From Minisyncoccota bacterium (GTDB taxonomy: Bacteria > Patescibacteriota > Minisyncoccia > Phycocordibacterales > Phycocordibacteraceae), in contig JBBAAE010000004.1 of assembly GCA_041658485.1 (NCBI GenBank), positions 1-58,174 of the forward strand: a stretch of DNA of 58,174 nt, written 5' to 3'. Under the pieces are notes generated by a model. That model was not told the origin of the DNA, did not search any database, and saw only the letters and a program-made list of their open reading frames with translations. The translations under genes were made by a program, and so were the position numbers. Below are positions 1 to 58,174 of the stretch, one piece after another. Positions within the stretch are counted from its first letter, which is position 1, and each line of letters starts with the position of its first letter.

Positions 1-192
1 GTTGAGAAAGCGTATGCAATTCAAGCAGGTCGTGAGGTGCGCATCTTCGTGAAGCCAGAAGAAATTTCTGACCTCCAAGCTCACGATTTGGCTCGCAACA
101 TCGCCATGCGTGTTGAAAATGAAATGCACTACCCTGGTGAAGTGAAAATTAATGTCATCCGAGAGACTCGGACAATAGAGTTTGCACACTAA
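1..192 (+). CDS. rny: Ribonuclease Y, C-terminal fragment (gene starts before the window)
   Basis: Frame +1 reads [24 protein letters not shown]...[17 protein letters not shown]..., the typical RNase Y C-terminus; TAA at 190-192. Confidence 0.9.
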
Positions 193-204
193 TATTGGAG
201 CGAG

Positions 205-240
205 AACTAAAAAACGCCCCGAATGGGGCGTTTTTTAGTT
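205..240. terminator. Bidirectional intrinsic terminator
   Basis: Perfect 16-bp inverted repeat AACTAAAAAACGCCCC-gaat-GGGGCGTTTTTTAGTT directly after rny, with T-runs on both strands. Confidence 0.85.
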
Positions 241-242
241 TC

Positions 243-422
243 CTAACCTAATGCCTCTCTCAGAATATCCTGAATTGCTACAGGAAGTCTTCCTCTCCTC
301 TTTCCTACTTGAGTAGAATGCGCAGATCTCTCGGGCATACCATCTGAAGCAGTCAAATCTGCATCAAGGCGATCTCTAACCTCTCTCTGTGATAAACCTG
401 CGTCCAGTATTCTTTCGTTCAT
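243..422 (-). CDS. Small hypothetical protein (59 aa, MNERILDAGLSQREVRDRL...)
   Basis: Hand-translated ATG-TAG ORF below the track cut-off; converges on the rny terminator. Confidence 0.35.
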   Translation of the reverse strand: MNERILDAGLSQREVRDRLDADLTASDGMPERSAHSTQVGKRRGRLPVAIQDILREALG

Positions 423-551
423 AATGAATACTATACATTGCTATATTAAAAGGTCAACTTTCCGATTAGGTATTGCATGAAAAAAGCCTATGTATATAAT
501 GTTTTAACGCCCTTTAGAAAATAATGGCGATTAGCCACTAGTTTATATTTC

Positions 552-824
552 ATGAATAAAGCAGATCTCGCAGGAAAAGTTCACGATATGCTCGGCGGTA
601 CTAAGACACAGTCTGAGGCTGTTGTTGAAACCGTAGTTGATTCTATTATTGCTGCCCTTAAGAAAGGCGACGAAGTATCAATCGCAGGATTGGGTATCTT
701 CTCAACAAAGATGCGTCCAGCTAGAACTGGTCGCAATCCTCGCACAGGCGAGAGCATCAAGGTTCCTTCTATGCGCGTACCAAAATTCCGCGCAGCAAAA
801 GGTCTTAAGGATGCGGTGAAGTAA
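552..824 (+). CDS. hup: DNA-binding protein HU
   Basis: MNKADL...GDEVSIAGLGIFS...RPARTGRNPRTGE, the HU/IHF signature. Confidence 0.95.
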   Translation: MNKADLAGKVHDMLGGTKTQSEAVVETVVDSIIAALKKGDEVSIAGLGIFSTKMRPARTGRNPRTGESIKVPSMRVPKFRAAKGLKDAVK

Positions 825-865
825 CAGCCAGCGTATAGCTTCTAGCTGATAGCTTTTAGCTTTTG

Positions 866-895
866 AGGCGACGCTTCGTCGGATCCGAAGGGATC
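866..895 (+). repeat. 30-bp double-hairpin dispersed repeat, copy 1
   Basis: AGGCGACGCTTCGTCGGATCCGAAGGGATC; related copies at 13742, 37526, 37568 and 41071 (reverse). Confidence 0.8.
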
Positions 896-913
896 ATAGG
901 AGAAACTTCCTAC

Positions 914-944
914 ATTAAAACCCCGCCATTGGCGGGGTTTTAAT
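914..944. terminator. Bidirectional intrinsic terminator
   Basis: ATTAAAACCCCGCC-att-GGCGGGGTTTTAAT between the convergent hup and 991-1203 ORFs. Confidence 0.8.
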
Positions 945-990
945 TAGATCAACCACGAGAGTGGATGACCGTTCTCCAACTTTTTTGATT

Positions 991-1203
991 TTAGTGCTTA
1001 GTAGGCTCGTAGTCGGGGATACTCTCCATAAACTTAAGTGCTCTTTCAGCACCTCCTTTTTCAAACAGCCCACCCATCATCCCATCAAGTGCTTGAAGTT
1101 CTGGTGACTTAGGATAGGGTCGTGGACGACCCATCAACGCTCTAAATTCTTCACCTGACATCGGGGTACTTCCTGGAACCCCGTGATAGCTTCTTTCAGA
1201 CAT
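991..1203 (-). CDS. Small hypothetical protein (70 aa)
   Basis: ATG-started ORF with an AT-rich upstream region, ending near the terminator; no recognisable family. Confidence 0.5.
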   Translation of the reverse strand: MSERSYHGVPGSTPMSGEEFRALMGRPRPYPKSPELQALDGMMGGLFEKGGAERALKFMESIPDYEPTKH

Positions 1204-1364
1204 ACGTATTACATTAGAAATTAATATTTTAAATGTGGGAGGTTGATCTCACCTCTGCTTTCGCACTATATATAAATAGTCATAGATTGTCAAGCTCCCG
1301 TAATATCCCAATACCTTGGAAACACCTGCCTGATTAGTGACTACTTCAACACCGATGACATATA

Positions 1365-1393
1365 CTAAACCCCCGTCAATGGAGGGGGTTTAG
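1365..1393 (-). terminator. Probable terminator of the tRNA-Gly transcript
   Basis: CTAAACCCCC-N9-GGGGGTTTAG hairpin just past the duplicated tRNA 3' end. Confidence 0.55.
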
Positions 1394-1400
1394 ATTTTAG

Positions 1401-1747
1401 AGTGCGGGATAAGGGAATCGGCGTCAGCTCACTAAACTCGCGGACTCGTTAAGTGTGGCAAAGCCTCACGGCACGATTTTCTAATCGCCTGCCCGGGCTC
1501 GACCTTCGATTCTTTCGCTCCGCCTTTCGATTCCCTTATCCCGCTAGAAAATATAATCGCCAGACACTTCCGTGTCTGGCTCATTATTTTTGTGCATTGA
1601 AATCGGCTACAACTCTCACCTCACCCATGTTCGACTCGGTCGCAGCCCCCGCTCGCGGTTTCTTGAAACAAGAAACATCGCTCCGCGCTTCGATTCCCTA
1701 CGAAGCACCCATTTGCGTACTTCTAATCCCTTCTTCGTTTCACTCAG
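1401..1747 (-). repeat. tRNA-Gly 3'-associated structured element(s)
   Basis: 20-bp direct repeat of the tRNA 3' end (1401-1420 = 1746-1765); inverted T-arm copies at 1526-1544 and 1689-1699; modules shared with 10725-10941. Confidence 0.7.
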
Positions 1748-1818
1748 TGCGGGATAAGGGAATCGAACCCTTGCTATCAGTTTGGAAAACTGATGTTCTA
1801 CCATTAAACTAATCCCGC
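1748..1818 (-). tRNA. tRNA-Gly(TCC)
   Basis: Reverse complement GCGGGATTAGTTTAATGGTAGAACATCAGT-TTTCCAA-ACTGATAGCAAGGGTTCGATTCCCTTATCCCGCA folds as a cloverleaf with anticodon TCC. Confidence 0.93.
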
Positions 1819-1893
1819 GTAGAGTGTACTCTAGCAAAATATGATCTGTTTTGAAAGCTAGACGCTAGCCCCTAAACGCTATACGCTAGTTGA

Positions 1894-3051
1894 ATGTTCG
1901 CTTTCCTTCGTACACTCTTGTTTGCACTCGCAGGACTCGCATTTGCCATAATAGCTGGCCTATCGACTGCCCCTGCTCATGTTTCAATTTCACAAGAAAG
2001 TACAACAACGAGTCCACAAAATTCATTCCCAACTATCTCAACTAGCACTCTTGCCGATATTATCAATGGCAACACAAAAGTGACAGAGAGTAGTGCCAGT
2101 GAAATTAGTCCAGCAAAAAAACTAGCTACCACCACACCCAAACAAACGACTACCCCAAAAACTACCACCGCGGTTATCGCACCACCTGTAAAAGAGCCAG
2201 TAAACCAAATAGCACTCAATGACAAAGTCCGCGGAGCCATTGTTAACATCATTTGCGTCACAAAAAACGCAGGACCTTTAAATTCTATTTCTGCCAGCGG
2301 TGTCATTATCGACCCAAGAGGCACCATCATTACAAACTCCCATGTTGGACAGTACCTTCTGCTTAAAGACTACCCAAGTGCAGGTTTCATAGAGTGCACC
2401 ATCCGAACAGGGAGTCCCGCGCAACCCAAATACACAGCAGAGCTCCTTTTTCTTCCTCCTTCGTGGATTGCTGACAACGCATCAAAAATAAATCAATCAA
2501 AACCAACAGGAAACGGGGAGCATGATTATGCATTCTTGCGCATCACAGGAACGGTGCACCCAAACATCACCCTACCTACAGCGTTTTCGTTTCTCTCAAT
2601 ATCTATTAGTCCACCCGAAGAAGGGCAAACCCTCATTGCCGCAGGCTACCCTGCGGGATTTTTAGGAGGTATCACGGTACAAAAAGATCTCTATGCGAGC
2701 TCGGCAATAACGCATGTCGGGGAGTTATTTACTTTCAAAACAGATACTATTGATCTTTTTTCTTTAGGAGGTTCCATCATTGCTCAACAAGGAGCATCTG
2801 GGGGTGCCACAGTAGATGAAAATGGTGCGCTTATGGGAATTATCGTAACCGCTACCGATGCCCCCGATACAGCATCCCGTGATTTGCGTGCCATCACCAC
2901 ACCCTACATCATTCGAGATTTCAAAAAAGAGTCTGGCGTAGCTATTGATACCTACCTTAATTCTGATACCGCGATTCAAGCGCAAACCTTTGCCAACACC
3001 GTAGCTCCTACACTCACCACACAACTTATAAAAGCTATAGAAAACCGTTAG
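1894..3051 (+). CDS. Secreted or membrane-anchored trypsin-like (S1) serine protease with a Thr-rich linker and no PDZ domain
   Basis: N-terminal hydrophobic helix; triad motifs ITNSHV, HDYAFLRI and QGASGG. Confidence 0.8.
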   Translation: MFAFLRTLLFALAGLAFAIIAGLSTAPAHVSISQESTTTSPQNSFPTISTSTLADIINGNTKVTESSASEISPAKKLATTTPKQTTTPKTTTAVIAPPVKEPVNQIALNDKVRGAIVNIICVTKNAGPLNSISASGVIIDPRGTIITNSHVGQYLLLKDYPSAGFIECTIRTGSPAQPKYTAELLFLPPSWIADNASKINQSKPTGNGEHDYAFLRITGTVHPNITLPTAFSFLSISISPPEEGQTLIAAGYPAGFLGGITVQKDLYASSAITHVGELFTFKTDTIDLFSLGGSIIAQQGASGGATVDENGALMGIIVTATDAPDTASRDLRAITTPYIIRDFKKESGVAIDTYLNSDTAIQAQTFANTVAPTLTTQLIKAIENR

Positions 3052-3174
3052 AAATCTACCCTCCGAAGAAGCAACAGGTCTTTGATATCGCACCCGCCCT
3101 CAGCTCAACATCATCTGCCCCCAACCTAACCCTATTACCGCCCAACTTGACTTCATATACATCTCTCTGCTACA

Positions 3175-3208
3175 GTATGTATCACTGTAGTACTACAGTG
3201 ATACATAC
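3175..3208. promoter_or_regulatory. Palindromic operator 1, upstream of the YerC/TrpR-like gene
   Basis: 34-bp perfect palindrome GTATGTATCACTGTAGT|ACTACAGTGATACATAC overlapping a candidate promoter (TTGACT 3147-3152, TGcTACAGT 3168-3176) and ending 1 nt before ATG 3210. Confidence 0.8.
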
Positions 3209-3209
3209 C

Positions 3210-3533
3210 ATGAATAGAGTGAACACAAAAAACAAAGCCTCCGCAAAAACCTCAGGTTCGAAGCAAAACCTAGGAGCTTTATATGATGCCTTCCTTTCGC
3301 TTAAAAACCGAGAGGAGTGTTCTGCATTCATGCGCGATCTTTGCACACAGGCAGAACTAGACGCATTTGCTGAGCGTTTTGCTATAGCTCGCCTACTTAC
3401 TAAAGACGTCTCATACCGCAACGCAGCAGACGAAACAGGTGCATCGACTACGACAGTGAGTCGTGTTTCCCATTGGCTCCACCATGGACGGGGCGGGTAC
3501 AGCACCATCATTTCTCGATTGCATAAAAAATAA
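3210..3533 (+). CDS. YerC/YecD TrpR-like repressor (HisR-like)
   Basis: LYDAFLSLKNREECSAFMRDLCTQAELDAFAERFAIARLL...SYRNAADETGASTTTVSRVSHWL, the YerC/YecD pattern. Start moved from TTG 3147 (which is the -35 box) to ATG 3210. Confidence 0.88.
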   Translation: MNRVNTKNKASAKTSGSKQNLGALYDAFLSLKNREECSAFMRDLCTQAELDAFAERFAIARLLTKDVSYRNAADETGASTTTVSRVSHWLHHGRGGYSTIISRLHKK

Positions 3534-3575
3534 TCTGACTATCCTCAGACGCAAAGAAAGAAAAATGCCATGCAC

Positions 3576-3598
3576 ACCGCCCCAAATAGGCGGTTTTT
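3576..3598 (+). terminator. Intrinsic terminator after the repressor gene
   Basis: ACCGCC-ccaaata-GGCGGT followed by TTTT. Confidence 0.6.
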
Positions 3599-3638
3599 AC
3601 TTTAAAAAATCACAATATCGCCCCCCCCTCCTCCTCAC

Positions 3639-3670
3639 TATGTATCACTGTAGTACTACAGTGATACATA
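3639..3670. promoter_or_regulatory. Palindromic operator 2, upstream of hisG
   Basis: 32-bp perfect palindrome TATGTATCACTGTAGTACTACAGTGATACATA, identical to the core of operator 1. Confidence 0.8.
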
Positions 3671-3728
3671 AAAGAGCAAAAAACAGAAAGACGGAAGCCG
3701 AAAAATAAAAACCATAACAATAAAAACT

Positions 3729-4580
3729 ATGAATGAAACACTAAAAAGGCCACGGCCAGATGCTTCACGCACAATGCGCGTGATTCCTGGTTCAAGAGCC
3801 GACAGACTCAACTGGCAACAAGAAGAGGCAGATCGTGCCCGCTACACACCAAGAATCCTTCCACCTGAACCCGAGGCGATTCTTGAGTACTATCAGCAAA
3901 GAAAAGCGGGGCGCGAGAGAGCCGAAAAAATCATCACCGAAATGGCTCAATCGGGGCAGGAGGTACGCATTGCAATACAAAAAAATGGACGGCTCTCAGC
4001 TATTGCATGGGGGCTCCTTGAAGCATGTCTAGAAGCAGCTGGAGTTCCGGTTACTGAAAAAGAGCGTCAGTTACAGCGAAAAAACAAAGCACTCGTATAT
4101 GAGATACCGACACTGCCTAATGTAAAGGTAGTATCCGCACGACAAAGCGATATTGCTTGGTATGTCGAAAGCGGAAACGCAGACATTGGAATCATCGGGG
4201 AGGACGAGGTACTTGAGAAAAAATCTAACGTTGAGATTGTGGCACGCCTAGGTTTGGGAGAATGTTCACTCGCCATTGCGGTGCCTGAGGGTTCTCAAAT
4301 TGCAACACTCAAAGACCTGAATGGTAAAACCATTGCCACATCCTTGCCATCAATTCTTAAAAAATACCTCAAAGAAAAAGGGGTGAAACCAAAAAGCATT
4401 ATAAAACTTGGCGGCTCTGTCGAAGCTGCAACAGCACTTGGCTTTGCAGATGCTGTGTGCGATATCACGGAAACTGGAAGCTCATTTGTGGCAAACGGGC
4501 TTACCGAACTTGAAACGGTTCGTGATTTTGAGGCAGTGGTCATAACTGCCAAAAAACCAAAAGTGAAATCAAAACGTTAA
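3729..4580 (+). CDS. hisG: ATP phosphoribosyltransferase with a ~75-aa N-terminal extension and no C-terminal regulatory domain
   Basis: RIAIQKNGRLS, DIAWYVESGNADIGIIGED, GSVEAATALGFADAVCDITETGSS; ends about 10 aa after the catalytic core. Confidence 0.92.
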   Translation: MNETLKRPRPDASRTMRVIPGSRADRLNWQQEEADRARYTPRILPPEPEAILEYYQQRKAGRERAEKIITEMAQSGQEVRIAIQKNGRLSAIAWGLLEACLEAAGVPVTEKERQLQRKNKALVYEIPTLPNVKVVSARQSDIAWYVESGNADIGIIGEDEVLEKKSNVEIVARLGLGECSLAIAVPEGSQIATLKDLNGKTIATSLPSILKKYLKEKGVKPKSIIKLGGSVEAATALGFADAVCDITETGSSFVANGLTELETVRDFEAVVITAKKPKVKSKR

Positions 4581-4584
4581 AAAT

Positions 4585-5274
4585 ATGGAATCTAAAGAAC
4601 TGGTCAGGAAGATGGACTGGGAGAAAGTAAACGGTCTCGTGCCAGCAATTATTCAGGATGCAAAAAACGGCTTGGTGCTCATGCTTGGATATATGAACGA
4701 AGAAGCACTGACACGAACTGTAAACACTGGCTCGGTGTGGTTTTACAGCCGTACCAGAAAAACCTTATGGAAGAAAGGTGAAACGTCGGGCAATGTGCTC
4801 TCCGTCGAAGATATACGTGTGGACTGCGACAACGACACCATCCTCATAAAAGCTCGCCCCACTGGACCCGTGTGTCACACGGGAGATACAACCTGCTTCA
4901 AAGAAGAAGCAACAAGAAACGAGCTCTCGCTACTTTTCGGAGTACTCGAACAACGCAAACGAGATTTACCAAAAGACTCCTATACTACAAAGCTTTTTGA
5001 AGCAGGACTCGACAGAATTGCACTCAAAGTTGCTGAAGAGTCACTTGAAGTAATTCAAGCTGCTACTAAAGAAACACGCGAAAGAACAATAGAGGAAACG
5101 GCTGACCTCCTCTATCACCTTTTTGTTCTTTTGGTTCAAAAAAATATAACCCTGCAGGACGTAGAAAAAGAACTTCAAAAGCGTGCTGGGAGAAAGCCCC
5201 GTGAAGACAAGATTTCAATTCCTATCGTAGCAGATTTTCAACCTGCACGTACCACAGATACTTCTACTCAGTAA
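4585..5274 (+). CDS. hisIE: Bifunctional phosphoribosyl-AMP cyclohydrolase / phosphoribosyl-ATP pyrophosphatase
   Basis: FYSRTRKTLWKKGETSGN...DCDNDT...GPVCHTG (HisI) fused to KVAEESLEV...ETADLLYHL (HisE). Confidence 0.95.
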   Translation: MESKELVRKMDWEKVNGLVPAIIQDAKNGLVLMLGYMNEEALTRTVNTGSVWFYSRTRKTLWKKGETSGNVLSVEDIRVDCDNDTILIKARPTGPVCHTGDTTCFKEEATRNELSLLFGVLEQRKRDLPKDSYTTKLFEAGLDRIALKVAEESLEVIQAATKETRERTIEETADLLYHLFVLLVQKNITLQDVEKELQKRAGRKPREDKISIPIVADFQPARTTDTSTQ

Positions 5275-5292
5275 AAAATAACCAACACTACC

Positions 5293-5430
5293 ATGAAAGA
5301 AAAGAACAACCCTCCGTGGCCATACAAAGAAAATGGGCAAGCATTTATTGGCGAAGGCCGTGGTGCACCAGAGGCAAAAATAAAACCGAAATCAGAAGAA
5401 AAAATGACATCCGAAAAACCAAAAAGGTGA
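5293..5430 (+). CDS. Possible 45-aa peptide (MKEKNNPPWPYKENGQAF...)
   Basis: Hand-translated ORF that fills the hisIE-guaA gap exactly. Confidence 0.3.
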   Translation: MKEKNNPPWPYKENGQAFIGEGRGAPEAKIKPKSEEKMTSEKPKR

Positions 5431-5431
5431 A

Positions 5432-6961
5432 CTACTCGTACTCAATAGTTGCGGGAGGTTTCTGAGTAACATCATACAAAACACGATTCACACCGCGCAC
5501 CTTCCCTACAATCGCGCTTGAAATCTTCTCCAAAAGTTCGTGTGGCATTTTGTGCCAATCAGCGCTCATACCATCAATAGAATCAACGGCGCGAAGCGCA
5601 ATAATGTATTCATAGGTGCGAGCGTCTCCCATGACGCCAACTACTTTGAGGGGTAAAAGTGCTGCAAACGATTGCCAAATCTTCTCGTACTCCCCTGCCT
5701 CTTTAAGTTCTGCAGTAAAAACAGCATCTGCTTCACGCAAAATTGCGAGGCGTTCAGGTGTAATTTCACCAACGATACGAATCGCAAGTCCTGGACCAGG
5801 AAACGGATGACGCCAGACTAGCCCGTGCGGTAAGCCTAACTCTTCTCCAACACGACGCACTTCATCTTTATAGAGATCCTTCACTGGTTCAACTATTTTC
5901 AATTTCATTCGCTCGGGTAGTGTGAGGTTATGATGACTTTTTATTTTAGATGCATGCTTGGATGTTGACGCAGATTCGACGCGATCGGGATAAATAGTTC
6001 CCTGTGCAAGGTACGCAATTGGAAATGCTTTTAATTCTTCGGTCAATGCTTTTTCAAACACTTCTACGAACGAATGGCCAATGATTTTTCGTTTTTCTTC
6101 TGGCTCAGTAACTCCTACCAAGCGTGACAAAAACATTTCGCTCGCATCAATAACATGGAGATTTTTAAACCCTTGCGAACGCAGAGACTTAGAAACGCTT
6201 TCTACCTCCCCTTTGCGAAGTAAGCCTGTATCAACAAATACTGCGTGCAAACGATTCCCGATCGCTTTGTAGAGGAGAGTGGCGGCAACGAGTGAATCTA
6301 CACCTCCAGAAATTCCGACAACCACATGCCCATCGCCTATTTCTTTTTTTAAGTCTGCGATAATATTTTTCGCAACAGATTTCATGTCCCAATCTTTCTT
6401 AGCTTTGCAGATACCAAAGATAAAATTCGATATTATTTTTTTACCATGAACTGTGTGCGTTACTTCCGGATGAAATTGAATACCAAAGAATCGGCGTTTC
6501 TCGTCAGCAAATCCAGCATGTGCACAGGTTTTTGTGGAAGCGGTCACCACAAAGCCTTTTGGCAATTTTGTTGCTTGATCACCGTGCGAAAACCATACAA
6601 CCTCTTTCGCTACAAGCCCTTTAAGAATGCCTGTTTTCTTTTTTATTGAAACAACTTCTTTCCCAAACTCTTTATTCTCTTTATTTTGTACTTTTCCACC
6701 TAAAAGATGCGCCATTAACTGATGCCCATAACAAATACCGAGGATAGGGACACCGAGCTCAAATACTCGTTTGTCTGGTAGAGGACCATTTTCCAGCACT
6801 GAATGAGGGCTTCCTGAGAGAATGATGCCAACGGGGTTCAAAGCCTGAATCTCCTCTATTGTTGCGTCTCCATGCAAAATCTCGGCCTTCACGCCGAGAT
6901 CACGAACCCTTCTTGCAATAAGGTGAGCAAACTGTCCTCCAAAATTGAGAACTACAATCAT
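5432..6961 (-). CDS. guaA: Glutamine-hydrolysing GMP synthase
   Basis: FGGQFAHLIARRVR, GICYGHQ, QFHPEV, SGGVDS, RHPFPGPGLAIR, KPPATIEYE. Confidence 0.97.
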   Translation of the reverse strand: MIVVLNFGGQFAHLIARRVRDLGVKAEILHGDATIEEIQALNPVGIILSGSPHSVLENGPLPDKRVFELGVPILGICYGHQLMAHLLGGKVQNKENKEFGKEVVSIKKKTGILKGLVAKEVVWFSHGDQATKLPKGFVVTASTKTCAHAGFADEKRRFFGIQFHPEVTHTVHGKKIISNFIFGICKAKKDWDMKSVAKNIIADLKKEIGDGHVVVGISGGVDSLVAATLLYKAIGNRLHAVFVDTGLLRKGEVESVSKSLRSQGFKNLHVIDASEMFLSRLVGVTEPEEKRKIIGHSFVEVFEKALTEELKAFPIAYLAQGTIYPDRVESASTSKHASKIKSHHNLTLPERMKLKIVEPVKDLYKDEVRRVGEELGLPHGLVWRHPFPGPGLAIRIVGEITPERLAILREADAVFTAELKEAGEYEKIWQSFAALLPLKVVGVMGDARTYEYIIALRAVDSIDGMSADWHKMPHELLEKISSAIVGKVRGVNRVLYDVTQKPPATIEYE

Positions 6962-7050
6962 GCTTCATTTTACCTCAGCCTAGAAGTTTTTTCAAATTTT
7001 TTATAATCACATCGTTCCTCAATATAATTGTAAAAAGAGCTCTACATCTC

Positions 7051-8313
7051 TTAAAGTCCTATATTGACGCTACCGTTTCCACTACCTCCAACGTTCACAG
7101 CACCACCTGTATTCGCCTCTATGTGCACACCCGTTGGAACCTCTGTTTTGATTTCAATTGGAAGTATCTCTCTAGACTTTGGCGGAGTATTCATATCAGT
7201 ATCTGCTTCCGTACCTTTGCTCGTACCATCATGAGCACCCTCGGAAGAAGAATCTTTTACTGGATCGGCAATTTTTATATTTACTCCGCCAGAAGCACCG
7301 AGATAGACCGCGAGTTTCTTCATGGTGACTAAGGCATCCTGGTACGCATGGAATGCGCCAGTAAAATCACTCGTCTTGAAAAGCGTATCGCCTTTCGCTG
7401 AAAGTTCTGTCGCGGCTTTAATTTGAGCTTGTGCGTTAACAATAGCGGATGCTTCGAGCTTTCTATTTGCACGTGCGAGAAGATCTTCTGTATCTTTAAT
7501 GGCCGTTTTCACAGCCCTGCCCATTGCAAACGCAGTATCCGCTTTAACTCGAGTGTCTACTTTCACGGACTCTGAGACGCCAGAAGCTTTGCGAGCAGTG
7601 ACTTTCGTCGCAGAGCGAGCGCTTACTTCAGCATCGCCTTCTGCATCCATACGAAGCTTTGAAATCAAGAGCGCTTTCGCACGTACAACGGTGCGTAAAG
7701 CTCCCGTGTCTCCTTTTGAATCCGCAAGAAGCTCCTCATGAGCAACAAGATTACTTTCAAAATTTGATGCAAACCCTATAGCAATAGCTGCGTCTTTCTT
7801 TTCTAATTCTTTTGTATATTCCACAGCTGAATCAGCGTGGGTAGAAAAATCACTTGAGAGCTCGGCGCTCACATCAGCGGTAAGTTTATCTTCCGCAGCA
7901 AGATTTGTAGCCTCTAGAAGACGACGCTCTGCAAGCTTTGCTTGGAGTTTAGCTTTAGACTCTGGGGACAATGCTAATGCGCCTCCAACTTTCTCATTGA
8001 CGCTCACTTTTACTGGGTAAAGTAAATCGCCCGGCATAGAACCTTCTGCGGCGTACGATGCGGTTCCTGAAAGAAGGAGCCCTAAAACAATTGCGATAGG
8101 AATATATTTTCTCTTTGAGTGCATAAAAAATAAACCTGAAAAGAAATTTTCTTTCGCCCCCGTACGGCGTTTATCCTGAGCCGACTCTGCAACCCGTAGT
8201 GGCTTCATTGCCTTATACTCCATCAACACACCCTCAAGCTTCTCTCGCTCCAATGTTGAAAGCGATGTAGCATCACCAACTTTTTTTATGTAATCAATGA
8301 GATTAATTTTCAT
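7051..8313 (-). CDS. DUF5667-domain single-pass membrane protein, putative anti-sigma partner
   Basis: A TM helix followed by SMPGDLLYPVK...NE...AERRLLEA; lies 7 nt downstream of the ECF sigma. Start moved to ATG 8313. Confidence 0.7.
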   Translation of the reverse strand: MKINLIDYIKKVGDATSLSTLEREKLEGVLMEYKAMKPLRVAESAQDKRRTGAKENFFSGLFFMHSKRKYIPIAIVLGLLLSGTASYAAEGSMPGDLLYPVKVSVNEKVGGALALSPESKAKLQAKLAERRLLEATNLAAEDKLTADVSAELSSDFSTHADSAVEYTKELEKKDAAIAIGFASNFESNLVAHEELLADSKGDTGALRTVVRAKALLISKLRMDAEGDAEVSARSATKVTARKASGVSESVKVDTRVKADTAFAMGRAVKTAIKDTEDLLARANRKLEASAIVNAQAQIKAATELSAKGDTLFKTSDFTGAFHAYQDALVTMKKLAVYLGASGGVNIKIADPVKDSSSEGAHDGTSKGTEADTDMNTPPKSREILPIEIKTEVPTGVHIEANTGGAVNVGGSGNGSVNIGL

Positions 8314-8320
8314 ATACAAG

Positions 8321-8842
8321 TTATGAGAGCATAGTGCGAAGTTTGATAATGGCACGATGAAGTCTGACTGATACTGTATTTTCTGTTTCACCCGTCATCT
8401 GTGAAATTTCCTTTGGAGAAAATCCGTCTATGTAGCGCATCGTTACGACTGAACAATACTCAGGTGAAAGATTCGTGAGCTGTTCCCGCACCTTCACTAC
8501 AAGCGCTTCTTCATCAATGTGCTCTTCCGTTTCCCACACACTACCCTCAGCCATGTCTGCATCTATATGTGCCCGACGCTCATCACTCATACCATCAAGC
8601 GACTCTGCTTTTTTGCGACGGTACTCGTCAATGATGAGGTTGTGCATAATGCGGTACAAAAATCCCTTAAACTGTTTTACTTCTCCACCGCCACGAAGAT
8701 AATCCCATGCCTTGATAAAAGTATCTTGCGTAAGATCGAGAGCCTTCTCTCTAGAGCTCACCCTAAAGAAGGCGTGTCGAAAAAGTCCGTCATAGTGCTC
8801 ACGGAATACCGCCAGAAAAGCCTCTTCAGTACTTCCCTTCAT
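8321..8842 (-). CDS. ECF RNA polymerase sigma-70 factor
   Basis: Region 2 (LDLTQDTFIKAW...FLYRIMHNLIIDEYR) and region 4 (EISQMTGETENTVSVRLHRA). Confidence 0.9.
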   Translation of the reverse strand: MKGSTEEAFLAVFREHYDGLFRHAFFRVSSREKALDLTQDTFIKAWDYLRGGGEVKQFKGFLYRIMHNLIIDEYRRKKAESLDGMSDERRAHIDADMAEGSVWETEEHIDEEALVVKVREQLTNLSPEYCSVVTMRYIDGFSPKEISQMTGETENTVSVRLHRAIIKLRTMLS

Positions 8843-16643: not shown

Positions 16644-17270
16644 ATGGCAGCAATTAAACACAAAGCACAGAGGGTTGGTGTCTTTATAGACACACAAAAC
16701 CTCTATCACAGCGCAAAAAACTTATACAAAGCGAGGGTCAATTTCGCAAATGTTCTTAAGGAATCAGTTGCGGGGCGCATCCTTATTCGTGCAGTCGCCT
16801 ATGTGGTGACAACAGAATCTGGCGAAGAGAAAGCATTTTTTGATGCACTTACAAAAATTGGTATCGAAACCAAAACAAAAGACCTCCAAATTTTCTATGG
16901 CGGTGCAAAGAAAGCAGACTGGGATGTTGGTATGGCAGTTGATGCTGTAAAGATGGCCCCAAAACTAGACGCGGTTATTCTTGCAACAGGGGATGGGGAC
17001 TTCGTACCGCTGGTTGAGTACCTTAAAAACAGTCACGGTACGCAAGTGGAAGTTATCTCGTTTGGTAAATCATCCTCAGCACGACTCATAGAGTCCGCAA
17101 ACGACTTTATTGACATGTCGGAAGAACCTAAAAAATTCCTCATGCCTCACGGTAAAAACTTCCTTGATATGGCAGCAGAAGCAATTGGCACTGCCCCAAA
17201 GCATGAGACATTCAATGGCGATGAAGATTCTGCCCCTATGGTAGTTGGATCAGATACGGATGAGAGATAG
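16644..17270 (+). CDS. NYN-domain (LabA/DUF88, PIN-like) protein
   Basis: VFIDTQNLY, KKADWDVGMAVD, LATGDGDFVPLV. Confidence 0.9.
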   Translation: MAAIKHKAQRVGVFIDTQNLYHSAKNLYKARVNFANVLKESVAGRILIRAVAYVVTTESGEEKAFFDALTKIGIETKTKDLQIFYGGAKKADWDVGMAVDAVKMAPKLDAVILATGDGDFVPLVEYLKNSHGTQVEVISFGKSSSARLIESANDFIDMSEEPKKFLMPHGKNFLDMAAEAIGTAPKHETFNGDEDSAPMVVGSDTDER

Positions 17271-17443
17271 AGCAGGGTCTAGTGGTTAGGGGTTAGGGGT
17301 TAGCGTTTAGGGTTTAGCTTTCAAAAAACGTCTTTCACAAAAGGCGTTTTTTGCTATACTCAGCGTATTAAAAGAGTGAGGTTCTCAGATAGGCAGGACG
17401 GCTCGCCGAACCTGAAATCTGCGAATCTCATAACTAAAGAGAT

Positions 17444-19570
17444 ATGCAAAAAAAAGAATTCTCAACTGAGATTGGCGGGAAAAAATTAACCGCTACATTT
17501 ACAGATCTCGCTGAGCAAGCACACGGAAGCGTCATGGTTCGCTACGGCAACACAATAGTGTTTGCAACGGCAGTCATGAGTAAAAAAGAACGCAATGACA
17601 TCGATTACTTTCCACTCACCGTTGAGTACGAAGAGAAGTTTTATGCAGCAGGCTCTATTTTAGGTTCACAATATATCCGGAGAGAAGGCAGGCCGTCTGA
17701 GGATGCGATTCTTTCTGGTCGTGTCATTGACCGCACGGTGCGTCCACTCTTTGATAGCAACCTCCGCCAAGAAGTACAAGTGGTTACTACGGTGCTTTCA
17801 ATTGAAGAAGACGACCCAGATATTCTTGCGGTGAACGCTGCATCAATCGCTCTCGCCATTTCTCCAACCCCATGGAATGGCCCCGTATCTGCAGTGCGCA
17901 TTGGACGAAAAAAGGGAACGACTGAATTTATTGTGAACCCTACCTACGCAATGAGAAATGCCGATGATGCAGAGCTCGACTTACTCGTGTGTGGTAAAGA
18001 CGGCGTAGTTACGATGGTTGAAGTCGGAGCAAAAGAAATTGACGAAGATGTACTTACCGCTGCACTAACGCGCGGAGTTGAAGAAATTGAAAAAATACAG
18101 AAATTCCAAAAGGAAATTATTGCAACTATGGGCAAGCAGAAAAAAATAGTGCCCGAGCGCGTGGTAAATCCACAAATTCCTGAATTCTTTAAGGCAGTAG
18201 AAGGAGAATTCGGAAAAGCAGTTTTCTCAGGTGTTCCTGGTAAAGAGGCAATGGGGGAATTGAAAGATAGATTTTTGAAAACCGTAGCTGAAACCGCCCC
18301 AGAAATAGTAAAAATGGCTGATTCGTATTTTGAAGACCAAGTCGCAGAAGCAATGCGTACTCGCGCTATTGATAATAAAGAGCGCGTTGACGGTAGAGCC
18401 CTTGATGAACTTCGACCACTGTTCGCTGAGGCAGGTGGTTTTTCTCCAATACTTCACGGTTCAGGAATTTTCTATCGAGGAGGAACGCATGTGTTCTCAG
18501 CCCTCACCTTGGGCGGACCCGATGATTCACAAGTGGTGGATTCTATCGAAGGTAAGAAAGTAAAAAAGCACTTCATGCACCACTACAACTTTCCTCCATT
18601 TTCGGTTGGAGAAACCGGACGCATGGGCGGTATGAATCGTCGCATGATTGGTCACGGCGCACTTGCAGAAAAAGCACTCTCAGCTGCTATTCCATCAAGA
18701 GAAATCTTCCCTTACACAATTCGTTTAGTGTCTGAAGCTCTCGCATCAAATGGTTCCACATCCATGGCTTCTGTGTGCGCATCAACACTTGCACTCATGG
18801 ATGGAGGCGTACCAATGACATCTCCAGTAGCTGGTATTGCTATGGGTGTCATGTACGATAGCCCAACTCGTTACGCAATAATGACTGACATCCAAGGACC
18901 TGAAGACCATCATGGCGACATGGACTTTAAAGTAGCGGGCACAAAAAACGGAGTAACTGCAATTCAGCTCGATGTAAAAGTTGAAGGTGTACCAGTAGCA
19001 GTATTAGCAGAAGGACTTATTGCGGCAAAAAAAGCACGTCTAAGTATTCTTGAAGTTATGGCGGGCGCTATTGCAGAACCGCGTAAAGATATTTCACCGC
19101 GCGCACCAAAAATAGTTTCCATCTCAATTCCTGTCGATATGATCGGTATGGTTATTGGTCCACAAGGAAAGAATATTAGAAAAATCGAAGAGGAGACTGG
19201 TGTTGCTTCGGTGACGATAGAAGATGACGGTACGGTATTTCTTACAGGACTTGCTGACGCACCAGAGAAGGCTGCTCAAATAATCCGTGACATGACGCGA
19301 GTATTCAAAGCGGGTGACATTATTGAAGGACCAGTTACTCGTCTCATGAACTTCGGCGCATTCATTAGACTTAACGCTAAAGCTGAGGGGTTGGTGCATA
19401 TTTCTGAAGTTGCACCATTTAGAATAGCGACAGTAGACGAAGCATTTAAAGTCGGAGACATTGTAAAAGTAGTAGTAAAAGAAGTAGACGATCAAGGACG
19501 CGTGAATCTCTCAATAAAAATGATTGATCCAGAGTTTGCGACACGAAAAGGGTTGAAGCCAGCTGCATAG
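17444..19570 (+). CDS. pnp: Polyribonucleotide nucleotidyltransferase (PNPase)
   Basis: YFPLTVEYEEKFYAAG, SNGSTSMASVC, GDMDFKVAGT; KH and S1 domains at the C-terminus. Confidence 0.97.
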   Translation: MQKKEFSTEIGGKKLTATFTDLAEQAHGSVMVRYGNTIVFATAVMSKKERNDIDYFPLTVEYEEKFYAAGSILGSQYIRREGRPSEDAILSGRVIDRTVRPLFDSNLRQEVQVVTTVLSIEEDDPDILAVNAASIALAISPTPWNGPVSAVRIGRKKGTTEFIVNPTYAMRNADDAELDLLVCGKDGVVTMVEVGAKEIDEDVLTAALTRGVEEIEKIQKFQKEIIATMGKQKKIVPERVVNPQIPEFFKAVEGEFGKAVFSGVPGKEAMGELKDRFLKTVAETAPEIVKMADSYFEDQVAEAMRTRAIDNKERVDGRALDELRPLFAEAGGFSPILHGSGIFYRGGTHVFSALTLGGPDDSQVVDSIEGKKVKKHFMHHYNFPPFSVGETGRMGGMNRRMIGHGALAEKALSAAIPSREIFPYTIRLVSEALASNGSTSMASVCASTLALMDGGVPMTSPVAGIAMGVMYDSPTRYAIMTDIQGPEDHHGDMDFKVAGTKNGVTAIQLDVKVEGVPVAVLAEGLIAAKKARLSILEVMAGAIAEPRKDISPRAPKIVSISIPVDMIGMVIGPQGKNIRKIEEETGVASVTIEDDGTVFLTGLADAPEKAAQIIRDMTRVFKAGDIIEGPVTRLMNFGAFIRLNAKAEGLVHISEVAPFRIATVDEAFKVGDIVKVVVKEVDDQGRVNLSIKMIDPEFATRKGLKPAA

Positions 19571-19605
19571 GACACAAAAAGGGGGAGGGTTAGGCGGGGG
19601 TTACA

Positions 19606-20901
19606 ATGATAGATGTAATGGAAATAGCCGAGGAGAACAAAAAAGCACTTGTCGACAACGCTCTTCCATCTAAAGACGAGCTTCTATTGGCTGCGCCGAC
19701 ACAGGAACCTCACTCCGTAATGGTGGTGAATACCCCGACACAACCCATCGCTCCACCTAAAACACTCCCTGTCATTGAAAAAAACGTAGAGAAGCCGATA
19801 ATGCAGGCGCCTTCATTGCCGAAATTTAAAACGGTAGAAGCGTTAGCAAAAGCGGTAAGTTCTTTGTATACAGGCAATGCGGTAGTTGAAGCAACGAAGA
19901 AAATTTTTCCTGTTGCAAAAATTGAAAAAGAAATCGAGAAGTCACCTCTGCAATCTACAGCTGCCGCAAATCCTTTTGAAAGAAGCGCTCGTGAGATAGG
20001 TCTCGAGGAAGAGCCCGTAAGAGAGAAAAACCCGCCACCAGAAATTAACGCAATAAAACAACCTGCTGAGACCGACACTGGACTTCCTCGTGTGCGTACC
20101 TATGCAAACGACATCAGTATTGAAATCAGAAAACGAAACACTACGCTCACTTCAATTGTGGGGGCAGAACAACAGCGCACAATGACCGAGGGGCCATATG
20201 AAGACACTGCGACAATAACCAAACGCGCTAACCGCATGCGAATGTTTTTAATGGGAGCAGTTTTTCTTACTGCCATTGGAATACTGAGCCTCGGCGCCGC
20301 GTTCGTTTTTAATAAACAAACAAACATAAGCACGTCGGAGCGCTTGCTCATACCTGCAAATCACTCAAGAGCGGTAGAGTACGCACCCGAGGAAGCCCTA
20401 CCTATTACTCTCGGAAAGATAAAAGACTCCGCGACACTCAACCTTGGGGAAGTGGAAGCATTTATTATTACTAAAAACGGAATTCCACTTACCACCACCG
20501 ACATCCTTGGTCTTTTTGGTGCGCCAAATGAACTAGTGCGGAACGCGCGAGATGTCATGGTTGGCGTACACGCGTTCGACCATAACCAACCGTTTATTTT
20601 AATTACTGTTTCTGCATACGATCATGCATTCGATGCAATGCTCTCATGGGAAACTCGTATGAATGAAGGATTAGGGAATTTCTTCAGACCGTCATCGCTT
20701 GCTCCCGCAAGCATCGCGTCTACTCCTCCTGCGCTCACATTCACTGATCGTACTATTAAAAATACTGACGTCCGGGAAAGTCAGTTGGAGTGGCACATCG
20801 TGTATACCTTCCTTCGCCCTGATCTCATCCTCATCACTACAAACGAAAGCACGCTTCGTGAAGTAATAACTCGACTTTCACTGCAAAGTAGCCAGAACTA
20901 G
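19606..20901 (+). CDS. Hypothetical single-pass membrane protein
   Basis: Low-complexity N-terminal half, RVRTYANDI motif, one TM (FLMGAVFLTAIGILSLGAAFVF) and a globular C-terminal domain. Confidence 0.7.
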   Translation: MIDVMEIAEENKKALVDNALPSKDELLLAAPTQEPHSVMVVNTPTQPIAPPKTLPVIEKNVEKPIMQAPSLPKFKTVEALAKAVSSLYTGNAVVEATKKIFPVAKIEKEIEKSPLQSTAAANPFERSAREIGLEEEPVREKNPPPEINAIKQPAETDTGLPRVRTYANDISIEIRKRNTTLTSIVGAEQQRTMTEGPYEDTATITKRANRMRMFLMGAVFLTAIGILSLGAAFVFNKQTNISTSERLLIPANHSRAVEYAPEEALPITLGKIKDSATLNLGEVEAFIITKNGIPLTTTDILGLFGAPNELVRNARDVMVGVHAFDHNQPFILITVSAYDHAFDAMLSWETRMNEGLGNFFRPSSLAPASIASTPPALTFTDRTIKNTDVRESQLEWHIVYTFLRPDLILITTNESTLREVITRLSLQSSQN

Positions 20902-20960
20902 CCACTAGGGTATAGCCAATAGGGAAATTTCAAAATCAGACCCTACACCCTAGTGGCTAG
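20898..20960. repeat. Heptamer-arm hairpin
   Basis: Perfect 14-bp inverted repeat CTAGCCACTAGGGT (20898-20911) / ACCCTAGTGGCTAG (20947-20960); includes the upstream stop codon. Confidence 0.65.
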
Positions 20961-20986
20961 TGGCTGATTTATGTTAGGATGCCCAA

Positions 20987-21361
20987 ATGCTCACACAAAA
21001 TGACCTAGTAAAATTTAAGAAATTACTCGAAGAAGAGAAGGTACTTCTTGAAACCGAGCTTTCTGAACTTGGCAGTAGAAATCCCTCAAACACTTCAGAT
21101 TGGGTACCGTCAAAGCCTGCAGGAGATGAGTTTGGTGCTGATCGGAATGACAATGCCGACATCATTGAAGATATGCAGGATAACAATGCGGCTCTCAATG
21201 AACTTGAAGGTAGGTTGAATCAAGTAGTAAATGCACTTTTAAAAATCACAGAGGGCACCTATGGTACTTGTGAAATTTCTGGTGAATTAATTGAAATGGA
21301 TCGCCTCGAAGCAAACCCGGCCTCTCCTACCTGCAAAAAGCACATGCGAGAAACTGTGTAG
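20987..21361 (+). CDS. DksA/TraR-family zinc-finger protein
   Basis: Coiled coil with D..D.A, then YGTCEISGELIEMDRLEANPASPTCKKH. Confidence 0.82.
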   Translation: MLTQNDLVKFKKLLEEEKVLLETELSELGSRNPSNTSDWVPSKPAGDEFGADRNDNADIIEDMQDNNAALNELEGRLNQVVNALLKITEGTYGTCEISGELIEMDRLEANPASPTCKKHMRETV

Positions 21362-21419
21362 TTTTTTTCGAAAGTTTCAAAATCCCATTCAAGTCTGTAG
21401 AGATATTTCTCAACACAAG

Positions 21420-21441
21420 ACTATACGATTAATCGTATAGT
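21420..21441. repeat. 22-bp perfect palindrome, family 2
   Basis: ACTATACGATT|AATCGTATAGT; the same arms occur at 27381-27402. Confidence 0.65.
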
Positions 21442-21569
21442 TAGGAATTATATATATTAAAGCCCCTATTAAGAATAGCGGGGGGCAGAACAATCTGATA
21501 GAAAACACTTTAGGCTGAATCTTCTGCGTACGTATACATTACCTCTTAGGCTTTGCGCGTAGGCGCAGA

Positions 21570-23099
21570 ATGCCTGCTATCATGCTCACTATGTTTGCAC
21601 GCGTGTATAGCGTTCAGCCCGGATTCCCTCACTCTGAAATTGTTACTGTGGAAGCGGATGTCACTGAAAAAACACTGTATGCATTTTCAGTTGTAGGTCT
21701 TGCTGACAAAGCCGTTGAAGAAGCGCGCGACCGACTCTCCGCTGCCATAAAACATTCTGGTTTTAAATCACCGAAGACATTCAATCACAAAATAGTTATC
21801 TCACTTGCCCCCGCTGGACTTAAAAAGGAAGGGGCAGTTTTTGATTTACCGATGGCGCTTTCATATCTCTTATCTGCGGAAGAAATTTCATTTGATCCTA
21901 CAAAAACGGCATTCCTCGGAGAGTTAGCACTCGACGGAACACTCCGAGAAGTGCGGGGGATATTACCGGCAACGCTCACCGCAAAAGCAAAGGGGTTCAC
22001 TGCAATTATTGTTCCTGAAAAAAATGCAAAGGAGGCAGCTCTCGTTGCCGACATCTCCGTCTTCGGAGCGACATCGCTTCGAGAAGTTATTGAACATATA
22101 ACGGGTAAAAAAGAATTAGTGGAGACAGCGCATCATGCGGGCGAGAGTGTGGAAAGTGAACTTCCACACGTGGACATCGCGGATATAAAAGGACAAGAGA
22201 CTGCAAAGCGCGGGCTTGAAATTGCTGCAGCGGGTCGACACAATATTGCTTTTGTAGGCCCACCCGGCACAGGAAAAACGATGCTCGCACATGCGCTTGC
22301 AGGAATACTCCCACCACTATCTTTTGAAGAGGCAGTAGAAGTAACGGCTATTCACTCCGTTGCAGGAACTCTTACAGAAACACTCATACGCTTTGCCCCT
22401 ATTCGTGCGCCTCACCACACATCGTCATATGTTGCACTCGTTGGTGGAGGTAACGCGCTTCGTCCAGGAGAAATAACGCTCGCGCATCGTGGCGTTCTCT
22501 TCCTTGATGAATTTCCTGAATTTGATAGACGAACACTTGAAGCACTGCGGGAGCCCTTAGAAAATCGAGCAATAACAATCTCAAGGGCTATTGGTTCAAC
22601 AACATTTCCTGCCAATATTATGTTGGTGGCGGCAATGAATCCGCCAGAAAATAATGCCGACCCGCGAGAGATGGCGCGTTTTCAAAAAAAGCTTTCTGGT
22701 GCCATCATTGACAGAATTGATGTGTGGATTGATGCTCCGCATGTGCCCCACGAAAAACTTGGTAGCAAAAACGAGTCTGAAAAATCGCACGCAGTACAAA
22801 AGCGCGTTATAAACGCTAGGAAAAAACAAATTATACGATCTAAAAAATTAAAACTCACCATAAGCACGAACAGCGAACTCCCTTCAAAAGTGCTGGATGA
22901 ACAGGTAGGCATTTCTACCGACGCACAGAGCACCCTCACTGGGGCCGCAAAAAACCTAAAACTCTCGCCTCGCTCATACCACCGAGTCCTTCGACTGGCA
23001 CGCACCATCGCTGACCTTGGAGATTCTAATCTAGTTACCGCTGAACATGTCCTTGAAGCACTCCAATACCGTCCACGCATTTTACAAAGTAGACGATAG
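21570..23099 (+). CDS. comM: ComM/YifB Mg-chelatase-like AAA+ ATPase
   Basis: Lon-like N-terminus (LAPAGLKKEGAVFDLPMA), GPPGTGKT, PGEITLAHRGVLFLDEFPEF, LSPRSYHRVLRLARTIADL. The start may be 12-21 nt downstream. Confidence 0.92.
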   Translation: MPAIMLTMFARVYSVQPGFPHSEIVTVEADVTEKTLYAFSVVGLADKAVEEARDRLSAAIKHSGFKSPKTFNHKIVISLAPAGLKKEGAVFDLPMALSYLLSAEEISFDPTKTAFLGELALDGTLREVRGILPATLTAKAKGFTAIIVPEKNAKEAALVADISVFGATSLREVIEHITGKKELVETAHHAGESVESELPHVDIADIKGQETAKRGLEIAAAGRHNIAFVGPPGTGKTMLAHALAGILPPLSFEEAVEVTAIHSVAGTLTETLIRFAPIRAPHHTSSYVALVGGGNALRPGEITLAHRGVLFLDEFPEFDRRTLEALREPLENRAITISRAIGSTTFPANIMLVAAMNPPENNADPREMARFQKKLSGAIIDRIDVWIDAPHVPHEKLGSKNESEKSHAVQKRVINARKKQIIRSKKLKLTISTNSELPSKVLDEQVGISTDAQSTLTGAAKNLKLSPRSYHRVLRLARTIADLGDSNLVTAEHVLEALQYRPRILQSRR

Positions 23100-23120
23100 T
23101 AGAGGAGTTACAATACAAGC

Positions 23121-24029
23121 ATGGCAGGAGGGTCAAAAAATAACTTATTTTCTTTTTTCGGTGGAAAGAAACGCATACCGAAAGATTCTTACAAATCCTA
23201 CTTTGCTTGGGCTGTTGGTGTCGATGCTGCACTTTTTTGGCTTCCTGGGGCAGATGATTTTTTCATTCTATTTTGTCGTGGCATGTGGTGGCTTAACGGA
23301 TACAGCACCGACAAAATGCTGGTCTCAACAGCATTAAATCTTTTTGGGGGAATATTCCCAGTCGCACCATGTTCAACAATCTTCGTGATGGTTTCATATC
23401 GCATTAACAAAGCAAACACCGAGCCATTAGCTGGGGAAGAAAGCGAGGGAAAATCGAGAACGGAAGAGGCTGAGGGAAAAGCCATTCGTGCACTCCAAGG
23501 GAAAAACCCTGGAACACAAGGTGGTGGACCAGAAAAACAAGCGACTCCAGAAAAGAGTGGCGGTCCTGAAAATAAAGCGGGTGGGGCAGGTGGAAATCGA
23601 GACGCTGAGCACTTAGTAAATAAAGATAGCGGCCGCCCGCAAAGTCAGTCACTAAAAGAGACTTCGAACAAAAGTACTCCAACATCAAATAAATCATTCG
23701 ATGGTGTCAACCCGCAGAAAAAAAATGAACCTGCACAAAAACCTACCTACCAACCAACACAACCCGCTTTCAGACGACCCCCTGCAAATGACAACGAGGC
23801 AGATGGAGAGGATTACGAAACTGAAAACCTCGTACATAAAGAAGGGGCTCGTCCTCAGGGTCAATCCTTAAACGGAACATCAAGCAACAGCACCCCAACA
23901 TCAGACACTCCTGAACCAGAAGAACTGTCCGACGAAGACACCGAGGAGCCTGCGCAATTAGAAACTCCTGACAACGATGAAGATGGGGAGGAGGGAGAAT
24001 TTTTTGACAACGCAAGACGCGTTGCTTGA
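23121..24029 (+). CDS. Hypothetical protein: membrane hairpin plus a long disordered acidic tail with an internal repeat
   Basis: Hydrophobic aa 28-95; duplicated segments EHLVNKDSGRPQSQSLKETSNKSTPTS and ENLVHKEGARPQGQSLNGTSSNSTPTS. Confidence 0.65.
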   Translation: MAGGSKNNLFSFFGGKKRIPKDSYKSYFAWAVGVDAALFWLPGADDFFILFCRGMWWLNGYSTDKMLVSTALNLFGGIFPVAPCSTIFVMVSYRINKANTEPLAGEESEGKSRTEEAEGKAIRALQGKNPGTQGGGPEKQATPEKSGGPENKAGGAGGNRDAEHLVNKDSGRPQSQSLKETSNKSTPTSNKSFDGVNPQKKNEPAQKPTYQPTQPAFRRPPANDNEADGEDYETENLVHKEGARPQGQSLNGTSSNSTPTSDTPEPEELSDEDTEEPAQLETPDNDEDGEEGEFFDNARRVA

Positions 24030-24032
24030 AAT

Positions 24033-25205
24033 TTAAAAAGGATTCGTGGCACCACGAATCTCGAAGTGAAGGTGTGCGCCTGTTGAGCGGCCAGTGTTAC
24101 CCGAAAGACCAATCACCTGCCCCTGAACCACTGATGCACCTGCGGACACCTGTGTTTTTGATAGGTGACCATAGACGGTTTGCGTTCCATTTGAACACTG
24201 AATAACAATGTAATCGCCGTATCCTCCATTCCAACCTGAGTCTCTACTTACTAGAACTGTGCCGGGGCATGATGCCATAACCGATGTCCCAATTGGAACA
24301 CTAATATCAACTCCGTTATAGCCGTGGAGACCTTGGGACTTTCTACCGCCAATGAGAGGGCGGAGGTAATAACCTTCAACTACAGGCCCCCCCGCGCCAC
24401 GAATAAGCTTTGAGTTGCCTGCCGATGTTGGAGTGGAAGATTTTGTTACCAGTGGGGCATCAACACCGTCAGGAATAACGATTGAGTCACCAACCGCCAA
24501 CTTTGCTCCTGCGGATAAGCTATTAAAGTCTAGTACCTCTTGCATGTCGCCTTTATACTTCTTAACAATAGACGCGAGCGTTTCGCCTTTTAAAACAACA
24601 TGCTCGACTCCAGTAACCGGAAGAATAACGAGGGTATCTCCAGGACGAACTGATTTAGCATTTGTCAGATTGTTTGCCCAAAGAATGGTGTTGGGAGAAA
24701 CACGAAACATCGCGGCTATTTCTGAAAGAGAATCTCCTTCACGAACGACATATATTGAAATCTGATTTGAGTGTGGCTTCTGATCTTGTATGTCAGCAAG
24801 AGTCCCCTCTGGTCCAGTTTCTGGAACAAGAGCCACTCCTCCAACTATAGTTATATCCCCACCACCCTTTGCTGGATTCGGATCTACATTCACTGCCGCC
24901 CGAAGAGCTGGAGTTTTTGAAGCAGAAAAGGCTGTAATAGAAGGGGTCTCTGATACGGCAGAGGATAGGGGAGCAAAAAAGTCCGACAATGAAGAGAAGA
25001 AAGAAGCATGAGCTTCTTTAAATGTACCGAGGCACGAAAAAAGGACTATGACGGTAATAAAAACCGAAGCAAACTTTCTTTGTGTAGCTCGGGAACCTGC
25101 ATGTGCAATGTCGCGGGCGTTGTTCTCTTTTGTTTTTATATGCAATCCCCACTCAGGGTAGCCAACAGGTGTTTCAAGTAAAATGGCTCCATTAAGCCAA
25201 AACAA
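24033..25205 (-). CDS. LysM-domain M23 family peptidase
   Basis: Two LysM repeats (YVVREGDSLSEIA, HVVLKGETLASI); M23 motifs HGYNGVD, TVYGHL and STGAHLHFEIR. Start position uncertain. Confidence 0.9.
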   Translation of the reverse strand: MFWLNGAILLETPVGYPEWGLHIKTKENNARDIAHAGSRATQRKFASVFITVIVLFSCLGTFKEAHASFFSSLSDFFAPLSSAVSETPSITAFSASKTPALRAAVNVDPNPAKGGGDITIVGGVALVPETGPEGTLADIQDQKPHSNQISIYVVREGDSLSEIAAMFRVSPNTILWANNLTNAKSVRPGDTLVILPVTGVEHVVLKGETLASIVKKYKGDMQEVLDFNSLSAGAKLAVGDSIVIPDGVDAPLVTKSSTPTSAGNSKLIRGAGGPVVEGYYLRPLIGGRKSQGLHGYNGVDISVPIGTSVMASCPGTVLVSRDSGWNGGYGDYIVIQCSNGTQTVYGHLSKTQVSAGASVVQGQVIGLSGNTGRSTGAHLHFEIRGATNPF

Positions 25206-25405
25206 GAAACGCGGACGAACAGTCGTTCAACCACTATACCGAGCTGACAATTGAAGTCAATCGTCTTAAAAGGCTTCGGGGGACAACAAAAAATGCCATA
25301 AAAATTGACAAATGCTGGTAAAAATATCGAAATAAATACGCCGGGGGAGTGTCCTCGACACAATCCTCAGAACTATTTTGCAACCCTACTGTTATAGTAC
25401 GTTTT

Positions 25406-27340
25406 GTGGATCACCTTAAACACCTAAACGAAGCTCAAAAGAAGGCGGTTCTGCATTCCAAGGGGGCACTCCTTATATTGGCGGGAGCAGGAGCGGGTAA
25501 AACGAGGGTTATTGTGCACCGCATAGCTGAAATAATCCGCGAAGGTACAGCACCACAGCGTATTTTGGCAGTTACATTCACCAATAAGGCGGCTAAGGAG
25601 ATGAAAGAGCGTGTTTCCCACCTTATAAAGACCGATTTGGTTCTTTCTCCGTATGACACCCCAAGACACGACCCCTTTATAGGCACATTTCATAGGCTGG
25701 CCTTAGAAATAATAAAAACATTCCACCACGCAGTAGGGTTGCCAGCGCGTTTCACTATTTATGACCGTGCAGATTCTACCCGCGCCATGAGGGAAGCTAT
25801 CACCGCGGCCGGCTTCGACCCAAAACAACTAGAACCTCGCAAAGTAATTTCTATAATGAGCCGAAAGAAAGGAGAGGCCGTCGGGCAAAGAGAATTTCAG
25901 AATGAGCATGCATCCTCATATATCGATGAAGCAGTTGGGGAAGTTTGGGGACGCTACGAAGCTATTTTGAAAAAAGAAAAAGCACTCGATTTTGATGACA
26001 TCCTCCTTACAGCGCACTGGCTTCTTACTAACCATCCTCCTGCGCGAGAACATTTTCAGAATACCTGGGACTACATTCACGTGGATGAGTACCAAGACAC
26101 CAACCGCGTGCAATATGAAATTGTAAAGCTACTGAGCGAGCACCATGGCAACATCGCGGCCGTTGGTGATGTTGATCAAAACATTTATAGCTGGCGAGGA
26201 GCTTCCATCGAACACATTATGAATTTTGAAAAAGCATTTCCAAATGCAGAAATAATTTTACTCACAGAAAACTACCGTTCCACCAAAACAATTTTATCCG
26301 CTGCAAACGATGCCATAGCAAAAAATGTAAATCGCCGAGACAAGGAATTGCACACAAATAATGAAGATGGAGAAAAAATACAAGTGGCAGGATTTGCAGA
26401 TGAAAATGAAGAATCAAACTTTATTGCGCGTGAAGCACGGAACTTGATAGGGAAAGGGCTTCGTGCAGAAGATATTGCGGTTTTGTATCGCGCAAACTTT
26501 CAATCGAGAGTCTTGGAAGAAGGATTTTTGCGAGCCGGAGTTCCATACCAAGTTCTTGGTACTCGATTTTTTGAACGCAAAGAAGTGAAAGATGCACTCT
26601 CCTATTTGCGCGCAGCCCTGAACCCTGATTCTGCAGCCGATATAACACGCGCAATTGCAACGCCGTCTCGTGGCATTGGTAAGGTCACACTCGCAAAAAT
26701 AATTAATCATCAAGAAGAAAATCTTCCTGCTTCAGCAAAAGAAAAAATACATCTCTTTCGTCAAACACTTTCTCGCATCGCAAAAGCCATAGAGGGAAAA
26801 AGCACATCAGAAGCAGTATATTTTGCTCTCACCGAAAGTGGCATGTGGCGTTTGTATTCTGAAAAAAACGCTGAGGATGCAGAGAGACTTGAAAACCTAA
26901 AAGAGCTCGTTACTGTTGCCACAAAATACGACACGCTTCCACTGGGAACTGGTATTGAACGCCTTATAGAAGAAGCCGTACTACAGTCGGATCAAGATGA
27001 ACTAGAAAAGCCAAAAGCTGGCGTGAAGTTAATGACCGTGCACGCCGCAAAAGGCTTAGAGTTTAGTGTTGTCTTTATTGCTGGCTTAGAAGAAGGGTTA
27101 TTCCCTCATGAACGAGATGGTGCAGACGGCGTAGACACTGAAGAAGAGCGACGGCTTTTTTATGTTGCTCTCACGCGCGCAAAAAGCCTTGTATATACAA
27201 CCTATGCGCGAACACGTCGAATATTTGGCACACGCTCGGAAAATACGCCTTCAGTTTTCATTACTGAACTCGATCCGGAGTATCGCGATGTGGTAGTGTT
27301 TCCTTTCTGGAACAATGACGAAATGCGGACAATATCTTAA
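25406..27340 (+). CDS. pcrA: ATP-dependent DNA helicase PcrA/UvrD
   Basis: LAGAGAGKT, VDEYQDTN, VGDVDQNIYSWRGA, ENYRST, HAAKGLEF, EERRLFYVALTRA; start set at GTG 25406. Confidence 0.95.
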   Translation: MDHLKHLNEAQKKAVLHSKGALLILAGAGAGKTRVIVHRIAEIIREGTAPQRILAVTFTNKAAKEMKERVSHLIKTDLVLSPYDTPRHDPFIGTFHRLALEIIKTFHHAVGLPARFTIYDRADSTRAMREAITAAGFDPKQLEPRKVISIMSRKKGEAVGQREFQNEHASSYIDEAVGEVWGRYEAILKKEKALDFDDILLTAHWLLTNHPPAREHFQNTWDYIHVDEYQDTNRVQYEIVKLLSEHHGNIAAVGDVDQNIYSWRGASIEHIMNFEKAFPNAEIILLTENYRSTKTILSAANDAIAKNVNRRDKELHTNNEDGEKIQVAGFADENEESNFIAREARNLIGKGLRAEDIAVLYRANFQSRVLEEGFLRAGVPYQVLGTRFFERKEVKDALSYLRAALNPDSAADITRAIATPSRGIGKVTLAKIINHQEENLPASAKEKIHLFRQTLSRIAKAIEGKSTSEAVYFALTESGMWRLYSEKNAEDAERLENLKELVTVATKYDTLPLGTGIERLIEEAVLQSDQDELEKPKAGVKLMTVHAAKGLEFSVVFIAGLEEGLFPHERDGADGVDTEEERRLFYVALTRAKSLVYTTYARTRRIFGTRSENTPSVFITELDPEYRDVVVFPFWNNDEMRTIS

Positions 27341-27373
27341 GTTGTTGTTTGAGAATAATTACTATGGTATCAG

Positions 27374-27409
27374 CTCAGAAACTATACGATCGATCGTATA
27401 GTTTCTGAG
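27374..27409. repeat. 36-bp perfect palindrome, family 2
   Basis: CTCAGAAACTATACGATC|GATCGTATAGTTTCTGAG. Confidence 0.7.
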
Positions 27410-27471
27410 TATTTAAAAAAATACCTTGAAGTGATTCTTAGCACTATAGTGCTCTCCGTAAAACGGAAAAT

Positions 27472-28269
27472 ATGAAAACACACAATAAAAAAGCTCGAGG
27501 CGCAAAGCTCGGGCAACACTTACTCACTAATGTTGGCATTGCCCGTGCCGTAGCTGTTTCTGCGGGTGTGACTCGTGGTGACAAAGTACTTGAGATAGGA
27601 CCAGGGAAAGGGATGCTCACCAAAGAAATACTTTTGCTCGGAGGAACAGTAACCGCAGTTGAAAAAGACCCAGCGATGGTTCTGGTACTCAAAGAAAAAT
27701 TTACTGACGAAATTAAATCGGGCTCACTTACACTCATTGAAGGTGACGCCCGCGACTACACGCCTGATAAAGTATTTCCAAAAGGCACATACAAAATTGC
27801 CGCGAACATTCCGTACTACATCACGGGAGAATTAATTCGCTCATGCTTAACTGCAAAAAATAAACCTGTCTCACTTGCACTTCTGGTACAAAAAGAAGTT
27901 GCGGAGAGAATCGCACGAGGTAAAAAAGAAAGCATCCTTTCACTTTCGGTAAAAGTGTACGGCACTCCAAAATATGTAAAAACAGTTTCTCGAGGAAGCT
28001 TCAATCCGCCACCATCAGTTGATTCAGCAATACTTGGTGTGTATGACATCTCAAATAAAAATTTCAAAAAGATTGCGGAGGAGGATTTATTTCGTATTGT
28101 AAAAGCAGGGTTTGCACAAAAAAGAAAGACGCTGGCGGGGAACTTGAAAAGAGCCTTGGGTATCAACGCCGTGGAAGCACTTGATGCGGTTGGAATTTCT
28201 GAAAAAGCTCGCGCCGAAGATCTCACACTAGATCAATGGCTTGCTCTTACAAAATATTTGGCAGAATAA
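27472..28269 (+). CDS. rsmA: 16S rRNA dimethyladenosine transferase
   Basis: LGQHLL, VLEIGPGKG, ANIPYYIT, VQKEVAERI, FNPPPSVDSA. Confidence 0.95.
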   Translation: MKTHNKKARGAKLGQHLLTNVGIARAVAVSAGVTRGDKVLEIGPGKGMLTKEILLLGGTVTAVEKDPAMVLVLKEKFTDEIKSGSLTLIEGDARDYTPDKVFPKGTYKIAANIPYYITGELIRSCLTAKNKPVSLALLVQKEVAERIARGKKESILSLSVKVYGTPKYVKTVSRGSFNPPPSVDSAILGVYDISNKNFKKIAEEDLFRIVKAGFAQKRKTLAGNLKRALGINAVEALDAVGISEKARAEDLTLDQWLALTKYLAE

Positions 28270-28276
28270 GAACCGA

Positions 28277-29188
28277 TCACATGCCTGGCAGAGATGTCCC
28301 TACTGAAGTAATGGTGCCCCGTGTCATCGGAATAACAACGCAGGGTGTAGCAATCATCTTACAGAACCCAAAAGGGCGATAAAAGCCTAAATGGTGCACC
28401 CCGGGAACAATAACTAATCCGTACGGGTAGATGGTAGGAACACTTGTTGGACTAAAAAGATAGGTGCCCGCTGAAGGAGGCCCGAGGGTAATCATAAAGT
28501 CGCCCGCACTACAGGTACACGGAACCACGGCCAACACTATTCCTCCATATGGCTGACTGATGCTTATCCCTCCTGCGGATGATGCTCCCGCAGACGTGTT
28601 AGCGTTACTGGCATTACTGACAGAAGCGTTGGAATTTGATGTCGTGTGGGTTAAGGCACTAGTTGATTGAGTTTGCCCAGAACTTCCAGAAAATAATGAT
28701 GAGAAAGAACTCTGAAGTTTTGAAAACAAACCAGAAAATCCACCAAAAGAAGACTCGCTGGACGATGAACTAGGGGATTGATTGGATGACCTAGGTGCTG
28801 ATGCTTGTGAAGGCTCTGCATATACAGTGCGCGCGGAAGCATAATAAAGGATGGATTGCCGTTTAAAGGTGATTGCCTCCGCTCCAGCTCCTACTTCGCA
28901 GTCAATAAATGATGGGAGTAACACTCCTGAGACTTCTTTTCCTACGGCAGGCGAAGCATTGATAGGAGCTGATTTTGAAATACCTTCTCTATATATAAAC
29001 TGGGAACCAGAAGATCCAATCGTAACCAGAGATCCTGAAATGTTTGTACAGGGAATAACCTCAAGTACCGTACCTTCAAATGATGCCTGTTTTGCTGGCG
29101 TTGGCTCACTCGCTAGGGAAGTGAGCGGTAAAAGAATGAGTAGTGTGGAAGCGAGAGCGAGGTAGGGGACAGCGTTCAATCGAGACAT
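28277..29188 (-). CDS. Secreted hypothetical protein with two related Cys-containing domains and a Ser-rich linker
   Basis: Signal peptide; FEGTVLEVIPCT...C and YGGIVLAVVPCTCS...C...C domains. Confidence 0.65.
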   Translation of the reverse strand: MSRLNAVPYLALASTLLILLPLTSLASEPTPAKQASFEGTVLEVIPCTNISGSLVTIGSSGSQFIYREGISKSAPINASPAVGKEVSGVLLPSFIDCEVGAGAEAITFKRQSILYYASARTVYAEPSQASAPRSSNQSPSSSSSESSFGGFSGLFSKLQSSFSSLFSGSSGQTQSTSALTHTTSNSNASVSNASNANTSAGASSAGGISISQPYGGIVLAVVPCTCSAGDFMITLGPPSAGTYLFSPTSVPTIYPYGLVIVPGVHHLGFYRPFGFCKMIATPCVVIPMTRGTITSVGTSLPGM

Positions 29189-29266
29189 AAGAACACTATA
29201 ACTTGCTCATGAGTCACTATCCTAGATTTTTAACACAACAAACCCAAAAGCCCCTCTCCACCTCTC

Positions 29267-29359
29267 TTTTTACAAAGGTCCGACCTTTGTAGGGTTTGAA
29301 GGTGGGGGTTATGTGGGACATCGTAGGTCCCACATAACGGAGGTCCGACCTTTGTAAAA
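29267..29359. repeat. Nested palindromic (REP-like) element
   Basis: TTTTACAAAGGTC...GACCTTTGTAAAA outer arms, two AGGTCCGACCTTTGTA units and an inner TTATGTGGGAC/GTCCCACATAA hairpin. Confidence 0.6.
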
Positions 29360-29369
29360 TGTTTGTGGT

Positions 29370-29621
29370 ATGCTCATCAAAAATCAAACAACAGATATGA
29401 CACATCCGAGCGAGAAACATGAAGGCAAAAGGAGGGGGAAAATTTCTTGGAGAGAGTTTCTTATTACCCTAGGACTTATGGGGGCTTCGGCGGTGGCTTT
29501 GTCTTTAACTTCTAAGCCTCCACCAAAACCAACAGAGCAAGAGCATTATTTATCTATTGCTGAAATTAAAGCTCTCATGCGAGACTTTGAGTCCCAAAAC
29601 GCTCCATATCGCACTGAATAG
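29370..29621 (+). CDS. Small single-pass membrane protein
   Basis: Basic N-terminus followed by a TM (FLITLGLMGASAVALSL); start may be ATG 29397. Confidence 0.45.
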   Translation: MLIKNQTTDMTHPSEKHEGKRRGKISWREFLITLGLMGASAVALSLTSKPPPKPTEQEHYLSIAEIKALMRDFESQNAPYRTE

Positions 29622-29708
29622 CAAAAAAGTATTTCTCTTATAAAAGCACTTGCTAAAAAAGCGAGTACTTTTATTTTTAACACCGCACTTCTAATCCCCA
29701 CAAGCACG

Positions 29709-29732
29709 TATAAAGGACAATAGTCCTTTATA
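29709..29732. promoter_or_regulatory. Operator-like palindrome upstream of the T4SS-like locus
   Basis: TATAAAGGAC-aata-GTCCTTTATA, ending 23 nt before ATG 29756. Confidence 0.45.
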
Positions 29733-29755
29733 GCTGGGGTTATACTAACGGTACG

Positions 29756-30496
29756 ATGGAAACCCAAAATAAATGGGGGGGTGCTTTTTGGGCAGTGATA
29801 TTTGCAGTCGTTGTTATAGGTGGATCTTCTGCATATTCCTTTCTACACCAACCCAAAAGAATGGCGGTAATCCCTGGTGGGGAAACGATGACAGGTTGGC
29901 AATCTGTTTCAAGTACTGTGACACAGCCCTCAAATAACAGCCTCACAGGATCTATTTCGGAAGACCTCTACGCAAAGCTTGCAGAAAACACAAACTACAG
30001 TGCAAGGGAGCGCGATGTCATTATTGCCTCATTAGTAAAAGAAAAGGTGGTCAGTCCAGCTATAGTACCGAACATCAATCTTGTTGATTTAAATATCAGT
30101 GACACGGCCTCGCTAGACACATACTCCAAACTACTGGTGGTCATTTTGAGCCAAGCTAGCCAAGTGGAAAAATATGAGGTAACGATTTTCACACAAAGCG
30201 TCATGAGCGACAACATTTATGGGACACCTACACTTCAGTCAACGGCTGATTTATATAAAAAAATAGGAGCATCGCTACTAATAATGGAGGTGCCGAAAAC
30301 GCTCGCTACAGAACACCTCGAAGTGGTAAAAAGTGTTGGGGCATTAGCAAGGGCTGTTGAGAATATGGCGACATGGAAGGGCGACCCTATAGAAGCACTT
30401 TCTGCTGTGGACACATTTAATAAAGCAAAGAGCTACACTGAGGGGAGTGTTGATACATTACTCTTAGCGGTGATGGCAATTCAAAATAAAACATGA
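29756..30496 (+). CDS. Hypothetical membrane-anchored protein, first gene of the T4SS-like locus
   Basis: N-terminal TM followed by a helical domain; overlaps the next start by 4 nt (ATGA). Confidence 0.7.
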   Translation: METQNKWGGAFWAVIFAVVVIGGSSAYSFLHQPKRMAVIPGGETMTGWQSVSSTVTQPSNNSLTGSISEDLYAKLAENTNYSARERDVIIASLVKEKVVSPAIVPNINLVDLNISDTASLDTYSKLLVVILSQASQVEKYEVTIFTQSVMSDNIYGTPTLQSTADLYKKIGASLLIMEVPKTLATEHLEVVKSVGALARAVENMATWKGDPIEALSAVDTFNKAKSYTEGSVDTLLLAVMAIQNKT

Positions 30497-32478
30497 AAAA
30501 AATATTTCTCATAATTTTGTTACTTGCTCTTGCTCCAATGTCTGTATCAGCTGAAGAAGTCATACAAGCAACAACTATTGATACCAACCCGACACTACTT
30601 TCAGGATTGCCGAACGATATTAATCTCTCTTCATCAGACACAGATACCGACAGCAGTAAATCTGCTGAAGTTGCAGGATGTAAATCAGACTCACAGGGCT
30701 CTTTGGGTTCAATATCAGGAATACTTGGATCATTATTCCAAGGAGGTAACCTCAGCTCTCTTTTGAGAGGTGCACAGAGCGGTAACATCAGTGGGATTAT
30801 AAGTAGCATTACTGGCGGAAGTCAGACGGGGCAAATAATTTCAAGCCTCCTCGGTAGCAACGGAAACATAAGCAGTATTCTCAGTAGCTCAGGCTTGGGA
30901 AATGTGGTTGGGAACTTGCTCGGTGGAGGTAGTGGAGGTGGTATAGGTAACACAATTGGTGGATTACTAGGTGGAGGCGGTGGCTCCATTAGTGGACTAC
31001 TTGGTGGTGGCCTTGGGGGCATTGCTGGTGGTGCTTTGGGATTGATAGGTGGGGGAATGGGTGCCGTGCCAGTAAGCGACAGCACTATACAGAGCAACAC
31101 TCAAAAAATTCAAGGAAACACAAAACAAATTCAAGCTGACCAAGACACACAACTTGAAGTCACCTGCGTTCAAAACGTATTGGTACGAAAAACTCGAATA
31201 GATGCAACACAACATCTCGCCGCAGAAAATGCCCGCCAAATAACCACGGGGAGAGATGGCGGAACATTCTTTGAAAAACGACCTTTAGCAGAAATTATTA
31301 ATACAACTAATGACACCATCACTAAGAATGTCGTTGATAATCTATTAAAAAACAGCGGAATTGTCCCAGCCCTTATTCCTGTAGTTCAAAGAAATATTGT
31401 TGCAGATACTAAGTTGCAAACAAGTTTTGCGGAGCAAGTAAAATGCCCCGTCGCAGAAAAAGTTGATGTCGTTGCTTGTATGAAAGATATTACAAAATGC
31501 GGAGCAACAGGTGAAGAGAGAAATGCTAATCGTCTCGCCATTACTCTGACAGATGGTTGTACGGCAGAGGGTTTAACCATGGCCACTCACAATTATATTC
31601 AAGTACGAAATGCCCTCACTAACGCCGACAGAGAAAACCAGCTCGACAGAAACCAGGGATTTTATTCGAAGGTAACCTGCAGCAACGGAAGTACCGCAAG
31701 TACGCAAGAGGAATGTTTAGTATTACAAACATATACTGTTGCAACACCGGGTATAGACATAAAAGATGTGCACACTGATGCTCAACTCAGCGGTGCACGC
31801 CAACAACAAAATGCGAACGAAATTGGGAGCTTGGTAAATTCTTTATTTGCACAACTTGGACAGCAATCACTCACGAGCCTAAAGGGCTTAGTAGGACTCT
31901 CTCAAAAAAGCTCAACGGGGAGTGGCTCATACCTTGATAACCTTTCACAAAACGCACAGACTAGCACCACAAATCAAGCAAAGATTACTCTGAACAGCAA
32001 CATAGAAAAATCACTGGTAACTGAATACGCATACCAAGCAACTCTTGCCGACATGATTGTTAATCTAGAGAATACAAAAAGTGGATATGCTTCTGTGCAG
32101 GCCTGCTACCTAGCGCTCGTTACCAAAGGCGGGGGACTAGGCATTGACTCTGCAACAGCAACAACAAAAATGAATCAAGCATCTTCAACGGTTAACACAA
32201 CACTTACTCCCCAAATAGAATTAGCTTCAATTGCGTTTGATAATTCTGACAGTACCTCCTCATCACTTGAAGCACTCCAATCGGAGGTAGGGAGTGCTGA
32301 AAATTCTACTGAAATTAACGCGCTCTCGGAAGCATTCAACTCTCTCAAAACATATGGCCCTATACATACTCAAAACAACCTTGCGTCTCTCACCAACGAC
32401 CGTGATGCATCAAAAACACTTCTCGCCGAAATGACTGCCACTGCAAGCACGGAGCTCACTCAGTGCAAAAACTATTAG
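30493..32478 (+). CDS. Large secreted Gly-rich protein with Cys pairs (VirB5/adhesin-like by context)
   Basis: Signal peptide, a long G/S/L-rich repeat block, several Cys and a helical C-terminus; translationally coupled to its neighbours. Confidence 0.65.
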   Translation: MKKIFLIILLLALAPMSVSAEEVIQATTIDTNPTLLSGLPNDINLSSSDTDTDSSKSAEVAGCKSDSQGSLGSISGILGSLFQGGNLSSLLRGAQSGNISGIISSITGGSQTGQIISSLLGSNGNISSILSSSGLGNVVGNLLGGGSGGGIGNTIGGLLGGGGGSISGLLGGGLGGIAGGALGLIGGGMGAVPVSDSTIQSNTQKIQGNTKQIQADQDTQLEVTCVQNVLVRKTRIDATQHLAAENARQITTGRDGGTFFEKRPLAEIINTTNDTITKNVVDNLLKNSGIVPALIPVVQRNIVADTKLQTSFAEQVKCPVAEKVDVVACMKDITKCGATGEERNANRLAITLTDGCTAEGLTMATHNYIQVRNALTNADRENQLDRNQGFYSKVTCSNGSTASTQEECLVLQTYTVATPGIDIKDVHTDAQLSGARQQQNANEIGSLVNSLFAQLGQQSLTSLKGLVGLSQKSSTGSGSYLDNLSQNAQTSTTNQAKITLNSNIEKSLVTEYAYQATLADMIVNLENTKSGYASVQACYLALVTKGGGLGIDSATATTKMNQASSTVNTTLTPQIELASIAFDNSDSTSSSLEALQSEVGSAENSTEINALSEAFNSLKTYGPIHTQNNLASLTNDRDASKTLLAEMTATASTELTQCKNY

Positions 32479-32480
32479 GC

Positions 32481-35400
32481 ATGAAGAAAAGGTTCCTCAT
32501 ACTTACTGCCTTTCTTATCCTTAGCAGTTTTGCTCTGCCTGTTATTGCCGCTCCCTTAGAATCACTGGCCCCACAGGGAGGCGCTAGCGGTGCACGAGCA
32601 ACTGGGGTAGTCCAGGCAGTAACAAATTCTGGAGGTACTCCAGAACAAGCGAACGCCATAATAGAAAGCGTAACTGCTACTGAGCAAGCTGGCATTGATG
32701 ACGCCATGCCACCAGGCGGATTGACACGCGGACTTAGTGAGCTTGTTGGAGGCATTCTGCATATAGTCACTTGGATACTACTGAAGATAGTGACAATTTT
32801 TCTCTACTTCATAGGAATGTTTTTCACATTCATTGTGGAACAGCTCGTCGTCAACATGGGGCACTTTGTAACCTCGTCAGACGCTGTTGGTATACAAATT
32901 GCATGGCGCATTATGCGCGACCTCGCAAACCTCGCCATCATTGGTGGACTTATTGCAACCGCCATTGGCGCCATTCTCCAGCTCGCTAATATGAAGCCTG
33001 AGAAATTGCTCGTGCGCCTCATTATTGCAGCCCTCTTGGTAAACTTCAGTTTCTTTTTTGCTGGAGCTGTCATTGATTCATCAAATTTTCTTGCCACCAC
33101 CATCTACAAAGCAACTATCCAGACTGAACATTGCGGAGAGAGCTGCAATATAGTGGATCGATTTAACAAAGTTATTCGAACCTATAATCACAACATTCTT
33201 GAGTACCTCGAGTTAACTAAAGTTGACGCCGGTGATATTCCTGCAGACTCCCAATGGATGGCGGTACTGCAAAATCTTTTGAGCATCGTGCTCATGTCCG
33301 TCACAGTATTCGTATTTCTTTCTGCCACGGCACTACTCTTGGGACGATTCGTGGCACTCATCCTTATTCTCATCACATCCCCCATAGGTATTGCGGGCAT
33401 GGTCATTCCTCAAATAAGCAAATATGCAAAAGAGTGGTGGGAGGCACTTTTCAGTCAAGCGTTTTTTGCTCCCGTGTACTTTCTTCTTGTAGGCTTTTCT
33501 CTCACTATTCTTGATAATTCTAACGGCGCGTTTAGTGGGAATGACACCAATCTTATTGGCGGACTACTCACTTTCATGGTGGCAACAGTGTTCATGTTGC
33601 AGTCGCTCAAAATTGCAAAAGGTATGAGTGAAGCTGCAAAACGACTTGGGGATGTCTATAAAGCATCCGACAAAGTTGCCGGCTGGATGCCTAAAGCGTA
33701 CACAGGTGGCCTGAAGTTTGGGGGAGCATTTGTAGCACGAAACACCGCAGGTTGGGCTGGAGACAAATTTGCGCCTATTTACAGAGAATTTGCCGCTAGA
33801 CATCGTTTAGACCAAAAGTGGTGGTCTGCACCTGCGGATCGTCTAATACAGGATCGCCTAGGCAAACTCAAGGAGAAGAAATTCTTTGGCTTTGAAGGAT
33901 ACGGCGCAATAAAGGAAAAGCGGAAAGGGCGTGAAGTTGAACTTGGAGAAGTAGAAAAAGACGAAAAGCAAAAGGCCGAACTTCTTGGAAAGCTAACCCC
34001 TGCAGAAAAGAAGGCGCTTAGAGCGTTAAAAAAGAAATTGGCCACAGGAGTACTCACTCCAAAAGAACAAGAAGAGTTAGATGAGCTAAAACAGAAAGAT
34101 GTAAAAAGTCTAACTGCGTCCGAAGCTGCACGACTCGCCACATTGGGCGCAAAGCTCAGTGTGGGTGAAAAGCAACAACTTGATGAGCTTTCTGAACGTA
34201 AACGTGAAGGTGGCGCGCTGGGGAAAGTAAATCGCCTCGAGAAAGCATACCTTGAAGAATATGCAGCTGGTAATGATCGCAACAAGGTAAGCCAGGCACG
34301 ACTCGAAGAGTTGCGAGGCAAAGAAAAAACTGGTTCACTACTTGCACACGAACGCGCCGAGCTTCAACACCTTGATATCCTCAAGCAGAAAGGCGTTCTC
34401 GGCAAAGACGCCCGACTTGAAACATGGGGTGAATACTGGGATAGACAGCTACTGCGCGGTGACCTCGGACGAAAAAAACTCACCGCGAAAGAGCAGGAAC
34501 TCGAGCGACAGGTACTCAAAGCAAAGGTGGCCGACGGCACTATCACCGATGCAGAAAAAACTCGCCTTGCAGAGCTTGAAAATCCCACCGCGGATGGATC
34601 TTTCGGCGAAGATAAGTGGGCATACCATGAGAGACTCGATGCCGCAAAAATTGACGGCAAGAACTCCTACAGAAATGCTCGTAGTGATGCAGAATCAATC
34701 TACGCAAGTATTTCGGATGGATTCTGGGAACGCGAGTACGACAAAAACCCGAAATCAATTATTCAACTCGCTAAAATTCTCCCTAAGGGGCAGTGGATAG
34801 ATCTTCAAAAAAATCCAAAAATTAGACGTGACATTAAAAACGATATGATGCGGGAGCGCTTTGGTACATGGGCGCGCCAAGTGCGTGAAGTACAAAATAA
34901 AGTCGATAGCGGAGAGTGGCTCTTAGGTGGTGAAGCATACAATGCAGCAACACTTGCCTTATTCAATGATCAAACCAAAAACATCCCGACGAGCGAGGAA
35001 ATGCGAGGCCTTACTCTTTCAGATGCAGTGTTTGATGAGAAGTCAGGGGAAAGGTTCCAAGATCTTCGCAAATTGTCTGTATTTCCAAACGTGTTCTCCA
35101 GTAGTATTTTTGCCGACATTAAAGATAACAAGGATCTTCCAAAAACTGAACAACGTGATTTCGGGAGTACAAAAAGAAAAGGTTTGGACATGGTGCGCGA
35201 TCAATATGCTGGCGGGTTAATGCTTTTCGGACTGCAATCAAAAGATCACATGCCGTTTGAGGATGGCACAGCGAACTACCACGGAGCCGAACGAGCAGTC
35301 AAAGATGCCCGGGCGGTATTAAGTGCAGAAAGTTCAACTTCAAAAGTACTTGCGAGGGCGGCTTTAGACCCTAACAGTGTTAGTCAGAGCGATTTACAAT

Positions 35401-36722
35401 TAGCGCAGGCAAATAAGCGTTACGCAGAAATGGTTTTGAAAGCGGATAAGGACGGATACAGCCCATTTAAGGCTCGGGCTGACAAAAAGATAGGCGCAAT
35501 TAAAGAAGAGGAATATGCTCGCTATGCAGCAGAGGGAATAACTCGGGAAGAGTTGCACGACGCTAAAAGATTGGAGGTGATGACTGAGGCAAGACAGGAG
35601 TATGAAAAAGCGAAACGTGATGGCACGCTAGATTTGTCAGATGACGCCACTTTTGCGACACATAAACTTCTTGAGAACGAGCAAAAAACGCGCGACTATT
35701 ACAGAGGGAAAAACCCTCGAGAAATTAAAGCCATATTCAACAAACGAAGTTGGTGGTCAGCCAATACTCCTATAGGCATAAACGTTGACCAATTACAGTC
35801 CTTGGAGGGGCAAGATATAGGTGAACGCGATGAATTCTTTGCCCAAATGCTTATTCGTGGAGATGATTCGATGATTGCCAACTATGCTACCAACGAGCAT
35901 CTAAAAAGCTTGTTCGGTTGGCCATCGCCAGAGAGAATAAAGAAAATTAACTTGTGGCGTAGATCGATGGGTAAAGCGGAATTACCTCCTATTTTCTCTG
36001 AAGAGGGAATAACTGAAAGTCTCAAAGGAGGTGGATCTGAAATTAATCCAGAAGACGATGGGGGGGATAATTCTGGAGGTACGAGCGGAGAATCGCCGAG
36101 ACGACCCAGTGGAGGCAGTAACCCTGGCGGGCAAATAGCTGAATCACAATCAGCAACAACCACAACTGATGCAACGGCATCCTCAGAAATTAGAGACGTG
36201 GAGTTTGAAGACATTCAAACGCCTGACGAAACATCAACATTCACTGAAAGACAAGCTGCTGCCGCAGCTGCTACACGCACAACAGGCTCAGCAATTGAAC
36301 CAGGTGGTAGTGGTGATGATTTTCCTGAGCCGAGCGCTCCTGAAATAGTAGCGCCCACGATAACAGACACTGGGACTCAGGCGACACCAAGCACAACCCC
36401 TCAAGCAACCCAGCTATCGCCAGAAGATTACTTTAAGAACTTCGATCGAGGAAACCCCTATTCCGAAAATAACGTTTCTCAGGCTCGTGCATATCTGGAC
36501 AACCTCACGGATGATCAAATCATAAGCTTGCCTTCGCGCGTGGTGCCATTAGCACTGCCTGGCATTAAAAGGCCATCCACCGTCCTTGCGCTTCTAAATA
36601 GATATAAGAACGACAAAGACGCATTAACTGGCATCCGTGGCGGGTTTACCTTTCTCTATAATCAAAATAAACTTAGCGGAGAAATGGCGAATATGGTTAG
36701 GTCTTGGCAAAATCCAGCGTAG
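32481..36722 (+). CDS. Giant VirB6/TrbL-like polytopic membrane protein
   Basis: About 7-8 TM segments including WRIMRDLANL...LLVRLIIAALLVNFSFFFAGAVIDSSN and ILLILITSPIGIAG...WWEALFSQAFFAPVYF, then ~950 aa of soluble tail. Start set at ATG 32481. Confidence 0.72.
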   Translation: MKKRFLILTAFLILSSFALPVIAAPLESLAPQGGASGARATGVVQAVTNSGGTPEQANAIIESVTATEQAGIDDAMPPGGLTRGLSELVGGILHIVTWILLKIVTIFLYFIGMFFTFIVEQLVVNMGHFVTSSDAVGIQIAWRIMRDLANLAIIGGLIATAIGAILQLANMKPEKLLVRLIIAALLVNFSFFFAGAVIDSSNFLATTIYKATIQTEHCGESCNIVDRFNKVIRTYNHNILEYLELTKVDAGDIPADSQWMAVLQNLLSIVLMSVTVFVFLSATALLLGRFVALILILITSPIGIAGMVIPQISKYAKEWWEALFSQAFFAPVYFLLVGFSLTILDNSNGAFSGNDTNLIGGLLTFMVATVFMLQSLKIAKGMSEAAKRLGDVYKASDKVAGWMPKAYTGGLKFGGAFVARNTAGWAGDKFAPIYREFAARHRLDQKWWSAPADRLIQDRLGKLKEKKFFGFEGYGAIKEKRKGREVELGEVEKDEKQKAELLGKLTPAEKKALRALKKKLATGVLTPKEQEELDELKQKDVKSLTASEAARLATLGAKLSVGEKQQLDELSERKREGGALGKVNRLEKAYLEEYAAGNDRNKVSQARLEELRGKEKTGSLLAHERAELQHLDILKQKGVLGKDARLETWGEYWDRQLLRGDLGRKKLTAKEQELERQVLKAKVADGTITDAEKTRLAELENPTADGSFGEDKWAYHERLDAAKIDGKNSYRNARSDAESIYASISDGFWEREYDKNPKSIIQLAKILPKGQWIDLQKNPKIRRDIKNDMMRERFGTWARQVREVQNKVDSGEWLLGGEAYNAATLALFNDQTKNIPTSEEMRGLTLSDAVFDEKSGERFQDLRKLSVFPNVFSSSIFADIKDNKDLPKTEQRDFGSTKRKGLDMVRDQYAGGLMLFGLQSKDHMPFEDGTANYHGAERAVKDARAVLSAESSTSKVLARAALDPNSVSQSDLQLAQANKRYAEMVLKADKDGYSPFKARADKKIGAIKEEEYARYAAEGITREELHDAKRLEVMTEARQEYEKAKRDGTLDLSDDATFATHKLLENEQKTRDYYRGKNPREIKAIFNKRSWWSANTPIGINVDQLQSLEGQDIGERDEFFAQMLIRGDDSMIANYATNEHLKSLFGWPSPERIKKINLWRRSMGKAELPPIFSEEGITESLKGGGSEINPEDDGGDNSGGTSGESPRRPSGGSNPGGQIAESQSATTTTDATASSEIRDVEFEDIQTPDETSTFTERQAAAAAATRTTGSAIEPGGSGDDFPEPSAPEIVAPTITDTGTQATPSTTPQATQLSPEDYFKNFDRGNPYSENNVSQARAYLDNLTDDQIISLPSRVVPLALPGIKRPSTVLALLNRYKNDKDALTGIRGGFTFLYNQNKLSGEMANMVRSWQNPA

Positions 36723-36736
36723 GCTAGAAACATAGT

Positions 36737-37522
36737 ATGAAAACTCACACAACAGCAGAGAGAGAAGAAGCAAAGAAGAAGTTGCCACAAGCACTGTACG
36801 ATTTTTTAGCTTCACCATCACTCACAAAAATATATCTTGGGATACAGAAAAAACACGATTTAAATTTGCGACAACTTTTGCTGTTTACTGATATCGCAAA
36901 CATTACACTTATTGGTCTTGAGGTTGAGTCCGCACTTGAAACGAACTTGCACCAAGTCCTGCATGAGCTTTCAAGTGAGGGAACTCGAGAGCTTGTTGCA
37001 GACATTAACGACCGCGTCTTTAAGGAAGCCCGACGGCGAATTATTGAAAATATACCCGAGCCGAGCGTCTGGAGCAAGCGAGAAGTTGCACCATCACTTT
37101 CCGAAGAGGCGCGAGCAGAGGAAGCAGAGCGTGATGCTATAGAAAACATGGCTGACGATGATCCAAAATTGCTCGCAGCGTATGAAGCTGATAAAGCAGA
37201 AGCATTAAAAAAAGAAGAAGAAAATCAAAAAGAATTGGCGTTCGCGCTCGAACAGGCAAAAAACGATCCCGTCATCATCGAAGGAAATGACTTAGACATG
37301 GAGGAGGACGCCGAAAAAGAGCTGAGCACTTCCGTAGATGGGGCGCCAGTCAGCACTATAGTTGAAGAAAAAATGGGAACAGTGGCGCCAACAAAACCTG
37401 AACAGGATCCAATCCAAACACCGACATCAGAAAAACAAGAAAAGGTGATCCCCGTGATACCCGAACCACAAAAACCCGCATACAAAGGAGGAGTTGATCC
37501 GTACCGCGAACCAGTAGAGTGA
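36737..37522 (+). CDS. Hypothetical protein of the T4SS-like locus
   Basis: Helical N-terminal domain, acidic coil, and the C-terminal motif VDPYREPVE. Confidence 0.7.
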   Translation: MKTHTTAEREEAKKKLPQALYDFLASPSLTKIYLGIQKKHDLNLRQLLLFTDIANITLIGLEVESALETNLHQVLHELSSEGTRELVADINDRVFKEARRRIIENIPEPSVWSKREVAPSLSEEARAEEAERDAIENMADDDPKLLAAYEADKAEALKKEEENQKELAFALEQAKNDPVIIEGNDLDMEEDAEKELSTSVDGAPVSTIVEEKMGTVAPTKPEQDPIQTPTSEKQEKVIPVIPEPQKPAYKGGVDPYREPVE

Positions 37523-37525
37523 AGT

Positions 37526-37597
37526 AGGCGATGCCTCATCGGGTCCGTAGGGACCATGATAGTGAATAGGCGATGCTTCATCGGATCCGAAGGGATC
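37526..37597 (+). repeat. 30-bp double-hairpin repeat, tandem copies 3 and 4
   Basis: AGGCGATGCCTCATCGGGTCCGTAGGGACC (37526-37555) and AGGCGATGCTTCATCGGATCCGAAGGGATC (37568-37597). Confidence 0.8.
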
Positions 37598-37666
37598 GTT
37601 TAGGGAAATCCTAGCTAGATGAAAAAACACTAGACGCTAATCACTAAACGCTATACCCTTATCAGT

Positions 37667-38107
37667 ATGCAATTCCAAGTTCCTCAATTCGTTGAAGTTG
37701 AAGACAAAATTTTCGGTCCTCTCACCGCCGTACAATTTATATACCTCGTTGGGGGAGGCGGATTCCTCGTTGCACTGTGGTTTGTCCTGCCTCATTGGCT
37801 GGCAGTAATTATTGGTGGGCCAATTGCACTGTTGGGTGCTGGGCTCGCATTCTACAAAATCAACGACCGCCCACTCATAAATGCACTTGAGTCCGGCTTT
37901 CAGTATCTCTTTCGCACAAAACTCTACATTTGGGAGAAGAAACAATCAAAGACTGTCCTCCCTGACGAAATTACTCTTCCTGGGCAAACACCTGCGGAAG
38001 ACCCAGCAAAATACGCGCCTTCGGCCACTTCAAACAAAATTAAAGACCTAGCGTGGAGCTTAGATATAAAGGAGAGTATGTATTCGGACAAGAAACAACA
38101 GAGGTAG
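37667..38107 (+). CDS. PrgI-family (VirB3-like) membrane protein
   Basis: MQFQVPQFVEVEDKIFGPLTAVQFIYL, two TMs, then INDRP...F; upstream of VirB4. Confidence 0.85.
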   Translation: MQFQVPQFVEVEDKIFGPLTAVQFIYLVGGGGFLVALWFVLPHWLAVIIGGPIALLGAGLAFYKINDRPLINALESGFQYLFRTKLYIWEKKQSKTVLPDEITLPGQTPAEDPAKYAPSATSNKIKDLAWSLDIKESMYSDKKQQR

Positions 38108-38137
38108 GGGTTAGTGGACAGGGTTTAGGGTTTAGGG
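38103..38137 (+). repeat. G-rich heptamer arm upstream of the four-helix-bundle gene
   Basis: GGTAGGG GTTAGTG GACAGGG TTTAGGG TTTAGGG. Confidence 0.75.
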
Positions 38138-38150
38138 AAAAGAAAAAACC

Positions 38151-38531
38151 GTGGGAAACATTCAAAAGAAAGTTCTTTCGCATAAAGATCTCATAGTGTG
38201 GCAAAAATCTATGGATTTGGTTTCTGCTATATACAAAATTACTAAAAAATTTCCAGATGACGAACGATTTGGGCTCACATCTCAAATGAGGAGGTCTGCC
38301 GTTTCTATTCCCTCAAATATTGCTGAGGGTCGTGTACGACGAACCACAAAAGACTACATACACTTTCTTCATGTTGCGCTTGGTTCATCGGTGGAGCTAG
38401 ATACCCAGTTAGATATAGCACTTAGAGAAAATTTTATTCAAAAGTTAGACTATAATGAAATAAGCCCTCTTATTGAAGAGGTGAGTAGGATGCTTTCAGG
38501 ATTGATTTCATCCCTAAACGCTAAACGCTGA
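38151..38531 (+). CDS. Four-helix-bundle protein (23S rRNA IVP / Avd-like family)
   Basis: SHKDLIVWQKSMDLV..IY..T..FPDDERFGLTSQMRRSAVSIPSNIAEG..R....YIHFL..ALGS..EL.TQL; GTG start. Confidence 0.93.
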   Translation: MGNIQKKVLSHKDLIVWQKSMDLVSAIYKITKKFPDDERFGLTSQMRRSAVSIPSNIAEGRVRRTTKDYIHFLHVALGSSVELDTQLDIALRENFIQKLDYNEISPLIEEVSRMLSGLISSLNAKR

Positions 38532-38543
38532 CCCCTAAACACT
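38512..38543 (+). repeat. C-rich heptamer arm at the end of the four-helix-bundle gene
   Basis: CCCTAAA CGCTAAA CGCTGAC CCCTAAA CACT; encodes the last codons and the stop; 26/32 complementary to 38106-38137. Confidence 0.75.
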
Positions 38544-38550
38544 CCGATCT

Positions 38551-39225
38551 ATGTCTGGTGGCGACGAAAAAACAACAAAAACAAAAGCGGCTCAGGACTT
38601 CGTTCCAGTAAAGGAAGTTCGTGGGGGTGTGATGGTAATGAAAAACGGCACACTCGTCGGTGTAATGCTTGCTTCAAGTATTAACTTTGCACTTAAGTCA
38701 GAGGACGAACAAAACGCCATACTCTCGCAATTTCAGAGCTTTATGAATTCGCTTGATTTCAGTGTTCAGTTTTTCATACAATCTCGAAAGCTCGATATCA
38801 GGCCCTACATAGCACTTCTAGAGGAACGACTTAAAGCGCAGACAGAGGAACTGATGAAAATACAGGTGCGTGAATATATAGAGTTCATCAAAACATTCAT
38901 TGAGAGAGCGAACATCATGAGCAAACATTTCTTTATCGTGATTCCGTATTCTCCACCAGCGCTTGATATAAAAAAGGCAGTGCAAAATAAAGTGTTTGGG
39001 AAAACAAATCTGTCATCGAGAGATGCAAACTCCATTGGTTTTGAGGAACACCGTACACAGTTGGAGCAGAGAATGGGAGTGGTGGAACAAGGATTGGCCC
39101 GAACAGGCGTGCGAACTGTTCCTCTCGGCACTGAAGAGGTCATAGAGCTTCTCTATAAAGAATTCAATCCTGGGGAATTGGAAAAACCAATCATTGTGGA
39201 TCAAACTAACGCACCACTTATATAA
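38551..39225 (+). CDS. VirB4-associated (TraC/TraE N-terminal-like) protein
   Basis: QDFVPVKEVRGGVMVMKNG...SINFALKSEDEQNAIL..F..FMNSLDFSVQFFIQSRKLD; 2 nt upstream of virB4. Confidence 0.7.
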   Translation: MSGGDEKTTKTKAAQDFVPVKEVRGGVMVMKNGTLVGVMLASSINFALKSEDEQNAILSQFQSFMNSLDFSVQFFIQSRKLDIRPYIALLEERLKAQTEELMKIQVREYIEFIKTFIERANIMSKHFFIVIPYSPPALDIKKAVQNKVFGKTNLSSRDANSIGFEEHRTQLEQRMGVVEQGLARTGVRTVPLGTEEVIELLYKEFNPGELEKPIIVDQTNAPLI

Positions 39226-39227
39226 TT

Positions 39228-41039
39228 ATGGGAATCTTCGATACATTTTTAGGTAACGCTGGGAAAAATAAGGAGACCCTAACTCCTTTTTTACCTAAAG
39301 ATATTTATGAAGCTGCGAAGCTCGACTTTGCAGACATCATTGCACCATCAGCTCTGAAAATTACTCCGCGTGAAATGAACTTGGGCGACAAGCTCGTGCG
39401 CACCTTCTATGTTATTTCATACCCACGCTTTTTGTCAGGCACTTGGTTTGCTCCAATCATTAATCGTGACCGAGTGCTTGATATTTCCATATTCATTCAC
39501 CCTGTAGATACGGCCGCAATTCTTCGCAAGTTTCAGAAAAAAGTTGCTGAGGTACAAAGCCAAATAATGACTCGCCAAGAAAAAGGGATGGTACGAGACC
39601 CTATGCTCGACACAGCCTACCAAGACATCGAGCAACTCAGAAATCAACTTCAGCAAGCGCAGGAGCGAGTATTTGATGTGGGTCTCTATATCTCAATTTA
39701 TGGCACAAACCAAGACGAATTAGACAAAACTGAAGCAGAAATGCGCTCAATTCTTGACTCAAAACTTGTATACATAAAACCCGCACTATTCCAGCAGGAG
39801 CAAGGATTCAAGAGCGTTATACCAATAGGGGATGACCAACTGGCAGTTAATTCAAAGATGAATTCTGCACCGCTCTCAAGTTTCTTCCCGTTTATTTCCT
39901 TCGATCTTACGAGCGATAAAGGAATCCTCTACGGTATAAACAGACATAACTCATCATTAATTCTCTTTGATAGATTTTCGCTTGAAAACTACAACTCAGT
40001 GACCTTTGCAAAATCAGGTTCAGGAAAATCATACGGCACCAAACTTGAAATTTTGAGATCATTGATGTTCGACACGGAGGTCATCGTTATAGACCCTGAA
40101 AGCGAGTATGAATATCTTGCAAATGCGGTGGGTGGAAGATTTTTCAATATCTCGCTCTCATCAGAAAATCGCATCAATCCTTTTGATTTGCCTGTGCCTC
40201 GCGAAGATGAATCGCCAGCTGATATTCTTCGCTCAAACATCATCAACCTCGTGGGACTATTTCGCTTAATGCTCGGCGGTCTTACACCTGAAGAAGATGC
40301 AATTATTGACCGTGCCATTACAGAAACGTATGCGCTTAAAGACATCACCGGTGCAAACGATTTCACCGGCATGGAACCACCACTCCTTTCTGACTTCGAG
40401 TTGGTACTTGCCGGCATGGAGGGAAGTGAGTCTTTAGTTCAGAGAATTACAAAATACACCAAGGGCACATGGTCTGGCTTTATTAATCGGCCAACCAATG
40501 TGGACATCAACAAAAAGTTCGTTGCGTTCTCAGTTCGAAACATGGAGGACGAGCTGAAAACGATTGCGATGTACATCATTACGCACTTCATTTGGAATGC
40601 GGTGAGAAAAGATTTGCGCAAACGACTTCTTGTTATTGATGAGGCATGGTGGATGATGAAATCAGAAGATACTGCCGCGTTCCTTTACGGAATGGCAAAG
40701 CGCGGAAGAAAATACTATCTTGGTCTCGCTACCATTACTCAAGATGTTGAGGACTTCCTAAAATCACCCTACGGATTGCCGATGCTTACTAACTCATCAA
40801 TCCAACTTCTTTTGAAGCAATCACCAACATCCATAGATGCCGTACAAAAAACATTCAACCTCACGGAGGAAGAAAAATATCTTCTGCTTGAATCTGATGT
40901 GGGTGAGGGGATTTTCTTCGCGGGACTCAAACATGTCGCCATAAAAATAATTGCATCCTACACTGAAGACCAAATAATCACTTCAGACCCATCTCAACTT
41001 CTTGCAATAGCCCAGCAGAAGAGGGAAGCCTCTGAGTAG
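39228..41039 (+). CDS. virB4: VirB4-like type IV secretion ATPase
   Basis: FDRFSLENYNSVTFAKSGSGKS (Walker A), IVIDPESEY, INPFDL, LLVIDEAW (Walker B), KRGRKY, TITQDVEDF. Confidence 0.9.
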   Translation: MGIFDTFLGNAGKNKETLTPFLPKDIYEAAKLDFADIIAPSALKITPREMNLGDKLVRTFYVISYPRFLSGTWFAPIINRDRVLDISIFIHPVDTAAILRKFQKKVAEVQSQIMTRQEKGMVRDPMLDTAYQDIEQLRNQLQQAQERVFDVGLYISIYGTNQDELDKTEAEMRSILDSKLVYIKPALFQQEQGFKSVIPIGDDQLAVNSKMNSAPLSSFFPFISFDLTSDKGILYGINRHNSSLILFDRFSLENYNSVTFAKSGSGKSYGTKLEILRSLMFDTEVIVIDPESEYEYLANAVGGRFFNISLSSENRINPFDLPVPREDESPADILRSNIINLVGLFRLMLGGLTPEEDAIIDRAITETYALKDITGANDFTGMEPPLLSDFELVLAGMEGSESLVQRITKYTKGTWSGFINRPTNVDINKKFVAFSVRNMEDELKTIAMYIITHFIWNAVRKDLRKRLLVIDEAWWMMKSEDTAAFLYGMAKRGRKYYLGLATITQDVEDFLKSPYGLPMLTNSSIQLLLKQSPTSIDAVQKTFNLTEEEKYLLLESDVGEGIFFAGLKHVAIKIIASYTEDQIITSDPSQLLAIAQQKREASE

Positions 41040-41130
41040 CGTTTAGTGGTCAGGGTTTAGTGTTTAGCGAGATACCTTCGGAGCCGACGAAGCGTCGCCT
41101 AAACACTAGCCACTAAACGCTAAACCCTAA
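41037..41130. repeat. Heptamer-arm hairpin enclosing a reversed 30-bp repeat (copy 5, 41071-41100)
   Basis: G-arm TAGCGTTTAGTGGTCAGGGTTTAG (identical to 48878-48901), then GATACCTTCGGAGCCGACGAAGCGTCGCCT, then C-arm CTAAACACTAGCCACTAAACGCTAAACCCTAA. Confidence 0.75.
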
Positions 41131-41283
41131 GGGCTTTTAGTGTGCTGTCCCTCCTATGGCCTGCCTACGGCATCGGCCATTCCCGAGGACGGTATCGGAA
41201 TAAACATGGAGCAGTCCATGTTTATTCCCCTAAACGCTAACCCCTAAACGCTAAACGCTCCGTCGCACCTTATAATAAGAACT

Positions 41284-42252
41284 ATGCTCCGTGGAATACT
41301 CGTGCTCTCTCTATTAATACTAGCGCCCATTTTTGCTTCAGCGGCTACGCTACAAAGCTTTGGCTCACCTCTAGAAATAGGGGTAAGCCCTGAGCACCCA
41401 CGCGCAGGCAATCAAGTAACATTGACGGTCTCCGACCCGCAGGAAGAGGTGGGTACAACGGCGTACATGTGGTTAGTAAACGACAGAATAGTTGATCAAG
41501 GCATCGGACACAAATCAATTTCTATTACGGCAAGAGGGGAAGGAACGACCGAAACTATACGTGTTATCGCTATTGAAAATGATGTTGCTAGGGGCGATGC
41601 CGTGACCATCATTCGACCAGCGTCGGTAGATATTATATGGGAAGGGGATACCTACACACCTCCTTTGTATACCGGACGCCCACTTCCTACCGCACAAAGT
41701 ATAGTTACGGTTATTGCCATCCCACATATTCCTGTAAACGGCGTTGAGGCTGAAGCTGAATCTCTTATCTATTCATGGAAAATGGGCGGGGTTACTTTAC
41801 AAAAACAATCAGGCTACGGAAAATCGAGCATCGCAGTAACTCCTCCGCGTTTTGGTTCTGCTTTTACTGTTTCTGTTCTTGTGAGCAACAAAAGCGGTAC
41901 AGTAGTCGCAGAAAATTCAGTCCTCATTCAACCACAAACACCATCTCTTATTATTTATGAGGATGCGCCACTTCTTGGCGTGCGCTTCAATAAAGCCCAG
42001 ATTGACCTATTCCCATTTACTGCTGACGAGGTATCATTCGTTGCGTACCCGCTCTTTGTGAGCAATATGAACGATGTGTCCTACACATGGAACCTCGACA
42101 CCTCTCCATTTGCAGTTGACCCTGCACGGCCTCGTAATGCTACATTTAGGAAGGTTGGAGGCGGTAAAGGAACGCATACGGTGAGTGTCTCATTTGAAAA
42201 TATGAAAAAATTCTTAGAGCGCGGAGAGATTGCATTTCAACTTACATTTTAA
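41284..42252 (+). CDS. Secreted hypothetical protein, probably with tandem beta-sandwich domains
   Basis: Signal peptide; repeated Y.W motifs (AYMWLV, IYSWKM, SYTWNL). Confidence 0.7.
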   Translation: MLRGILVLSLLILAPIFASAATLQSFGSPLEIGVSPEHPRAGNQVTLTVSDPQEEVGTTAYMWLVNDRIVDQGIGHKSISITARGEGTTETIRVIAIENDVARGDAVTIIRPASVDIIWEGDTYTPPLYTGRPLPTAQSIVTVIAIPHIPVNGVEAEAESLIYSWKMGGVTLQKQSGYGKSSIAVTPPRFGSAFTVSVLVSNKSGTVVAENSVLIQPQTPSLIIYEDAPLLGVRFNKAQIDLFPFTADEVSFVAYPLFVSNMNDVSYTWNLDTSPFAVDPARPRNATFRKVGGGKGTHTVSVSFENMKKFLERGEIAFQLTF

Positions 42253-42257
42253 TTACC

Positions 42258-42899
42258 ATGCCACGCACACTTTTCATCTTTTCGCTCATTCTCATTTCAC
42301 TCTTCGTGGTGGCAACTCCGGCTCATGCTGAAGTTACACCTCAGTTTCAATTTCAACCAATTGTGTCGGTACCGCTTCCTACTGGGGGCGCCGTTGATGC
42401 TGAGACATCACTCACTGATTACTTAAACGGAATATTCGTACTTACCATCGCTGTCGCAACAATTCTCGGGGTCGTCATGATTACATTTGATGGTATCCGT
42501 TACATGACATCCGATGCAATCGGCACAAAAAAAGCAGCAATCGAAGGACTGCAAGGGGCGGCCATCGGATTGATTTTACTTCTACTCGCGTACGTCATTC
42601 TCAACATCATCAACCCCCAAATACTCAATATAAAATCGCTCAATGACGACATACGCGGTTTGGGGGGAAGCAGTTCGAGCGAAACAACACCCCCAGATAG
42701 TACCGTAGCAACAGGAGCCACTGGGGCTCTTAACCCGAGCGCTTTGCCGAGCGGGACTGAATTGCGAGCGTACGATGGAACATTGAGCGCTGGATGTACC
42801 TTGACATGCTGGCGTGATAATACATTTTCAGCACCAACAGGAGGTGAGTGCACAACTGGTGACGCTGTACAAAGCTGTCCTGCCCCCGGAACTCCATAA
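42258..42899 (+). CDS. T4SS pilin-like (TrbC/VirB2-like) protein with a Cys-rich tail
   Basis: Signal peptide, then a two-helix hairpin YLNGIFVLTIAVATILGVVMI...GIRYMTS...AAIGLILLLLAYVILNIINPQIL; 4 Cys at the C-terminus. Confidence 0.72.
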   Translation: MPRTLFIFSLILISLFVVATPAHAEVTPQFQFQPIVSVPLPTGGAVDAETSLTDYLNGIFVLTIAVATILGVVMITFDGIRYMTSDAIGTKKAAIEGLQGAAIGLILLLLAYVILNIINPQILNIKSLNDDIRGLGGSSSSETTPPDSTVATGATGALNPSALPSGTELRAYDGTLSAGCTLTCWRDNTFSAPTGGECTTGDAVQSCPAPGTP

Positions 42900-42903
42900 C
42901 ATC

Positions 42904-44118
42904 ATGCGACGAACGCTTATCATTTCTGGTCTGGGACTACTTGCTGTCGCACTCTTTGCTGTTGGATACTTTTTCGTGTTTCAAAAAACAGACAGCAACA
43001 CCGCTGTAGCGCCGAAAGATTTCTTCAGTGCATTTTTCCCATTCGGGCAAGGAAACCGAACTCCAGACAAGCCTGCAAATGAAACGGTCGGGGAAGTCGC
43101 ACAAAAAGTAACTGCTCGTATCCGTCAGGTGAGTGCCCGTCCCACTGCAGGAGCGTGGTTTACTTCTCCATCGGGAACAACAACTCCACCTCATATTCGG
43201 TTTACAGAGAGAGCAACAGGACACATATTTGAAACACCTACCGACTCCTACGCGGAACTACGAATTTCTAACACCACAATTCCTCTCATGCAGGAACTTA
43301 TTGTAATTAATGACACCGCACTTCTCCTCCGTACACTATCCGACACGGAAACTATTTCAAACGCATTTGGCGTACTAAATGCGACGAGTTCGCAACAATC
43401 TCTCACCGCATCCGCCCTCAAAGGGTTCCAGCGCGTCGCAGTAGCCAAAAATGGATTAAGTATGATGACAGTCACTGAAGTTCTGCGAGGTTCACAAACT
43501 GAACTTATGCAACCTGATGGCACAAAATCTCGCACAATCCTCCTCTCCCCAATTCGCTCATGGATACCCCTCGCAGGAGACAGTCGTTTCTTTATACAAA
43601 GCGCTCCTTCTTCAGGAGCTTCGGGATTCTTATATGAAATTAAAAGCAACGGTGGTCTTACTAAAATATTGAGTGATATCCCTGGACTTCTCGGAGTACC
43701 AAGTCCAACAGGGCGCTATATTCTCTACAGCGGAGCAACGGGAGTAAAGATTTTTCTTGGAATGATCGACACAAAAACGGGGCAAAGTTATACACTCCCT
43801 CTAAAAACCCTTGCAACAAAGTGCACATGGATTTCAGAAGACACTCCACGCGTCTTTTGTGCAATATCAGATCCCTTGCGAGGAGGGACAGCAACACTCC
43901 CGGATGATTGGCTCCTAGGTAAAATATCCTTTAGTGACTCTGTATGGATTATCCGCCCCATTGAAAATACCGCGCATTCATTGGGATATCTTCAGGAAAT
44001 AGCAAACACCCCCATTGATGTCCTCAACCCTACCGTTTCTGCCGATGGTAACTTTGCTCTCTTCATAAACAAAAATGACCTCAGCGTGTGGTCACTCGAC
44101 CTAAATAGAGATCAATAA
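42904..44118 (+). CDS. Membrane-anchored hypothetical protein, possible beta-propeller
   Basis: N-terminal TM; SPTGRYILYS and SADGNFALF resemble TolB/WD40 blade motifs. Start set at ATG 42904. Confidence 0.65.
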   Translation: MRRTLIISGLGLLAVALFAVGYFFVFQKTDSNTAVAPKDFFSAFFPFGQGNRTPDKPANETVGEVAQKVTARIRQVSARPTAGAWFTSPSGTTTPPHIRFTERATGHIFETPTDSYAELRISNTTIPLMQELIVINDTALLLRTLSDTETISNAFGVLNATSSQQSLTASALKGFQRVAVAKNGLSMMTVTEVLRGSQTELMQPDGTKSRTILLSPIRSWIPLAGDSRFFIQSAPSSGASGFLYEIKSNGGLTKILSDIPGLLGVPSPTGRYILYSGATGVKIFLGMIDTKTGQSYTLPLKTLATKCTWISEDTPRVFCAISDPLRGGTATLPDDWLLGKISFSDSVWIIRPIENTAHSLGYLQEIANTPIDVLNPTVSADGNFALFINKNDLSVWSLDLNRDQ

Positions 44119-44125
44119 AATAAGG

Positions 44126-44602
44126 CTACTGAGGCGTTGGCACACCCTCACCTTTATAGCGAATCACAATATGTCGAAGCTTACCTTCGCCCTCTGACTC
44201 CGTTTTGATACTAGGGGAACCTTGGAGAGACGCGTGCACAATCAAACGGTCGTATGGACTCATGGGACTCATGTCGACATCGTGTTTAAAGGTACGCGCA
44301 CGCTCTGCAAGTGAAAGTGCCTGTGCCTCGAGCATCTTTATGTGTTTCAAGTGATATCCGTTTACATCAACAACAAAACGAAATGGTTCATCTCCTTTCG
44401 AACCAGCTTCGAGTGTTTTTTTCACCACATGATTAAAGGCGTGGAGCGTTTCTCCTCCTGTACCAATGAGTGCTCCAGAATCTTCCAAGAGAAGTGTGAA
44501 GAGGGTATGCCCCGCGACTTCAGACACGACAACATCTTTGAGGTCTAAACCCATTTTAGTAACCAACTCCTTAATAACGGCGATGACTTTATTTTTTTCC
44601 AT
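44126..44602 (-). CDS. jag: Jag/EloR (KH + R3H) RNA-binding protein
   Basis: GALIGTGGETLHAF (KH); PMSPYDRLIVH...TESEGEGKLRHIVI (R3H). Confidence 0.85.
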   Translation of the reverse strand: MEKNKVIAVIKELVTKMGLDLKDVVVSEVAGHTLFTLLLEDSGALIGTGGETLHAFNHVVKKTLEAGSKGDEPFRFVVDVNGYHLKHIKMLEAQALSLAERARTFKHDVDMSPMSPYDRLIVHASLQGSPSIKTESEGEGKLRHIVIRYKGEGVPTPQ

Positions 44603-45323
44603 TGTGCATTCGGCGTATTGCTAACTCTTGCCCAATACTGAAAAGATTTCCTACAAGAAAGTACAGCGCAATTGCTGACGATGCCGCATATGCAACCACA
44701 CCAATAACAACAGGGAAAACATACTTCATTTGAAGATTCATACTTCTAGAAAGGTCCTCTTGGAAAGAAGGCTTGCTTCCTGAAGTATTTTTAGGGGGTA
44801 ACGCTGGCATCATAAGGCGAGCATAAATAAACTGCGTAATAGCCACTATGATAGCGAGAACAATACTTTTGCCTGCAAGGTCTACAAAGCCAAGAAATAG
44901 TAACGACGCTTGGTCAGGAACCTGCACAAACGCGTAGAGGATGTTGGGATCAAATGAGACCGCCTTGCTTTCGTGCTCCAGTACGAGATACAGCCCAATA
45001 ATTATTGGGAGTTGAATTAATATGAGAAGAAAGCTTGCAAATGGGTTGATATTATTTTCTTTAAAAAGTGCCATTGTGCGACGGGCCAGCTCTTCCTTGT
45101 TGTCTTTTAATTTTTCCCGGAGCTCCTTCAACTGCGGCTCAATAGAACGCATCGAAATCTGTGTTTTAATCGCAGACATCGAGAGAGGGAACAGGATGAG
45201 GCGTACAAGTATCGTGATGAGGACAATAGCAATTCCTATATCACCTCCTGGTACAACACCAATAATAAAAGCGAGTGCGTTGTAAATTGGTTGATAGATT
45301 GCTGTGTGGAAAAAAGATGCCAT
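44589..45323 (-). CDS. yidC: Membrane protein insertase YidC/Oxa1, short form
   Basis: GIAIVLITILVRLILFPL, NPFASFLLILIQLPIIIGLY, LYFLVGNLFSIGQE. Confidence 0.92.
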   Translation of the reverse strand: MASFFHTAIYQPIYNALAFIIGVVPGGDIGIAIVLITILVRLILFPLSMSAIKTQISMRSIEPQLKELREKLKDNKEELARRTMALFKENNINPFASFLLILIQLPIIIGLYLVLEHESKAVSFDPNILYAFVQVPDQASLLFLGFVDLAGKSIVLAIIVAITQFIYARLMMPALPPKNTSGSKPSFQEDLSRSMNLQMKYVFPVVIGVVAYAASSAIALYFLVGNLFSIGQELAIRRMHNGKK

Positions 45324-45420
45324 TTCATCGCATTGTAGCTTATGGAAACAAAAGCTTCTAGCTTGAAGGTAAAGAATAGAAGGTGGGAAGTCGAAGTTTT
45401 AAGCTGGAACCTGACAGCTT

Positions 45421-45729
45421 TCAAATTCTTAGGGCTTTCTCAAGCTCTTTCTTCAGCTCTTGAAATGGGGCGGTGAGTGCCAATGCATTTGGGTACACAA
45501 CCACAACGCTACCAAGCACCCCTGTGCGAATAAGGGGTCTAAGAATGTTATAGATTCGCCGCCTAAGTTTGTTTCTTTCTGGGGCCGTTTTACAAACCTT
45601 TTTTGACACAACAACTGCACCTGATGGATGCCCCGCAAACCCTTTTATAGAGCCATATATAAAGCGACCCATTCGCACAGGTCGCTTTTGGAAAGTAAGC
45701 CTTGAAACCCGTTCTTTTTTCGACAACAT
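45421..45729 (-). CDS. rnpA: Ribonuclease P protein component
   Basis: MLSKKERV..., VVVSKKVCKTAPERNKLRRRI (RNR motif); located between rpmH and yidC. Confidence 0.85.
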   Translation of the reverse strand: MLSKKERVSRLTFQKRPVRMGRFIYGSIKGFAGHPSGAVVVSKKVCKTAPERNKLRRRIYNILRPLIRTGVLGSVVVVYPNALALTAPFQELKKELEKALRI

Positions 45730-45736
45730 GGAGGAG

Positions 45737-45925
45737 CAGGGGACAGCGTTTAGGGGTTAGTGTTTAGAGGTTGAGTTCTGGATGCTAGGCGACGCTTCTG
45801 ATGCTTCATCACCTGACTCTTAGTCATACTGTCGAGTGCTAGTCGAGGGTTCGGCTCCGTAGAGAACAGGCTTCATCGGATTCAAAGATGCCCCCTAAAC
45901 GCTAAACACTTTCCCCTAACCCCTA
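45737..45925. repeat. Heptamer arms enclosing ~120 bp of degenerate repeat cargo between rpmH and rnpA
   Basis: G-arm CAGCGTTTAGGGGTTAGTGTTTAG near 45744-45767; C-arm CCCTAAACGCTAAACACT...CCCCTAACCCCTA at 45894-45925; AGGCGACGCTTC at 45787. Confidence 0.65.
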
Positions 45926-46078
45926 TTTCCCTTTTACCTTGCTTACAACAGTGAGCTTGGCGCGACCCTTACGACGACGATTCTTTAAAACCTTCCTGCC
46001 TGAGGTGGTGGCCGTACGGACTAAGAAACCGTGGGTTGTGGCTCTCTTTCTTTTTTTAGGTTGGTATGTTCTTTTCAT
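45923..46078 (-). CDS. rpmH: 50S ribosomal protein L34
   Basis: Hand-translated [51 protein letters not shown] (below the track cut-off). Confidence 0.95.
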
Positions 46079-46193
46079 ATTCGCTGAATGTTATACACAA
46101 GTATCTCACAGTTTATTAACACGAGCGTGCCTTTTCCGCAAGTTTGCTGTTTTCTCCACACAGGTATAATAACTGAACTTTCAGTAATTTTAC
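46079..46193. promoter_or_regulatory. rpmH/dnaA divergent promoter region with DnaA boxes
   Basis: TTATACACA (46091-46099), TTATTAACA and TTCTCCACA (46152-46160); TATAAT at 46165-46170. Confidence 0.7.
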
Positions 46194-47540
46194 ATGGAAC
46201 TCGACACAAAACAGCTCTGGGAAAATACACTAACGAACATAGAGCTTTCAATATCGCCAGCAAGTTTCAAAATGTGGTTCGGGGAAACCCACATCGTACG
46301 GATAGAAGACGGTGTTGTGTTCGTTGGTGTCCCTAATCAACTGACAAAAGAGTGGGTTTCTGAACGGTTTGGTAAACTTGTTTTAAAAACAATCAGAGGT
46401 TTTGTTGATACTTTGCGTGGCGTTGAATATATTGTTTCAAAAGAAAGCCTAAAACGAGTCCCTGAAAAAGTCATTGTAGAAACTCGACCGGAATCAGAGC
46501 TTCCTCTCTCCGACTATTACATAAATAGATCGGACAATTTAAATCCACGCTATACATTCGACACCTTTGTCGTGGGACCCTTTAACGAACTAGCCTTTAC
46601 TGCAGGACAAGTGGTTGTAAAAAACCCAGGAATTGCCTACAACCCGCTATTTGTGTATGGCGAAACCGGGAGGGGGAAGACACACCTCACTCAAGCCGTT
46701 GGAAACCAGATTAAAAAGGCTTACCCTTCAAAGAAAGTTTTCTATTTAACCGCGGAGCGATTCGGGTTTGAGTTTATGAATGCCATAAATAACCGAAGTA
46801 TTCCTTCATTTAAAGACAAATACCGCTCGTACGATGTCCTCATTATTGATGATATACAATTCTTCTCAAAAAAAGGGACTATACAGGAAGAATTCTTTCA
46901 TCTATTCAATACCCTCCATGATGCCAATAAGCAAATTGTCTGCTCATCTGATAAGCACCCAAACTTAATCCCTGACATTACTGAGCGCTTAAAGTCTCGC
47001 TTTATTGCGGGTATGGCTGTTGCAATAAATGAACCTGATCATGAATCGCGTATGGCAATCATTAAAACAAAAGCTGAATCAATGAATCTCACACTTTCTG
47101 ACTTAACTATTGAGAACCTCTCCATAGCTGTTCCAGGGAACATTCGTGAAATAGAAGGGATGCTCAATACTATTTTGTGTCAAATACAGCTCAAAGGAAC
47201 ACTTTCTGAAGATCAAATTAAGGACCTAATAAAAACAACTGCGAGACCAAAGAGGGCTGTTTCAGTTAAACATGTTATTTCAAGAATTGCTGAGTTCTAC
47301 AATATCGATGAGGCGAGTATGTATGCAAAGACAAGACGTCGTGAGGTAGTTCGTCCGCGCCAAATCATGATGTATATCCTTAGGGAGGATTTTCACCTAT
47401 CATACCCAGCAATTGGGACAGTTTTTGGTGGGCGCGACCACACTACAGTTATTCATGCTTGTGAAAAGGTTCGTGGGGGAATAACAACCGACACTGACCT
47501 AAAGACACAGATTGAGGAAATTAGGGGTATGTTGAAATGA
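46194..47540 (+). CDS. dnaA: Chromosomal replication initiator DnaA
   Basis: LNPRYTFDTFVVG, YNPLFVYGETGRGKTHL, LIIDDIQF, RLKSRF, FGGRDHTTVIHA. Confidence 0.98.
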   Translation: MELDTKQLWENTLTNIELSISPASFKMWFGETHIVRIEDGVVFVGVPNQLTKEWVSERFGKLVLKTIRGFVDTLRGVEYIVSKESLKRVPEKVIVETRPESELPLSDYYINRSDNLNPRYTFDTFVVGPFNELAFTAGQVVVKNPGIAYNPLFVYGETGRGKTHLTQAVGNQIKKAYPSKKVFYLTAERFGFEFMNAINNRSIPSFKDKYRSYDVLIIDDIQFFSKKGTIQEEFFHLFNTLHDANKQIVCSSDKHPNLIPDITERLKSRFIAGMAVAINEPDHESRMAIIKTKAESMNLTLSDLTIENLSIAVPGNIREIEGMLNTILCQIQLKGTLSEDQIKDLIKTTARPKRAVSVKHVISRIAEFYNIDEASMYAKTRRREVVRPRQIMMYILREDFHLSYPAIGTVFGGRDHTTVIHACEKVRGGITTDTDLKTQIEEIRGMLK

Positions 47541-47772
47541 TGTTGAAAATAGTATGAATAACTTGTTGAGATTACTAGTGGATAATATGTTGAAAACAAT
47601 TACACCAAAGCGACTAGTAGCTAAAACAGTCAATATTCACAATACAAAACAAACTTTTAAACAGTTTCTTCTAAAAAAAATCCATAAATACAGCTTAAAT
47701 AAAAGACTTTTAAGCTACCCACATAGTCCACAGTGTATTAGAATGAGTGGATCCTCTTAATTAAAATAAAAT
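47541..47772. other. Probable oriC (dnaA-dnaN intergenic region)
   Basis: AT-rich with degenerate DnaA boxes (TATGAATAA, AGTGGATAA, TAGTCCACA, CTACCCACA); plus-strand composition appears to change from A/C-rich to G/T-rich here. Confidence 0.65.
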
Positions 47773-48873
47773 ATGAAAATTGAAATTTTAAGAGAGAATT
47801 TAGAGAAAGCTGTTGCTATAGCATCCAAAGTTAGTAATAAGAACCTTTCGTTACCTGTTTTTGGTTGTGTAGTAATTGTTGTTGAAGGTGATAGGGCTGT
47901 ACTTCGCGCAACAAACCTTGATTTAAGTGTAGAAGTTATTCTTAAAGCAAAAATAATCCAAGATGGAATTATTGCTATTCCCGCACACATACTCGCACAA
48001 ACTACTTCAGCGCTCACGGATCAGAAGTTGTTATTAAAAACATCAGGAAATAATCTTATTATTGATGGTGAAAGGGGGACTACCTCTATAGCGCTTATTG
48101 ACCCATCTGAGTTTCCAACTCTATCGTATGTTAAGGATGGGGTTGGAAGTTCCGCAACCTTACCTGTTCGAGAATTTATAACGGCACTGAAGTCAGTTTC
48201 ATTTGCAGCCTCAACTTCTAGTGTAAAACCAGAACTTTCAAGTATCTCCCTTACTTTAGAAAAGGGGGAGCTTGTTGCTGTGGCTACAGATTCATTTCGT
48301 CTTGCTGAAATAAAAATACCTATAAAAACAAAAAATTCATTCAATTCTGTATTAATACCAGCTCGAAATGTTCCGGATATATTGAGGGCGATTGAGTCAG
48401 GTGTGGATGTTGAGGTTCGTGTTGGGGATAATCAGTGTTCATTTATATCTGATTTTGGGCACATCACTTCTCGAACAATAGATGGATCCTTCCCAGACTA
48501 TCAAGCAATTATTCCGCGTGATTACGTTGCTTCGGCGACATGTTTAAAAGAGGATGCATCACGCGCCTTTCGAAAAATTTCAATTTTTACCGATTCTTTT
48601 AATCAGGTACACATTTCATTAAAGGCTTCTGAAAAAACATTCACTGTTCGTGCAGTGAATGCTTCGGTGGGAGAAACTATTGACCATATCCCAGCAGTTC
48701 TTGAGGGTGAAGATATTGATATTAATTTCAATGCAAAATATATCGTTGACGCTCTTTCGATAGTGGTTGGTGATAGTGTTACTTTCTCTGTAGCTGGTGC
48801 TGGAAAGCCGATGGTTATGAATGATGTCCCAAATAAAGGCTTCACATACTTAGTGATGCCGATGAATAGGTAG
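47773..48873 (+). CDS. dnaN: DNA polymerase III beta sliding clamp
   Basis: LRATNLDLSV, VATDSFRLAE, IDGSFPDYQAIIP, FNAKYIVDAL, YLVMPM. Confidence 0.97.
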   Translation: MKIEILRENLEKAVAIASKVSNKNLSLPVFGCVVIVVEGDRAVLRATNLDLSVEVILKAKIIQDGIIAIPAHILAQTTSALTDQKLLLKTSGNNLIIDGERGTTSIALIDPSEFPTLSYVKDGVGSSATLPVREFITALKSVSFAASTSSVKPELSSISLTLEKGELVAVATDSFRLAEIKIPIKTKNSFNSVLIPARNVPDILRAIESGVDVEVRVGDNQCSFISDFGHITSRTIDGSFPDYQAIIPRDYVASATCLKEDASRAFRKISIFTDSFNQVHISLKASEKTFTVRAVNASVGETIDHIPAVLEGEDIDINFNAKYIVDALSIVVGDSVTFSVAGAGKPMVMNDVPNKGFTYLVMPMNR

Positions 48874-48877
48874 GTAT

Positions 48878-48950
48878 TAGCGTTTAGTGGTCAGGGTTTA
48901 GAGAATAAATTCCCCAATGCTCCCCCTAAACGCTATCCCCTAGCAACTAG
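48878..48950. repeat. Empty heptamer-arm hairpin
   Basis: G-arm TAGCGTTTAGTGGTCAGGGTTTAG, ~22-nt spacer, C-arm CCCTAAACGCTATCCCCTAGCAACTAG. Confidence 0.7.
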
Positions 48951-48952
48951 TC

Positions 48953-49216
48953 ATGAAACTCGTAAATGATTTTCTTGCCCGTTTCCAAAACTTAACACCA
49001 CCAGATGATGCTGTGCGCCGTGCGATTGCTTCAGCTGTTTTTTTTGTTGCAAAAGTTCCTGTGAAAAAAGAAGACGTGTCCATATCAAACTCTGTGGCAT
49101 TTATTCGCTGTTCTTCGGTTGCAAAGAGCGCCATTCAGGTTGCTCGTGGCGCCATTCTCAACGAGCTTTTTCAAGAGATGCCGAAAGCACGAAATACTGT
49201 GAGGGATATCCGTTGA
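48953..49216 (+). CDS. Small protein, possibly DciA/DUF721-like
   Basis: Follows dnaN; VSISNSVAFIRCSSVAKSAIQVARGAILNEL resembles the beta-beta-alpha pattern of DUF721. Family assignment is inference. Confidence 0.5.
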   Translation: MKLVNDFLARFQNLTPPDDAVRRAIASAVFFVAKVPVKKEDVSISNSVAFIRCSSVAKSAIQVARGAILNELFQEMPKARNTVRDIR

Positions 49217-49217
49217 G

Positions 49218-49303
49218 AGGTAGGGGTTAGGGAAAAGCGCTTAGTGTTTAGGGGGCACCCCTAAGGATTCTCCCTAAACGCTAGCCACTAACCCCTAAAC
49301 ACT
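49218..49303. repeat. Empty heptamer-arm hairpin between convergent genes
   Basis: GGTAGGGGTTAGGG...TTAGTGTTTAGGGG / CCCTAAACGCTAGCCACTAACCCCTAAACACT. Confidence 0.7.
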
Positions 49304-49304
49304 G

Positions 49305-51416
49305 CTATTGAGTGAATGGAGTTCCATCTACGAAGCCATGTTGAGTTGCCCACGTTCTGACACCCCACTCCCATCGAGCAAATTGTGGATCATTGTTGGG
49401 GTTACTTGGGCGAGCTCCTCGCGGATCATTTTTATCAAGCCAGTAGAGAATTGAGTGCACAGAAACGGTGCCGTCGCTCCCTTGCCATACACCACGAAGC
49501 ACTGGTTTATCGGACGGACCCTCTAAAGGAGTTGCTTCAGGGAAGGGGGTATTAGGGAATTTAGTGAGAGCATATTGCGTAAACTCATGCCAGAGAGGAG
49601 CCACAATGAATCCGGCTATTTTTTTTGCCATAGGGCTGTTGTCGTTATTGCCTGCCCACGCTCCTACGGATATGTCGGGTGTATAGCCTAAAATCCAAGC
49701 ATCACGGTAATCGTTTGTCGTTCCTGTTTTTACTGCAACATGACGACCTGGGAAATTTAATGCGGAAGTTGCTCCGAACTCAGGAGTGCGGGCAACGTTA
49801 TCAGAAAGGATGTCGGAGATGGAGAGTGCGATATTGGCGTCGAGCACTCTTTCGGGCGTTAGTGTGTATGACTTTACCTCATTTCCGTTTTTGTCTTCAA
49901 TACGAAGTATTGCGCGGTATGGATTCCGCACACCTTCGTTTGCAAAAACACCGTATGCACTTGTCATGTCGAGTGGGGTGACTTCGCCACCACCAAGAAC
50001 CAAAGTTAGCCCGTAGCGGTCTGATCCAGCGAGTGTGGTGATACCAAGTGACCGTGCAAGCGAAAGTGCATTGTTTATTCCCACAAGATAGAGCACTTTC
50101 ACTGCGGGGATATTTCTTGATTGTGCGAGAGCATCTCGCAAGGTCATTGGCCCATTAAATTTATTATCGTAGTTTCCTGGTGCATAGCAGGGAGGTGTAT
50201 CGCTCAAGCTTGCTGGTGGGCACTCAGTTGAGAACTGTGTCGGCACATCAAAGAGCACGGTGTTTGATGTGTATCCTTTAGTGAAGGCGGCTGCGTACAC
50301 AAATGGTTTGAATGAAGAACCTGGTTGGCGTTTCGCTAAGGCTATGTTGTAGGCGCCGTTTATTTCTGGATCAAAATAATCTCGGGATCCAGCCATCACA
50401 AGAATGTCTCCCGTTTTTGGTGCAATGGCGACGATACTCGCGTTCTCAGCATTAAATTTCTTCTTATTTTCAAGAGCATTTTTCTTTACAATCTCCTCTG
50501 CTTTGGCTTCAAGGTCGGCGTCAAGTGTAGTAATAATGCGCCAGCCAGACTGCTCTAGTGCACTTGTACCAAACTCTTGTTCCAAGAGCCCTCGAACATA
50601 GAAGACGAAGTGTGGTGCGCGAATACCAGCCGTTGCTTGAGGAGCAAAAGCCACAACCTCAGATTTTGCTAGCGTGTATTCTTGTTCAGATATAAATTTC
50701 AAGTCTTTCATTCGCGAGAGCACAAGATTTTTTCTGTTATCTAAGTCATCGCGATGATTGCCGTACGGTGAAAAGTACGTAGGGGCTTGGGGTAGGGCAG
50801 CGAGGTACGCCGCTTCGGCGAGAGTTACATCTTTTGCGTGCTTGGTGAAGAATTGCTCACTAGCTTCTTCAACACCATAGATAAGTCCGCCGTACGGATT
50901 TCCATTAAGATAGAGCTCGAGGATTTGTTCTTTGGTGAGCACTCGCTCAAGCTTTATTGCAAGAATCCACTCCTTCACTTTTCGTGCGATAGTTTTATCG
51001 ATAGTGAGGATAGAATTTTTTACTACTTGCTGTGTGATGGTTGAACCGCCCTGTTCAAAGCCAAGAGAAAGGACATTAACGATTGTGGCTCGAAGAAATG
51101 CCAACGGGCGTACGCCAGCGTGATGGTAGAATTCCGCGTCTTCTATCGCAACGGTTGCTTGTTTTATGTATGGAGAAATCTCACTTTCTGACACAACAGT
51201 ACGCATCATATTTTGACTCAGATCATCAAGAAGAATAGTACCTGTACGGTCATAAATTTTTGTTGATTGTTCAATTTTTCTAGTCTCCAAAGACTTGATA
51301 TCGGGGATTTTTAATGACACTGCCCAAATGAGTAGAGCCCCTATACTAAATAGTGCAAGCGCACTAATAATGAGGAAAAAAGATTTCTTATTTTTAATCA
51401 AGCGCCGTCTTCGCAT
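49305..51416 (-). CDS. Class A penicillin-binding protein (PBP1A family)
   Basis: Transglycosylase motifs AIEDAEFY, GGSTITQQVVKN and EAAYLAALPQAP; transpeptidase motifs RQPGSSFKP, SRNIP and KTGT. Confidence 0.95.
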   Translation of the reverse strand: MRRRRLIKNKKSFFLIISALALFSIGALLIWAVSLKIPDIKSLETRKIEQSTKIYDRTGTILLDDLSQNMMRTVVSESEISPYIKQATVAIEDAEFYHHAGVRPLAFLRATIVNVLSLGFEQGGSTITQQVVKNSILTIDKTIARKVKEWILAIKLERVLTKEQILELYLNGNPYGGLIYGVEEASEQFFTKHAKDVTLAEAAYLAALPQAPTYFSPYGNHRDDLDNRKNLVLSRMKDLKFISEQEYTLAKSEVVAFAPQATAGIRAPHFVFYVRGLLEQEFGTSALEQSGWRIITTLDADLEAKAEEIVKKNALENKKKFNAENASIVAIAPKTGDILVMAGSRDYFDPEINGAYNIALAKRQPGSSFKPFVYAAAFTKGYTSNTVLFDVPTQFSTECPPASLSDTPPCYAPGNYDNKFNGPMTLRDALAQSRNIPAVKVLYLVGINNALSLARSLGITTLAGSDRYGLTLVLGGGEVTPLDMTSAYGVFANEGVRNPYRAILRIEDKNGNEVKSYTLTPERVLDANIALSISDILSDNVARTPEFGATSALNFPGRHVAVKTGTTNDYRDAWILGYTPDISVGAWAGNNDNSPMAKKIAGFIVAPLWHEFTQYALTKFPNTPFPEATPLEGPSDKPVLRGVWQGSDGTVSVHSILYWLDKNDPRGARPSNPNNDPQFARWEWGVRTWATQHGFVDGTPFTQ

Positions 51417-51542
51417 GCTCTAAATCGTAGCAAGGGAATGGTCTACTTGCTAGGTGTTTCTCTATATGGGCGTATGACCGGAGAGGTGGCAGATACGTTA
51501 ATGGCGGTAGACCCTAATACCGAGCGTGGTAGAGTTTATTGT

Positions 51543-52751
51543 ATGTTTTTTAAAACCAAAGCCTCAGTTAACACTGATCCTGAAAAGATAGAAACTCTTT
51601 TGACGAGGAGTGTTGTTGAAATAATTCCTTCAGACGAATCACTCCGAAAACTCCTATTGTCAGGAGAGCGACTGCGTATCAAGCTCGGGATAGACCCTAC
51701 GAGCCCAAATATTCACATTGGACGCGCGGTGGCACTTCTTAAGCTTCGAGATTTTCAAAATTTAGGGCACACGGTGGTTTTTATTATTGGAGATGCAACG
51801 GGTGTAATAGGTGATACTTCGGACAAAGAAAGTGAACGTCCAATGCTCAGTCGAGCTGATGTTGAAAAAAATCTCATAGAGTATGTTTCTCAAGCCAAAA
51901 AAATTCTTGACCCAAATCTTTTGGAGGTACGGAGAAATTCTGAGTGGCTTTTGAAGTTGGACTACTCTGCTATTGGCGATCAAGCTGATGCGTTTTCTGT
52001 AGCCGATTTCATATCCCGAGACAATATTAAGCGCCGTTTGGATGGAGGCAAAAGGGTTTCCCTGCGAGAAGTGCTCTACCCCTTAATGCAGGGGTATGAC
52101 AGTGTTGCAATAAAGGCAGATGTAGAGCTTGGCGGAACAGACCAGAGGTTTAATTTGCTTGCAGGCAGGGTACTCCAAGGGAAGGCAGGTCAACCCCCGC
52201 AACACATTGTGATGAGCGAGCTCATTTTGGGTACTGATGGAAGAAAGATGAGTTCAAGTTGGGGAAACACTATTAATCTTAATGATGCGCCCCAAGATAT
52301 GTTTGGGAAAGTAATGAGTATTCCTGATTCGCTCATCGAAACATATTTCGTTCACTGTACACGAGTGTCGTTAAATGTAGTGAAGAATATTCTCACAAAA
52401 AGTCCTCGAGATTCAAAGTTTGATCTAGCGTTAGAAATTGTTCGTATGTATCACGGTGATATCGAAAGTAACAAAGCAGGGGAGCGATTCGTTTCCGTTT
52501 TTTCAAAAGGTGAGATTTCTGAAGAGGATGCCACACCAGCACTATTCGGTGAAGGACAAACATATGCCGATGCATTGGTGCATGCAGGCCTTGTTGCTTC
52601 TCGAACAGAATTACGCCGATTGGTTTCTGCCGGAGCAGTAACCTCAGTTGCGACAGGGGAAGCGATTACTGATATGAATAACAAACCCATTGAGGGTGAA
52701 ATTTTACGAATTGGTAAACGCAGAATTGCAAAAATGATAAAAAATAAATAA
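51543..52751 (+). CDS. tyrS: Tyrosine--tRNA ligase
   Basis: KLGIDPTSPNIHIGR, LYPLMQGYDS, ELGGTDQRFNL, KMSSS and a C-terminal S4-like domain; start set at ATG 51543. Confidence 0.93.
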   Translation: MFFKTKASVNTDPEKIETLLTRSVVEIIPSDESLRKLLLSGERLRIKLGIDPTSPNIHIGRAVALLKLRDFQNLGHTVVFIIGDATGVIGDTSDKESERPMLSRADVEKNLIEYVSQAKKILDPNLLEVRRNSEWLLKLDYSAIGDQADAFSVADFISRDNIKRRLDGGKRVSLREVLYPLMQGYDSVAIKADVELGGTDQRFNLLAGRVLQGKAGQPPQHIVMSELILGTDGRKMSSSWGNTINLNDAPQDMFGKVMSIPDSLIETYFVHCTRVSLNVVKNILTKSPRDSKFDLALEIVRMYHGDIESNKAGERFVSVFSKGEISEEDATPALFGEGQTYADALVHAGLVASRTELRRLVSAGAVTSVATGEAITDMNNKPIEGEILRIGKRRIAKMIKNK

Positions 52752-52787
52752 TAAAAAACCTCGCATTCGCGAGGTTTTTTATTATTT
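52746..52787. terminator. Bidirectional intrinsic terminator
   Basis: AAATAATAAAAAACCTCGC-attc-GCGAGGTTTTTTATTATTT. Confidence 0.85.
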
Positions 52788-52929
52788 ACATCATGTCATC
52801 ATCATCACTAAACGAGTCGGCATCTTCTTCCTCGTCAGGCATGTCTTCCTCATCAACGGGAGGAACCACCGGCGCATCTGCGTCTTCCTCGTCTTCAAAT
52901 CCTTTGTGTTTTTTTGGGTCGTTACTCAT
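52786..52929 (-). CDS. 47-aa extremely acidic micro-protein
   Basis: Hand-translated MSNDPKKHKGFEDEEDADAPVVPPVDEEDMPDEEEDADSFSDDDDMM; ends at the terminator. Confidence 0.5.
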   Translation of the reverse strand: MSNDPKKHKGFEDEEDADAPVVPPVDEEDMPDEEEDADSFSDDDDMM

Positions 52930-53025
52930 ATTGGATATAGCTTCTAACGCCCTATTTGTATCAAAATGCTACCTATTGGCAAGCGATGCGTCAGAGGCGT
53001 GTGGATAACAGGCTTCTGCACTGCT

Positions 53026-53535
53026 CTATATATTTCGCGCTTGTCTGAATTTGGAGCTTGATTGATGGGCTATTGCAAGTGCTATGGCGTCATATTCATC
53101 GTCGTGACGCTTCATGTTTCCCATGGGAATCAACATGTTTACCATCCGCATAACACTCTTTTTGTCTGCATTTCCTGAGCCTGTCACTGCAATTTTTACT
53201 TCCTGAGGAGAATATTCATAAACCTCAATACCGGCCTCAACTCCCGCAAGAGTTATAACTCCACGTGCTTCTGCAACATGGATTGCCGTCTTCTGATTTT
53301 TTGTAAAGAAGAGTGTTTCTATCGCCAGTGCATCGGGTTTGTATTTTTTTATTGTTTTTCCAAGGTGCTGGAATACTGCACCAAGGCGAATGGGGACAGC
53401 TCCCTTAGGAGGAATAAAGCATTCAGAAAAAATAAGAGCAGTTCCTTCCATCACGGCAATACCCACTCTGTCGTACCCAGGGTCGACAGCGATGACGATA
53501 GGGCTCAGCTTTCTGGTTTCGGCTTTCAGTGGCAT
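53026..53535 (-). CDS. ruvC: Holliday junction resolvase RuvC
   Basis: IAVDPGYDRVG, AIETLFF, EYSPQEVKIAVTGSGNADK, DDEYDAIALA. Confidence 0.95.
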   Translation of the reverse strand: MPLKAETRKLSPIVIAVDPGYDRVGIAVMEGTALIFSECFIPPKGAVPIRLGAVFQHLGKTIKKYKPDALAIETLFFTKNQKTAIHVAEARGVITLAGVEAGIEVYEYSPQEVKIAVTGSGNADKKSVMRMVNMLIPMGNMKRHDDEYDAIALAIAHQSSSKFRQARNI

Positions 53536-53541
53536 AGATGT

Positions 53542-54183
53542 TTACATGAATTGTTCATATAACGTATCAAATGCAAGTTTCATGTCTTTTTTATTGAGAT
53601 AAAAAACGAGCTCTGTATAGGTGGAGGAGAATTCAATCACGTTGATGTTCTGGAAGGTGAGTTGCTGTATCAGGGCATAGACCATTCCGACATGGGCAAT
53701 GTATCTCTCATTGAATTGCGCCCCCACAGCAACGAGCCCTGGCAGTATCGCTTTCGGGCTTGAAGGCATCGCTTTCTTAATGTTAGGCAGAAAATCCTCC
53801 TCAACAAGAATAGTAAGTTCAGCGGTGCCGAACGTTATGACGATATACCCATCTTTGCTACGCACTTCTTTCTCCGCTTTTTCAAGTGCAGCAATATTGT
53901 GTGAGGTTCTTTCGAATGTAATTTCCGCAAGATTTTTTGTGACGTTTATTGAATCAAGTTTTACTTGTTTCAATTGAACGTTCGTTCTCCTTTTTAATGT
54001 TTTAAGGCGTGAAAGCGCCATAGTGATAGCAGCCACACTCACACTTTTCTTCGTGCGCACTTCAATAAGTGGCTTTATAAAACGCGCCGTCTTTGAAAGA
54101 TTCAGTACGCCATTTGAAAGTCCGAAATGAAGAAATCCATCCTTCTCTATGGCTTGCTGTACTGCCTCAGGAATGCTTAGCAT
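53542..54183 (-). CDS. Hypothetical protein with an N-terminal helical domain and ACT-like C-terminal domains
   Basis: GVLNLSKTARFIKP..., GMVYALIQQLTFQNINVIEFSSTYTELVFYL (ACT-like). Start set at ATG 54183. Confidence 0.65.
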   Translation of the reverse strand: MLSIPEAVQQAIEKDGFLHFGLSNGVLNLSKTARFIKPLIEVRTKKSVSVAAITMALSRLKTLKRRTNVQLKQVKLDSINVTKNLAEITFERTSHNIAALEKAEKEVRSKDGYIVITFGTAELTILVEEDFLPNIKKAMPSSPKAILPGLVAVGAQFNERYIAHVGMVYALIQQLTFQNINVIEFSSTYTELVFYLNKKDMKLAFDTLYEQFM

Positions 54184-54298
54184 GTTTAAAATATAACATA
54201 ACTTGTTAAAAATCAATAATCTTTACCCAGAAATTAACTTTACCCCCTCATACCGGCACACTTTAAATATTAGCAGTGGTAATAAATAACAAAAGCAT

Positions 54299-54493
54299 AT
54301 GAACTACGAACATCCACCAGAAGGGCCGTCCATTCTCGATATTCTCATTAGCAATGCCGGACGATTAGGAGGGCGACCACGTCCTCTGACGTACACGTCG
54401 GAGACAAGACCTACTTCAATACAGCCCGAGCCGGAAGTAACAGGTCGACGTTACAGGAACATAGAGGGGACAAATATTTATGTTCTTGAATAA
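54299..54493 (+). CDS. Small hypothetical protein (64 aa)
   Basis: ATG ORF after an A-rich leader; overlaps the next micro-ORF. Confidence 0.45.
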   Translation: MNYEHPPEGPSILDILISNAGRLGGRPRPLTYTSETRPTSIQPEPEVTGRRYRNIEGTNIYVLE

Positions 54494-54602
54494 CGAAAGA
54501 CGCTTGCGCATTCTGCCGGAGGAACAATGCTGGATGTGTGGAGGTAAAGGAGGAGATTGCGTTTGGTGTGATGGCACAGGGCGTCAGCCTAACCCCCAGT
54601 GA
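54480..54602 (+). CDS. 40-aa zinc-finger micro-protein
   Basis: Hand-translated MFLNNERRLRILPEEQCWMCGGKGGDCVWCDGTGRQPNPQ, with two CxxCxGxG motifs. Confidence 0.55.
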   Translation: MFLNNERRLRILPEEQCWMCGGKGGDCVWCDGTGRQPNPQ

Positions 54603-54724
54603 ATGAAAAGATATTTACCCTAAATAGTAGAGAGGTTTTGTTATAAATGTAACAAAGGTTGATAAAAACAATAGTTTCTTTAAAAAACTTAAAGAGTAAG
54701 AGCCAGAGTTGTATTCTCTGCCTT

Positions 54725-54874
54725 ATGCAATTTGGTTTTGTTGAAGCTTTCGATAACCGCGCTACCCGCTGTAAGTTGAATTGTAGGAAGGTTGCGCCTG
54801 GTTTTTATGGCACCAAGAAAAATGGCATATTAACTGCTTGTGGTGGCTGCGGTGGTTCGGGATACTCAAGTTAA
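54725..54874 (+). CDS. 49-aa zinc-finger micro-protein
   Basis: MQFGFVEAFDNRATRCKLNCRKVAPGFYGTKKNGILTACGGCGGSGYSS, with Cx3C and CxxCxGxG. Confidence 0.5.
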   Translation: MQFGFVEAFDNRATRCKLNCRKVAPGFYGTKKNGILTACGGCGGSGYSS

Positions 54875-54882
54875 AACCAAGA

Positions 54883-55215
54883 CTATTCTCGATTTCTAAT
54901 CTCCAATTTTTCCATTTTTCTCTCTAGTGCTTTTTCTATGTCTATACCAGCTGCTTCTGCGAGAAAGAGTGACACAATAATGACATCGGCACATTCGTCA
55001 GCGAGCTCATCGTCCCCAGCCGCCATTATTTTTGATTTTCGTTGATATCCAAAACGAGCAAGTACTTGTTCCGCAAGTTCGCCAACTTCTTCGCCAAGTT
55101 TAACGGTGTAGGCGAGTAAGTGAGACGCGTCACCCCGCTCTTTCTTTTGAGTCTGCCAAATAATCGACTCTTGTTTTGTTACCCACGCTTTCAATGTGTC
55201 GGAGAGTAATGTCAT
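54883..55215 (-). CDS. MazG-like nucleotide pyrophosphohydrolase
   Basis: [13 protein letters not shown]...[10 protein letters not shown], the ExxE...ExxD pattern; coupled to ruvB by a 4-nt overlap. Confidence 0.85.
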
Positions 55216-56243
55216 ATAAGTTTTTTTTGTACACCTTGTTTTCCTAAATGCTCGCGTGCGCGAGCTGTAACGATGCGACCTCGAGGGGTTCGTTCCAAAA
55301 ATCCTTCCTGCATTAAATACGGCTCATAGACATCCTCGATGGTTTGTTCATCTTCGGCTGCGGCAGCCGCAAGTGTTTTCACTCCAACAGGGCCACCTGC
55401 GAATTTTGTTATGAGTGCTTCAAGAATACGTCTATCAGAGGGAGTAAGGCCTGCCGTATCAATACCAATCATGGCGAGCGCTTTTTCTGCTGCTACTTTT
55501 GAGAGCGTTGTGCGGTCGAGTTGTGCAACATCACGGGATCGTTTCAGAAGGTAGTTTGCAGTGCGTGGAGTTTTTCGAGAACGCTTGGCAATTTCTTGAA
55601 GAGCGTCTGTGTCGGCTTCAATGCCAAGAATTTTTGCAGAACGAGCAAGAATTCGTTCGATTTCTTTTTCAGAATAAAAATCAAGTTGGAATACTCCGCC
55701 TGAAAAACGAGAACGAAGTGGTGCAGAAATAAGTCCTATGCGCGTAGTTGCCCCGACAAGTGTAAACGAGGGAAGTGCGAGTTCAATGGTTCGCGCCGAA
55801 GGACCTTTACCGATAATGATATCCAGCTTCCCAGCTTCCATGGCGGGGTAGAGAACCTCTTCAATTGTTTTATTGAGTCGATGTATTTCGTCGATGAACA
55901 ATACATCCCCAGGCTCTAGGTTAGTGAGAATTGCCGCTAGGTCACCTACGCGCTCAATAACAGGCCCTGCCGTTGCTCGCATGTTTGCACCAAGCTCTTT
56001 CGCCACAAGGTGTGCCAGGGTTGTCTTTCCAAGCCCAGGAGGACCATAGAGGAGTGTGTGCTCAGGCGCATGGTTTCTTTCTCTCGCAGCTGCTATAAGT
56101 ACGCGGAGGTTTTCCTTTACATTTTCTTGCCCCACGTATTCTTCCCAAGCCTCCGGCCGTAGAGTTTGGTCTAGGACGCGTTCTCCAGCTTCTTTTGGCT
56201 CCTCTTCCTCAGGATGAATCTTCTTTGATTGAGTACTTGACAT
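55212..56243 (-). CDS. ruvB: Holliday junction branch-migration helicase RuvB
   Basis: [45 protein letters not shown]. Confidence 0.97.
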
Positions 56244-56296
56244 ATATAAAAGCGTATGCTATCGTACCATTGTAACCCCGAAAGGGGTTTTATTCT

Positions 56297-56437
56297 AAAA
56301 AATCGTGCCCATCTAAGCAACGCCGTGGCATCATTGTAAGGATCTGCTGGAAGTCTGACTTCGGTTATTCTCTGGGAGTCTCCTCATCATTTGTTCCACC
56401 TTCACTGCAAGCGTTGTTTAGAGGGGTGCGATTTTTT
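56297..56437 (+). ncRNA. Putative 6S (SsrS)-like RNA
   Basis: Long rod: AAAATCGTGCCC/GGGTGCGATTTT and TCTAAGCAACGC/GCGTTGTTTAGA stems (G-U pairs valid only on +), a central bubble and an apical GAC-TTCG-GTT loop; terminator downstream. Confidence 0.45.
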
Positions 56438-56449
56438 ATTTTGGCACGA

Positions 56450-56485
56450 AATAAAAAACCCGAGGTCATCCTCGGGTTTTTTATT
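56450..56485. terminator. Bidirectional intrinsic terminator
   Basis: AATAAAAAACCCGAGG-tcat-CCTCGGGTTTTTTATT; overlaps the pilB stop codon. Confidence 0.85.
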
Positions 56486-58154
56486 TGAGTGTTTCTTCGA
56501 TTAAGACAACCCGATTTAGTTCGTCAAGTGAAGTAACTCCAGTCAAGACTTTCATGATGCCGTCCTCAACCATCGTTAATATTTCTTTTTTATGCTGGAG
56601 TGCCTGTATTTCATGCTCTGAAGGGGAGGTGCGAAGAAGTGCATCCATCTCGCTATCAATAACGACTGCCTCAAAAACACCAATACGGCCCTTGAATCCA
56701 GTGTTGTTGCAGACAGAGCACCCAGCAGGCTCAAATACTTTGGAAATGTCAGCGGGGATGGCGGTCTTATCTCGAAGACCTGCGAGTACTTTATCAACAC
56801 GCTCTTTGTTCTTACCTTCAAGAGGGACTTCTTTTTTGCATTGTTTACATAAGACTCTTACTAAGCGCTGTGCCATGGCGATATTGATTGCGGAACCAAA
56901 TACTTTTGGATCCACACCAAGATCAACAAGTCGAGGGAAGGACCCCGCGGCATCGTTGGTGTGGAGTGTTGAAAATACGAAGTGTCCTGTAAGCGCCGCG
57001 TCGATTGCCGTTTTTGCGACCTCTTCATCGCGGATTTCTCCGATCATGATGACATCAGGGTCTTGACGGAGTGCGGAGCGGAGCCCTTGAAGGAATGTGT
57101 AGTTTTTTTCATCCACCTGTGTTTGCACCAATCCAGCAACATGGTATTCCACGGGGTCTTCAATGGTAATAATTTTAATTTCTGAAGAATTAATTTTTTT
57201 CATACACGCATAAAGCGTGGTTGTTTTTCCGCTTCCTGTAGGCCCTGTATTTAAAAGCATGCCATTTGGATTACCGATTTCGCGCTCAATAAGTGCTCGC
57301 AATTTTGGCTCCATCCCCAGCGCTTCAAATGGTACTGAGATGGTGTCTGGGTTTAGGAGACGCATAACAACAGTTTCACCGTAGGCACCAGGAATAACAG
57401 AGGCACGAATTTCAATCTCTTTTGCATCCATCACAAGACTGAATCTGCCATCCTGTGGACGGTTTTTTAAATTCAGTTTAAGTCCAGAAAGAAGTTTTAG
57501 TCGTGACAAGAGAAGATTTGCTGTATCGAGGTCAAAGTTAATGACGTCATGCAACACACCGTCAAGACGATAGCGCAAGCGCACCTGATTTTGTTCGGGC
57601 TCGATGTGAATGTCCGATGCGTCAACTGCAAATGCTCCAGCGAGTACTACTTCCAGAATTTTTGAAACACGGTAGGCTCGTTTCATTTCAGTAACACTGG
57701 CGACTGCTTTTTGGATATCCTCAATCGTATGAATACTTTCAAGTACTTTTTTCAGCTCCGTTGGGGAGACATCTAAAACGCCCTGCTTTGATTCAACGGC
57801 AAATGAAAGATCTTTGTAGTGCTCCCAAGCTCTCGCTAAGGATGCGCGCGATACCAACACCTGTTCTACTGTGTATCCGCGCTTCTCTAAGTCTTCAAGG
57901 ATTGCAGGCAATTTAGGATGTTGTGGTGAGCGAACAGCGATGGTTAGTTTTTTACCCACAATGTCAAAGCCTGCGATTTCAGCGAGACGAGCTAAGGGCT
58001 CTTCTATGAGTCGGAGTGCGTCAGAATTAATTGAGACACGAGTCAGATCGAGATATCGAATGTCATACCTGTGTGAAAGCATAAGAGCGAGCTCCTCCTC
58101 TTCTCGTAGCTGGAGCTCTTTAAGTCGATTATCGGTGTCGTCAGTTTGTGTCAT
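56481..58154 (-). CDS. pilB: Type IV pilus assembly ATPase, PilB/GspE family
   Basis: ASDIHIEP, PQDGRF, GPTGSGKTTTLY, TIEDPVEY, LRQDPDVIMIGEIRD, STLHTNDA, CxxC...CxxC, GFKGRIGVFE. Confidence 0.92.
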   Translation of the reverse strand: MTQTDDTDNRLKELQLREEEELALMLSHRYDIRYLDLTRVSINSDALRLIEEPLARLAEIAGFDIVGKKLTIAVRSPQHPKLPAILEDLEKRGYTVEQVLVSRASLARAWEHYKDLSFAVESKQGVLDVSPTELKKVLESIHTIEDIQKAVASVTEMKRAYRVSKILEVVLAGAFAVDASDIHIEPEQNQVRLRYRLDGVLHDVINFDLDTANLLLSRLKLLSGLKLNLKNRPQDGRFSLVMDAKEIEIRASVIPGAYGETVVMRLLNPDTISVPFEALGMEPKLRALIEREIGNPNGMLLNTGPTGSGKTTTLYACMKKINSSEIKIITIEDPVEYHVAGLVQTQVDEKNYTFLQGLRSALRQDPDVIMIGEIRDEEVAKTAIDAALTGHFVFSTLHTNDAAGSFPRLVDLGVDPKVFGSAINIAMAQRLVRVLCKQCKKEVPLEGKNKERVDKVLAGLRDKTAIPADISKVFEPAGCSVCNNTGFKGRIGVFEAVVIDSEMDALLRTSPSEHEIQALQHKKEILTMVEDGIMKVLTGVTSLDELNRVVLIEETLK

Positions 58155-58174
58155 AGAGCAATAGTACCTTAAAG

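Follow-up and report, generated by a model that had tools for sequence, protein, structure and literature searches.

HisR (YerC) regulons are known in Firmicutes, Actinobacteria, Synergistetes and Proteobacteria, where the operators are TrpR-like palindromes of roughly 20 bp, autoregulation is frequent and the targets are his genes and histidine transporters; DNA binding of HisR in vitro is stimulated by histidine (Ashniev et al., 2022; PMC9413887). Patescibacteria were outside that study (PMC9413887). The locus analyzed here is part of a 58,174-nucleotide stretch (the window) of a patescibacterial genome of 959 kb, estimated to be 100% complete, and the absence of his genes was judged in the whole genome beyond the window. 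The gene yerC/hisR (3210..3533, forward strand) encodes a 107-aa protein that scored 85.2 bits with TIGR02531 of the YerC/YecD subfamily (cut-off 42.2) and 82 bits with the Pfam profile Trp_repressor (PF01371). Its score of 23 bits with TIGR01321, the profile of TrpR proper, is far under the cut-off of 67. These profile matches clearly assign it as a predicted TrpR-like repressor of the YerC/HisR family. The gene is well conserved with dN/dS of 0.07-0.10, and its neighbors in relatives also concern histidine: it adjoins the only hisS of G020 and precedes a full hisGDCBHAF-IE operon in G023. In common with the described HisR regulons, the locus has a regulator of the TIGR02531 subfamily, palindromic TrpR-like candidate operators, a putative autoregulatory site and his plus transporter-like targets.

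The palindrome TATGTATCACTGTAGTACTACAGTGATACATA is located at 3176-3207 before yerC and at 3639-3670 before hisG-hisIE. Both copies are 100% self-complementary, and the first grows to 34 bp at 3175..3208, just as the original prediction had described. We refer to the 34-bp and 32-bp elements as the predicted operators O1 (3175..3208) and O2 (3639..3670), the latter being identical to O1 over its length. The 24-bp core has two matches in the window and none in 100 shuffles. The operators had been called twins, which needs correction, since the genome scan gave three exact copies (none in shuffles), the third being a 46-bp perfect palindrome on contig C12 (12971-13016). O1 is preceded by a promoter-like sequence (3147..3176, forward strand), found by consensus scan, in which the -35 box TTGACT (3147-3152) is followed by an 18-nt spacer and the extended -10 box TGcTACAGT (3168-3176), so that the promoter ends where the palindrome begins. 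O1 begins at the final bases of the -10 box, includes the position expected for +1, and stops 2 nt before the yerC ATG. The cTTGAC and TGnTAnAGT elements are kept in six genomes though the spacer sequence varies, and a more distant genome also has a CTTGAC box and the palindrome 5' of yerC. This conservation bears out the proposal that the first palindrome covers the -10/+1 region. O2 is located 58 nt 5' of the hisG ATG, and no recognizable sigma-70 promoter for hisG was found around it by consensus scan or by alignment of relatives.

These palindromes differ in several respects from the known operators. They are perfect and 32-46 bp long, whereas the HisR sites are degenerate and of about 20 bp. 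Their core has the TGTA...TACA blocks of TrpR and proteobacterial HisR, unlike the cacTTTA-N6-TAAAgtg motif of Firmicutes; nevertheless, the core TCACTGTAGTACTACAGTGA ends with CAC...GTG as the Firmicutes motif does, while its spacing and length differ from both types. E. coli TrpR, with its TGTACTnGTnnACnAGTACA operators, belongs to the same fold family and likewise has a GTAC-centred symmetric site with TGTA/TACA blocks, but the poor TIGR01321 score sets our protein apart, and the targets here are his, not trp or aro genes. TrpR dimers bind in tandem, and the recurrence of the TGTA...TACA blocks every 8 bp within the palindrome is compatible with such an arrangement, suggesting that more than one YerC dimer may bind there.

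It is evident that the motif accompanies yerC in related genomes. The 20-bp core was found in 14 of 21 yerC-bearing congeners, in 1-5 copies each, and was missing from 26 of 27 tested genomes without a yerC above the threshold; the reversed-pattern control gave a single match in one of 48 genomes. The arms vary symmetrically by lineage (TCACTGT...ACAGTGA, TCACCGT...ACGGTGA, TGTGGTACCACA and GTTAAC types), and imperfect variants with a single arm are tolerated at target sites. O2 is absent from G013, where yerC and hisG are about 100 nt apart and no second palindrome lies between them. An alternative explanation is that the palindromes form hairpins or cruciforms and act as terminators in both directions, or else constitute a REP-like repeat of low copy number that copies itself between intergenic regions, and that their proximity to yerC is incidental or secondary. 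Indeed, unlike HisR sites, several copies in relatives are present between convergent 3' ends or within operons (between hisIE and guaA in G023 and G032, between msrA or folA and another gene, between a KH gene and trmD), and one is inside purD. The C12 copy is followed by a T-rich tail, scores as a terminator and could also terminate guaB. Moreover, within one genome the copies agree exactly over 30-46 bp and share variants specific to that genome, some of them asymmetric. In G002, which has no YerC orthologue, two copies persist and share one asymmetric change, pointing to copying between sites rather than to selection by a symmetric dimer. On the other hand, a REP/MITE-like dispersed repeat is expected in many copies independent of a regulator, in contrast to the low copy number and the near restriction to yerC genomes seen here. 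The start of yerC always has a copy no more than about 30 nt away, over the conserved -10/+1 region, and transcription would then start within the left arm of that copy, so that the full RNA hairpin would not form. O1 and O2 have no T-runs, two TrpR-like paralogues in one genome each have a different palindrome just 5' of their own start codon, and HisR provides the precedent within the family. We therefore regard the hairpin or repeat explanation as improbable. As a side observation, the copies at 3' ends and the two copies of G002 show some copy-and-spread behavior.

The third palindrome is located 5' of a gene next to guaB for a 204-aa, seven-helix, transporter-like membrane protein. The palindrome before this gene is kept in four genomes of the genus and also in a further genome, in which the protein is only 68% identical. 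Among three distant homologues, one has both the guaB synteny and the palindrome, and the context of the other two is uninformative. The protein had no sequence match in Pfam or PDB, but its AF2 model (pLDDT 90) matched best with the folds of cystinosin (probability 1.0, TM 0.47-0.51) and the KDEL receptor (TM 0.56-0.60), albeit with weak Foldseek E-values of 0.02-0.4. The model suggests that it may be a PQ-loop/SWEET-like importer, with histidine or a related basic compound as its most plausible substrate, although it belongs to no described histidine-transporter family, unlike the transporters in the known HisR regulons. It had been proposed that the rest of the regulon might be elsewhere in the genome and findable with this operator. 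This holds in that one more target was found, but the target is this membrane protein, and the missing his genes are absent from the genome.

These results are consistent with the original prediction of an autoregulated YerC-type mini-regulon, in view of the clear family match, the conserved -10/+1 region under O1, the occurrence of the motif together with yerC across genomes and the published HisR precedent. It is probable, in our estimate, that YerC is a HisR-type repressor acting at three palindromes over a selectively maintained stand-alone HisG-HisIE module and a transporter-like gene. By analogy with the characterized HisR, a histidine-loaded YerC dimer would bind the palindrome. At O1 it would occlude the -10/+1 region of its own promoter, resulting in autoregulation; at O2 it would block initiation or read-through into hisG-hisIE; and at the C12 copy it would control the gene of the membrane protein. 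A shortage of histidine would relieve the repression of all three units. Between yerC and O2 there is a hairpin resembling an intrinsic terminator, ACCGCC...GGCGGT with a T-run after it (3576..3604, forward strand), whose equivalent is conserved in relatives, in agreement with the terminator predicted between the two units. Control by RNA was also considered. The Rfam scan of 2900-5600 gave no match to the His leader (RF00514) or T-box (RF00230) at E<=1, and the 58 nt between O2 and hisG contain no run of His codons; these two results speak against a His leader or T-box and agree with the earlier observation that no His-codon leader peptide is visible.

The genes downstream of O2 encode the first three steps of histidine biosynthesis. 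hisIE (4585..5274, forward strand) encodes a bifunctional PR-AMP cyclohydrolase/PR-ATP pyrophosphohydrolase, which scored 267 bits with NF002747 (cut-off 187) and contains both PF01502 and PF01503; the motifs DCDND...CH...C and EExxE can be read from its sequence. hisG (3729..4580, forward strand) encodes an ATP phosphoribosyltransferase of which only residues 79-272, the catalytic core, matched TIGR00070 (161 bits). The C-terminal regulatory domain HisG_C (PF08029) gave no match, and by this domain composition, with the catalytic domains present and PF08029 absent, the protein is of the short form (HisGS). HisG would convert ATP and PRPP to PR-ATP, and HisIE would convert this to PR-AMP and then to ProFAR. 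The HisGS of Acinetobacter and Psychrobacter is similarly a two-domain core with catalytic motifs and without the C-terminal histidine-binding domain, but it is accompanied by HisZ (PMC10795190; PMC9734150). In this genome, no HisZ subunit with which a short-form HisG could work is encoded, the sole gene with PF13393 being that for HisRS on contig C6, nor is there a downstream pathway. Our HisG also differs in a 78-aa N-terminal extension and an 11-aa insertion, both specific to this clade of Patescibacteria. The extension is still conserved among sequences of only 53% identity, with the motif PGSRADRxNWxxEEADRxRYTPRILPPEPxAILEYY and dN/dS of 0.08-0.21, and is helical in the AF2 model of the monomer (residues 1-22 disordered, helices at 23-39 and 48-74). 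By eye only, this extension resembles small ORFs or N-termini in the corresponding position of some relatives.

The original prediction stated that the later steps are absent from the window, and this absence extends to the whole 959-kb genome, in which no hisD, hisC, hisB, hisH, hisA, hisF or hisZ was found. The genome search with PF00977 (hisA/F) gave one weak sub-threshold match, inside guaB, that with PF00815 (hisD) gave none, and tblastn with HisD, HisC, HisB and HisH-A-F of a congener detected nothing; no complete histidine pathway under the same palindrome was revealed by these profile and tblastn searches. The his genes are thus, in contrast to those of the known HisR regulons, a truncated dead-end set. 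Since the enzymes from ProFAR to histidine, which a histidine pathway requires, are absent, the module by itself does not give this cell a histidine pathway. One might suppose that it still serves histidine synthesis with the missing steps supplied by an attached host or partner cell, or by non-homologous enzymes in the genome. Control by a histidine repressor suits a biosynthetic entry step, Patescibacteria are host-attached and host-dependent, and the genome has many unannotated genes. However, ProFAR, as a doubly phosphorylated nucleotide, would hardly pass through membranes, substitutes would be needed for six later steps, and there is no hisA/F-like barrel besides guaB. In addition, several relatives have only hisG and neither hisI nor hisE, a gene content that would be senseless if a linear pathway were shared. 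For these reasons, we find histidine synthesis shared with a partner or completed by other enzymes quite unlikely.

To get insights into the origin of the module, it is useful to compare the same locus in relatives. The congener G023 has a complete his operon (G-D-C-B-H-A-F-IE) between the protease-yerC genes and guaA. Deletion of hisD-hisF from such an operon would join hisG to hisIE, and what is left might be a functionless decaying remnant with leftover regulation. Consistently with such an origin, the HisE end of G023 looks far closer to ours than its HisG does, at 33% (the HisE comparison was by eye and not a computed alignment), and other congeners have hisG alone, nothing or unrelated enzymes in this slot. 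Nevertheless, decay is very unlikely. The dN/dS values of hisG with its extension and of hisIE (0.06-0.14 for the latter) are about 0.1 at dS of 0.4-1.1, which indicates that hisG-hisIE is not decaying but under strong purifying selection; the canonical invariant and catalytic residues of HisG are kept in the alignment, and the HisG type with the N-terminal extension persists to the 53% identity given above. Moreover, G029 has flanks 90-97% identical to those of this genome and a hisG of only 45% identity, which indicates cassette exchange rather than passive decay. Finally, hisG without hisA/hisF recurs in about 2% (about 9 of 400) of the sampled Patescibacteria, in several families and often beside yerC.

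This recurrence of orphan hisG, with or without hisI/hisE, beside yerC and the strong purifying selection favor the other option of the original prediction, namely that the module serves another purpose. In our judgment from the sequence data, a regulatory circuit of known type, here in a new phylum, appears to govern an orphan enzyme module. Because orphan HisG recurs phylum-wide without the pathway, there may be a new use of PR-ATP/ProFAR or a second job of HisG, and in both cases one of the most thoroughly studied biochemical pathways would gain a new branch. A precedent for the use of a HisG-type enzyme and early his intermediates beyond histidine is PenA, which is homologous to HisG and encoded in the pentostatin gene cluster (PMC12648386). 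However, PenA works beside a complete primary his pathway in Streptomyces secondary metabolism, and no partners of the PenB/PenC type are present near our locus. A more specific reading, possible but rather doubtful, is that the histidine repressor governs a stand-alone nucleotide-modifying module, in which a divergent, HisZ-independent HisG makes PR-ATP (ProFAR together with HisE and HisI) as an end product on histidine starvation, and this product or HisG itself does something new. Possible roles are a starvation signal, a brake on the use of ATP/PRPP, a modulator of the sole HisRS (HisRS being the parent of HisZ), or the initial section of an adenine-to-IMP shunt that supplies the adjacent guaB/guaA/purB genes. 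The enzymes that replace hisG in the yerC-controlled slot of relatives (PRTase-like, LOG-like, radical SAM and AstE-like) would then be alternative solutions to the same task.

With regard to purine metabolism, 16 of the 18 genomes that carry the module have a PurH-like gene. This genome also has purD and purB, and therefore PurH may belong to ordinary purine synthesis and says little on a PurH/AICAR link. In G454, a LOG-type phosphoribohydrolase gene is located beside hisG-hisI, and G026 and G024 have such a gene in the slot. A shunt from ATP to IMP through LOG is unsupported here, because this genome has no LOG homologue.

To our knowledge, gene regulation in Patescibacteria (CPR) is almost unexplored. 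For this phylum, the locus provides a clean and testable pair of a small regulator and its predicted operator, a perfect palindrome, with three predicted targets. It may also tie an uncharacterized, CPR-wide family of membrane proteins to histidine supply, a point of importance for organisms that have to import their amino acids. The sequence is present in three DNA metagenome runs (landfill, groundwater and one unlabelled) and in no RNA run. Finally, the cassette ends with a conserved 45-aa ORF (5293..5430, forward strand) with the motif GEGRGAPEA, which directly adjoins the 3' end of guaA, a gene of convergent orientation. This ORF has no match in Pfam or NCBIfam, and was matched by tblastn in G016, G029, G032 and G013, with similar peptides in G010 and G019.

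The cassette consists of yerC (3210-3533; 85 bits to TIGR02531, cut-off 42), hisG (3729-4580; TIGR00070, 161 bits over residues 79-272 only, without the C-terminal HisG_C domain) and hisIE (4585-5274; NF002747, 267 bits). As originally predicted, TATGTATCACTGTAGTACTACAGTGATACATA is a perfect palindrome in both of its copies, before yerC (3176-3207, growing to 34 bp at 3175-3208) and before hisG (3639-3670), and 100 shuffled versions of the window never contained its 24-bp core. The first palindrome starts exactly at the end of a promoter-like site (TTGACT-18 nt-TACAGT, preceded by a TG), and the ATG of yerC lies 2 nt beyond the end of that palindrome. The proposed terminator between the two units corresponds to a hairpin with a T-run at 3576-3604, 3' of yerC, and the expected lack of a His leader agrees with an Rfam search that returned neither a His leader nor a T-box. 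The last ORF of the cassette (45 aa, 5293-5430) carries the conserved motif GEGRGAPEA, has no family match and stops 1 nt from the stop codon of the convergent guaA; a similar peptide, preceded by an operator-like site, is found in a relative without hisG (G019).

The YerC family is HisR, a TrpR-like histidine repressor with palindromic sites of about 20 bp; it regulates his operons and histidine transporters, controls its own gene in about half of the cases, and DNA binding of HisR from Ruminococcus gnavus is stimulated by histidine in vitro (PMC9413887). YerC here is this known kind of regulator in a phylum that is new for it; its perfect putative operators are unusually long compared with the known sites of about 20 bp (PMC9413887). 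In six relatives, the cTTGAC and TGnTAnAGT boxes are kept with a variable spacer and the palindrome invariably begins where the -10 box ends; in a more distant genome, a different palindrome follows the same CTTGAC box. Transcription should therefore begin inside the left arm, an arrangement that suits a site on DNA more than a hairpin in RNA. When 48 genomes were searched with the 20-bp core (two or fewer mismatches), one to five copies were present in 14 of 21 congeners with yerC, and none in 26 of the 27 genomes tested without an over-threshold yerC; the reversed pattern, used as a control, matched once, in one of the 48. The changes between lineages are symmetric (TCACTGT/ACAGTGA, TCACCGT/ACGGTGA, GTGGTACCAC and GTTAAC-type cores), with single one-arm mismatches tolerated at target sites. 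Moreover, two other TrpR-like paralogues of this genome (142-148 aa), both below the TIGR02531 cut-off, each have their own, different perfect palindrome, TTTTACACTCACCCATATATGGGTGAGTGTAAAA and ACTATCATATATGATAGT, just upstream of the start codon (C10:393-839, plus strand; a 142-aa ORF with its TIGR02531 match at C10:7713-7961, minus strand). Most congeners have similar paralogues.

Not everything agrees with a role as operators alone. The second palindrome has no consensus promoter around it in this genome or in relatives, and relatives carry copies between convergent 3' ends (hisIE/guaA in G023 and G032, msrA/x, folA/x), between a KH-protein gene and trmD, and, in one case, within purD. In addition, a further copy on contig C12 of this genome is followed by T-rich sequence and may serve guaB as a terminator too. 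In G002, which has no YerC orthologue, two copies persist that share one asymmetric change, which argues for copying between sites. Nevertheless, we consider it unlikely that the palindromes are purely hairpins or repeats; they are probably YerC operators. Several congeners, G002 among them, have the KH-protein gene/trmD (L112, L113, L115, L121) and msrA 3'-end (L114, L122) copies at orthologous positions that are not promoters; this genome has no palindrome at either position.

The window is contig C4 of a genome of 959 kb in 50 contigs, which is estimated to be 100% complete with 0.14% contamination. Scanning it with the palindrome gave exactly one further copy, on C12, with perfect symmetry reaching 46 bp (12971-13016), about 30 nt upstream of a gene for a multi-helix membrane protein of 204 aa (C12:12327-12941, minus strand) and immediately 3' of a guaB that lacks CBS. 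The whole genome, and not just the window, is without the later his genes: PF00977 (hisA/F) gave only a sub-threshold match inside guaB, PF00815 (hisD) gave none, hisZ is absent with a single HisRS-type gene, and tblastn with HisD, HisC, HisB and HisH-A-F of a congener found no match. Thus, the idea that the rest of the regulon could be found through the operator is correct for one additional member, the membrane protein, and fails for the missing pathway. The guaB product (C12:13113-14165; L001 7114-8166, minus strand) has only 350 aa, lacking a CBS domain among its Pfam matches but with a complete catalytic barrel (PF00478, 410 bits), and its gene is syntenic with the putatively HisR-controlled membrane protein gene in at least two genomes.

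Neither Pfam nor PDB gave a sequence match for the membrane protein, which apparently belongs to a large, Patescibacteria-specific family. Among solved structures, its AlphaFold model (35 homologues, pLDDT 90) resembles cystinosin and the KDEL receptor most, and PnuC less well, which tentatively assigns it to the seven-helix PQ-loop/SWEET-like transporter fold. Eukaryotic PQ-loop proteins (PQLC2, Ypq) transport Arg, Lys and His. The palindrome before the gene is kept in G032, G016 and G029, and is present, again downstream of guaB, in a further genome where the protein is only 68% identical. The natural reading is an importer under HisR control, with histidine or a basic compound as the putative substrate.

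An origin of hisG-hisIE as an operon remnant is plausible. The same locus of G023 reads protease - palindrome - yerC - hisG-D-C-B-(H-A-F fusion) - ...hisE - palindrome - guaA, and deletion from hisD to hisF in such an operon would bring hisG next to hisIE. However, several lines of evidence speak against a functionless leftover. Among four genomes (dS 0.4-1.1), pairwise dN/dS is 0.09-0.12 for hisG (0.08-0.21 when only its N-terminal extension is compared), 0.06-0.14 for hisIE and 0.07-0.10 for yerC. The invariant residues of canonical HisG are retained, the 78-aa extension, predicted to be helical, is conserved down to 53% identity (PGSRADRxNWxxEEADRxRYTPRILPPEPxAILEYY), and outside Patescibacteria the core is closest to long-form HisG of Bacteroidota (42-45% identity). 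The cargo is an orphan his-pathway fragment maintained by selection, together with a new transporter-like target.

Among 400 sampled Patescibacteria, 22 have hisG; 12 of these also have hisA and hisF, and about nine, mostly 99-100% complete, lack both and have a HisG scoring lower against the family model. The orphan contexts are yerC-hisG, yerC-hisI-hisG, yerC-hisG-hisI-LOG, hisI-hisG, hisG-hisE-hisS and hisG-hisE-prs. Thus, orphan HisG, with or without HisI/HisE and usually with yerC, is a recurrent module of Patescibacteria. In our literature search, no paper dealt with hisG in this group; the closest precedent for a HisG homologue employed outside histidine synthesis is PenA from the pentostatin cluster (PMC12648386).

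The backbone protease - yerC - slot - guaA is common to the genus, and the slot content varies. It holds the extended hisG with hisIE in this genome, G016, G013 and G032, and a different, short hisG alone in G029, G010, G028 and G003, which have no hisI anywhere in their genomes. Elsewhere it holds the only hisS of the genome (G020), a methyltransferase with a 2OG oxygenase (G007), a radical SAM enzyme (G021, G027), an AstE/AspA-like hydrolase (G022, G005), a PRTase-like protein (G024) or a LOG-like protein (G026 and a second yerC locus of G024), and a more distant genome has the extended hisG alone between yerC and guaA. The flanking genes of G029 are 90-97% identical to those of this genome but hisG only 45%, so the cassette was exchanged rather than slowly decaying. 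Unrelated enzymes are swapped downstream of yerC at L084, L085, L086, L088, L089, L091 and L092; other slot products are a 443-504-aa protein and one of 273 aa that carries an ACGSG motif, looks DapF-like by eye and has no Pfam match. In G029, a Cys-rich, zinc-finger-like ORF of 86 aa with CxxC repeats precedes the short hisG (7490-7750 of reverse-complemented L019). Between yerC and the second palindrome, G016, G032, G029 and G019 have an ORF of about 54 aa with a C-terminal KADxWDLLRE (7038-7358 of reverse-complemented L019), which is deleted in this genome.

We favour a HisR switch responding to histidine shortage as the circuit, and a module whose end products, PR-ATP, PR-AMP and ProFAR, would serve something different from histidine synthesis by this cell itself. 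The rival explanations, a functionless remnant, a his pathway shared with a host and palindromes without an operator role, are each considered unlikely. This genome has prs, and PRPP is therefore made; it has no LOG homologue. A PurH-like AICAR transformylase, purD and purB are all present; since purD and purB make AICAR an ordinary intermediate, the PurH result is uninformative. The match of the PurH-like protein (349 aa) to the AICARFT_IMPCHas profile is limited to positions 67-311, and its N-terminal part seems to be missing. Its gene and purD lie 6.5 kb apart on contig C15 (6238-7287 and 13777-15039), and with both, purine synthesis may be more extensive in this genome than it usually is in Patescibacteria.

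Follow-up and report, generated by a model that had tools for sequence, protein, structure and literature searches.

What kind of element places a gene from a family known from rRNA insertions between inverted repeats inside a protein-coding operon? The question is raised by a 58,174-nucleotide stretch of a Minisyncoccota genome (contig JBBAAE010000004.1, here called the window), in which a type IV secretion system (T4SS)-like operon holds a gene for a four-helix-bundle (4HB) protein of the 23S rRNA intervening sequence (IVS), or S23p, family. Two puzzles meet at this locus. One, dating back to the early 1990s, is what the S23p/IVS protein family and rRNA intervening sequences are for; the other is where the dispersed heptamer repeats of bacterial genomes come from.

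A four-helix-bundle gene enclosed by inverted heptamer arrays

The 4HB gene (38151 to 38531, plus strand, 126 amino acids) lies at the junction of prgI and a TrsD-like gene. Its product matched PF05635 with an E value of 2e-41 (141 bits; cut-off, 33.8), residues 12 to 117 aligning with profile positions 1 to 106, and TIGR02436 with 132.5 bits (cut-off, 24). A solved homologue, XCC0516 of Xanthomonas campestris (PDB 2GSC), matched at 1e-29. All neighbors in the operon are on the plus strand. Upstream is prgI (VirB3-like; 37667 to 38107; PF12666, E = 8e-9), and downstream is a TrsD/TraC-like gene resembling the N-terminal region of VirB4 (38551 to 39225), for which all scores with the NCBIfam TrsD and VirB4 models were below cut-offs and PF26593 was found on identical or near-identical homologues. 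A VirB4-type ATPase gene follows (39228 to 41039; PF19044, E = 1e-21). These assignments support an initial annotation of this DNA, which had placed the gene between prgI and the VirB4 partner gene and had linked its family both to the intervening sequences of rRNA and to Avd of diversity-generating retroelements, the latter link appearing here as a subthreshold match to the bAvd profile (PF22296, 37.3 bits; cut-off, 40). No PADLOC defense family matched the protein at an E value of ≤0.01, and Rfam at its gathering threshold returned only four tRNAs and no rRNA match in the whole window. A MITE or an insertion sequence would combine terminal inverted repeats with a target-site duplication and a cognate transposase. 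Here, inverted arms are present; Pfam searches of neighboring open reading frames (ORFs) from about 27.5 to 51.4 kb, several of which had no Pfam match, found no transposase, integrase, or reverse transcriptase, and by this measure no enzyme for movement was seen in the cassette or nearby.

The 5′ arm is G rich and consists of five YAG-ending heptamers (GAGGTAG, GGGTTAG, TGGACAG, GGTTTAG, and GGTTTAG) followed by GG (38101 to 38137, plus strand). The TAG stop codon of prgI (38105 to 38107) is in register with this heptamer chain (38101 to 38135) and forms the first in-register unit. A purine-rich spacer, AAAAGAAAAAACC (38138 to 38150, plus strand), separates the arm from the GTG start of the 4HB gene, a start that is also found in the 96%-identical allele of genome L226. 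The 3′ arm is C rich (CCCTAAA, CGCTAAA, CGCTGAC, CCCTAAA, and CACT; 38512 to 38543, plus strand) and encodes the last six codons of the 4HB gene, SLNAKR, and its TGA stop, with stop codons in all three frames. Sequence comparison defined a short tail (38544 to 38550, plus strand) that runs up to the ATG of the next gene.

The paired portions of the two arms, AGGGGTTAGTGGACAGGGTTTAGGGTTTAGGG (38106 to 38137) and CCCTAAACGCTAAACGCTGACCCCTAAACACT (38512 to 38543), form complementary pairs at 26 of the 32 positions, those of a CAG/CTG variant unit among them. When equally spaced flanks were placed at random 300 times in the window, the mean of the best 32-mer complementarity was 16.7 and the maximum was 20. 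The initial annotation had reported this degree of pairing and had noted that the arms supply the stop codon of prgI and the C terminus and stop codon of the 4HB gene; both observations hold in the sequence. As RNA, the arm duplex had a calculated energy of −41.6 kcal/mol, compared to −24.0 ± 3.8 kcal/mol with a shuffled 3′ arm. An intrinsic terminator was considered and rejected: a consensus scan from 36700 to 41400, a range that ends before the gene-less hairpins near 45.8, 48.9, and 49.2 kb, found no terminator-like site at either cassette arm, and no T run follows the C-rich arm.

Whole modules are replaced at a single slot

Among genomes that share this slot and are 92 to 98% identical, three cassette types (A, B, and C) were found, with flanking proteins 97 to 100% identical and 4HB proteins only 55 to 62% identical. 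DNA of the window was 85 to 100% identical to that of L001 (type B), L002, and L024 (type C) up to position 38106 and again from 38569, compared to 35 to 75% between these points, which places the left breakpoint in the G-rich arm and the right breakpoint at about 38545 to 38568. The 4HB protein of the window was closer (67 to 70%) to those of far more distant genomes than to those of close relatives. Similarly, L121 and L120 were 97.8% identical over 10.3 kb elsewhere, compared to 59% in the cassette, 55% in the hairpin region after virB4, and 47% in the slot at 45.8 kb. Rapid divergence of the cassette in situ was rejected, as alleles were as different as those of distant genomes while bins adjoining the cassette had 0 to 2 differences per 100 nucleotides, a combination that argues for replacement rather than drift. 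In the backbone tree, L229 (type A) grouped with L119 (type B) with 88% bootstrap support and L121 (type B) with L120 (type C) with 100%, so that cassette type conflicts with the tree, and even backbone sites right beside the slots did not track the hairpin alleles.

Positions 38101 to 38550, about 450 bp, are one discrete module, in which the 4HB gene is combined with two heptamer arrays of opposite orientation, each four to five units long, and which fits exactly between the prgI stop codon and the start codon of the gene that follows. At least three very different alleles, this module among them, occupy the slot in near-identical neighborhoods. Between genomes only about 2% apart, such modules, gene bearing or gene-less, are replaced in their entirety, and the boundaries of replacement are sharp. 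Because different gene-plus-arms versions occupy the exact same spot in near-identical relatives, the unit behaves as a discrete exchangeable module, and no comparable module of this kind was found described in the literature for protein-coding operons. As in integron cassettes, a small promoter-less ORF in the orientation of the host transcript, together with an imperfect inverted repeat, is swapped at a fixed place; unlike integrons, the system lacks an integrase and an attI/attC structure, has arms on both sides, and has its slots scattered between housekeeping genes. These hairpin slots are by far the fastest-changing loci in these ultrasmall bacteria, which matters for strain typing and for the assembly of such genomes.

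The initial annotation had proposed a system of filled and empty cassettes and had suggested comparing the prgI-virB4 loci of relatives. That comparison upheld a discrete cassette, with identity breaking at the outer edges of the arms, and revealed alternative cassettes. A filled/empty pattern was not seen at this slot among close relatives, in which no empty slot was found and other cassettes were present (replacement). More distant relatives lacking the gene at this slot mostly had a plain, arm-less junction of 1 to 60 nucleotides, and one, L007, had arms without a gene. Three junctions hold 4HB genes in relatives, namely, the one on the upstream side of prgI, the one joining prgI to the partner gene, and the one joining the partner gene to virB4; all three are filled in L030. 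A metagenome scan for sites at which prgI and the partner gene are separated by 5 to 35 nucleotides detected 0 empty sites, a count that carries no information, as the control scan detected only 1 filled site. Contigs found with a 708-amino-acid protein (17444 to 19570) included no close relatives and were used solely as a 1.3-Mb background. A minor contig of the source sample (depth of 7 versus 37) had both sides of the slot, joined by a stretch that did not align to the window cassette and was marked "not known," an arrangement that is only compatible with a co-occurring allele.

Inverted arms are a trait of the 4HB family

The same architecture was surveyed at 80 loci from many phyla plus T4SS loci, with 1,136 ORFs as controls. 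Inverted-repeat scores exceeded the 99th percentile of control scores at 69 of 93 4HB genes, compared to 11 of the 1,136 control ORFs. With duplicates removed, 72 of 99 4HB loci had inverted arms with a period of about 7 (score of ≥12), compared to about 1% of controls. The repeat unit differed genome by genome, and the conserved C-terminal L-K/N-A-K motif of the 4HB protein was encoded by arm units. Inverted heptamer-like arms are thus a trait of the 4HB family. The initial annotation had listed three outcomes that would speak against its reading, namely, other 4HB genes of the genome lacking arms, random genes being armed equally often, and no processing or indel polymorphism mapping to the arms. 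The survey frequencies, from many phyla, spoke against the first two, and both the identity breaks and the replacements described above map to the arms.

A predicted RNA stem and a proposed mechanism

Both minimum free energy and centroid folds closed the cassette by arm pairing (z = −2.9), and an arm-closing RNA stem is accordingly predicted by these models to loop the gene out of the transcript. All 24 sequencing runs found were DNA metagenomes; run X1 is from a landfill. A wobble test of mismatches in 72 armed cassettes was neutral, with 51 of G·U type on the sense strand and 56 of A·C type; given no sense-strand excess of G·U, selection on the stem could act on DNA or not at all. The notion that the gene is looped out harmlessly is conjecture, as cutting of the mRNA by RNase III would leave the cistrons apart instead of rejoining them.

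The explanation that best fits these observations, and that we consider probable, is a discrete, exchangeable, IVS-like module whose arms close a stem in the transcript and whose 4HB protein acts on the arrays. In the operon transcript, pairing of the arms would seal off the insert with a stem of about 30 bp. RNase III could cut this stem as it does in the intervening sequences of rRNA, or the stem could at least shield the neighbors from the insert, which would explain why tightly coupled cistrons tolerate inserts at their junctions. Modules might be exchanged in a process that depends on their hairpins and requires no transposase, or through recombination in the conserved flanks; site-specific exchange and recombination in identical flanks between old standing alleles fit the data alike and cannot be told apart. 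The 4HB protein, whose solved homologue forms a pentameric ring, would most likely act on the heptamer arrays.

The closest known systems are the ORF-bearing 23S rRNA intervening sequences, such as those of Coxiella burnetii helix 45 and Leptospira, which share PF05635/TIGR02436 with the cassette. In Coxiella, the IVS is closed by a terminal stem of 28 bp, tandem heptamers precede the S23p ORF, and RNase III cleaves the element (Warrier 2016, PMC4990558). A selfish or formerly mobile nature has been proposed for intervening sequences with ORFs, whose repeat-unit copy number varies between strains (PMC4990558), and rRNA insertions of CPR bacteria sometimes carry a PF05635/TIGR02436 ORF (PMC11270868). 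Likewise, the cassette has an ORF in the loop of a terminal stem of about 28 to 30 bp, predicted in this case, and tandem heptamers that adjoin the start codon. It differs in residing at a stop/start junction of a T4SS-like operon rather than in an rRNA helix, in having an ORF that is intact and conserved, in a slot that holds several very different alleles in near-identical genomes, and in having gene-less copies with cassette-type arms in other intergenic slots. RNase III excision is known for the rRNA elements, whereas the stem is a sequence prediction here. The locus can be described as an IVS-type module outside rRNA, and the natural A/B/C allelic series turns arm reading by the protein and use of the RNA stem into simple bench tests with cognate and noncognate pairs.

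Gene-less hairpins share a repeat dialect with the resident cassette

The window also contains hairpins of the cassette arm type that have no 4HB gene, all listed here by plus-strand coordinates. One (41033 to 41133) begins with the TAG stop codon of the VirB4 ATPase gene and holds in its loop a single copy of a 29-nucleotide double-hairpin repeat (41071 to 41099, minus strand). A second, between rnpA (minus strand) and dnaA (45733 to 45922), has about 125 nucleotides of cargo and was 93% identical to its counterpart in L229 and 28% identical to that in L119. A third is directly 3′ of dnaN (48867 to 48953), where an alignment (A2) showed identical flanks and a replaced hairpin, and a fourth lies between an 87-amino-acid ORF and the PBP1 gene (49224 to 49308). 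The initial annotation had described arms with no gene at the latter two sites and arms around short cargo at the former two, as was found here. In addition, a solo C-type array of CTAAACG units (41227 to 41257) is identical in the type A relative L229, and a C-type array directly upstream of prgI (37630 to 37657) is conserved in relatives.

Sequence sharing among these elements is extensive. The 24-mer TAGCGTTTAGTGGTCAGGGTTTAG is identical in the G-rich arms at 41037 and 48878, a common unit order is found in the G-rich arms at 38.1, 41.03, and 48.87 kb, and GGGTTTAGGG occurred 23 times with at most one mismatch, compared to 2.3 expected. Gene-less hairpins keep the same intergenic slots across relatives, and none of the 15 hairpins usable for comparing orientation with transcription was between minus-strand genes. 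The cassette and the gene-less heptamer hairpins of other intergenic slots are one class.

Within this class, the 7-mer dialect of gene-less hairpins tends to match the arms of the resident cassette. Gene-less arms of the window had a similarity of 0.81 to the arms of their own cassette, compared to 0.23 to those of other genomes. In a seven-genome matrix, type A cassettes had similarities of 0.69 to 0.88 to gene-less arms of type A genomes and of 0.13 to 0.19 to those of L119 to L121, and the pattern was reversed for type B (exact permutation P = 0.006, with A and B as the only two clearly separated dialect groups). The dialect split cuts across the backbone tree, and arms were uniform within the locus in L025, L007, and L033 as well.

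This match is compatible with a 4HB protein that binds or spreads the arms, and it raises a tentative possibility that would extend the IVS-like module explanation without excluding it: as in REP-RAYT systems, the 4HB protein could be the trans-acting, sequence-specific partner of the heptamer hairpins of its genome, encoded between cognate arms and maintaining, spreading, or rewriting the gene-less copies. Against this, the match has exceptions. The hairpin that follows dnaN in L229 is of a different type, the 49.2-kb slot of L121 (type B) is occupied by C-type arms, other types are found at 45.8 kb in L120 (type C), and the window itself contains CTAG-type arrays (825, 16604, and 20895). No nuclease or recombinase fold is known in the 4HB protein, and linkage or shared descent of alleles could yield the same dialect match. 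A two-part system, in which each 4HB allele reads its own 7-nucleotide dialect and the arrival of a new cassette leads to rewriting of gene-less hairpins at fixed slots, is doubtful on this evidence. If true, it would resemble REPIN-RAYT without a known nuclease and would supply a protein partner for the heptamer repeats of Xanthomonas, cyanobacteria, and CPR bacteria, which have so far gone unexplained; the A/B/C series in near-identical genomes would be a ready-made test of its specificity.

The resemblance to REP/REPIN-RAYT lies in one gene within an inverted pair of the genome's own short repeat, in many gene-less intergenic hairpins or arrays (here at 41033, 41227, 45733, 48867, and 49224), and in repeat type and gene type going together. 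Unlike RAYTs, the cassette protein is a four-helix bundle without known activity on DNA rather than an HUH (Y1) transposase of the IS200/IS605 type, and the repeats are arrays of 7-nucleotide units rather than a fixed palindrome. Genome-specific intergenic 7-nucleotide units are also known as the heptamer repeats of Xanthomonas (GGGAATC), Nostoc (GGGGAYT/STRR), and Beggiatoaceae (TAACTGA), with about 70 convergent inverted pairs in Xanthomonas (PMC4692102; PMC4679880), and the solved 4HB homologue, 2GSC, likewise comes from Xanthomonas. Those reports link the repeats to no gene family, whereas the cassette arrays enclose a 4HB gene, and replacement affects the entire module.

Alternative explanations

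If the 4HB gene had merely landed in a hairpin loop, the arms would be no part of the gene's own unit, and the hairpins could be host elements that regulate or insulate cistron boundaries, for example, through RNA stability or stops in all frames, with the gene as a passenger. Gene-less hairpins do outnumber 4HB genes and keep their positions across relatives, the first hairpin unit is often the TAG stop codon of the upstream gene, C-rich arms close three frames, and L007 retains arms without a gene at the prgI slot. However, about three-quarters of 4HB genes in many phyla are armed, with a different unit each time, relatives lacking the gene mostly have the short arm-less junction, the identity break takes in the arms, and the C-terminal motif is itself encoded by arm units, all of which make a passenger gene unlikely.

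An origin of the 4HB gene as a remnant or accessory (Avd) gene of a diversity-generating retroelement is highly improbable: the similarity to Avd (PF22296 as above; NF033474, 41.5 bits) is below cut-offs (equivalog cut-off of 80 for NF033474), no reverse transcriptase was among the Pfam-scanned neighbors (about 27.5 to 51.4 kb), and allele differences are spread over the whole gene and arms rather than confined to a variable region. Finally, short-read contigs from the source sample break at the G-rich arm (38071 to 38100), as repeat-induced chimeras in metagenome bins might, but an assembly artifact is scarcely credible when a 3.7-kb contig of run X4 spans the cassette, the type A cassette occupies the same slot in independent assemblies of other samples (L221, L222, L226, L228/L229, and L230), and types B and C were each found in independent projects.

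A four-helix-bundle gene enclosed by inverted heptamer arms

The window belongs to a Patescibacteria (Paceibacteria-like) genome whose nearest relatives are groundwater MAGs. In its T4SS-like operon, prgI (37667 to 38107; PF12666) is followed by a four-helix-bundle (4HB) gene (38151 to 38531; GTG start, 126 codons), then by a TrsD/TraC-like gene starting at 38551 and the VirB4 ATPase gene. The 4HB ORF is a member of the 23S rRNA intervening sequence (IVS) protein family, scoring 132 bits against TIGR02436 (cut-off 24) and E = 2e-41 against PF05635, with a further match (1e-29) to the solved, pentameric structure of XCC0516 (PDB 2GSC). Identity as Avd, the accessory protein of diversity-generating retroelements, was rejected, as Avd models matched below their cut-offs only.

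Upstream, a G-rich array (38101 to 38135) comprises five heptamer units, each with a YAG end, the first supplying the prgI TAG stop codon (38105 to 38107); a purine-rich spacer of 13 nt separates this arm from the 4HB start. Downstream, a C-rich array (38512 to 38543) contains the final six 4HB codons and TGA, and ends seven bases before the TrsD-like gene. The initial annotation had described 38103 to 38543 as a 4HB gene bracketed by inverted heptamer arms within the T4SS operon, with each arm supplying a stop codon and the C-arm also the last 4HB residues, and the sequence bears this out in each respect. The claimed complementarity of the 32-nt arms at 26 positions also held, compared with 20 in the best of 300 random placements. 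Arm duplex energy was −41.6 kcal/mol (shuffles, −24.0 ± 3.8), and in the predicted fold of a 455-nt transcript the arms close the cassette in both the MFE and centroid structures. At four window sites (38105, 41037, 48871, and 20899), the G-arm opens, in register, with the TAG stop of the gene before it, and stop codons (TAA or TGA) occur in every frame of the C-arm at 38512 to 38543.

Whole-cassette replacement between close genomes

In the closest clade, flanking proteins were 97 to 100% identical to those of the window, while the 4HB proteins were 55 to 62% identical. The window 4HB protein was closer (67 to 70%) to 4HB proteins from genomes with only 58 to 87% identity in the flanking proteins. 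Three cassette types were distinguished by arm unit: type A (GTTTAG; window, L221, L222, L226, and L229), type B (CTAG; L001, L002, and L004), and type C (CAG; L024). DNA identity between the window and L001, L002, or L024 was 85 to 100% up to 38106 and from 38569 onward, and 35 to 75% between; these breaks place polymorphism at the arms, as a cassette reading of the locus had anticipated. The clearest case was the pairing of type B L121 and type C L120: identity was 97.8% across 10.3 kb but fell to 59% in the cassette, to 55% in the hairpin stretch following virB4, and to 47% in the 45.8-kb slot. Each 100-nt bin adjacent to the cassette held 2 differences, and the next 300 nt rightward held none. 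A tree of 9,160 coding columns joined L121 with L120 (bootstrap, 100) and placed the type A genome L229 beside L119, of type B, rather than beside the window (bootstrap, 88).

Drift of the cassette in situ was rejected, because it cannot produce the identity pattern around the slot. Judged from these alignments, the arm-gene-arm unit is exchanged as one block. The traces would be alike for a site-specific process and for recombination through the identical flanks with old standing alleles as the source. Informative sites bordering the slots showed no agreement with hairpin alleles, and nearby ORFs had no transposase, integrase, or reverse transcriptase match. We infer that the modules move or swap without an encoded enzyme.

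A minor contig from the source sample (depth of 7 versus 37) contains both flanks of the slot, and the interval separating them did not match the window cassette, which is compatible with a co-occurring allele. Elsewhere in virB4, L121 and L120 differed at 20 positions within window positions 39800 to 39899, against about 98% identity between them otherwise, a sign of either local variability or a shifted alignment.

Occupancy of the slot in relatives

Using the TrsD-like gene as the query, 38 related loci were obtained, 8 of which (L001 to L005, L021, L024, and L025) carried a 4HB gene in the same slot, as did the later-fetched L221 to L223, L225, L226, and L228 to L230. In other relatives the gene preceded prgI or separated the TrsD-like gene from virB4, and in L030 4HB genes filled all three junctions. 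About twenty loci lacked it, and slots without it were mostly plain, arm-less junctions of 1 to 60 nt. As to the filled/empty system proposed in the initial annotation, the slot of L007 holds arms and no gene, and the close relatives yielded no empty site. In L033, the slot (3466 to 3879) is occupied by a gene for a GxxExxY protein (TIGR04256; 58.8 bits) with inverted heptamer arms of the ACGAAT type on both sides, so this packaging serves a second family of small genes as well.

Gene-less hairpins tend to share the cassette dialect

Arms of the cassette's type, gene-less or with short cargo, were present as claimed at 41033 to 41133, 45733 to 45922, 48867 to 48953, and 49224 to 49308, and also at 41227 to 41257. 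Across six genomes, heptamer hairpins of differing sequence occupied common intergenic slots, namely those that follow virB4, dnaN, and the small ORF next to dnaN, those on both sides of rnpA, and one near 58.2 kb. At the dnaN 3' slot, flanks were identical in five genomes and the hairpin alone was replaced in the window. Unit similarity between different slots was 0.45 within one genome versus 0.305 across genomes (permutation P = 0.0002). In a 7-genome matrix, type A cassette arms scored 0.69 to 0.88 against gene-less arms of type A genomes and 0.13 to 0.19 against L119 to L121, while type B cassette arms scored 0.57 to 0.69 for L119 and L121, 0.45 to 0.47 for L122, and 0.05 to 0.14 for type A genomes (exact permutation P = 0.006, resting on two separated dialect groups, A and B). 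Exceptions were a different hairpin after dnaN in L229, C-type arms at 49.2 kb in L121, and some CTAG-type arrays persisting in the window. On these comparisons, the gene-less hairpins and the cassette represent one kind of module, and the hairpin dialect tends to match that of the cassette.

A 29-nt double-hairpin repeat, GGCGACGCTTCGTCGGATCCGAAGGGATC, occurs at 867 to 895, 13743 to 13771, 37527 to 37555, 37569 to 37597, and, on the minus strand, 41071 to 41099, usually within or adjoining heptamer arms. It shows paired compensatory changes in both stems, had no Rfam match, and had a contig depth in the source sample about 10 times background.

Arms are a trait of the 4HB family

The best ungapped inverted repeat between 5' and 3' flanks was scored at 80 loci encoding relatives of the protein from Patescibacteria, Bacteroidota, Clostridia, Planctomycetota, Acidobacteriota, Proteobacteria, and other phyla. 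The median score was 14.5 for 4HB genes versus 7 for 1,136 other ORFs at the same loci. Whether 4HB genes are arm-flanked beyond random genes was thereby answered affirmatively, with 69 of 93 exceeding the controls' 99th percentile compared to 11 of 1,136 control ORFs; with duplicates removed, 72 of 99 4HB loci scored at least 12. Surveyed arms were about 26 nt, with three to five mostly 7-periodic units specific to each genome, and the G-rich arm was usually 5' (565 G-C versus 163 C-G pairs). Arms around the 4HB gene are thus a family trait and no local oddity. L025 has CAACAAC/GTTGTTG units at many sites (2714 to 4729 and 8244 to 8290), and the arm polarity is reversed at its 4HB gene, where the C-rich arm lies upstream and the G-rich arm downstream.

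In Coxiella, the IVS is an RNase III substrate with a terminal stem of 28 bp and tandem GACAGAT heptamers preceding the S23p start (PMC4990558), and inverted heptamer pairs have been described in Xanthomonas without a link to any gene (PMC4692102). Literature searches by family names returned no account of such cassettes in protein-coding operons, and the published 4HB-heptamer arm layout was found solely for the rRNA case. The window cassette is built like an rRNA IVS, yet is not one; together with the gene-less arms it is distributed like a RAYT system, yet is no RAYT system. What sits at this cistron junction is a discrete IVS-type module that can be exchanged and that shares its class with the gene-less hairpins.

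In the transcript, pairing of the arms would render the insert tolerable, and RNase III may contribute by cutting the stem, as it does in rRNA. The 4HB protein may act on heptamer arrays. The initial interpretation, a cassette looped out of the mRNA by its arms, is partly supported: the cassette is a discrete unit, and the looping RNA stem is predicted from the folds. Arm mismatches showed no G·U excess on the sense strand (51 versus 56 of the opposite kind).

Genomic setting

Iterated profile searches recovered 18 4HB ORFs, at three junctions around prgI, in 281 kb of T4SS-centered loci (L001 to L038) and none in 1.3 Mb of loci centered on another gene (L141 to L220, 80 Paceibacteria genomes). 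Because the genome sets differ, this enrichment is a lead; it could stem from an early founder insertion with local hops afterward. In L009 (5896 to 7865), L030 (4456 to 6437), and L033 (5990 to 7971), virB4 is split after residue 268 by about 2 kb of sequence that may be an intein, an intron, or another type of insert; in L009 this stretch includes one more 4HB-like ORF, in the antisense direction.

The T4SS-like operon adjoins a replication-origin set (44126 to 49216) of jag (R3H), yidC, rnpA, a 76-aa ORF (45939 to 46169), dnaA, and dnaN. Window hairpins adjoin rnpA and bracket the dnaN 3' end and the 87-aa ORF that comes next. The window also contains four tRNA genes (1748 to 1818, 10654 to 10724, 11646 to 11716, and 12116 to 12187), and several mechanical ORF calls overlapping them, such as 1453 to 1812 and 10607 to 10942, are probably not genes.

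Follow-up and report, generated by a model that had tools for sequence, protein, structure and literature searches.

The DNA examined here (the window) is a stretch of 58,174 nt from Minisyncoccota bacterium (GCA_041658485.1, JBBAAE010000004.1:1-58174), part of the 959-kb genome of a tiny uncultured Patescibacteria bacterium. Between its genes lie tracts of degenerate, TAG-bearing 7-nt units, which a first-pass annotation had listed and read as hairpins combining a terminator or stabiliser role with translational insulation, or as a binding code for a single protein. All of the listed tracts, from 836-859 through 49221-49297, were recovered (Table 1), as was the 24-mer TAGCGTTTAGTGGTCAGGGTTTAG, which is identical at 41037 and 48878. 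Checked directly, dnaN, the PrgI-family gene, the VirB4/TraG-like ATPase gene, ORF 19606-20901, and rpmH all end in a stop codon supplied by an arm of such a tract. Rfam covariance models matched only tRNAs in the window, with no match to a heptad hairpin or to the double-hairpin (DH) modules described below, and none at 37480-38600 even at E <= 10.

Table 1. Heptad arms, hairpins, DH modules, and associated genes, in window coordinates
Feature	Position	Strand	Recovered tract	Context
Four-unit arm, TAGCTTn-type heptads	836-861	+	836-859	Directly 3' of HU-family gene (552-824)
DH module GGCGACGCTTCGTCGGATCCGAAGGGATCA	867-897	+		Immediately beyond the 836-861 arm; basis includes covariation
Five-unit arm	1858-1888	-	1858-1888	TAG on minus strand; between tRNA-Gly and gene start at 1894
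DH module, then three-unit arm	13744-13773, 13775-13798	+	13775-13798	After CCA-adding/poly(A) polymerase-family gene
Self-complementary CTAG-type tract, TAGCTnn/TAGGTGC units	16604-16637		16607-16637	Arms readable on both strands
Six-unit solo arm	17280-17317	+	17280-17317	Between NYN-domain gene stop and classical terminator (~17322-17355)
Complete hairpin, TAGCCAC/TAGGGTA units	20899-20959		20899-20959	First TAG ends ORF 19606-20901 as its stop
Two tandem DH modules	37528-37557, 37570-37599	+
Four-unit right arm	37630-37653	-	37630-37653	Closes 37523-37666 spacer ahead of PrgI-family gene
Left arm of gene-carrying cassette	38105-38135	+	38105-38135	First TAG is PrgI-family gene stop codon
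PF05635/TIGR02436 four-helix-bundle gene	38151-38531	+		Cargo between arms 38105-38135 and 38514-38551
Right arm of gene-carrying cassette	38514-38551	-	38514-38551	Encodes C-terminus of the PF05635 gene
Complete hairpin	41037-41129		41037-41129	After VirB4/TraG-like ATPase gene; first unit is stop codon; predicted -43 kcal/mol
Inverted DH module	41075-41098			In loop of the 41037-41129 hairpin
Additional four-unit right arm	41230-41253	-	41230-41253	In spacer of the 41037-41129 hairpin; common to strain L032
Composite element	45737-45925			rnpA-rpmH spacer; two arms around a degenerate DH-like core
Left arm of composite element	45751-45767		45751-45767
Right arm of composite element	45895-45925		45895-45925	Outermost unit is stop codon of rpmH (45923-46078, minus strand)
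Hairpin A	48871-48949		48871-48949	Fills spacer from dnaN stop (48871-48873, first unit) to ATG 48953
Hairpin B	49221-49297		49221-49297	Between 87-aa ORF and 3' end of minus-strand penicillin-binding-protein gene; predicted -39.9 kcal/mol

A periodicity scan extends the signal to the whole genome. Distances from TAG to TAG peak at 7, 14, and 21 nt (356, 268, and 282 pairs, where the background is about 100), and chains of at least three in-register TAGs, here called arms, number 190, compared with 26-42 (about 35) in shuffled sequence; 121 of the arms have at least four units. The pattern (TAGNGNN)x3-TAG has 123 matches genome-wide, its reversed control 0. Unit conservation was scored on tracts picked by lag-7 self-similarity alone, with TAG playing no part in the choice, and came to 0.53, 0.75, 0.55, 0.57, 0.72, 0.84, and 0.81 at positions N1-N4, T, A, and G. 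Because TAG and the G at N2, two bases beyond it, score highest in these TAG-independent tracts, we take them as the conserved positions of the unit, and the suggestion that TAG is its best-kept part is borne out.

Intergenic DNA makes up only 12.5% of the genome, yet 172 of the 190 arms (>90%) lie mostly within it; intergenic cassette sites number about 117. As had been proposed, the tracts form inverted arms: 40 pairs are convergent and none divergent, and the remaining 110 arms are solo. The hairpin fills a median 72% of its spacer, lying against the preceding stop codon as well as the start codon that follows, and its stem has a predicted stability of -25 to -43 kcal/mol. The arms do hug gene ends and supply stop codons, 29 of them in register, and for 30 more the stop lies 1-15 nt beyond the arm. 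One heptad hairpin sits inside an insertion in the 23S rRNA gene (C7:35911-35990). Arms vary little in length (189/190 have 3-6 units). Inside one arm the units are degenerate mosaics, not pure repeats, and hardly any two arms carry the same mosaic; three-unit blocks common to different arms occur 40 times against 6.7 under the null.

Embedded among the heptad cassettes is a second conserved structured element, the DH module, in some 25-33 copies. In its alignment 97% of cells are paired, a value that 0/500 shuffles reach, and compensatory changes are evident (CG 11 and UA 11 at one pair, AU 12 and GC 8 at another). Within tandem spacers its orientation is sense in 10 cases and antisense in 7.

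Intrinsic terminators are G+C-rich stem-loops directly followed by a U/T-run, and they are found after transcription units and are absent from divergent promoter regions. Counting as a T-run four or more consecutive T no further than 14 nt from either end of a paired hairpin, only 7 of the 40 hairpins have one, and none of the heptad hairpins in 37-52 kb is also a terminator-like match. Among spacers of at least 50 nt, arms are present in 15% of the divergent ones, much as in the convergent (17%) and tandem (18-25%) ones. The array at 17280-17317 adjoins a separate classical terminator, which the relative G002 keeps without the heptamers.

That the arms were nonetheless selected as translational insulators and terminators, with three consecutive units enough to put amber stops into all frames of both strands, seems to us very improbable. 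The stop donation just described and the conservation of TAG would fit such a role, as would the share of TAG among stop codons (27%, on crude ORF calls). However, any stop-containing heptamer necessarily yields stops in all three frames, and MacGregor (2015, PMC4679880) treats these as a by-product. In addition, the corresponding sites of strains about 96% identical are occupied by CAG-type hairpins that mostly lack TAG; antisense TAG is equally common (in solo arms, 45 antisense against 32 sense); the copy in the rRNA gene insertion is untranslated; and T-runs are scarce, with a terminator of its own beside the 17280-17317 array. The heptad hairpins are very probably not purpose-built terminators or stop-codon barriers. 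Of the first-pass interpretation, the inverted arms, the conservation of TAG, and the stop donation stand; the terminator role and an insulator role as a selected function are not supported. Three-frame stops would be an arithmetical by-product of the heptads, and it may be because of this by-product that arrays are excluded from coding DNA and that ORFs end at the first unit.

The hairpins turn over quickly between close relatives. We compared strains L030 and L032 (flanking genes 92-96% identical) together with G016, G013, and G002. At sites A, B, C, D, E, and G the hairpins of L030, L032, G016, and G013 belong to different unit families, often at equal length, and the type of hairpin allele is independent of flank similarity. 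Among strains 92-96% identical, whole hairpins are swapped exactly between coding borders. In G016 the 20899-20959 site holds a CAGCTTC-type hairpin of equal length, and both hairpins A and B are replaced in contigs from three other samples, with borders at 48867/48927-48953 and 49212-49217/49306. No target-site duplication was seen at the replacement borders, and no empty/filled pair of sites was found.

Some of the variation would fit slippage: within the 45737-45925 element L032 is set apart by an indel that measures exactly 7 nt, and at site A the unit number varies within one unit family (2+2, 5+3, and 4+4 units). Slippage is thought to favour 7-nt units, and many bacteria have an excess of heptamer simple-sequence repeats (Rehm et al. 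2015, PMC4692102, citing Mrazek 2007). Plain microsatellites, arising and changing at each site by polymerase slippage only, with neither mobility nor a dedicated protein, are nevertheless an improbable account of strictly convergent arm pairing, of mosaic units within arms of such narrow length, of whole hairpins replaced by unrelated unit families, of a structured DH module embedded in the arrays, and of arrays set tight against PF05635 genes across phyla (see below).

At a given site no strain examined lacks a hairpin, and its length is often unchanged. Constant site occupancy could instead mean selection for a local hairpin, that is, a host function.

Under such a reading, each spacer would need a long stem-loop in polycistronic RNA, whose stem is either processed by RNase III or stops 3'-exonucleases and thereby uncouples or stabilises neighbouring cistrons, and the sequence would be free to change while a stem of about 30 bp stays. 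Occupancy of the same sites by unrelated unit families is in keeping with this, as are the strong predicted stems, the RNase III gene (rnc) encoded in the genome, the position of the elements against both stop and start codons, and the ability of a hairpin to form in either orientation, which fits the lack of strand bias. We still consider host-selected RNA hairpins rather unlikely. Most genomes of the same genus (15/24) have zero array matches, and a general hairpin requirement is therefore doubtful. Cognate arms pair no better than non-cognate ones (-27.1 vs -25.9 kcal/mol, P = 0.135), so there is no sign of arm-specific compensatory evolution. The divergent spacers with arms are not co-transcribed, and solo arms are frequent.

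One cassette, at 38105-38551, encloses a gene between its arms. The gene product is a PF05635/TIGR02436 protein of the rRNA-IVS-protein type, distantly Avd-like, that matches PDB 2GSC at E = 1e-29. There are three PF05635 genes in the genome, two bracketed by TAG-heptad arms and the third by other inverted repeats; the second arm-bracketed one is the C11 gene, and the arms at 38105-38551 and at C11 have 4-5 units (28-35 nt). At the same site G016 has a PF05635 gene whose protein is 58% identical and whose arms are of another family, within flanks whose DNA is about 90% identical. Between close strains, gene and arms are swapped together as one unit, again exactly between coding borders. The other sites, about 115, are gene-less, and no PF05635 gene remnants were found inside their hairpins. 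A diversity-generating retroelement with an Avd partner was considered and rejected, there being no PF00078 match anywhere in the genome; likewise, Avd identity of the four-helix-bundle gene was set aside at 41.5 bits with the Avd model, below the cut-off of 80.

The link between arrays and PF05635 is seen well beyond this genome. PF05635 is present in 11/11 relatives with (TAGNGNN)x4 matches and absent in 23/30 without them. Across 301 Patescibacteria genomes, array count correlates with PF05635 at a Spearman rho of 0.66, a raw value that ignores kinship and general repeat richness, and the reversed control pattern likewise correlates (rho 0.47); PF05635 is present in 50/52 genomes with at least 10 arrays and in 120/249 others. 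At PF05635 loci from many phyla, a period-7 tract lies beside the gene in 58/79, compared with 0, 2, 15, 4, and 2 at lags 5, 6, 8, 9, and 10. These tracts occupy the adjacent windows (5' 42/74, 3' 48/74) far more than the distal ones (4/74 and 1/74) and never the gene itself (0/74), and cognate inverted repeats exceed the 99th percentile of non-cognate pairs at 44/79 loci. If the arms are a binding code for a single protein, the PF05635 four-helix-bundle protein is a candidate.

We think it probable, with some reserve, that the heptad tracts are the arms of small palindromic cassettes, gene-less miniatures of PF05635 cassettes that are selfish or near-neutral. A typical cassette spans 60-110 nt, with 3-6 degenerate nGnnTAG units, a short loop, and a mirror-image arm. 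The cassettes are modular, with several unit families and DH modules among them, and the gene-less ones bear the same kind of arms as those enclosing PF05635/TIGR02436 genes, of which they may be non-autonomous relatives. They would spread or be exchanged via copy-and-replace or recombination, surviving as spacer filling that is selfish or nearly neutral. Since no transposase partner, target-site duplication, or empty/filled pair was found, we infer mobility only. The fixed TAG may be part of a unit identity signal, with a (T/C)AG anchor common to the unit families. At the RNA level the predicted folds are imperfect stems of 25-35 bp, probably RNase III-type stems, likely to be cut or bound as double-stranded RNA by analogy with rRNA intervening sequences.

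Several known systems resemble these cassettes. Bertels and Rainey are said to have described REPINs in 2011 as convergent doublets forming intergenic hairpins of about 100 nt, and the genome has four Y1_Tnp (PF01797) genes. REP/REPIN-type elements mobilised by RAYT, a Y1 HUH transposase, are all the same a highly improbable explanation: Y1_Tnp occurs in 34/41 relatives, array-less ones included, arms flank 0/4 of the Y1_Tnp genes, and the arms are tandem heptads rather than short palindromes, in copies that are mosaic and not near-identical. MITEs and REPINs are alike in being small, gene-less intergenic elements with inverted ends and many copies, presumed either to descend from a gene-carrying relative or to need one. 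Here the ends are inverted and the gene-carrying relative encodes a four-helix-bundle protein and no known transposase; unlike in MITEs and REPINs, no transposase partner, target-site duplication, or near-identical copies were found. Recently transposed MITEs are usually near-identical, and the mosaic arms speak against recent transposition of that kind.

The TAG-heptad tracts belong with the known heptameric intergenic repeats, as a previously undescribed form: they consist of tandem 7-nt units, are strongly intergenic, form convergent inverted pairs, and vary at the same site among close relatives. STRR sequences of heterocystous cyanobacteria are families of tandem heptamers in non-coding DNA, with units that differ from the TAG heptads and that are not described as obligate inverted pairs or cassette arms. 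Calothrix heptanucleotides are mentioned by Rehm et al. (2015, PMC4692102), who reported GGGAATC repeats in Xanthomonas and related repeats in Nostoc. The Xanthomonas repeats are likewise tandem 7-nt units, about 90% intergenic and near the neighbouring ORF, with 70-75 convergent plus/minus pairs able to form stem-loops and with the same spacers occupied in sister species at highly variable length and sequence. Their units are G-rich quadruplex formers, whereas ours are TAG-anchored degenerate mosaics of several coexisting families that replace each other, with an embedded DH module. Rehm et al. did not tie the repeats to PF05635 genes; Xanthomonas campestris encodes a close homologue, XCC0516 (PDB 2GSC). 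The TAACTGA repeats of marine Beggiatoaceae, cyanobacteria, and Bacteroidetes (MacGregor 2015, PMC4679880) are also stop-bearing heptamers with stops in all three frames that overlap upstream ORF ends, lie a few nt before start codons, and are patchy across phyla. Almost all of them, however, repeat a single exact unit in direct orientation (169 direct sets vs 1 inverted), and they point toward the downstream start codon, whereas the arrays here are degenerate inverted pairs without strand bias.

A close parallel to the cassettes is offered by the intervening sequences (IVSs) of 23S rRNA genes. In Coxiella, a PF05635 ORF (S23p) lies between 28-bp inverted repeats that RNase III cuts (Warrier et al. 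2016, PMC4990558), and CPR rRNA insertions carry 23S_rRNA_IVP, with IVSs lacking an ORF also known (PMC11270868); IVSs are regarded as selfish and horizontally spread, their stem being cut by RNase III (PMC4990558, PMC11270868). Our copies differ in lying nearly all between protein-coding genes, in having explicit heptad arrays as arms, and in that cleavage is predicted. They share with IVSs a PF05635-type ORF or none between inverted repeats, a stem of about 28 bp (at 38105-38135/38514-38551 and at the C11 gene, with arms of 28-35 nt), an encoded RNase III, and one hairpin in a 23S rRNA insertion.

The heptad tracts of the window are most likely the arms of small palindromic cassettes, gene-less relatives of the four-helix-bundle cassettes of the intervening-sequence (IVS) type. 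At 48700-49500, the sequence reads as two hairpins; in each, units ending in TAG make up the left arm and complementary CTA units the right arm, with a short loop between them. Across the whole genome (959 kb, 50 contigs, 44% G+C; the window is contig C4), the distances within TAG-TAG and CTA-CTA pairs peak at 7, 14, and 21 nt, bearing out the periodicity proposed in the first-pass annotation; pairs 7 nt apart number 356 for TAG and 374 for CTA, against about 100 at neighbouring distances. In-register chains of at least three TAGs, here called arms, occur 190 times compared with 26-42 in shuffled genomes, and every heptad tract listed in that annotation was recovered among them. Four or more units are present in 121 arms, and more than six in only one. 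The pattern TAGNGNNTAGNGNNTAGNGNNTAG has 123 genome matches and its reversed control has none, and the 24-mer reported twice in the window is indeed an exact identity.

Finding arms by their TAG is circular for judging TAG itself, and a second search used lag-7 self-similarity alone. This gave 310 tracts against 44 in a shuffle, far above the counts at lags 5, 8, 10, and 11, and 193 of the 310 have TAG or CTA within the consensus unit. Conservation within these tracts is 0.72 for T, 0.84 for A, 0.81 for G, and 0.75 for the G two bases past TAG, against 0.53-0.57 for the remaining three positions, so that the claim that TAG is more conserved than most of its neighbours holds for tracts found without it. 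The unit can be written nGnnTAG, most commonly CGTTTAG, GGTTTAG, GGGTTAG, or GGTATAG; GGTTTAG resembles the plant telomere repeat TTTAGGG, to which we give no weight. Further unit families (TAGCCAC/TAGGGTA, TAGCTTC/TAGCACC, and CAGCTTT/AAGCTGA) exist beside it. Within the genome, different arms have 40 three-unit blocks in common, against 6.7 expected under random assembly, and most arms are still unique mosaics.

Arms are organized in pairs and sit at gene ends. All 40 pairs are convergent (plus then minus, with gaps of 7-80 nt) and none has the reverse order, in line with the inverted arms first described. On crude longest-ORF gene calls, from which rpmH, for example, was absent and had to be added by hand, 172 of the 190 arms are mostly intergenic in a genome with an intergenic share of 12.5%. 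They are spread over 117 spacers, about a fifth (~19%) of those of at least 50 nt, and the median share of the spacer taken up by a paired hairpin is 72%. Twenty-nine arms provide, in register, the stop codon of the gene next to them, and 30 more lie 1-15 nt beyond a stop; dnaN, the PrgI-family gene, the VirB4/TraG-like ATPase, ORF 19606-20901, and rpmH all take their stop from, or lie beside, an arm, as had been noted. Proximity to start codons (50 arms no more than 15 nt from one) was set aside, because ORFs were opened at whichever start codon first followed a stop, and it is the arms that provide this stop.

The first-pass interpretation is supported in part: the period, the TAG anchor, the inverted arms, and the bias toward gene ends stand, and the proposed roles as terminators and translational insulators are not supported by the tests. 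A T-run follows the hairpin in only 7 of 40 cases, none of the hairpins coincides with a terminator-like match in 37-52 kb, and arms occur in 15% of divergent and 17% of convergent spacers. One six-unit array lies between a stop codon and a separate classical hairpin-plus-T-run, which the relative G002 keeps without any heptamers; the conservation of this terminator in two relatives indicates that the lineage does use ordinary terminators. As for insulation, the close-strain contig L030 (~96% identical) and the relatives G016 and G013 carry an equal-length CAGCTTT/AAGCTGA hairpin, largely without TAG, in place of hairpin B. In addition, 45 solo (unpaired) arms have their TAG on the antisense strand and 32 on the sense strand, and one hairpin lies within a 23S rRNA gene insertion. 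Stops in three frames are a necessary property of stop-containing heptamers, confining them to ORF ends (MacGregor 2015, PMC4679880). For annotation, arms explain why many genes stop at TAG and why ORFs break off abruptly, and we recommend that the hairpins should not be called terminators.

Positions of the features discussed
Feature	Position	Remark
Identical 24-mer	41037 and 48878	
Hairpin A	48871-48949	after dnaN; replacement joints 48867/48927-48953
Hairpin B	49221-49297	replacement joints 49212-49217/49306
Forking metagenome contigs	49087-49306	around hairpin B
Six-unit array	17280-17317	
Intrinsic terminator AAAAAACGTCTTTC…AAAGGCGTTTTTT	17322-17355	3' of NYN-domain gene; conserved in G016, G002
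DH copy	867-897	
DH copy	13744-13773	
DH copy	37528-37557	
DH copy	37570-37599	
DH copy	41075-41098	minus strand
PF05635 gene	38151-38531	126-aa product
Arms of PF05635 gene	38105-38135, 38514-38551	
Translated 3' arm	38500-38531; C11:2622-2652	
Third PF05635 copy	C26:1330-1900	
Hairpin in 23S rRNA insertion	C7:35911-35990	L034 ~5912-5991
Second LSU rRNA copy	L035 (C45) 1-1977	5'-truncated
Group I intron in second copy	L035 (C45) 1293-1502	82.5 bits
Strain-specific insertion	53527-54901	
Extra segment in G016	G016 42776-43067	opposite window 42896
Example of a long array	G027 C1:112763-112835	

The main rival, which is compatible with the reading as cassettes, is a host role in which the hairpin would serve as an RNA processing or stabilising stem. 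Predicted stem energies run from -25 to -43 kcal/mol, and RNase III is encoded in the genome. Arm-specific complementarity was considered and rejected: predicted pairing gives -27.1 kcal/mol for left arms with their own right arm and -25.9 kcal/mol with the right arms of other elements (P = 0.135). Since cognate arms pair no better than non-cognate ones, the hairpin potential comes from shared unit design rather than compensatory evolution.

The cassettes are accompanied by a 30-nt double-hairpin (DH) module, GGCGAYGCNNCRTCGGRTCCGNAGGGAYCA, present in about 25-33 copies in the genome and always on the TAG strand, beside or within a heptad array. It folds into two 5-bp mini-hairpins with compensatory changes at two covarying base pairs (CG 11 and UA 11; AU 12 and GC 8), and 97% of cells are paired, a value reached in 0 of 500 shuffles. 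In tandem spacers, the module is sense 10 times and antisense 7 times, which argues against a strand-specific RNA signal. No Rfam family matches either the hairpins or this module.

Comparison of near-identical strains provides direct evidence for exchange of the hairpins as complete cassettes rather than simple drift. Among species genomes the closest is G016, with a DnaN 98% identical; it shares the gene order of the window at 83-95% DNA identity, and the alignment breaks at spacers. Comparison with G016, G013, and two strain-level contigs, L030 (~96% identical) and L032 (~93%), reveals whole-hairpin replacement at orthologous sites. After dnaN (site A), the studied genome has a TAGSGTT-type hairpin, L032 one of the GATTCAAG/CATGAATCC type, and L030, G016, and G013 the TAGCTTC/TAGCACC type with 2+2, 5+3, and 4+4 units. 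At site B, L032 equals the studied genome except for two substitutions, and the other three are of the CAG type; at site C, the studied genome and L032 are exactly one 7-nt unit apart, and G016 and G013 carry two further unit families. The coding sequence on both sides is conserved to the last codon, and the allele type does not track the similarity of the flanks. Hairpins A and B are both replaced in contigs from three other metagenomes. The last dnaN codon (48868-48873 region) is AGG (Arg) here; in L030, G016, and G013 it is CGT, also Arg, which suggests that the replacement begins within this codon yet leaves the amino acid unchanged.

Logan contigs from the source landfill metagenome break and fork around hairpin B, with minor variants present; this points either to several hairpin alleles side by side in the original sample or to a collapse of the repeat. 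Elsewhere, the window has a strain-specific insertion of 1.4 kb where G016 has only 40 nt, and at another point G016 in turn has 292 nt more, apparently in frame. Array numbers within the genus go with relatedness: (TAGNGNN)x3-TAG matches number 123 in the studied genome, and 51, 44, 9, 0, and 0 in G016, G013, G002, G010, and G009, whose DnaN identities to it are 98%, 88%, 85%, 70%, and 68%. Neither a target duplication nor an empty site was found. Retroelement (DGR) and RAYT/REPIN mechanisms were both rejected; the genome is without reverse transcriptase, and its Y1 transposase genes are unrelated to the arms.

The link to a gene comes from the tract at 38103-38543, which is not a single array and holds a four-helix-bundle gene of the PF05635 (TIGR02436) family. 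Its product is weakly Avd-like and homologous to Xanthomonas XCC0516, the structure of which (PDB 2GSC) is pentameric. A second copy, on contig C11, has the same arms and a DH module ahead of its start codon. In the third, on C26, the inverted arms repeat the word GGGAAGA, with a small G+C hairpin after each copy and a period of ~20 nt, and carry no TAG heptads. In the first two copies, the last residues of the protein and its stop codon come from the 3' arm (tails …SSLNAKR and …SSLNPKP; …ASLKAKT in G016), so that arm sequence and protein tail are coupled. At this site, G016 and G013 have a gene with only 58-64% protein identity, and its arms are built from the unit family found in their own gene-less hairpins as well.

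The PF05635 gene is present in each of the 11 relatives that carry arrays and absent from 23 of the 30 that carry none. Among 301 Patescibacteria genomes, the (YAGNNNN)x5 count correlates with the number of PF05635 genes at rho 0.66, a statistic that ignores phylogeny, and the reversed control pattern correlates with the gene as well (rho 0.47); the gene is present in 50 of the 52 genomes with at least 10 matches and in 120 of the other 249. We also compared 79 homologous loci from Bacteroidota, Acidobacteriota, Planctomycetota, Firmicutes, Proteobacteria, Patescibacteria, and one archaeon. A period-7 tract lies beside the gene in 58, whereas lags 5, 6, 8, 9, and 10 give 0, 2, 15, 4, and 2. 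By window, among 74 loci, such tracts fall in 42 and 48 adjacent, 4 and 1 distal, and 0 intragenic windows. Cognate inverted repeats exceed the 99th percentile of non-cognate pairs in 44 of the 79, and the unit TAGTGGT, seen in the studied genome, is also used by several unrelated bacteria. No remnants of the gene were found inside gene-less hairpins by tblastn (E ≤ 5). In another family of the same order, G027 has pure TAGTGAG/TAGTGGG arrays of more than 10 units, a different unit family, and 8 PF05635 genes. Among laboratory strains, Bacteroides thetaiotaomicron VPI-5482 and Anabaena PCC 7120, for example, combine the gene family with heptamer arrays.

The hairpin within the rRNA gene belongs to a ~420-nt 23S insertion (model positions ~2620 to 2656) and adjoins a weak group-I-intron-like match (23.8 bits, below the gathering threshold). 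A second LSU rRNA copy, on the 3.9-kb contig C45, has a clear group I intron, so that two distinct versions of the 23S gene are present in the genome bin. Both PF05635-type ORFs and short insertions lacking an ORF are found in CPR rRNA genes (PMC11270868).

It is possible, though on balance doubtful, that the heptamer arrays reported over decades (STRR in cyanobacteria, GGGAATC in Xanthomonas, TAACTGA in Beggiatoa) and those of Patescibacteria (hundreds of sites per genome) are all arms or orphaned arms of one element class. Its signature gene would be PF05635/TIGR02436, whose product is distantly related to Avd, the nucleic-acid-binding protein of diversity-generating retroelements. The PF05635 protein would recognise (T/C)AG-anchored heptads as single-stranded or hairpin nucleic acid and drive copying, exchange, or processing; gene-less hairpins would be miniature dependants, and rRNA IVSs one special landing place. 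If the link to PF05635 is true, it connects three long-standing puzzles (heptamer repeats, rRNA intervening sequences, and a large family of "hypothetical proteins"), and in the smallest bacterial genomes some intergenic DNA would be occupied by a selfish or semi-domesticated element.

Heptamers are the sole class of simple repeats consistently over-represented in bacteria. The genome studied here offers a dense and well-delimited example in a minimal-genome lineage, together with a concrete partner to test, the four-helix-bundle protein of rRNA IVSs; in many phyla its genes have period-7 arrays at their flanks. In the limited literature searched, we found no papers on such arrays in Patescibacteria or tying heptamer arrays to PF05635. 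The tracts join the known heptameric intergenic repeats, and what is new is this testable and apparently unreported partner gene. Beggiatoaceae have stop-bearing heptamers at ORF borders (PMC4679880). In Xanthomonas, GGGAATC forms intergenic convergent pairs at conserved sites that vary between sister species (PMC4692102), and the present hairpins share the convergent arrangement, the constancy of site, and the sister-level variation. For IVS-type cassettes, to which we liken the gene-less hairpins, the experimentally studied model is the Coxiella IVS, with a PF05635 ORF between 28-bp inverted repeats and a stem cut by RNase III, an element regarded as selfish (PMC4990558).
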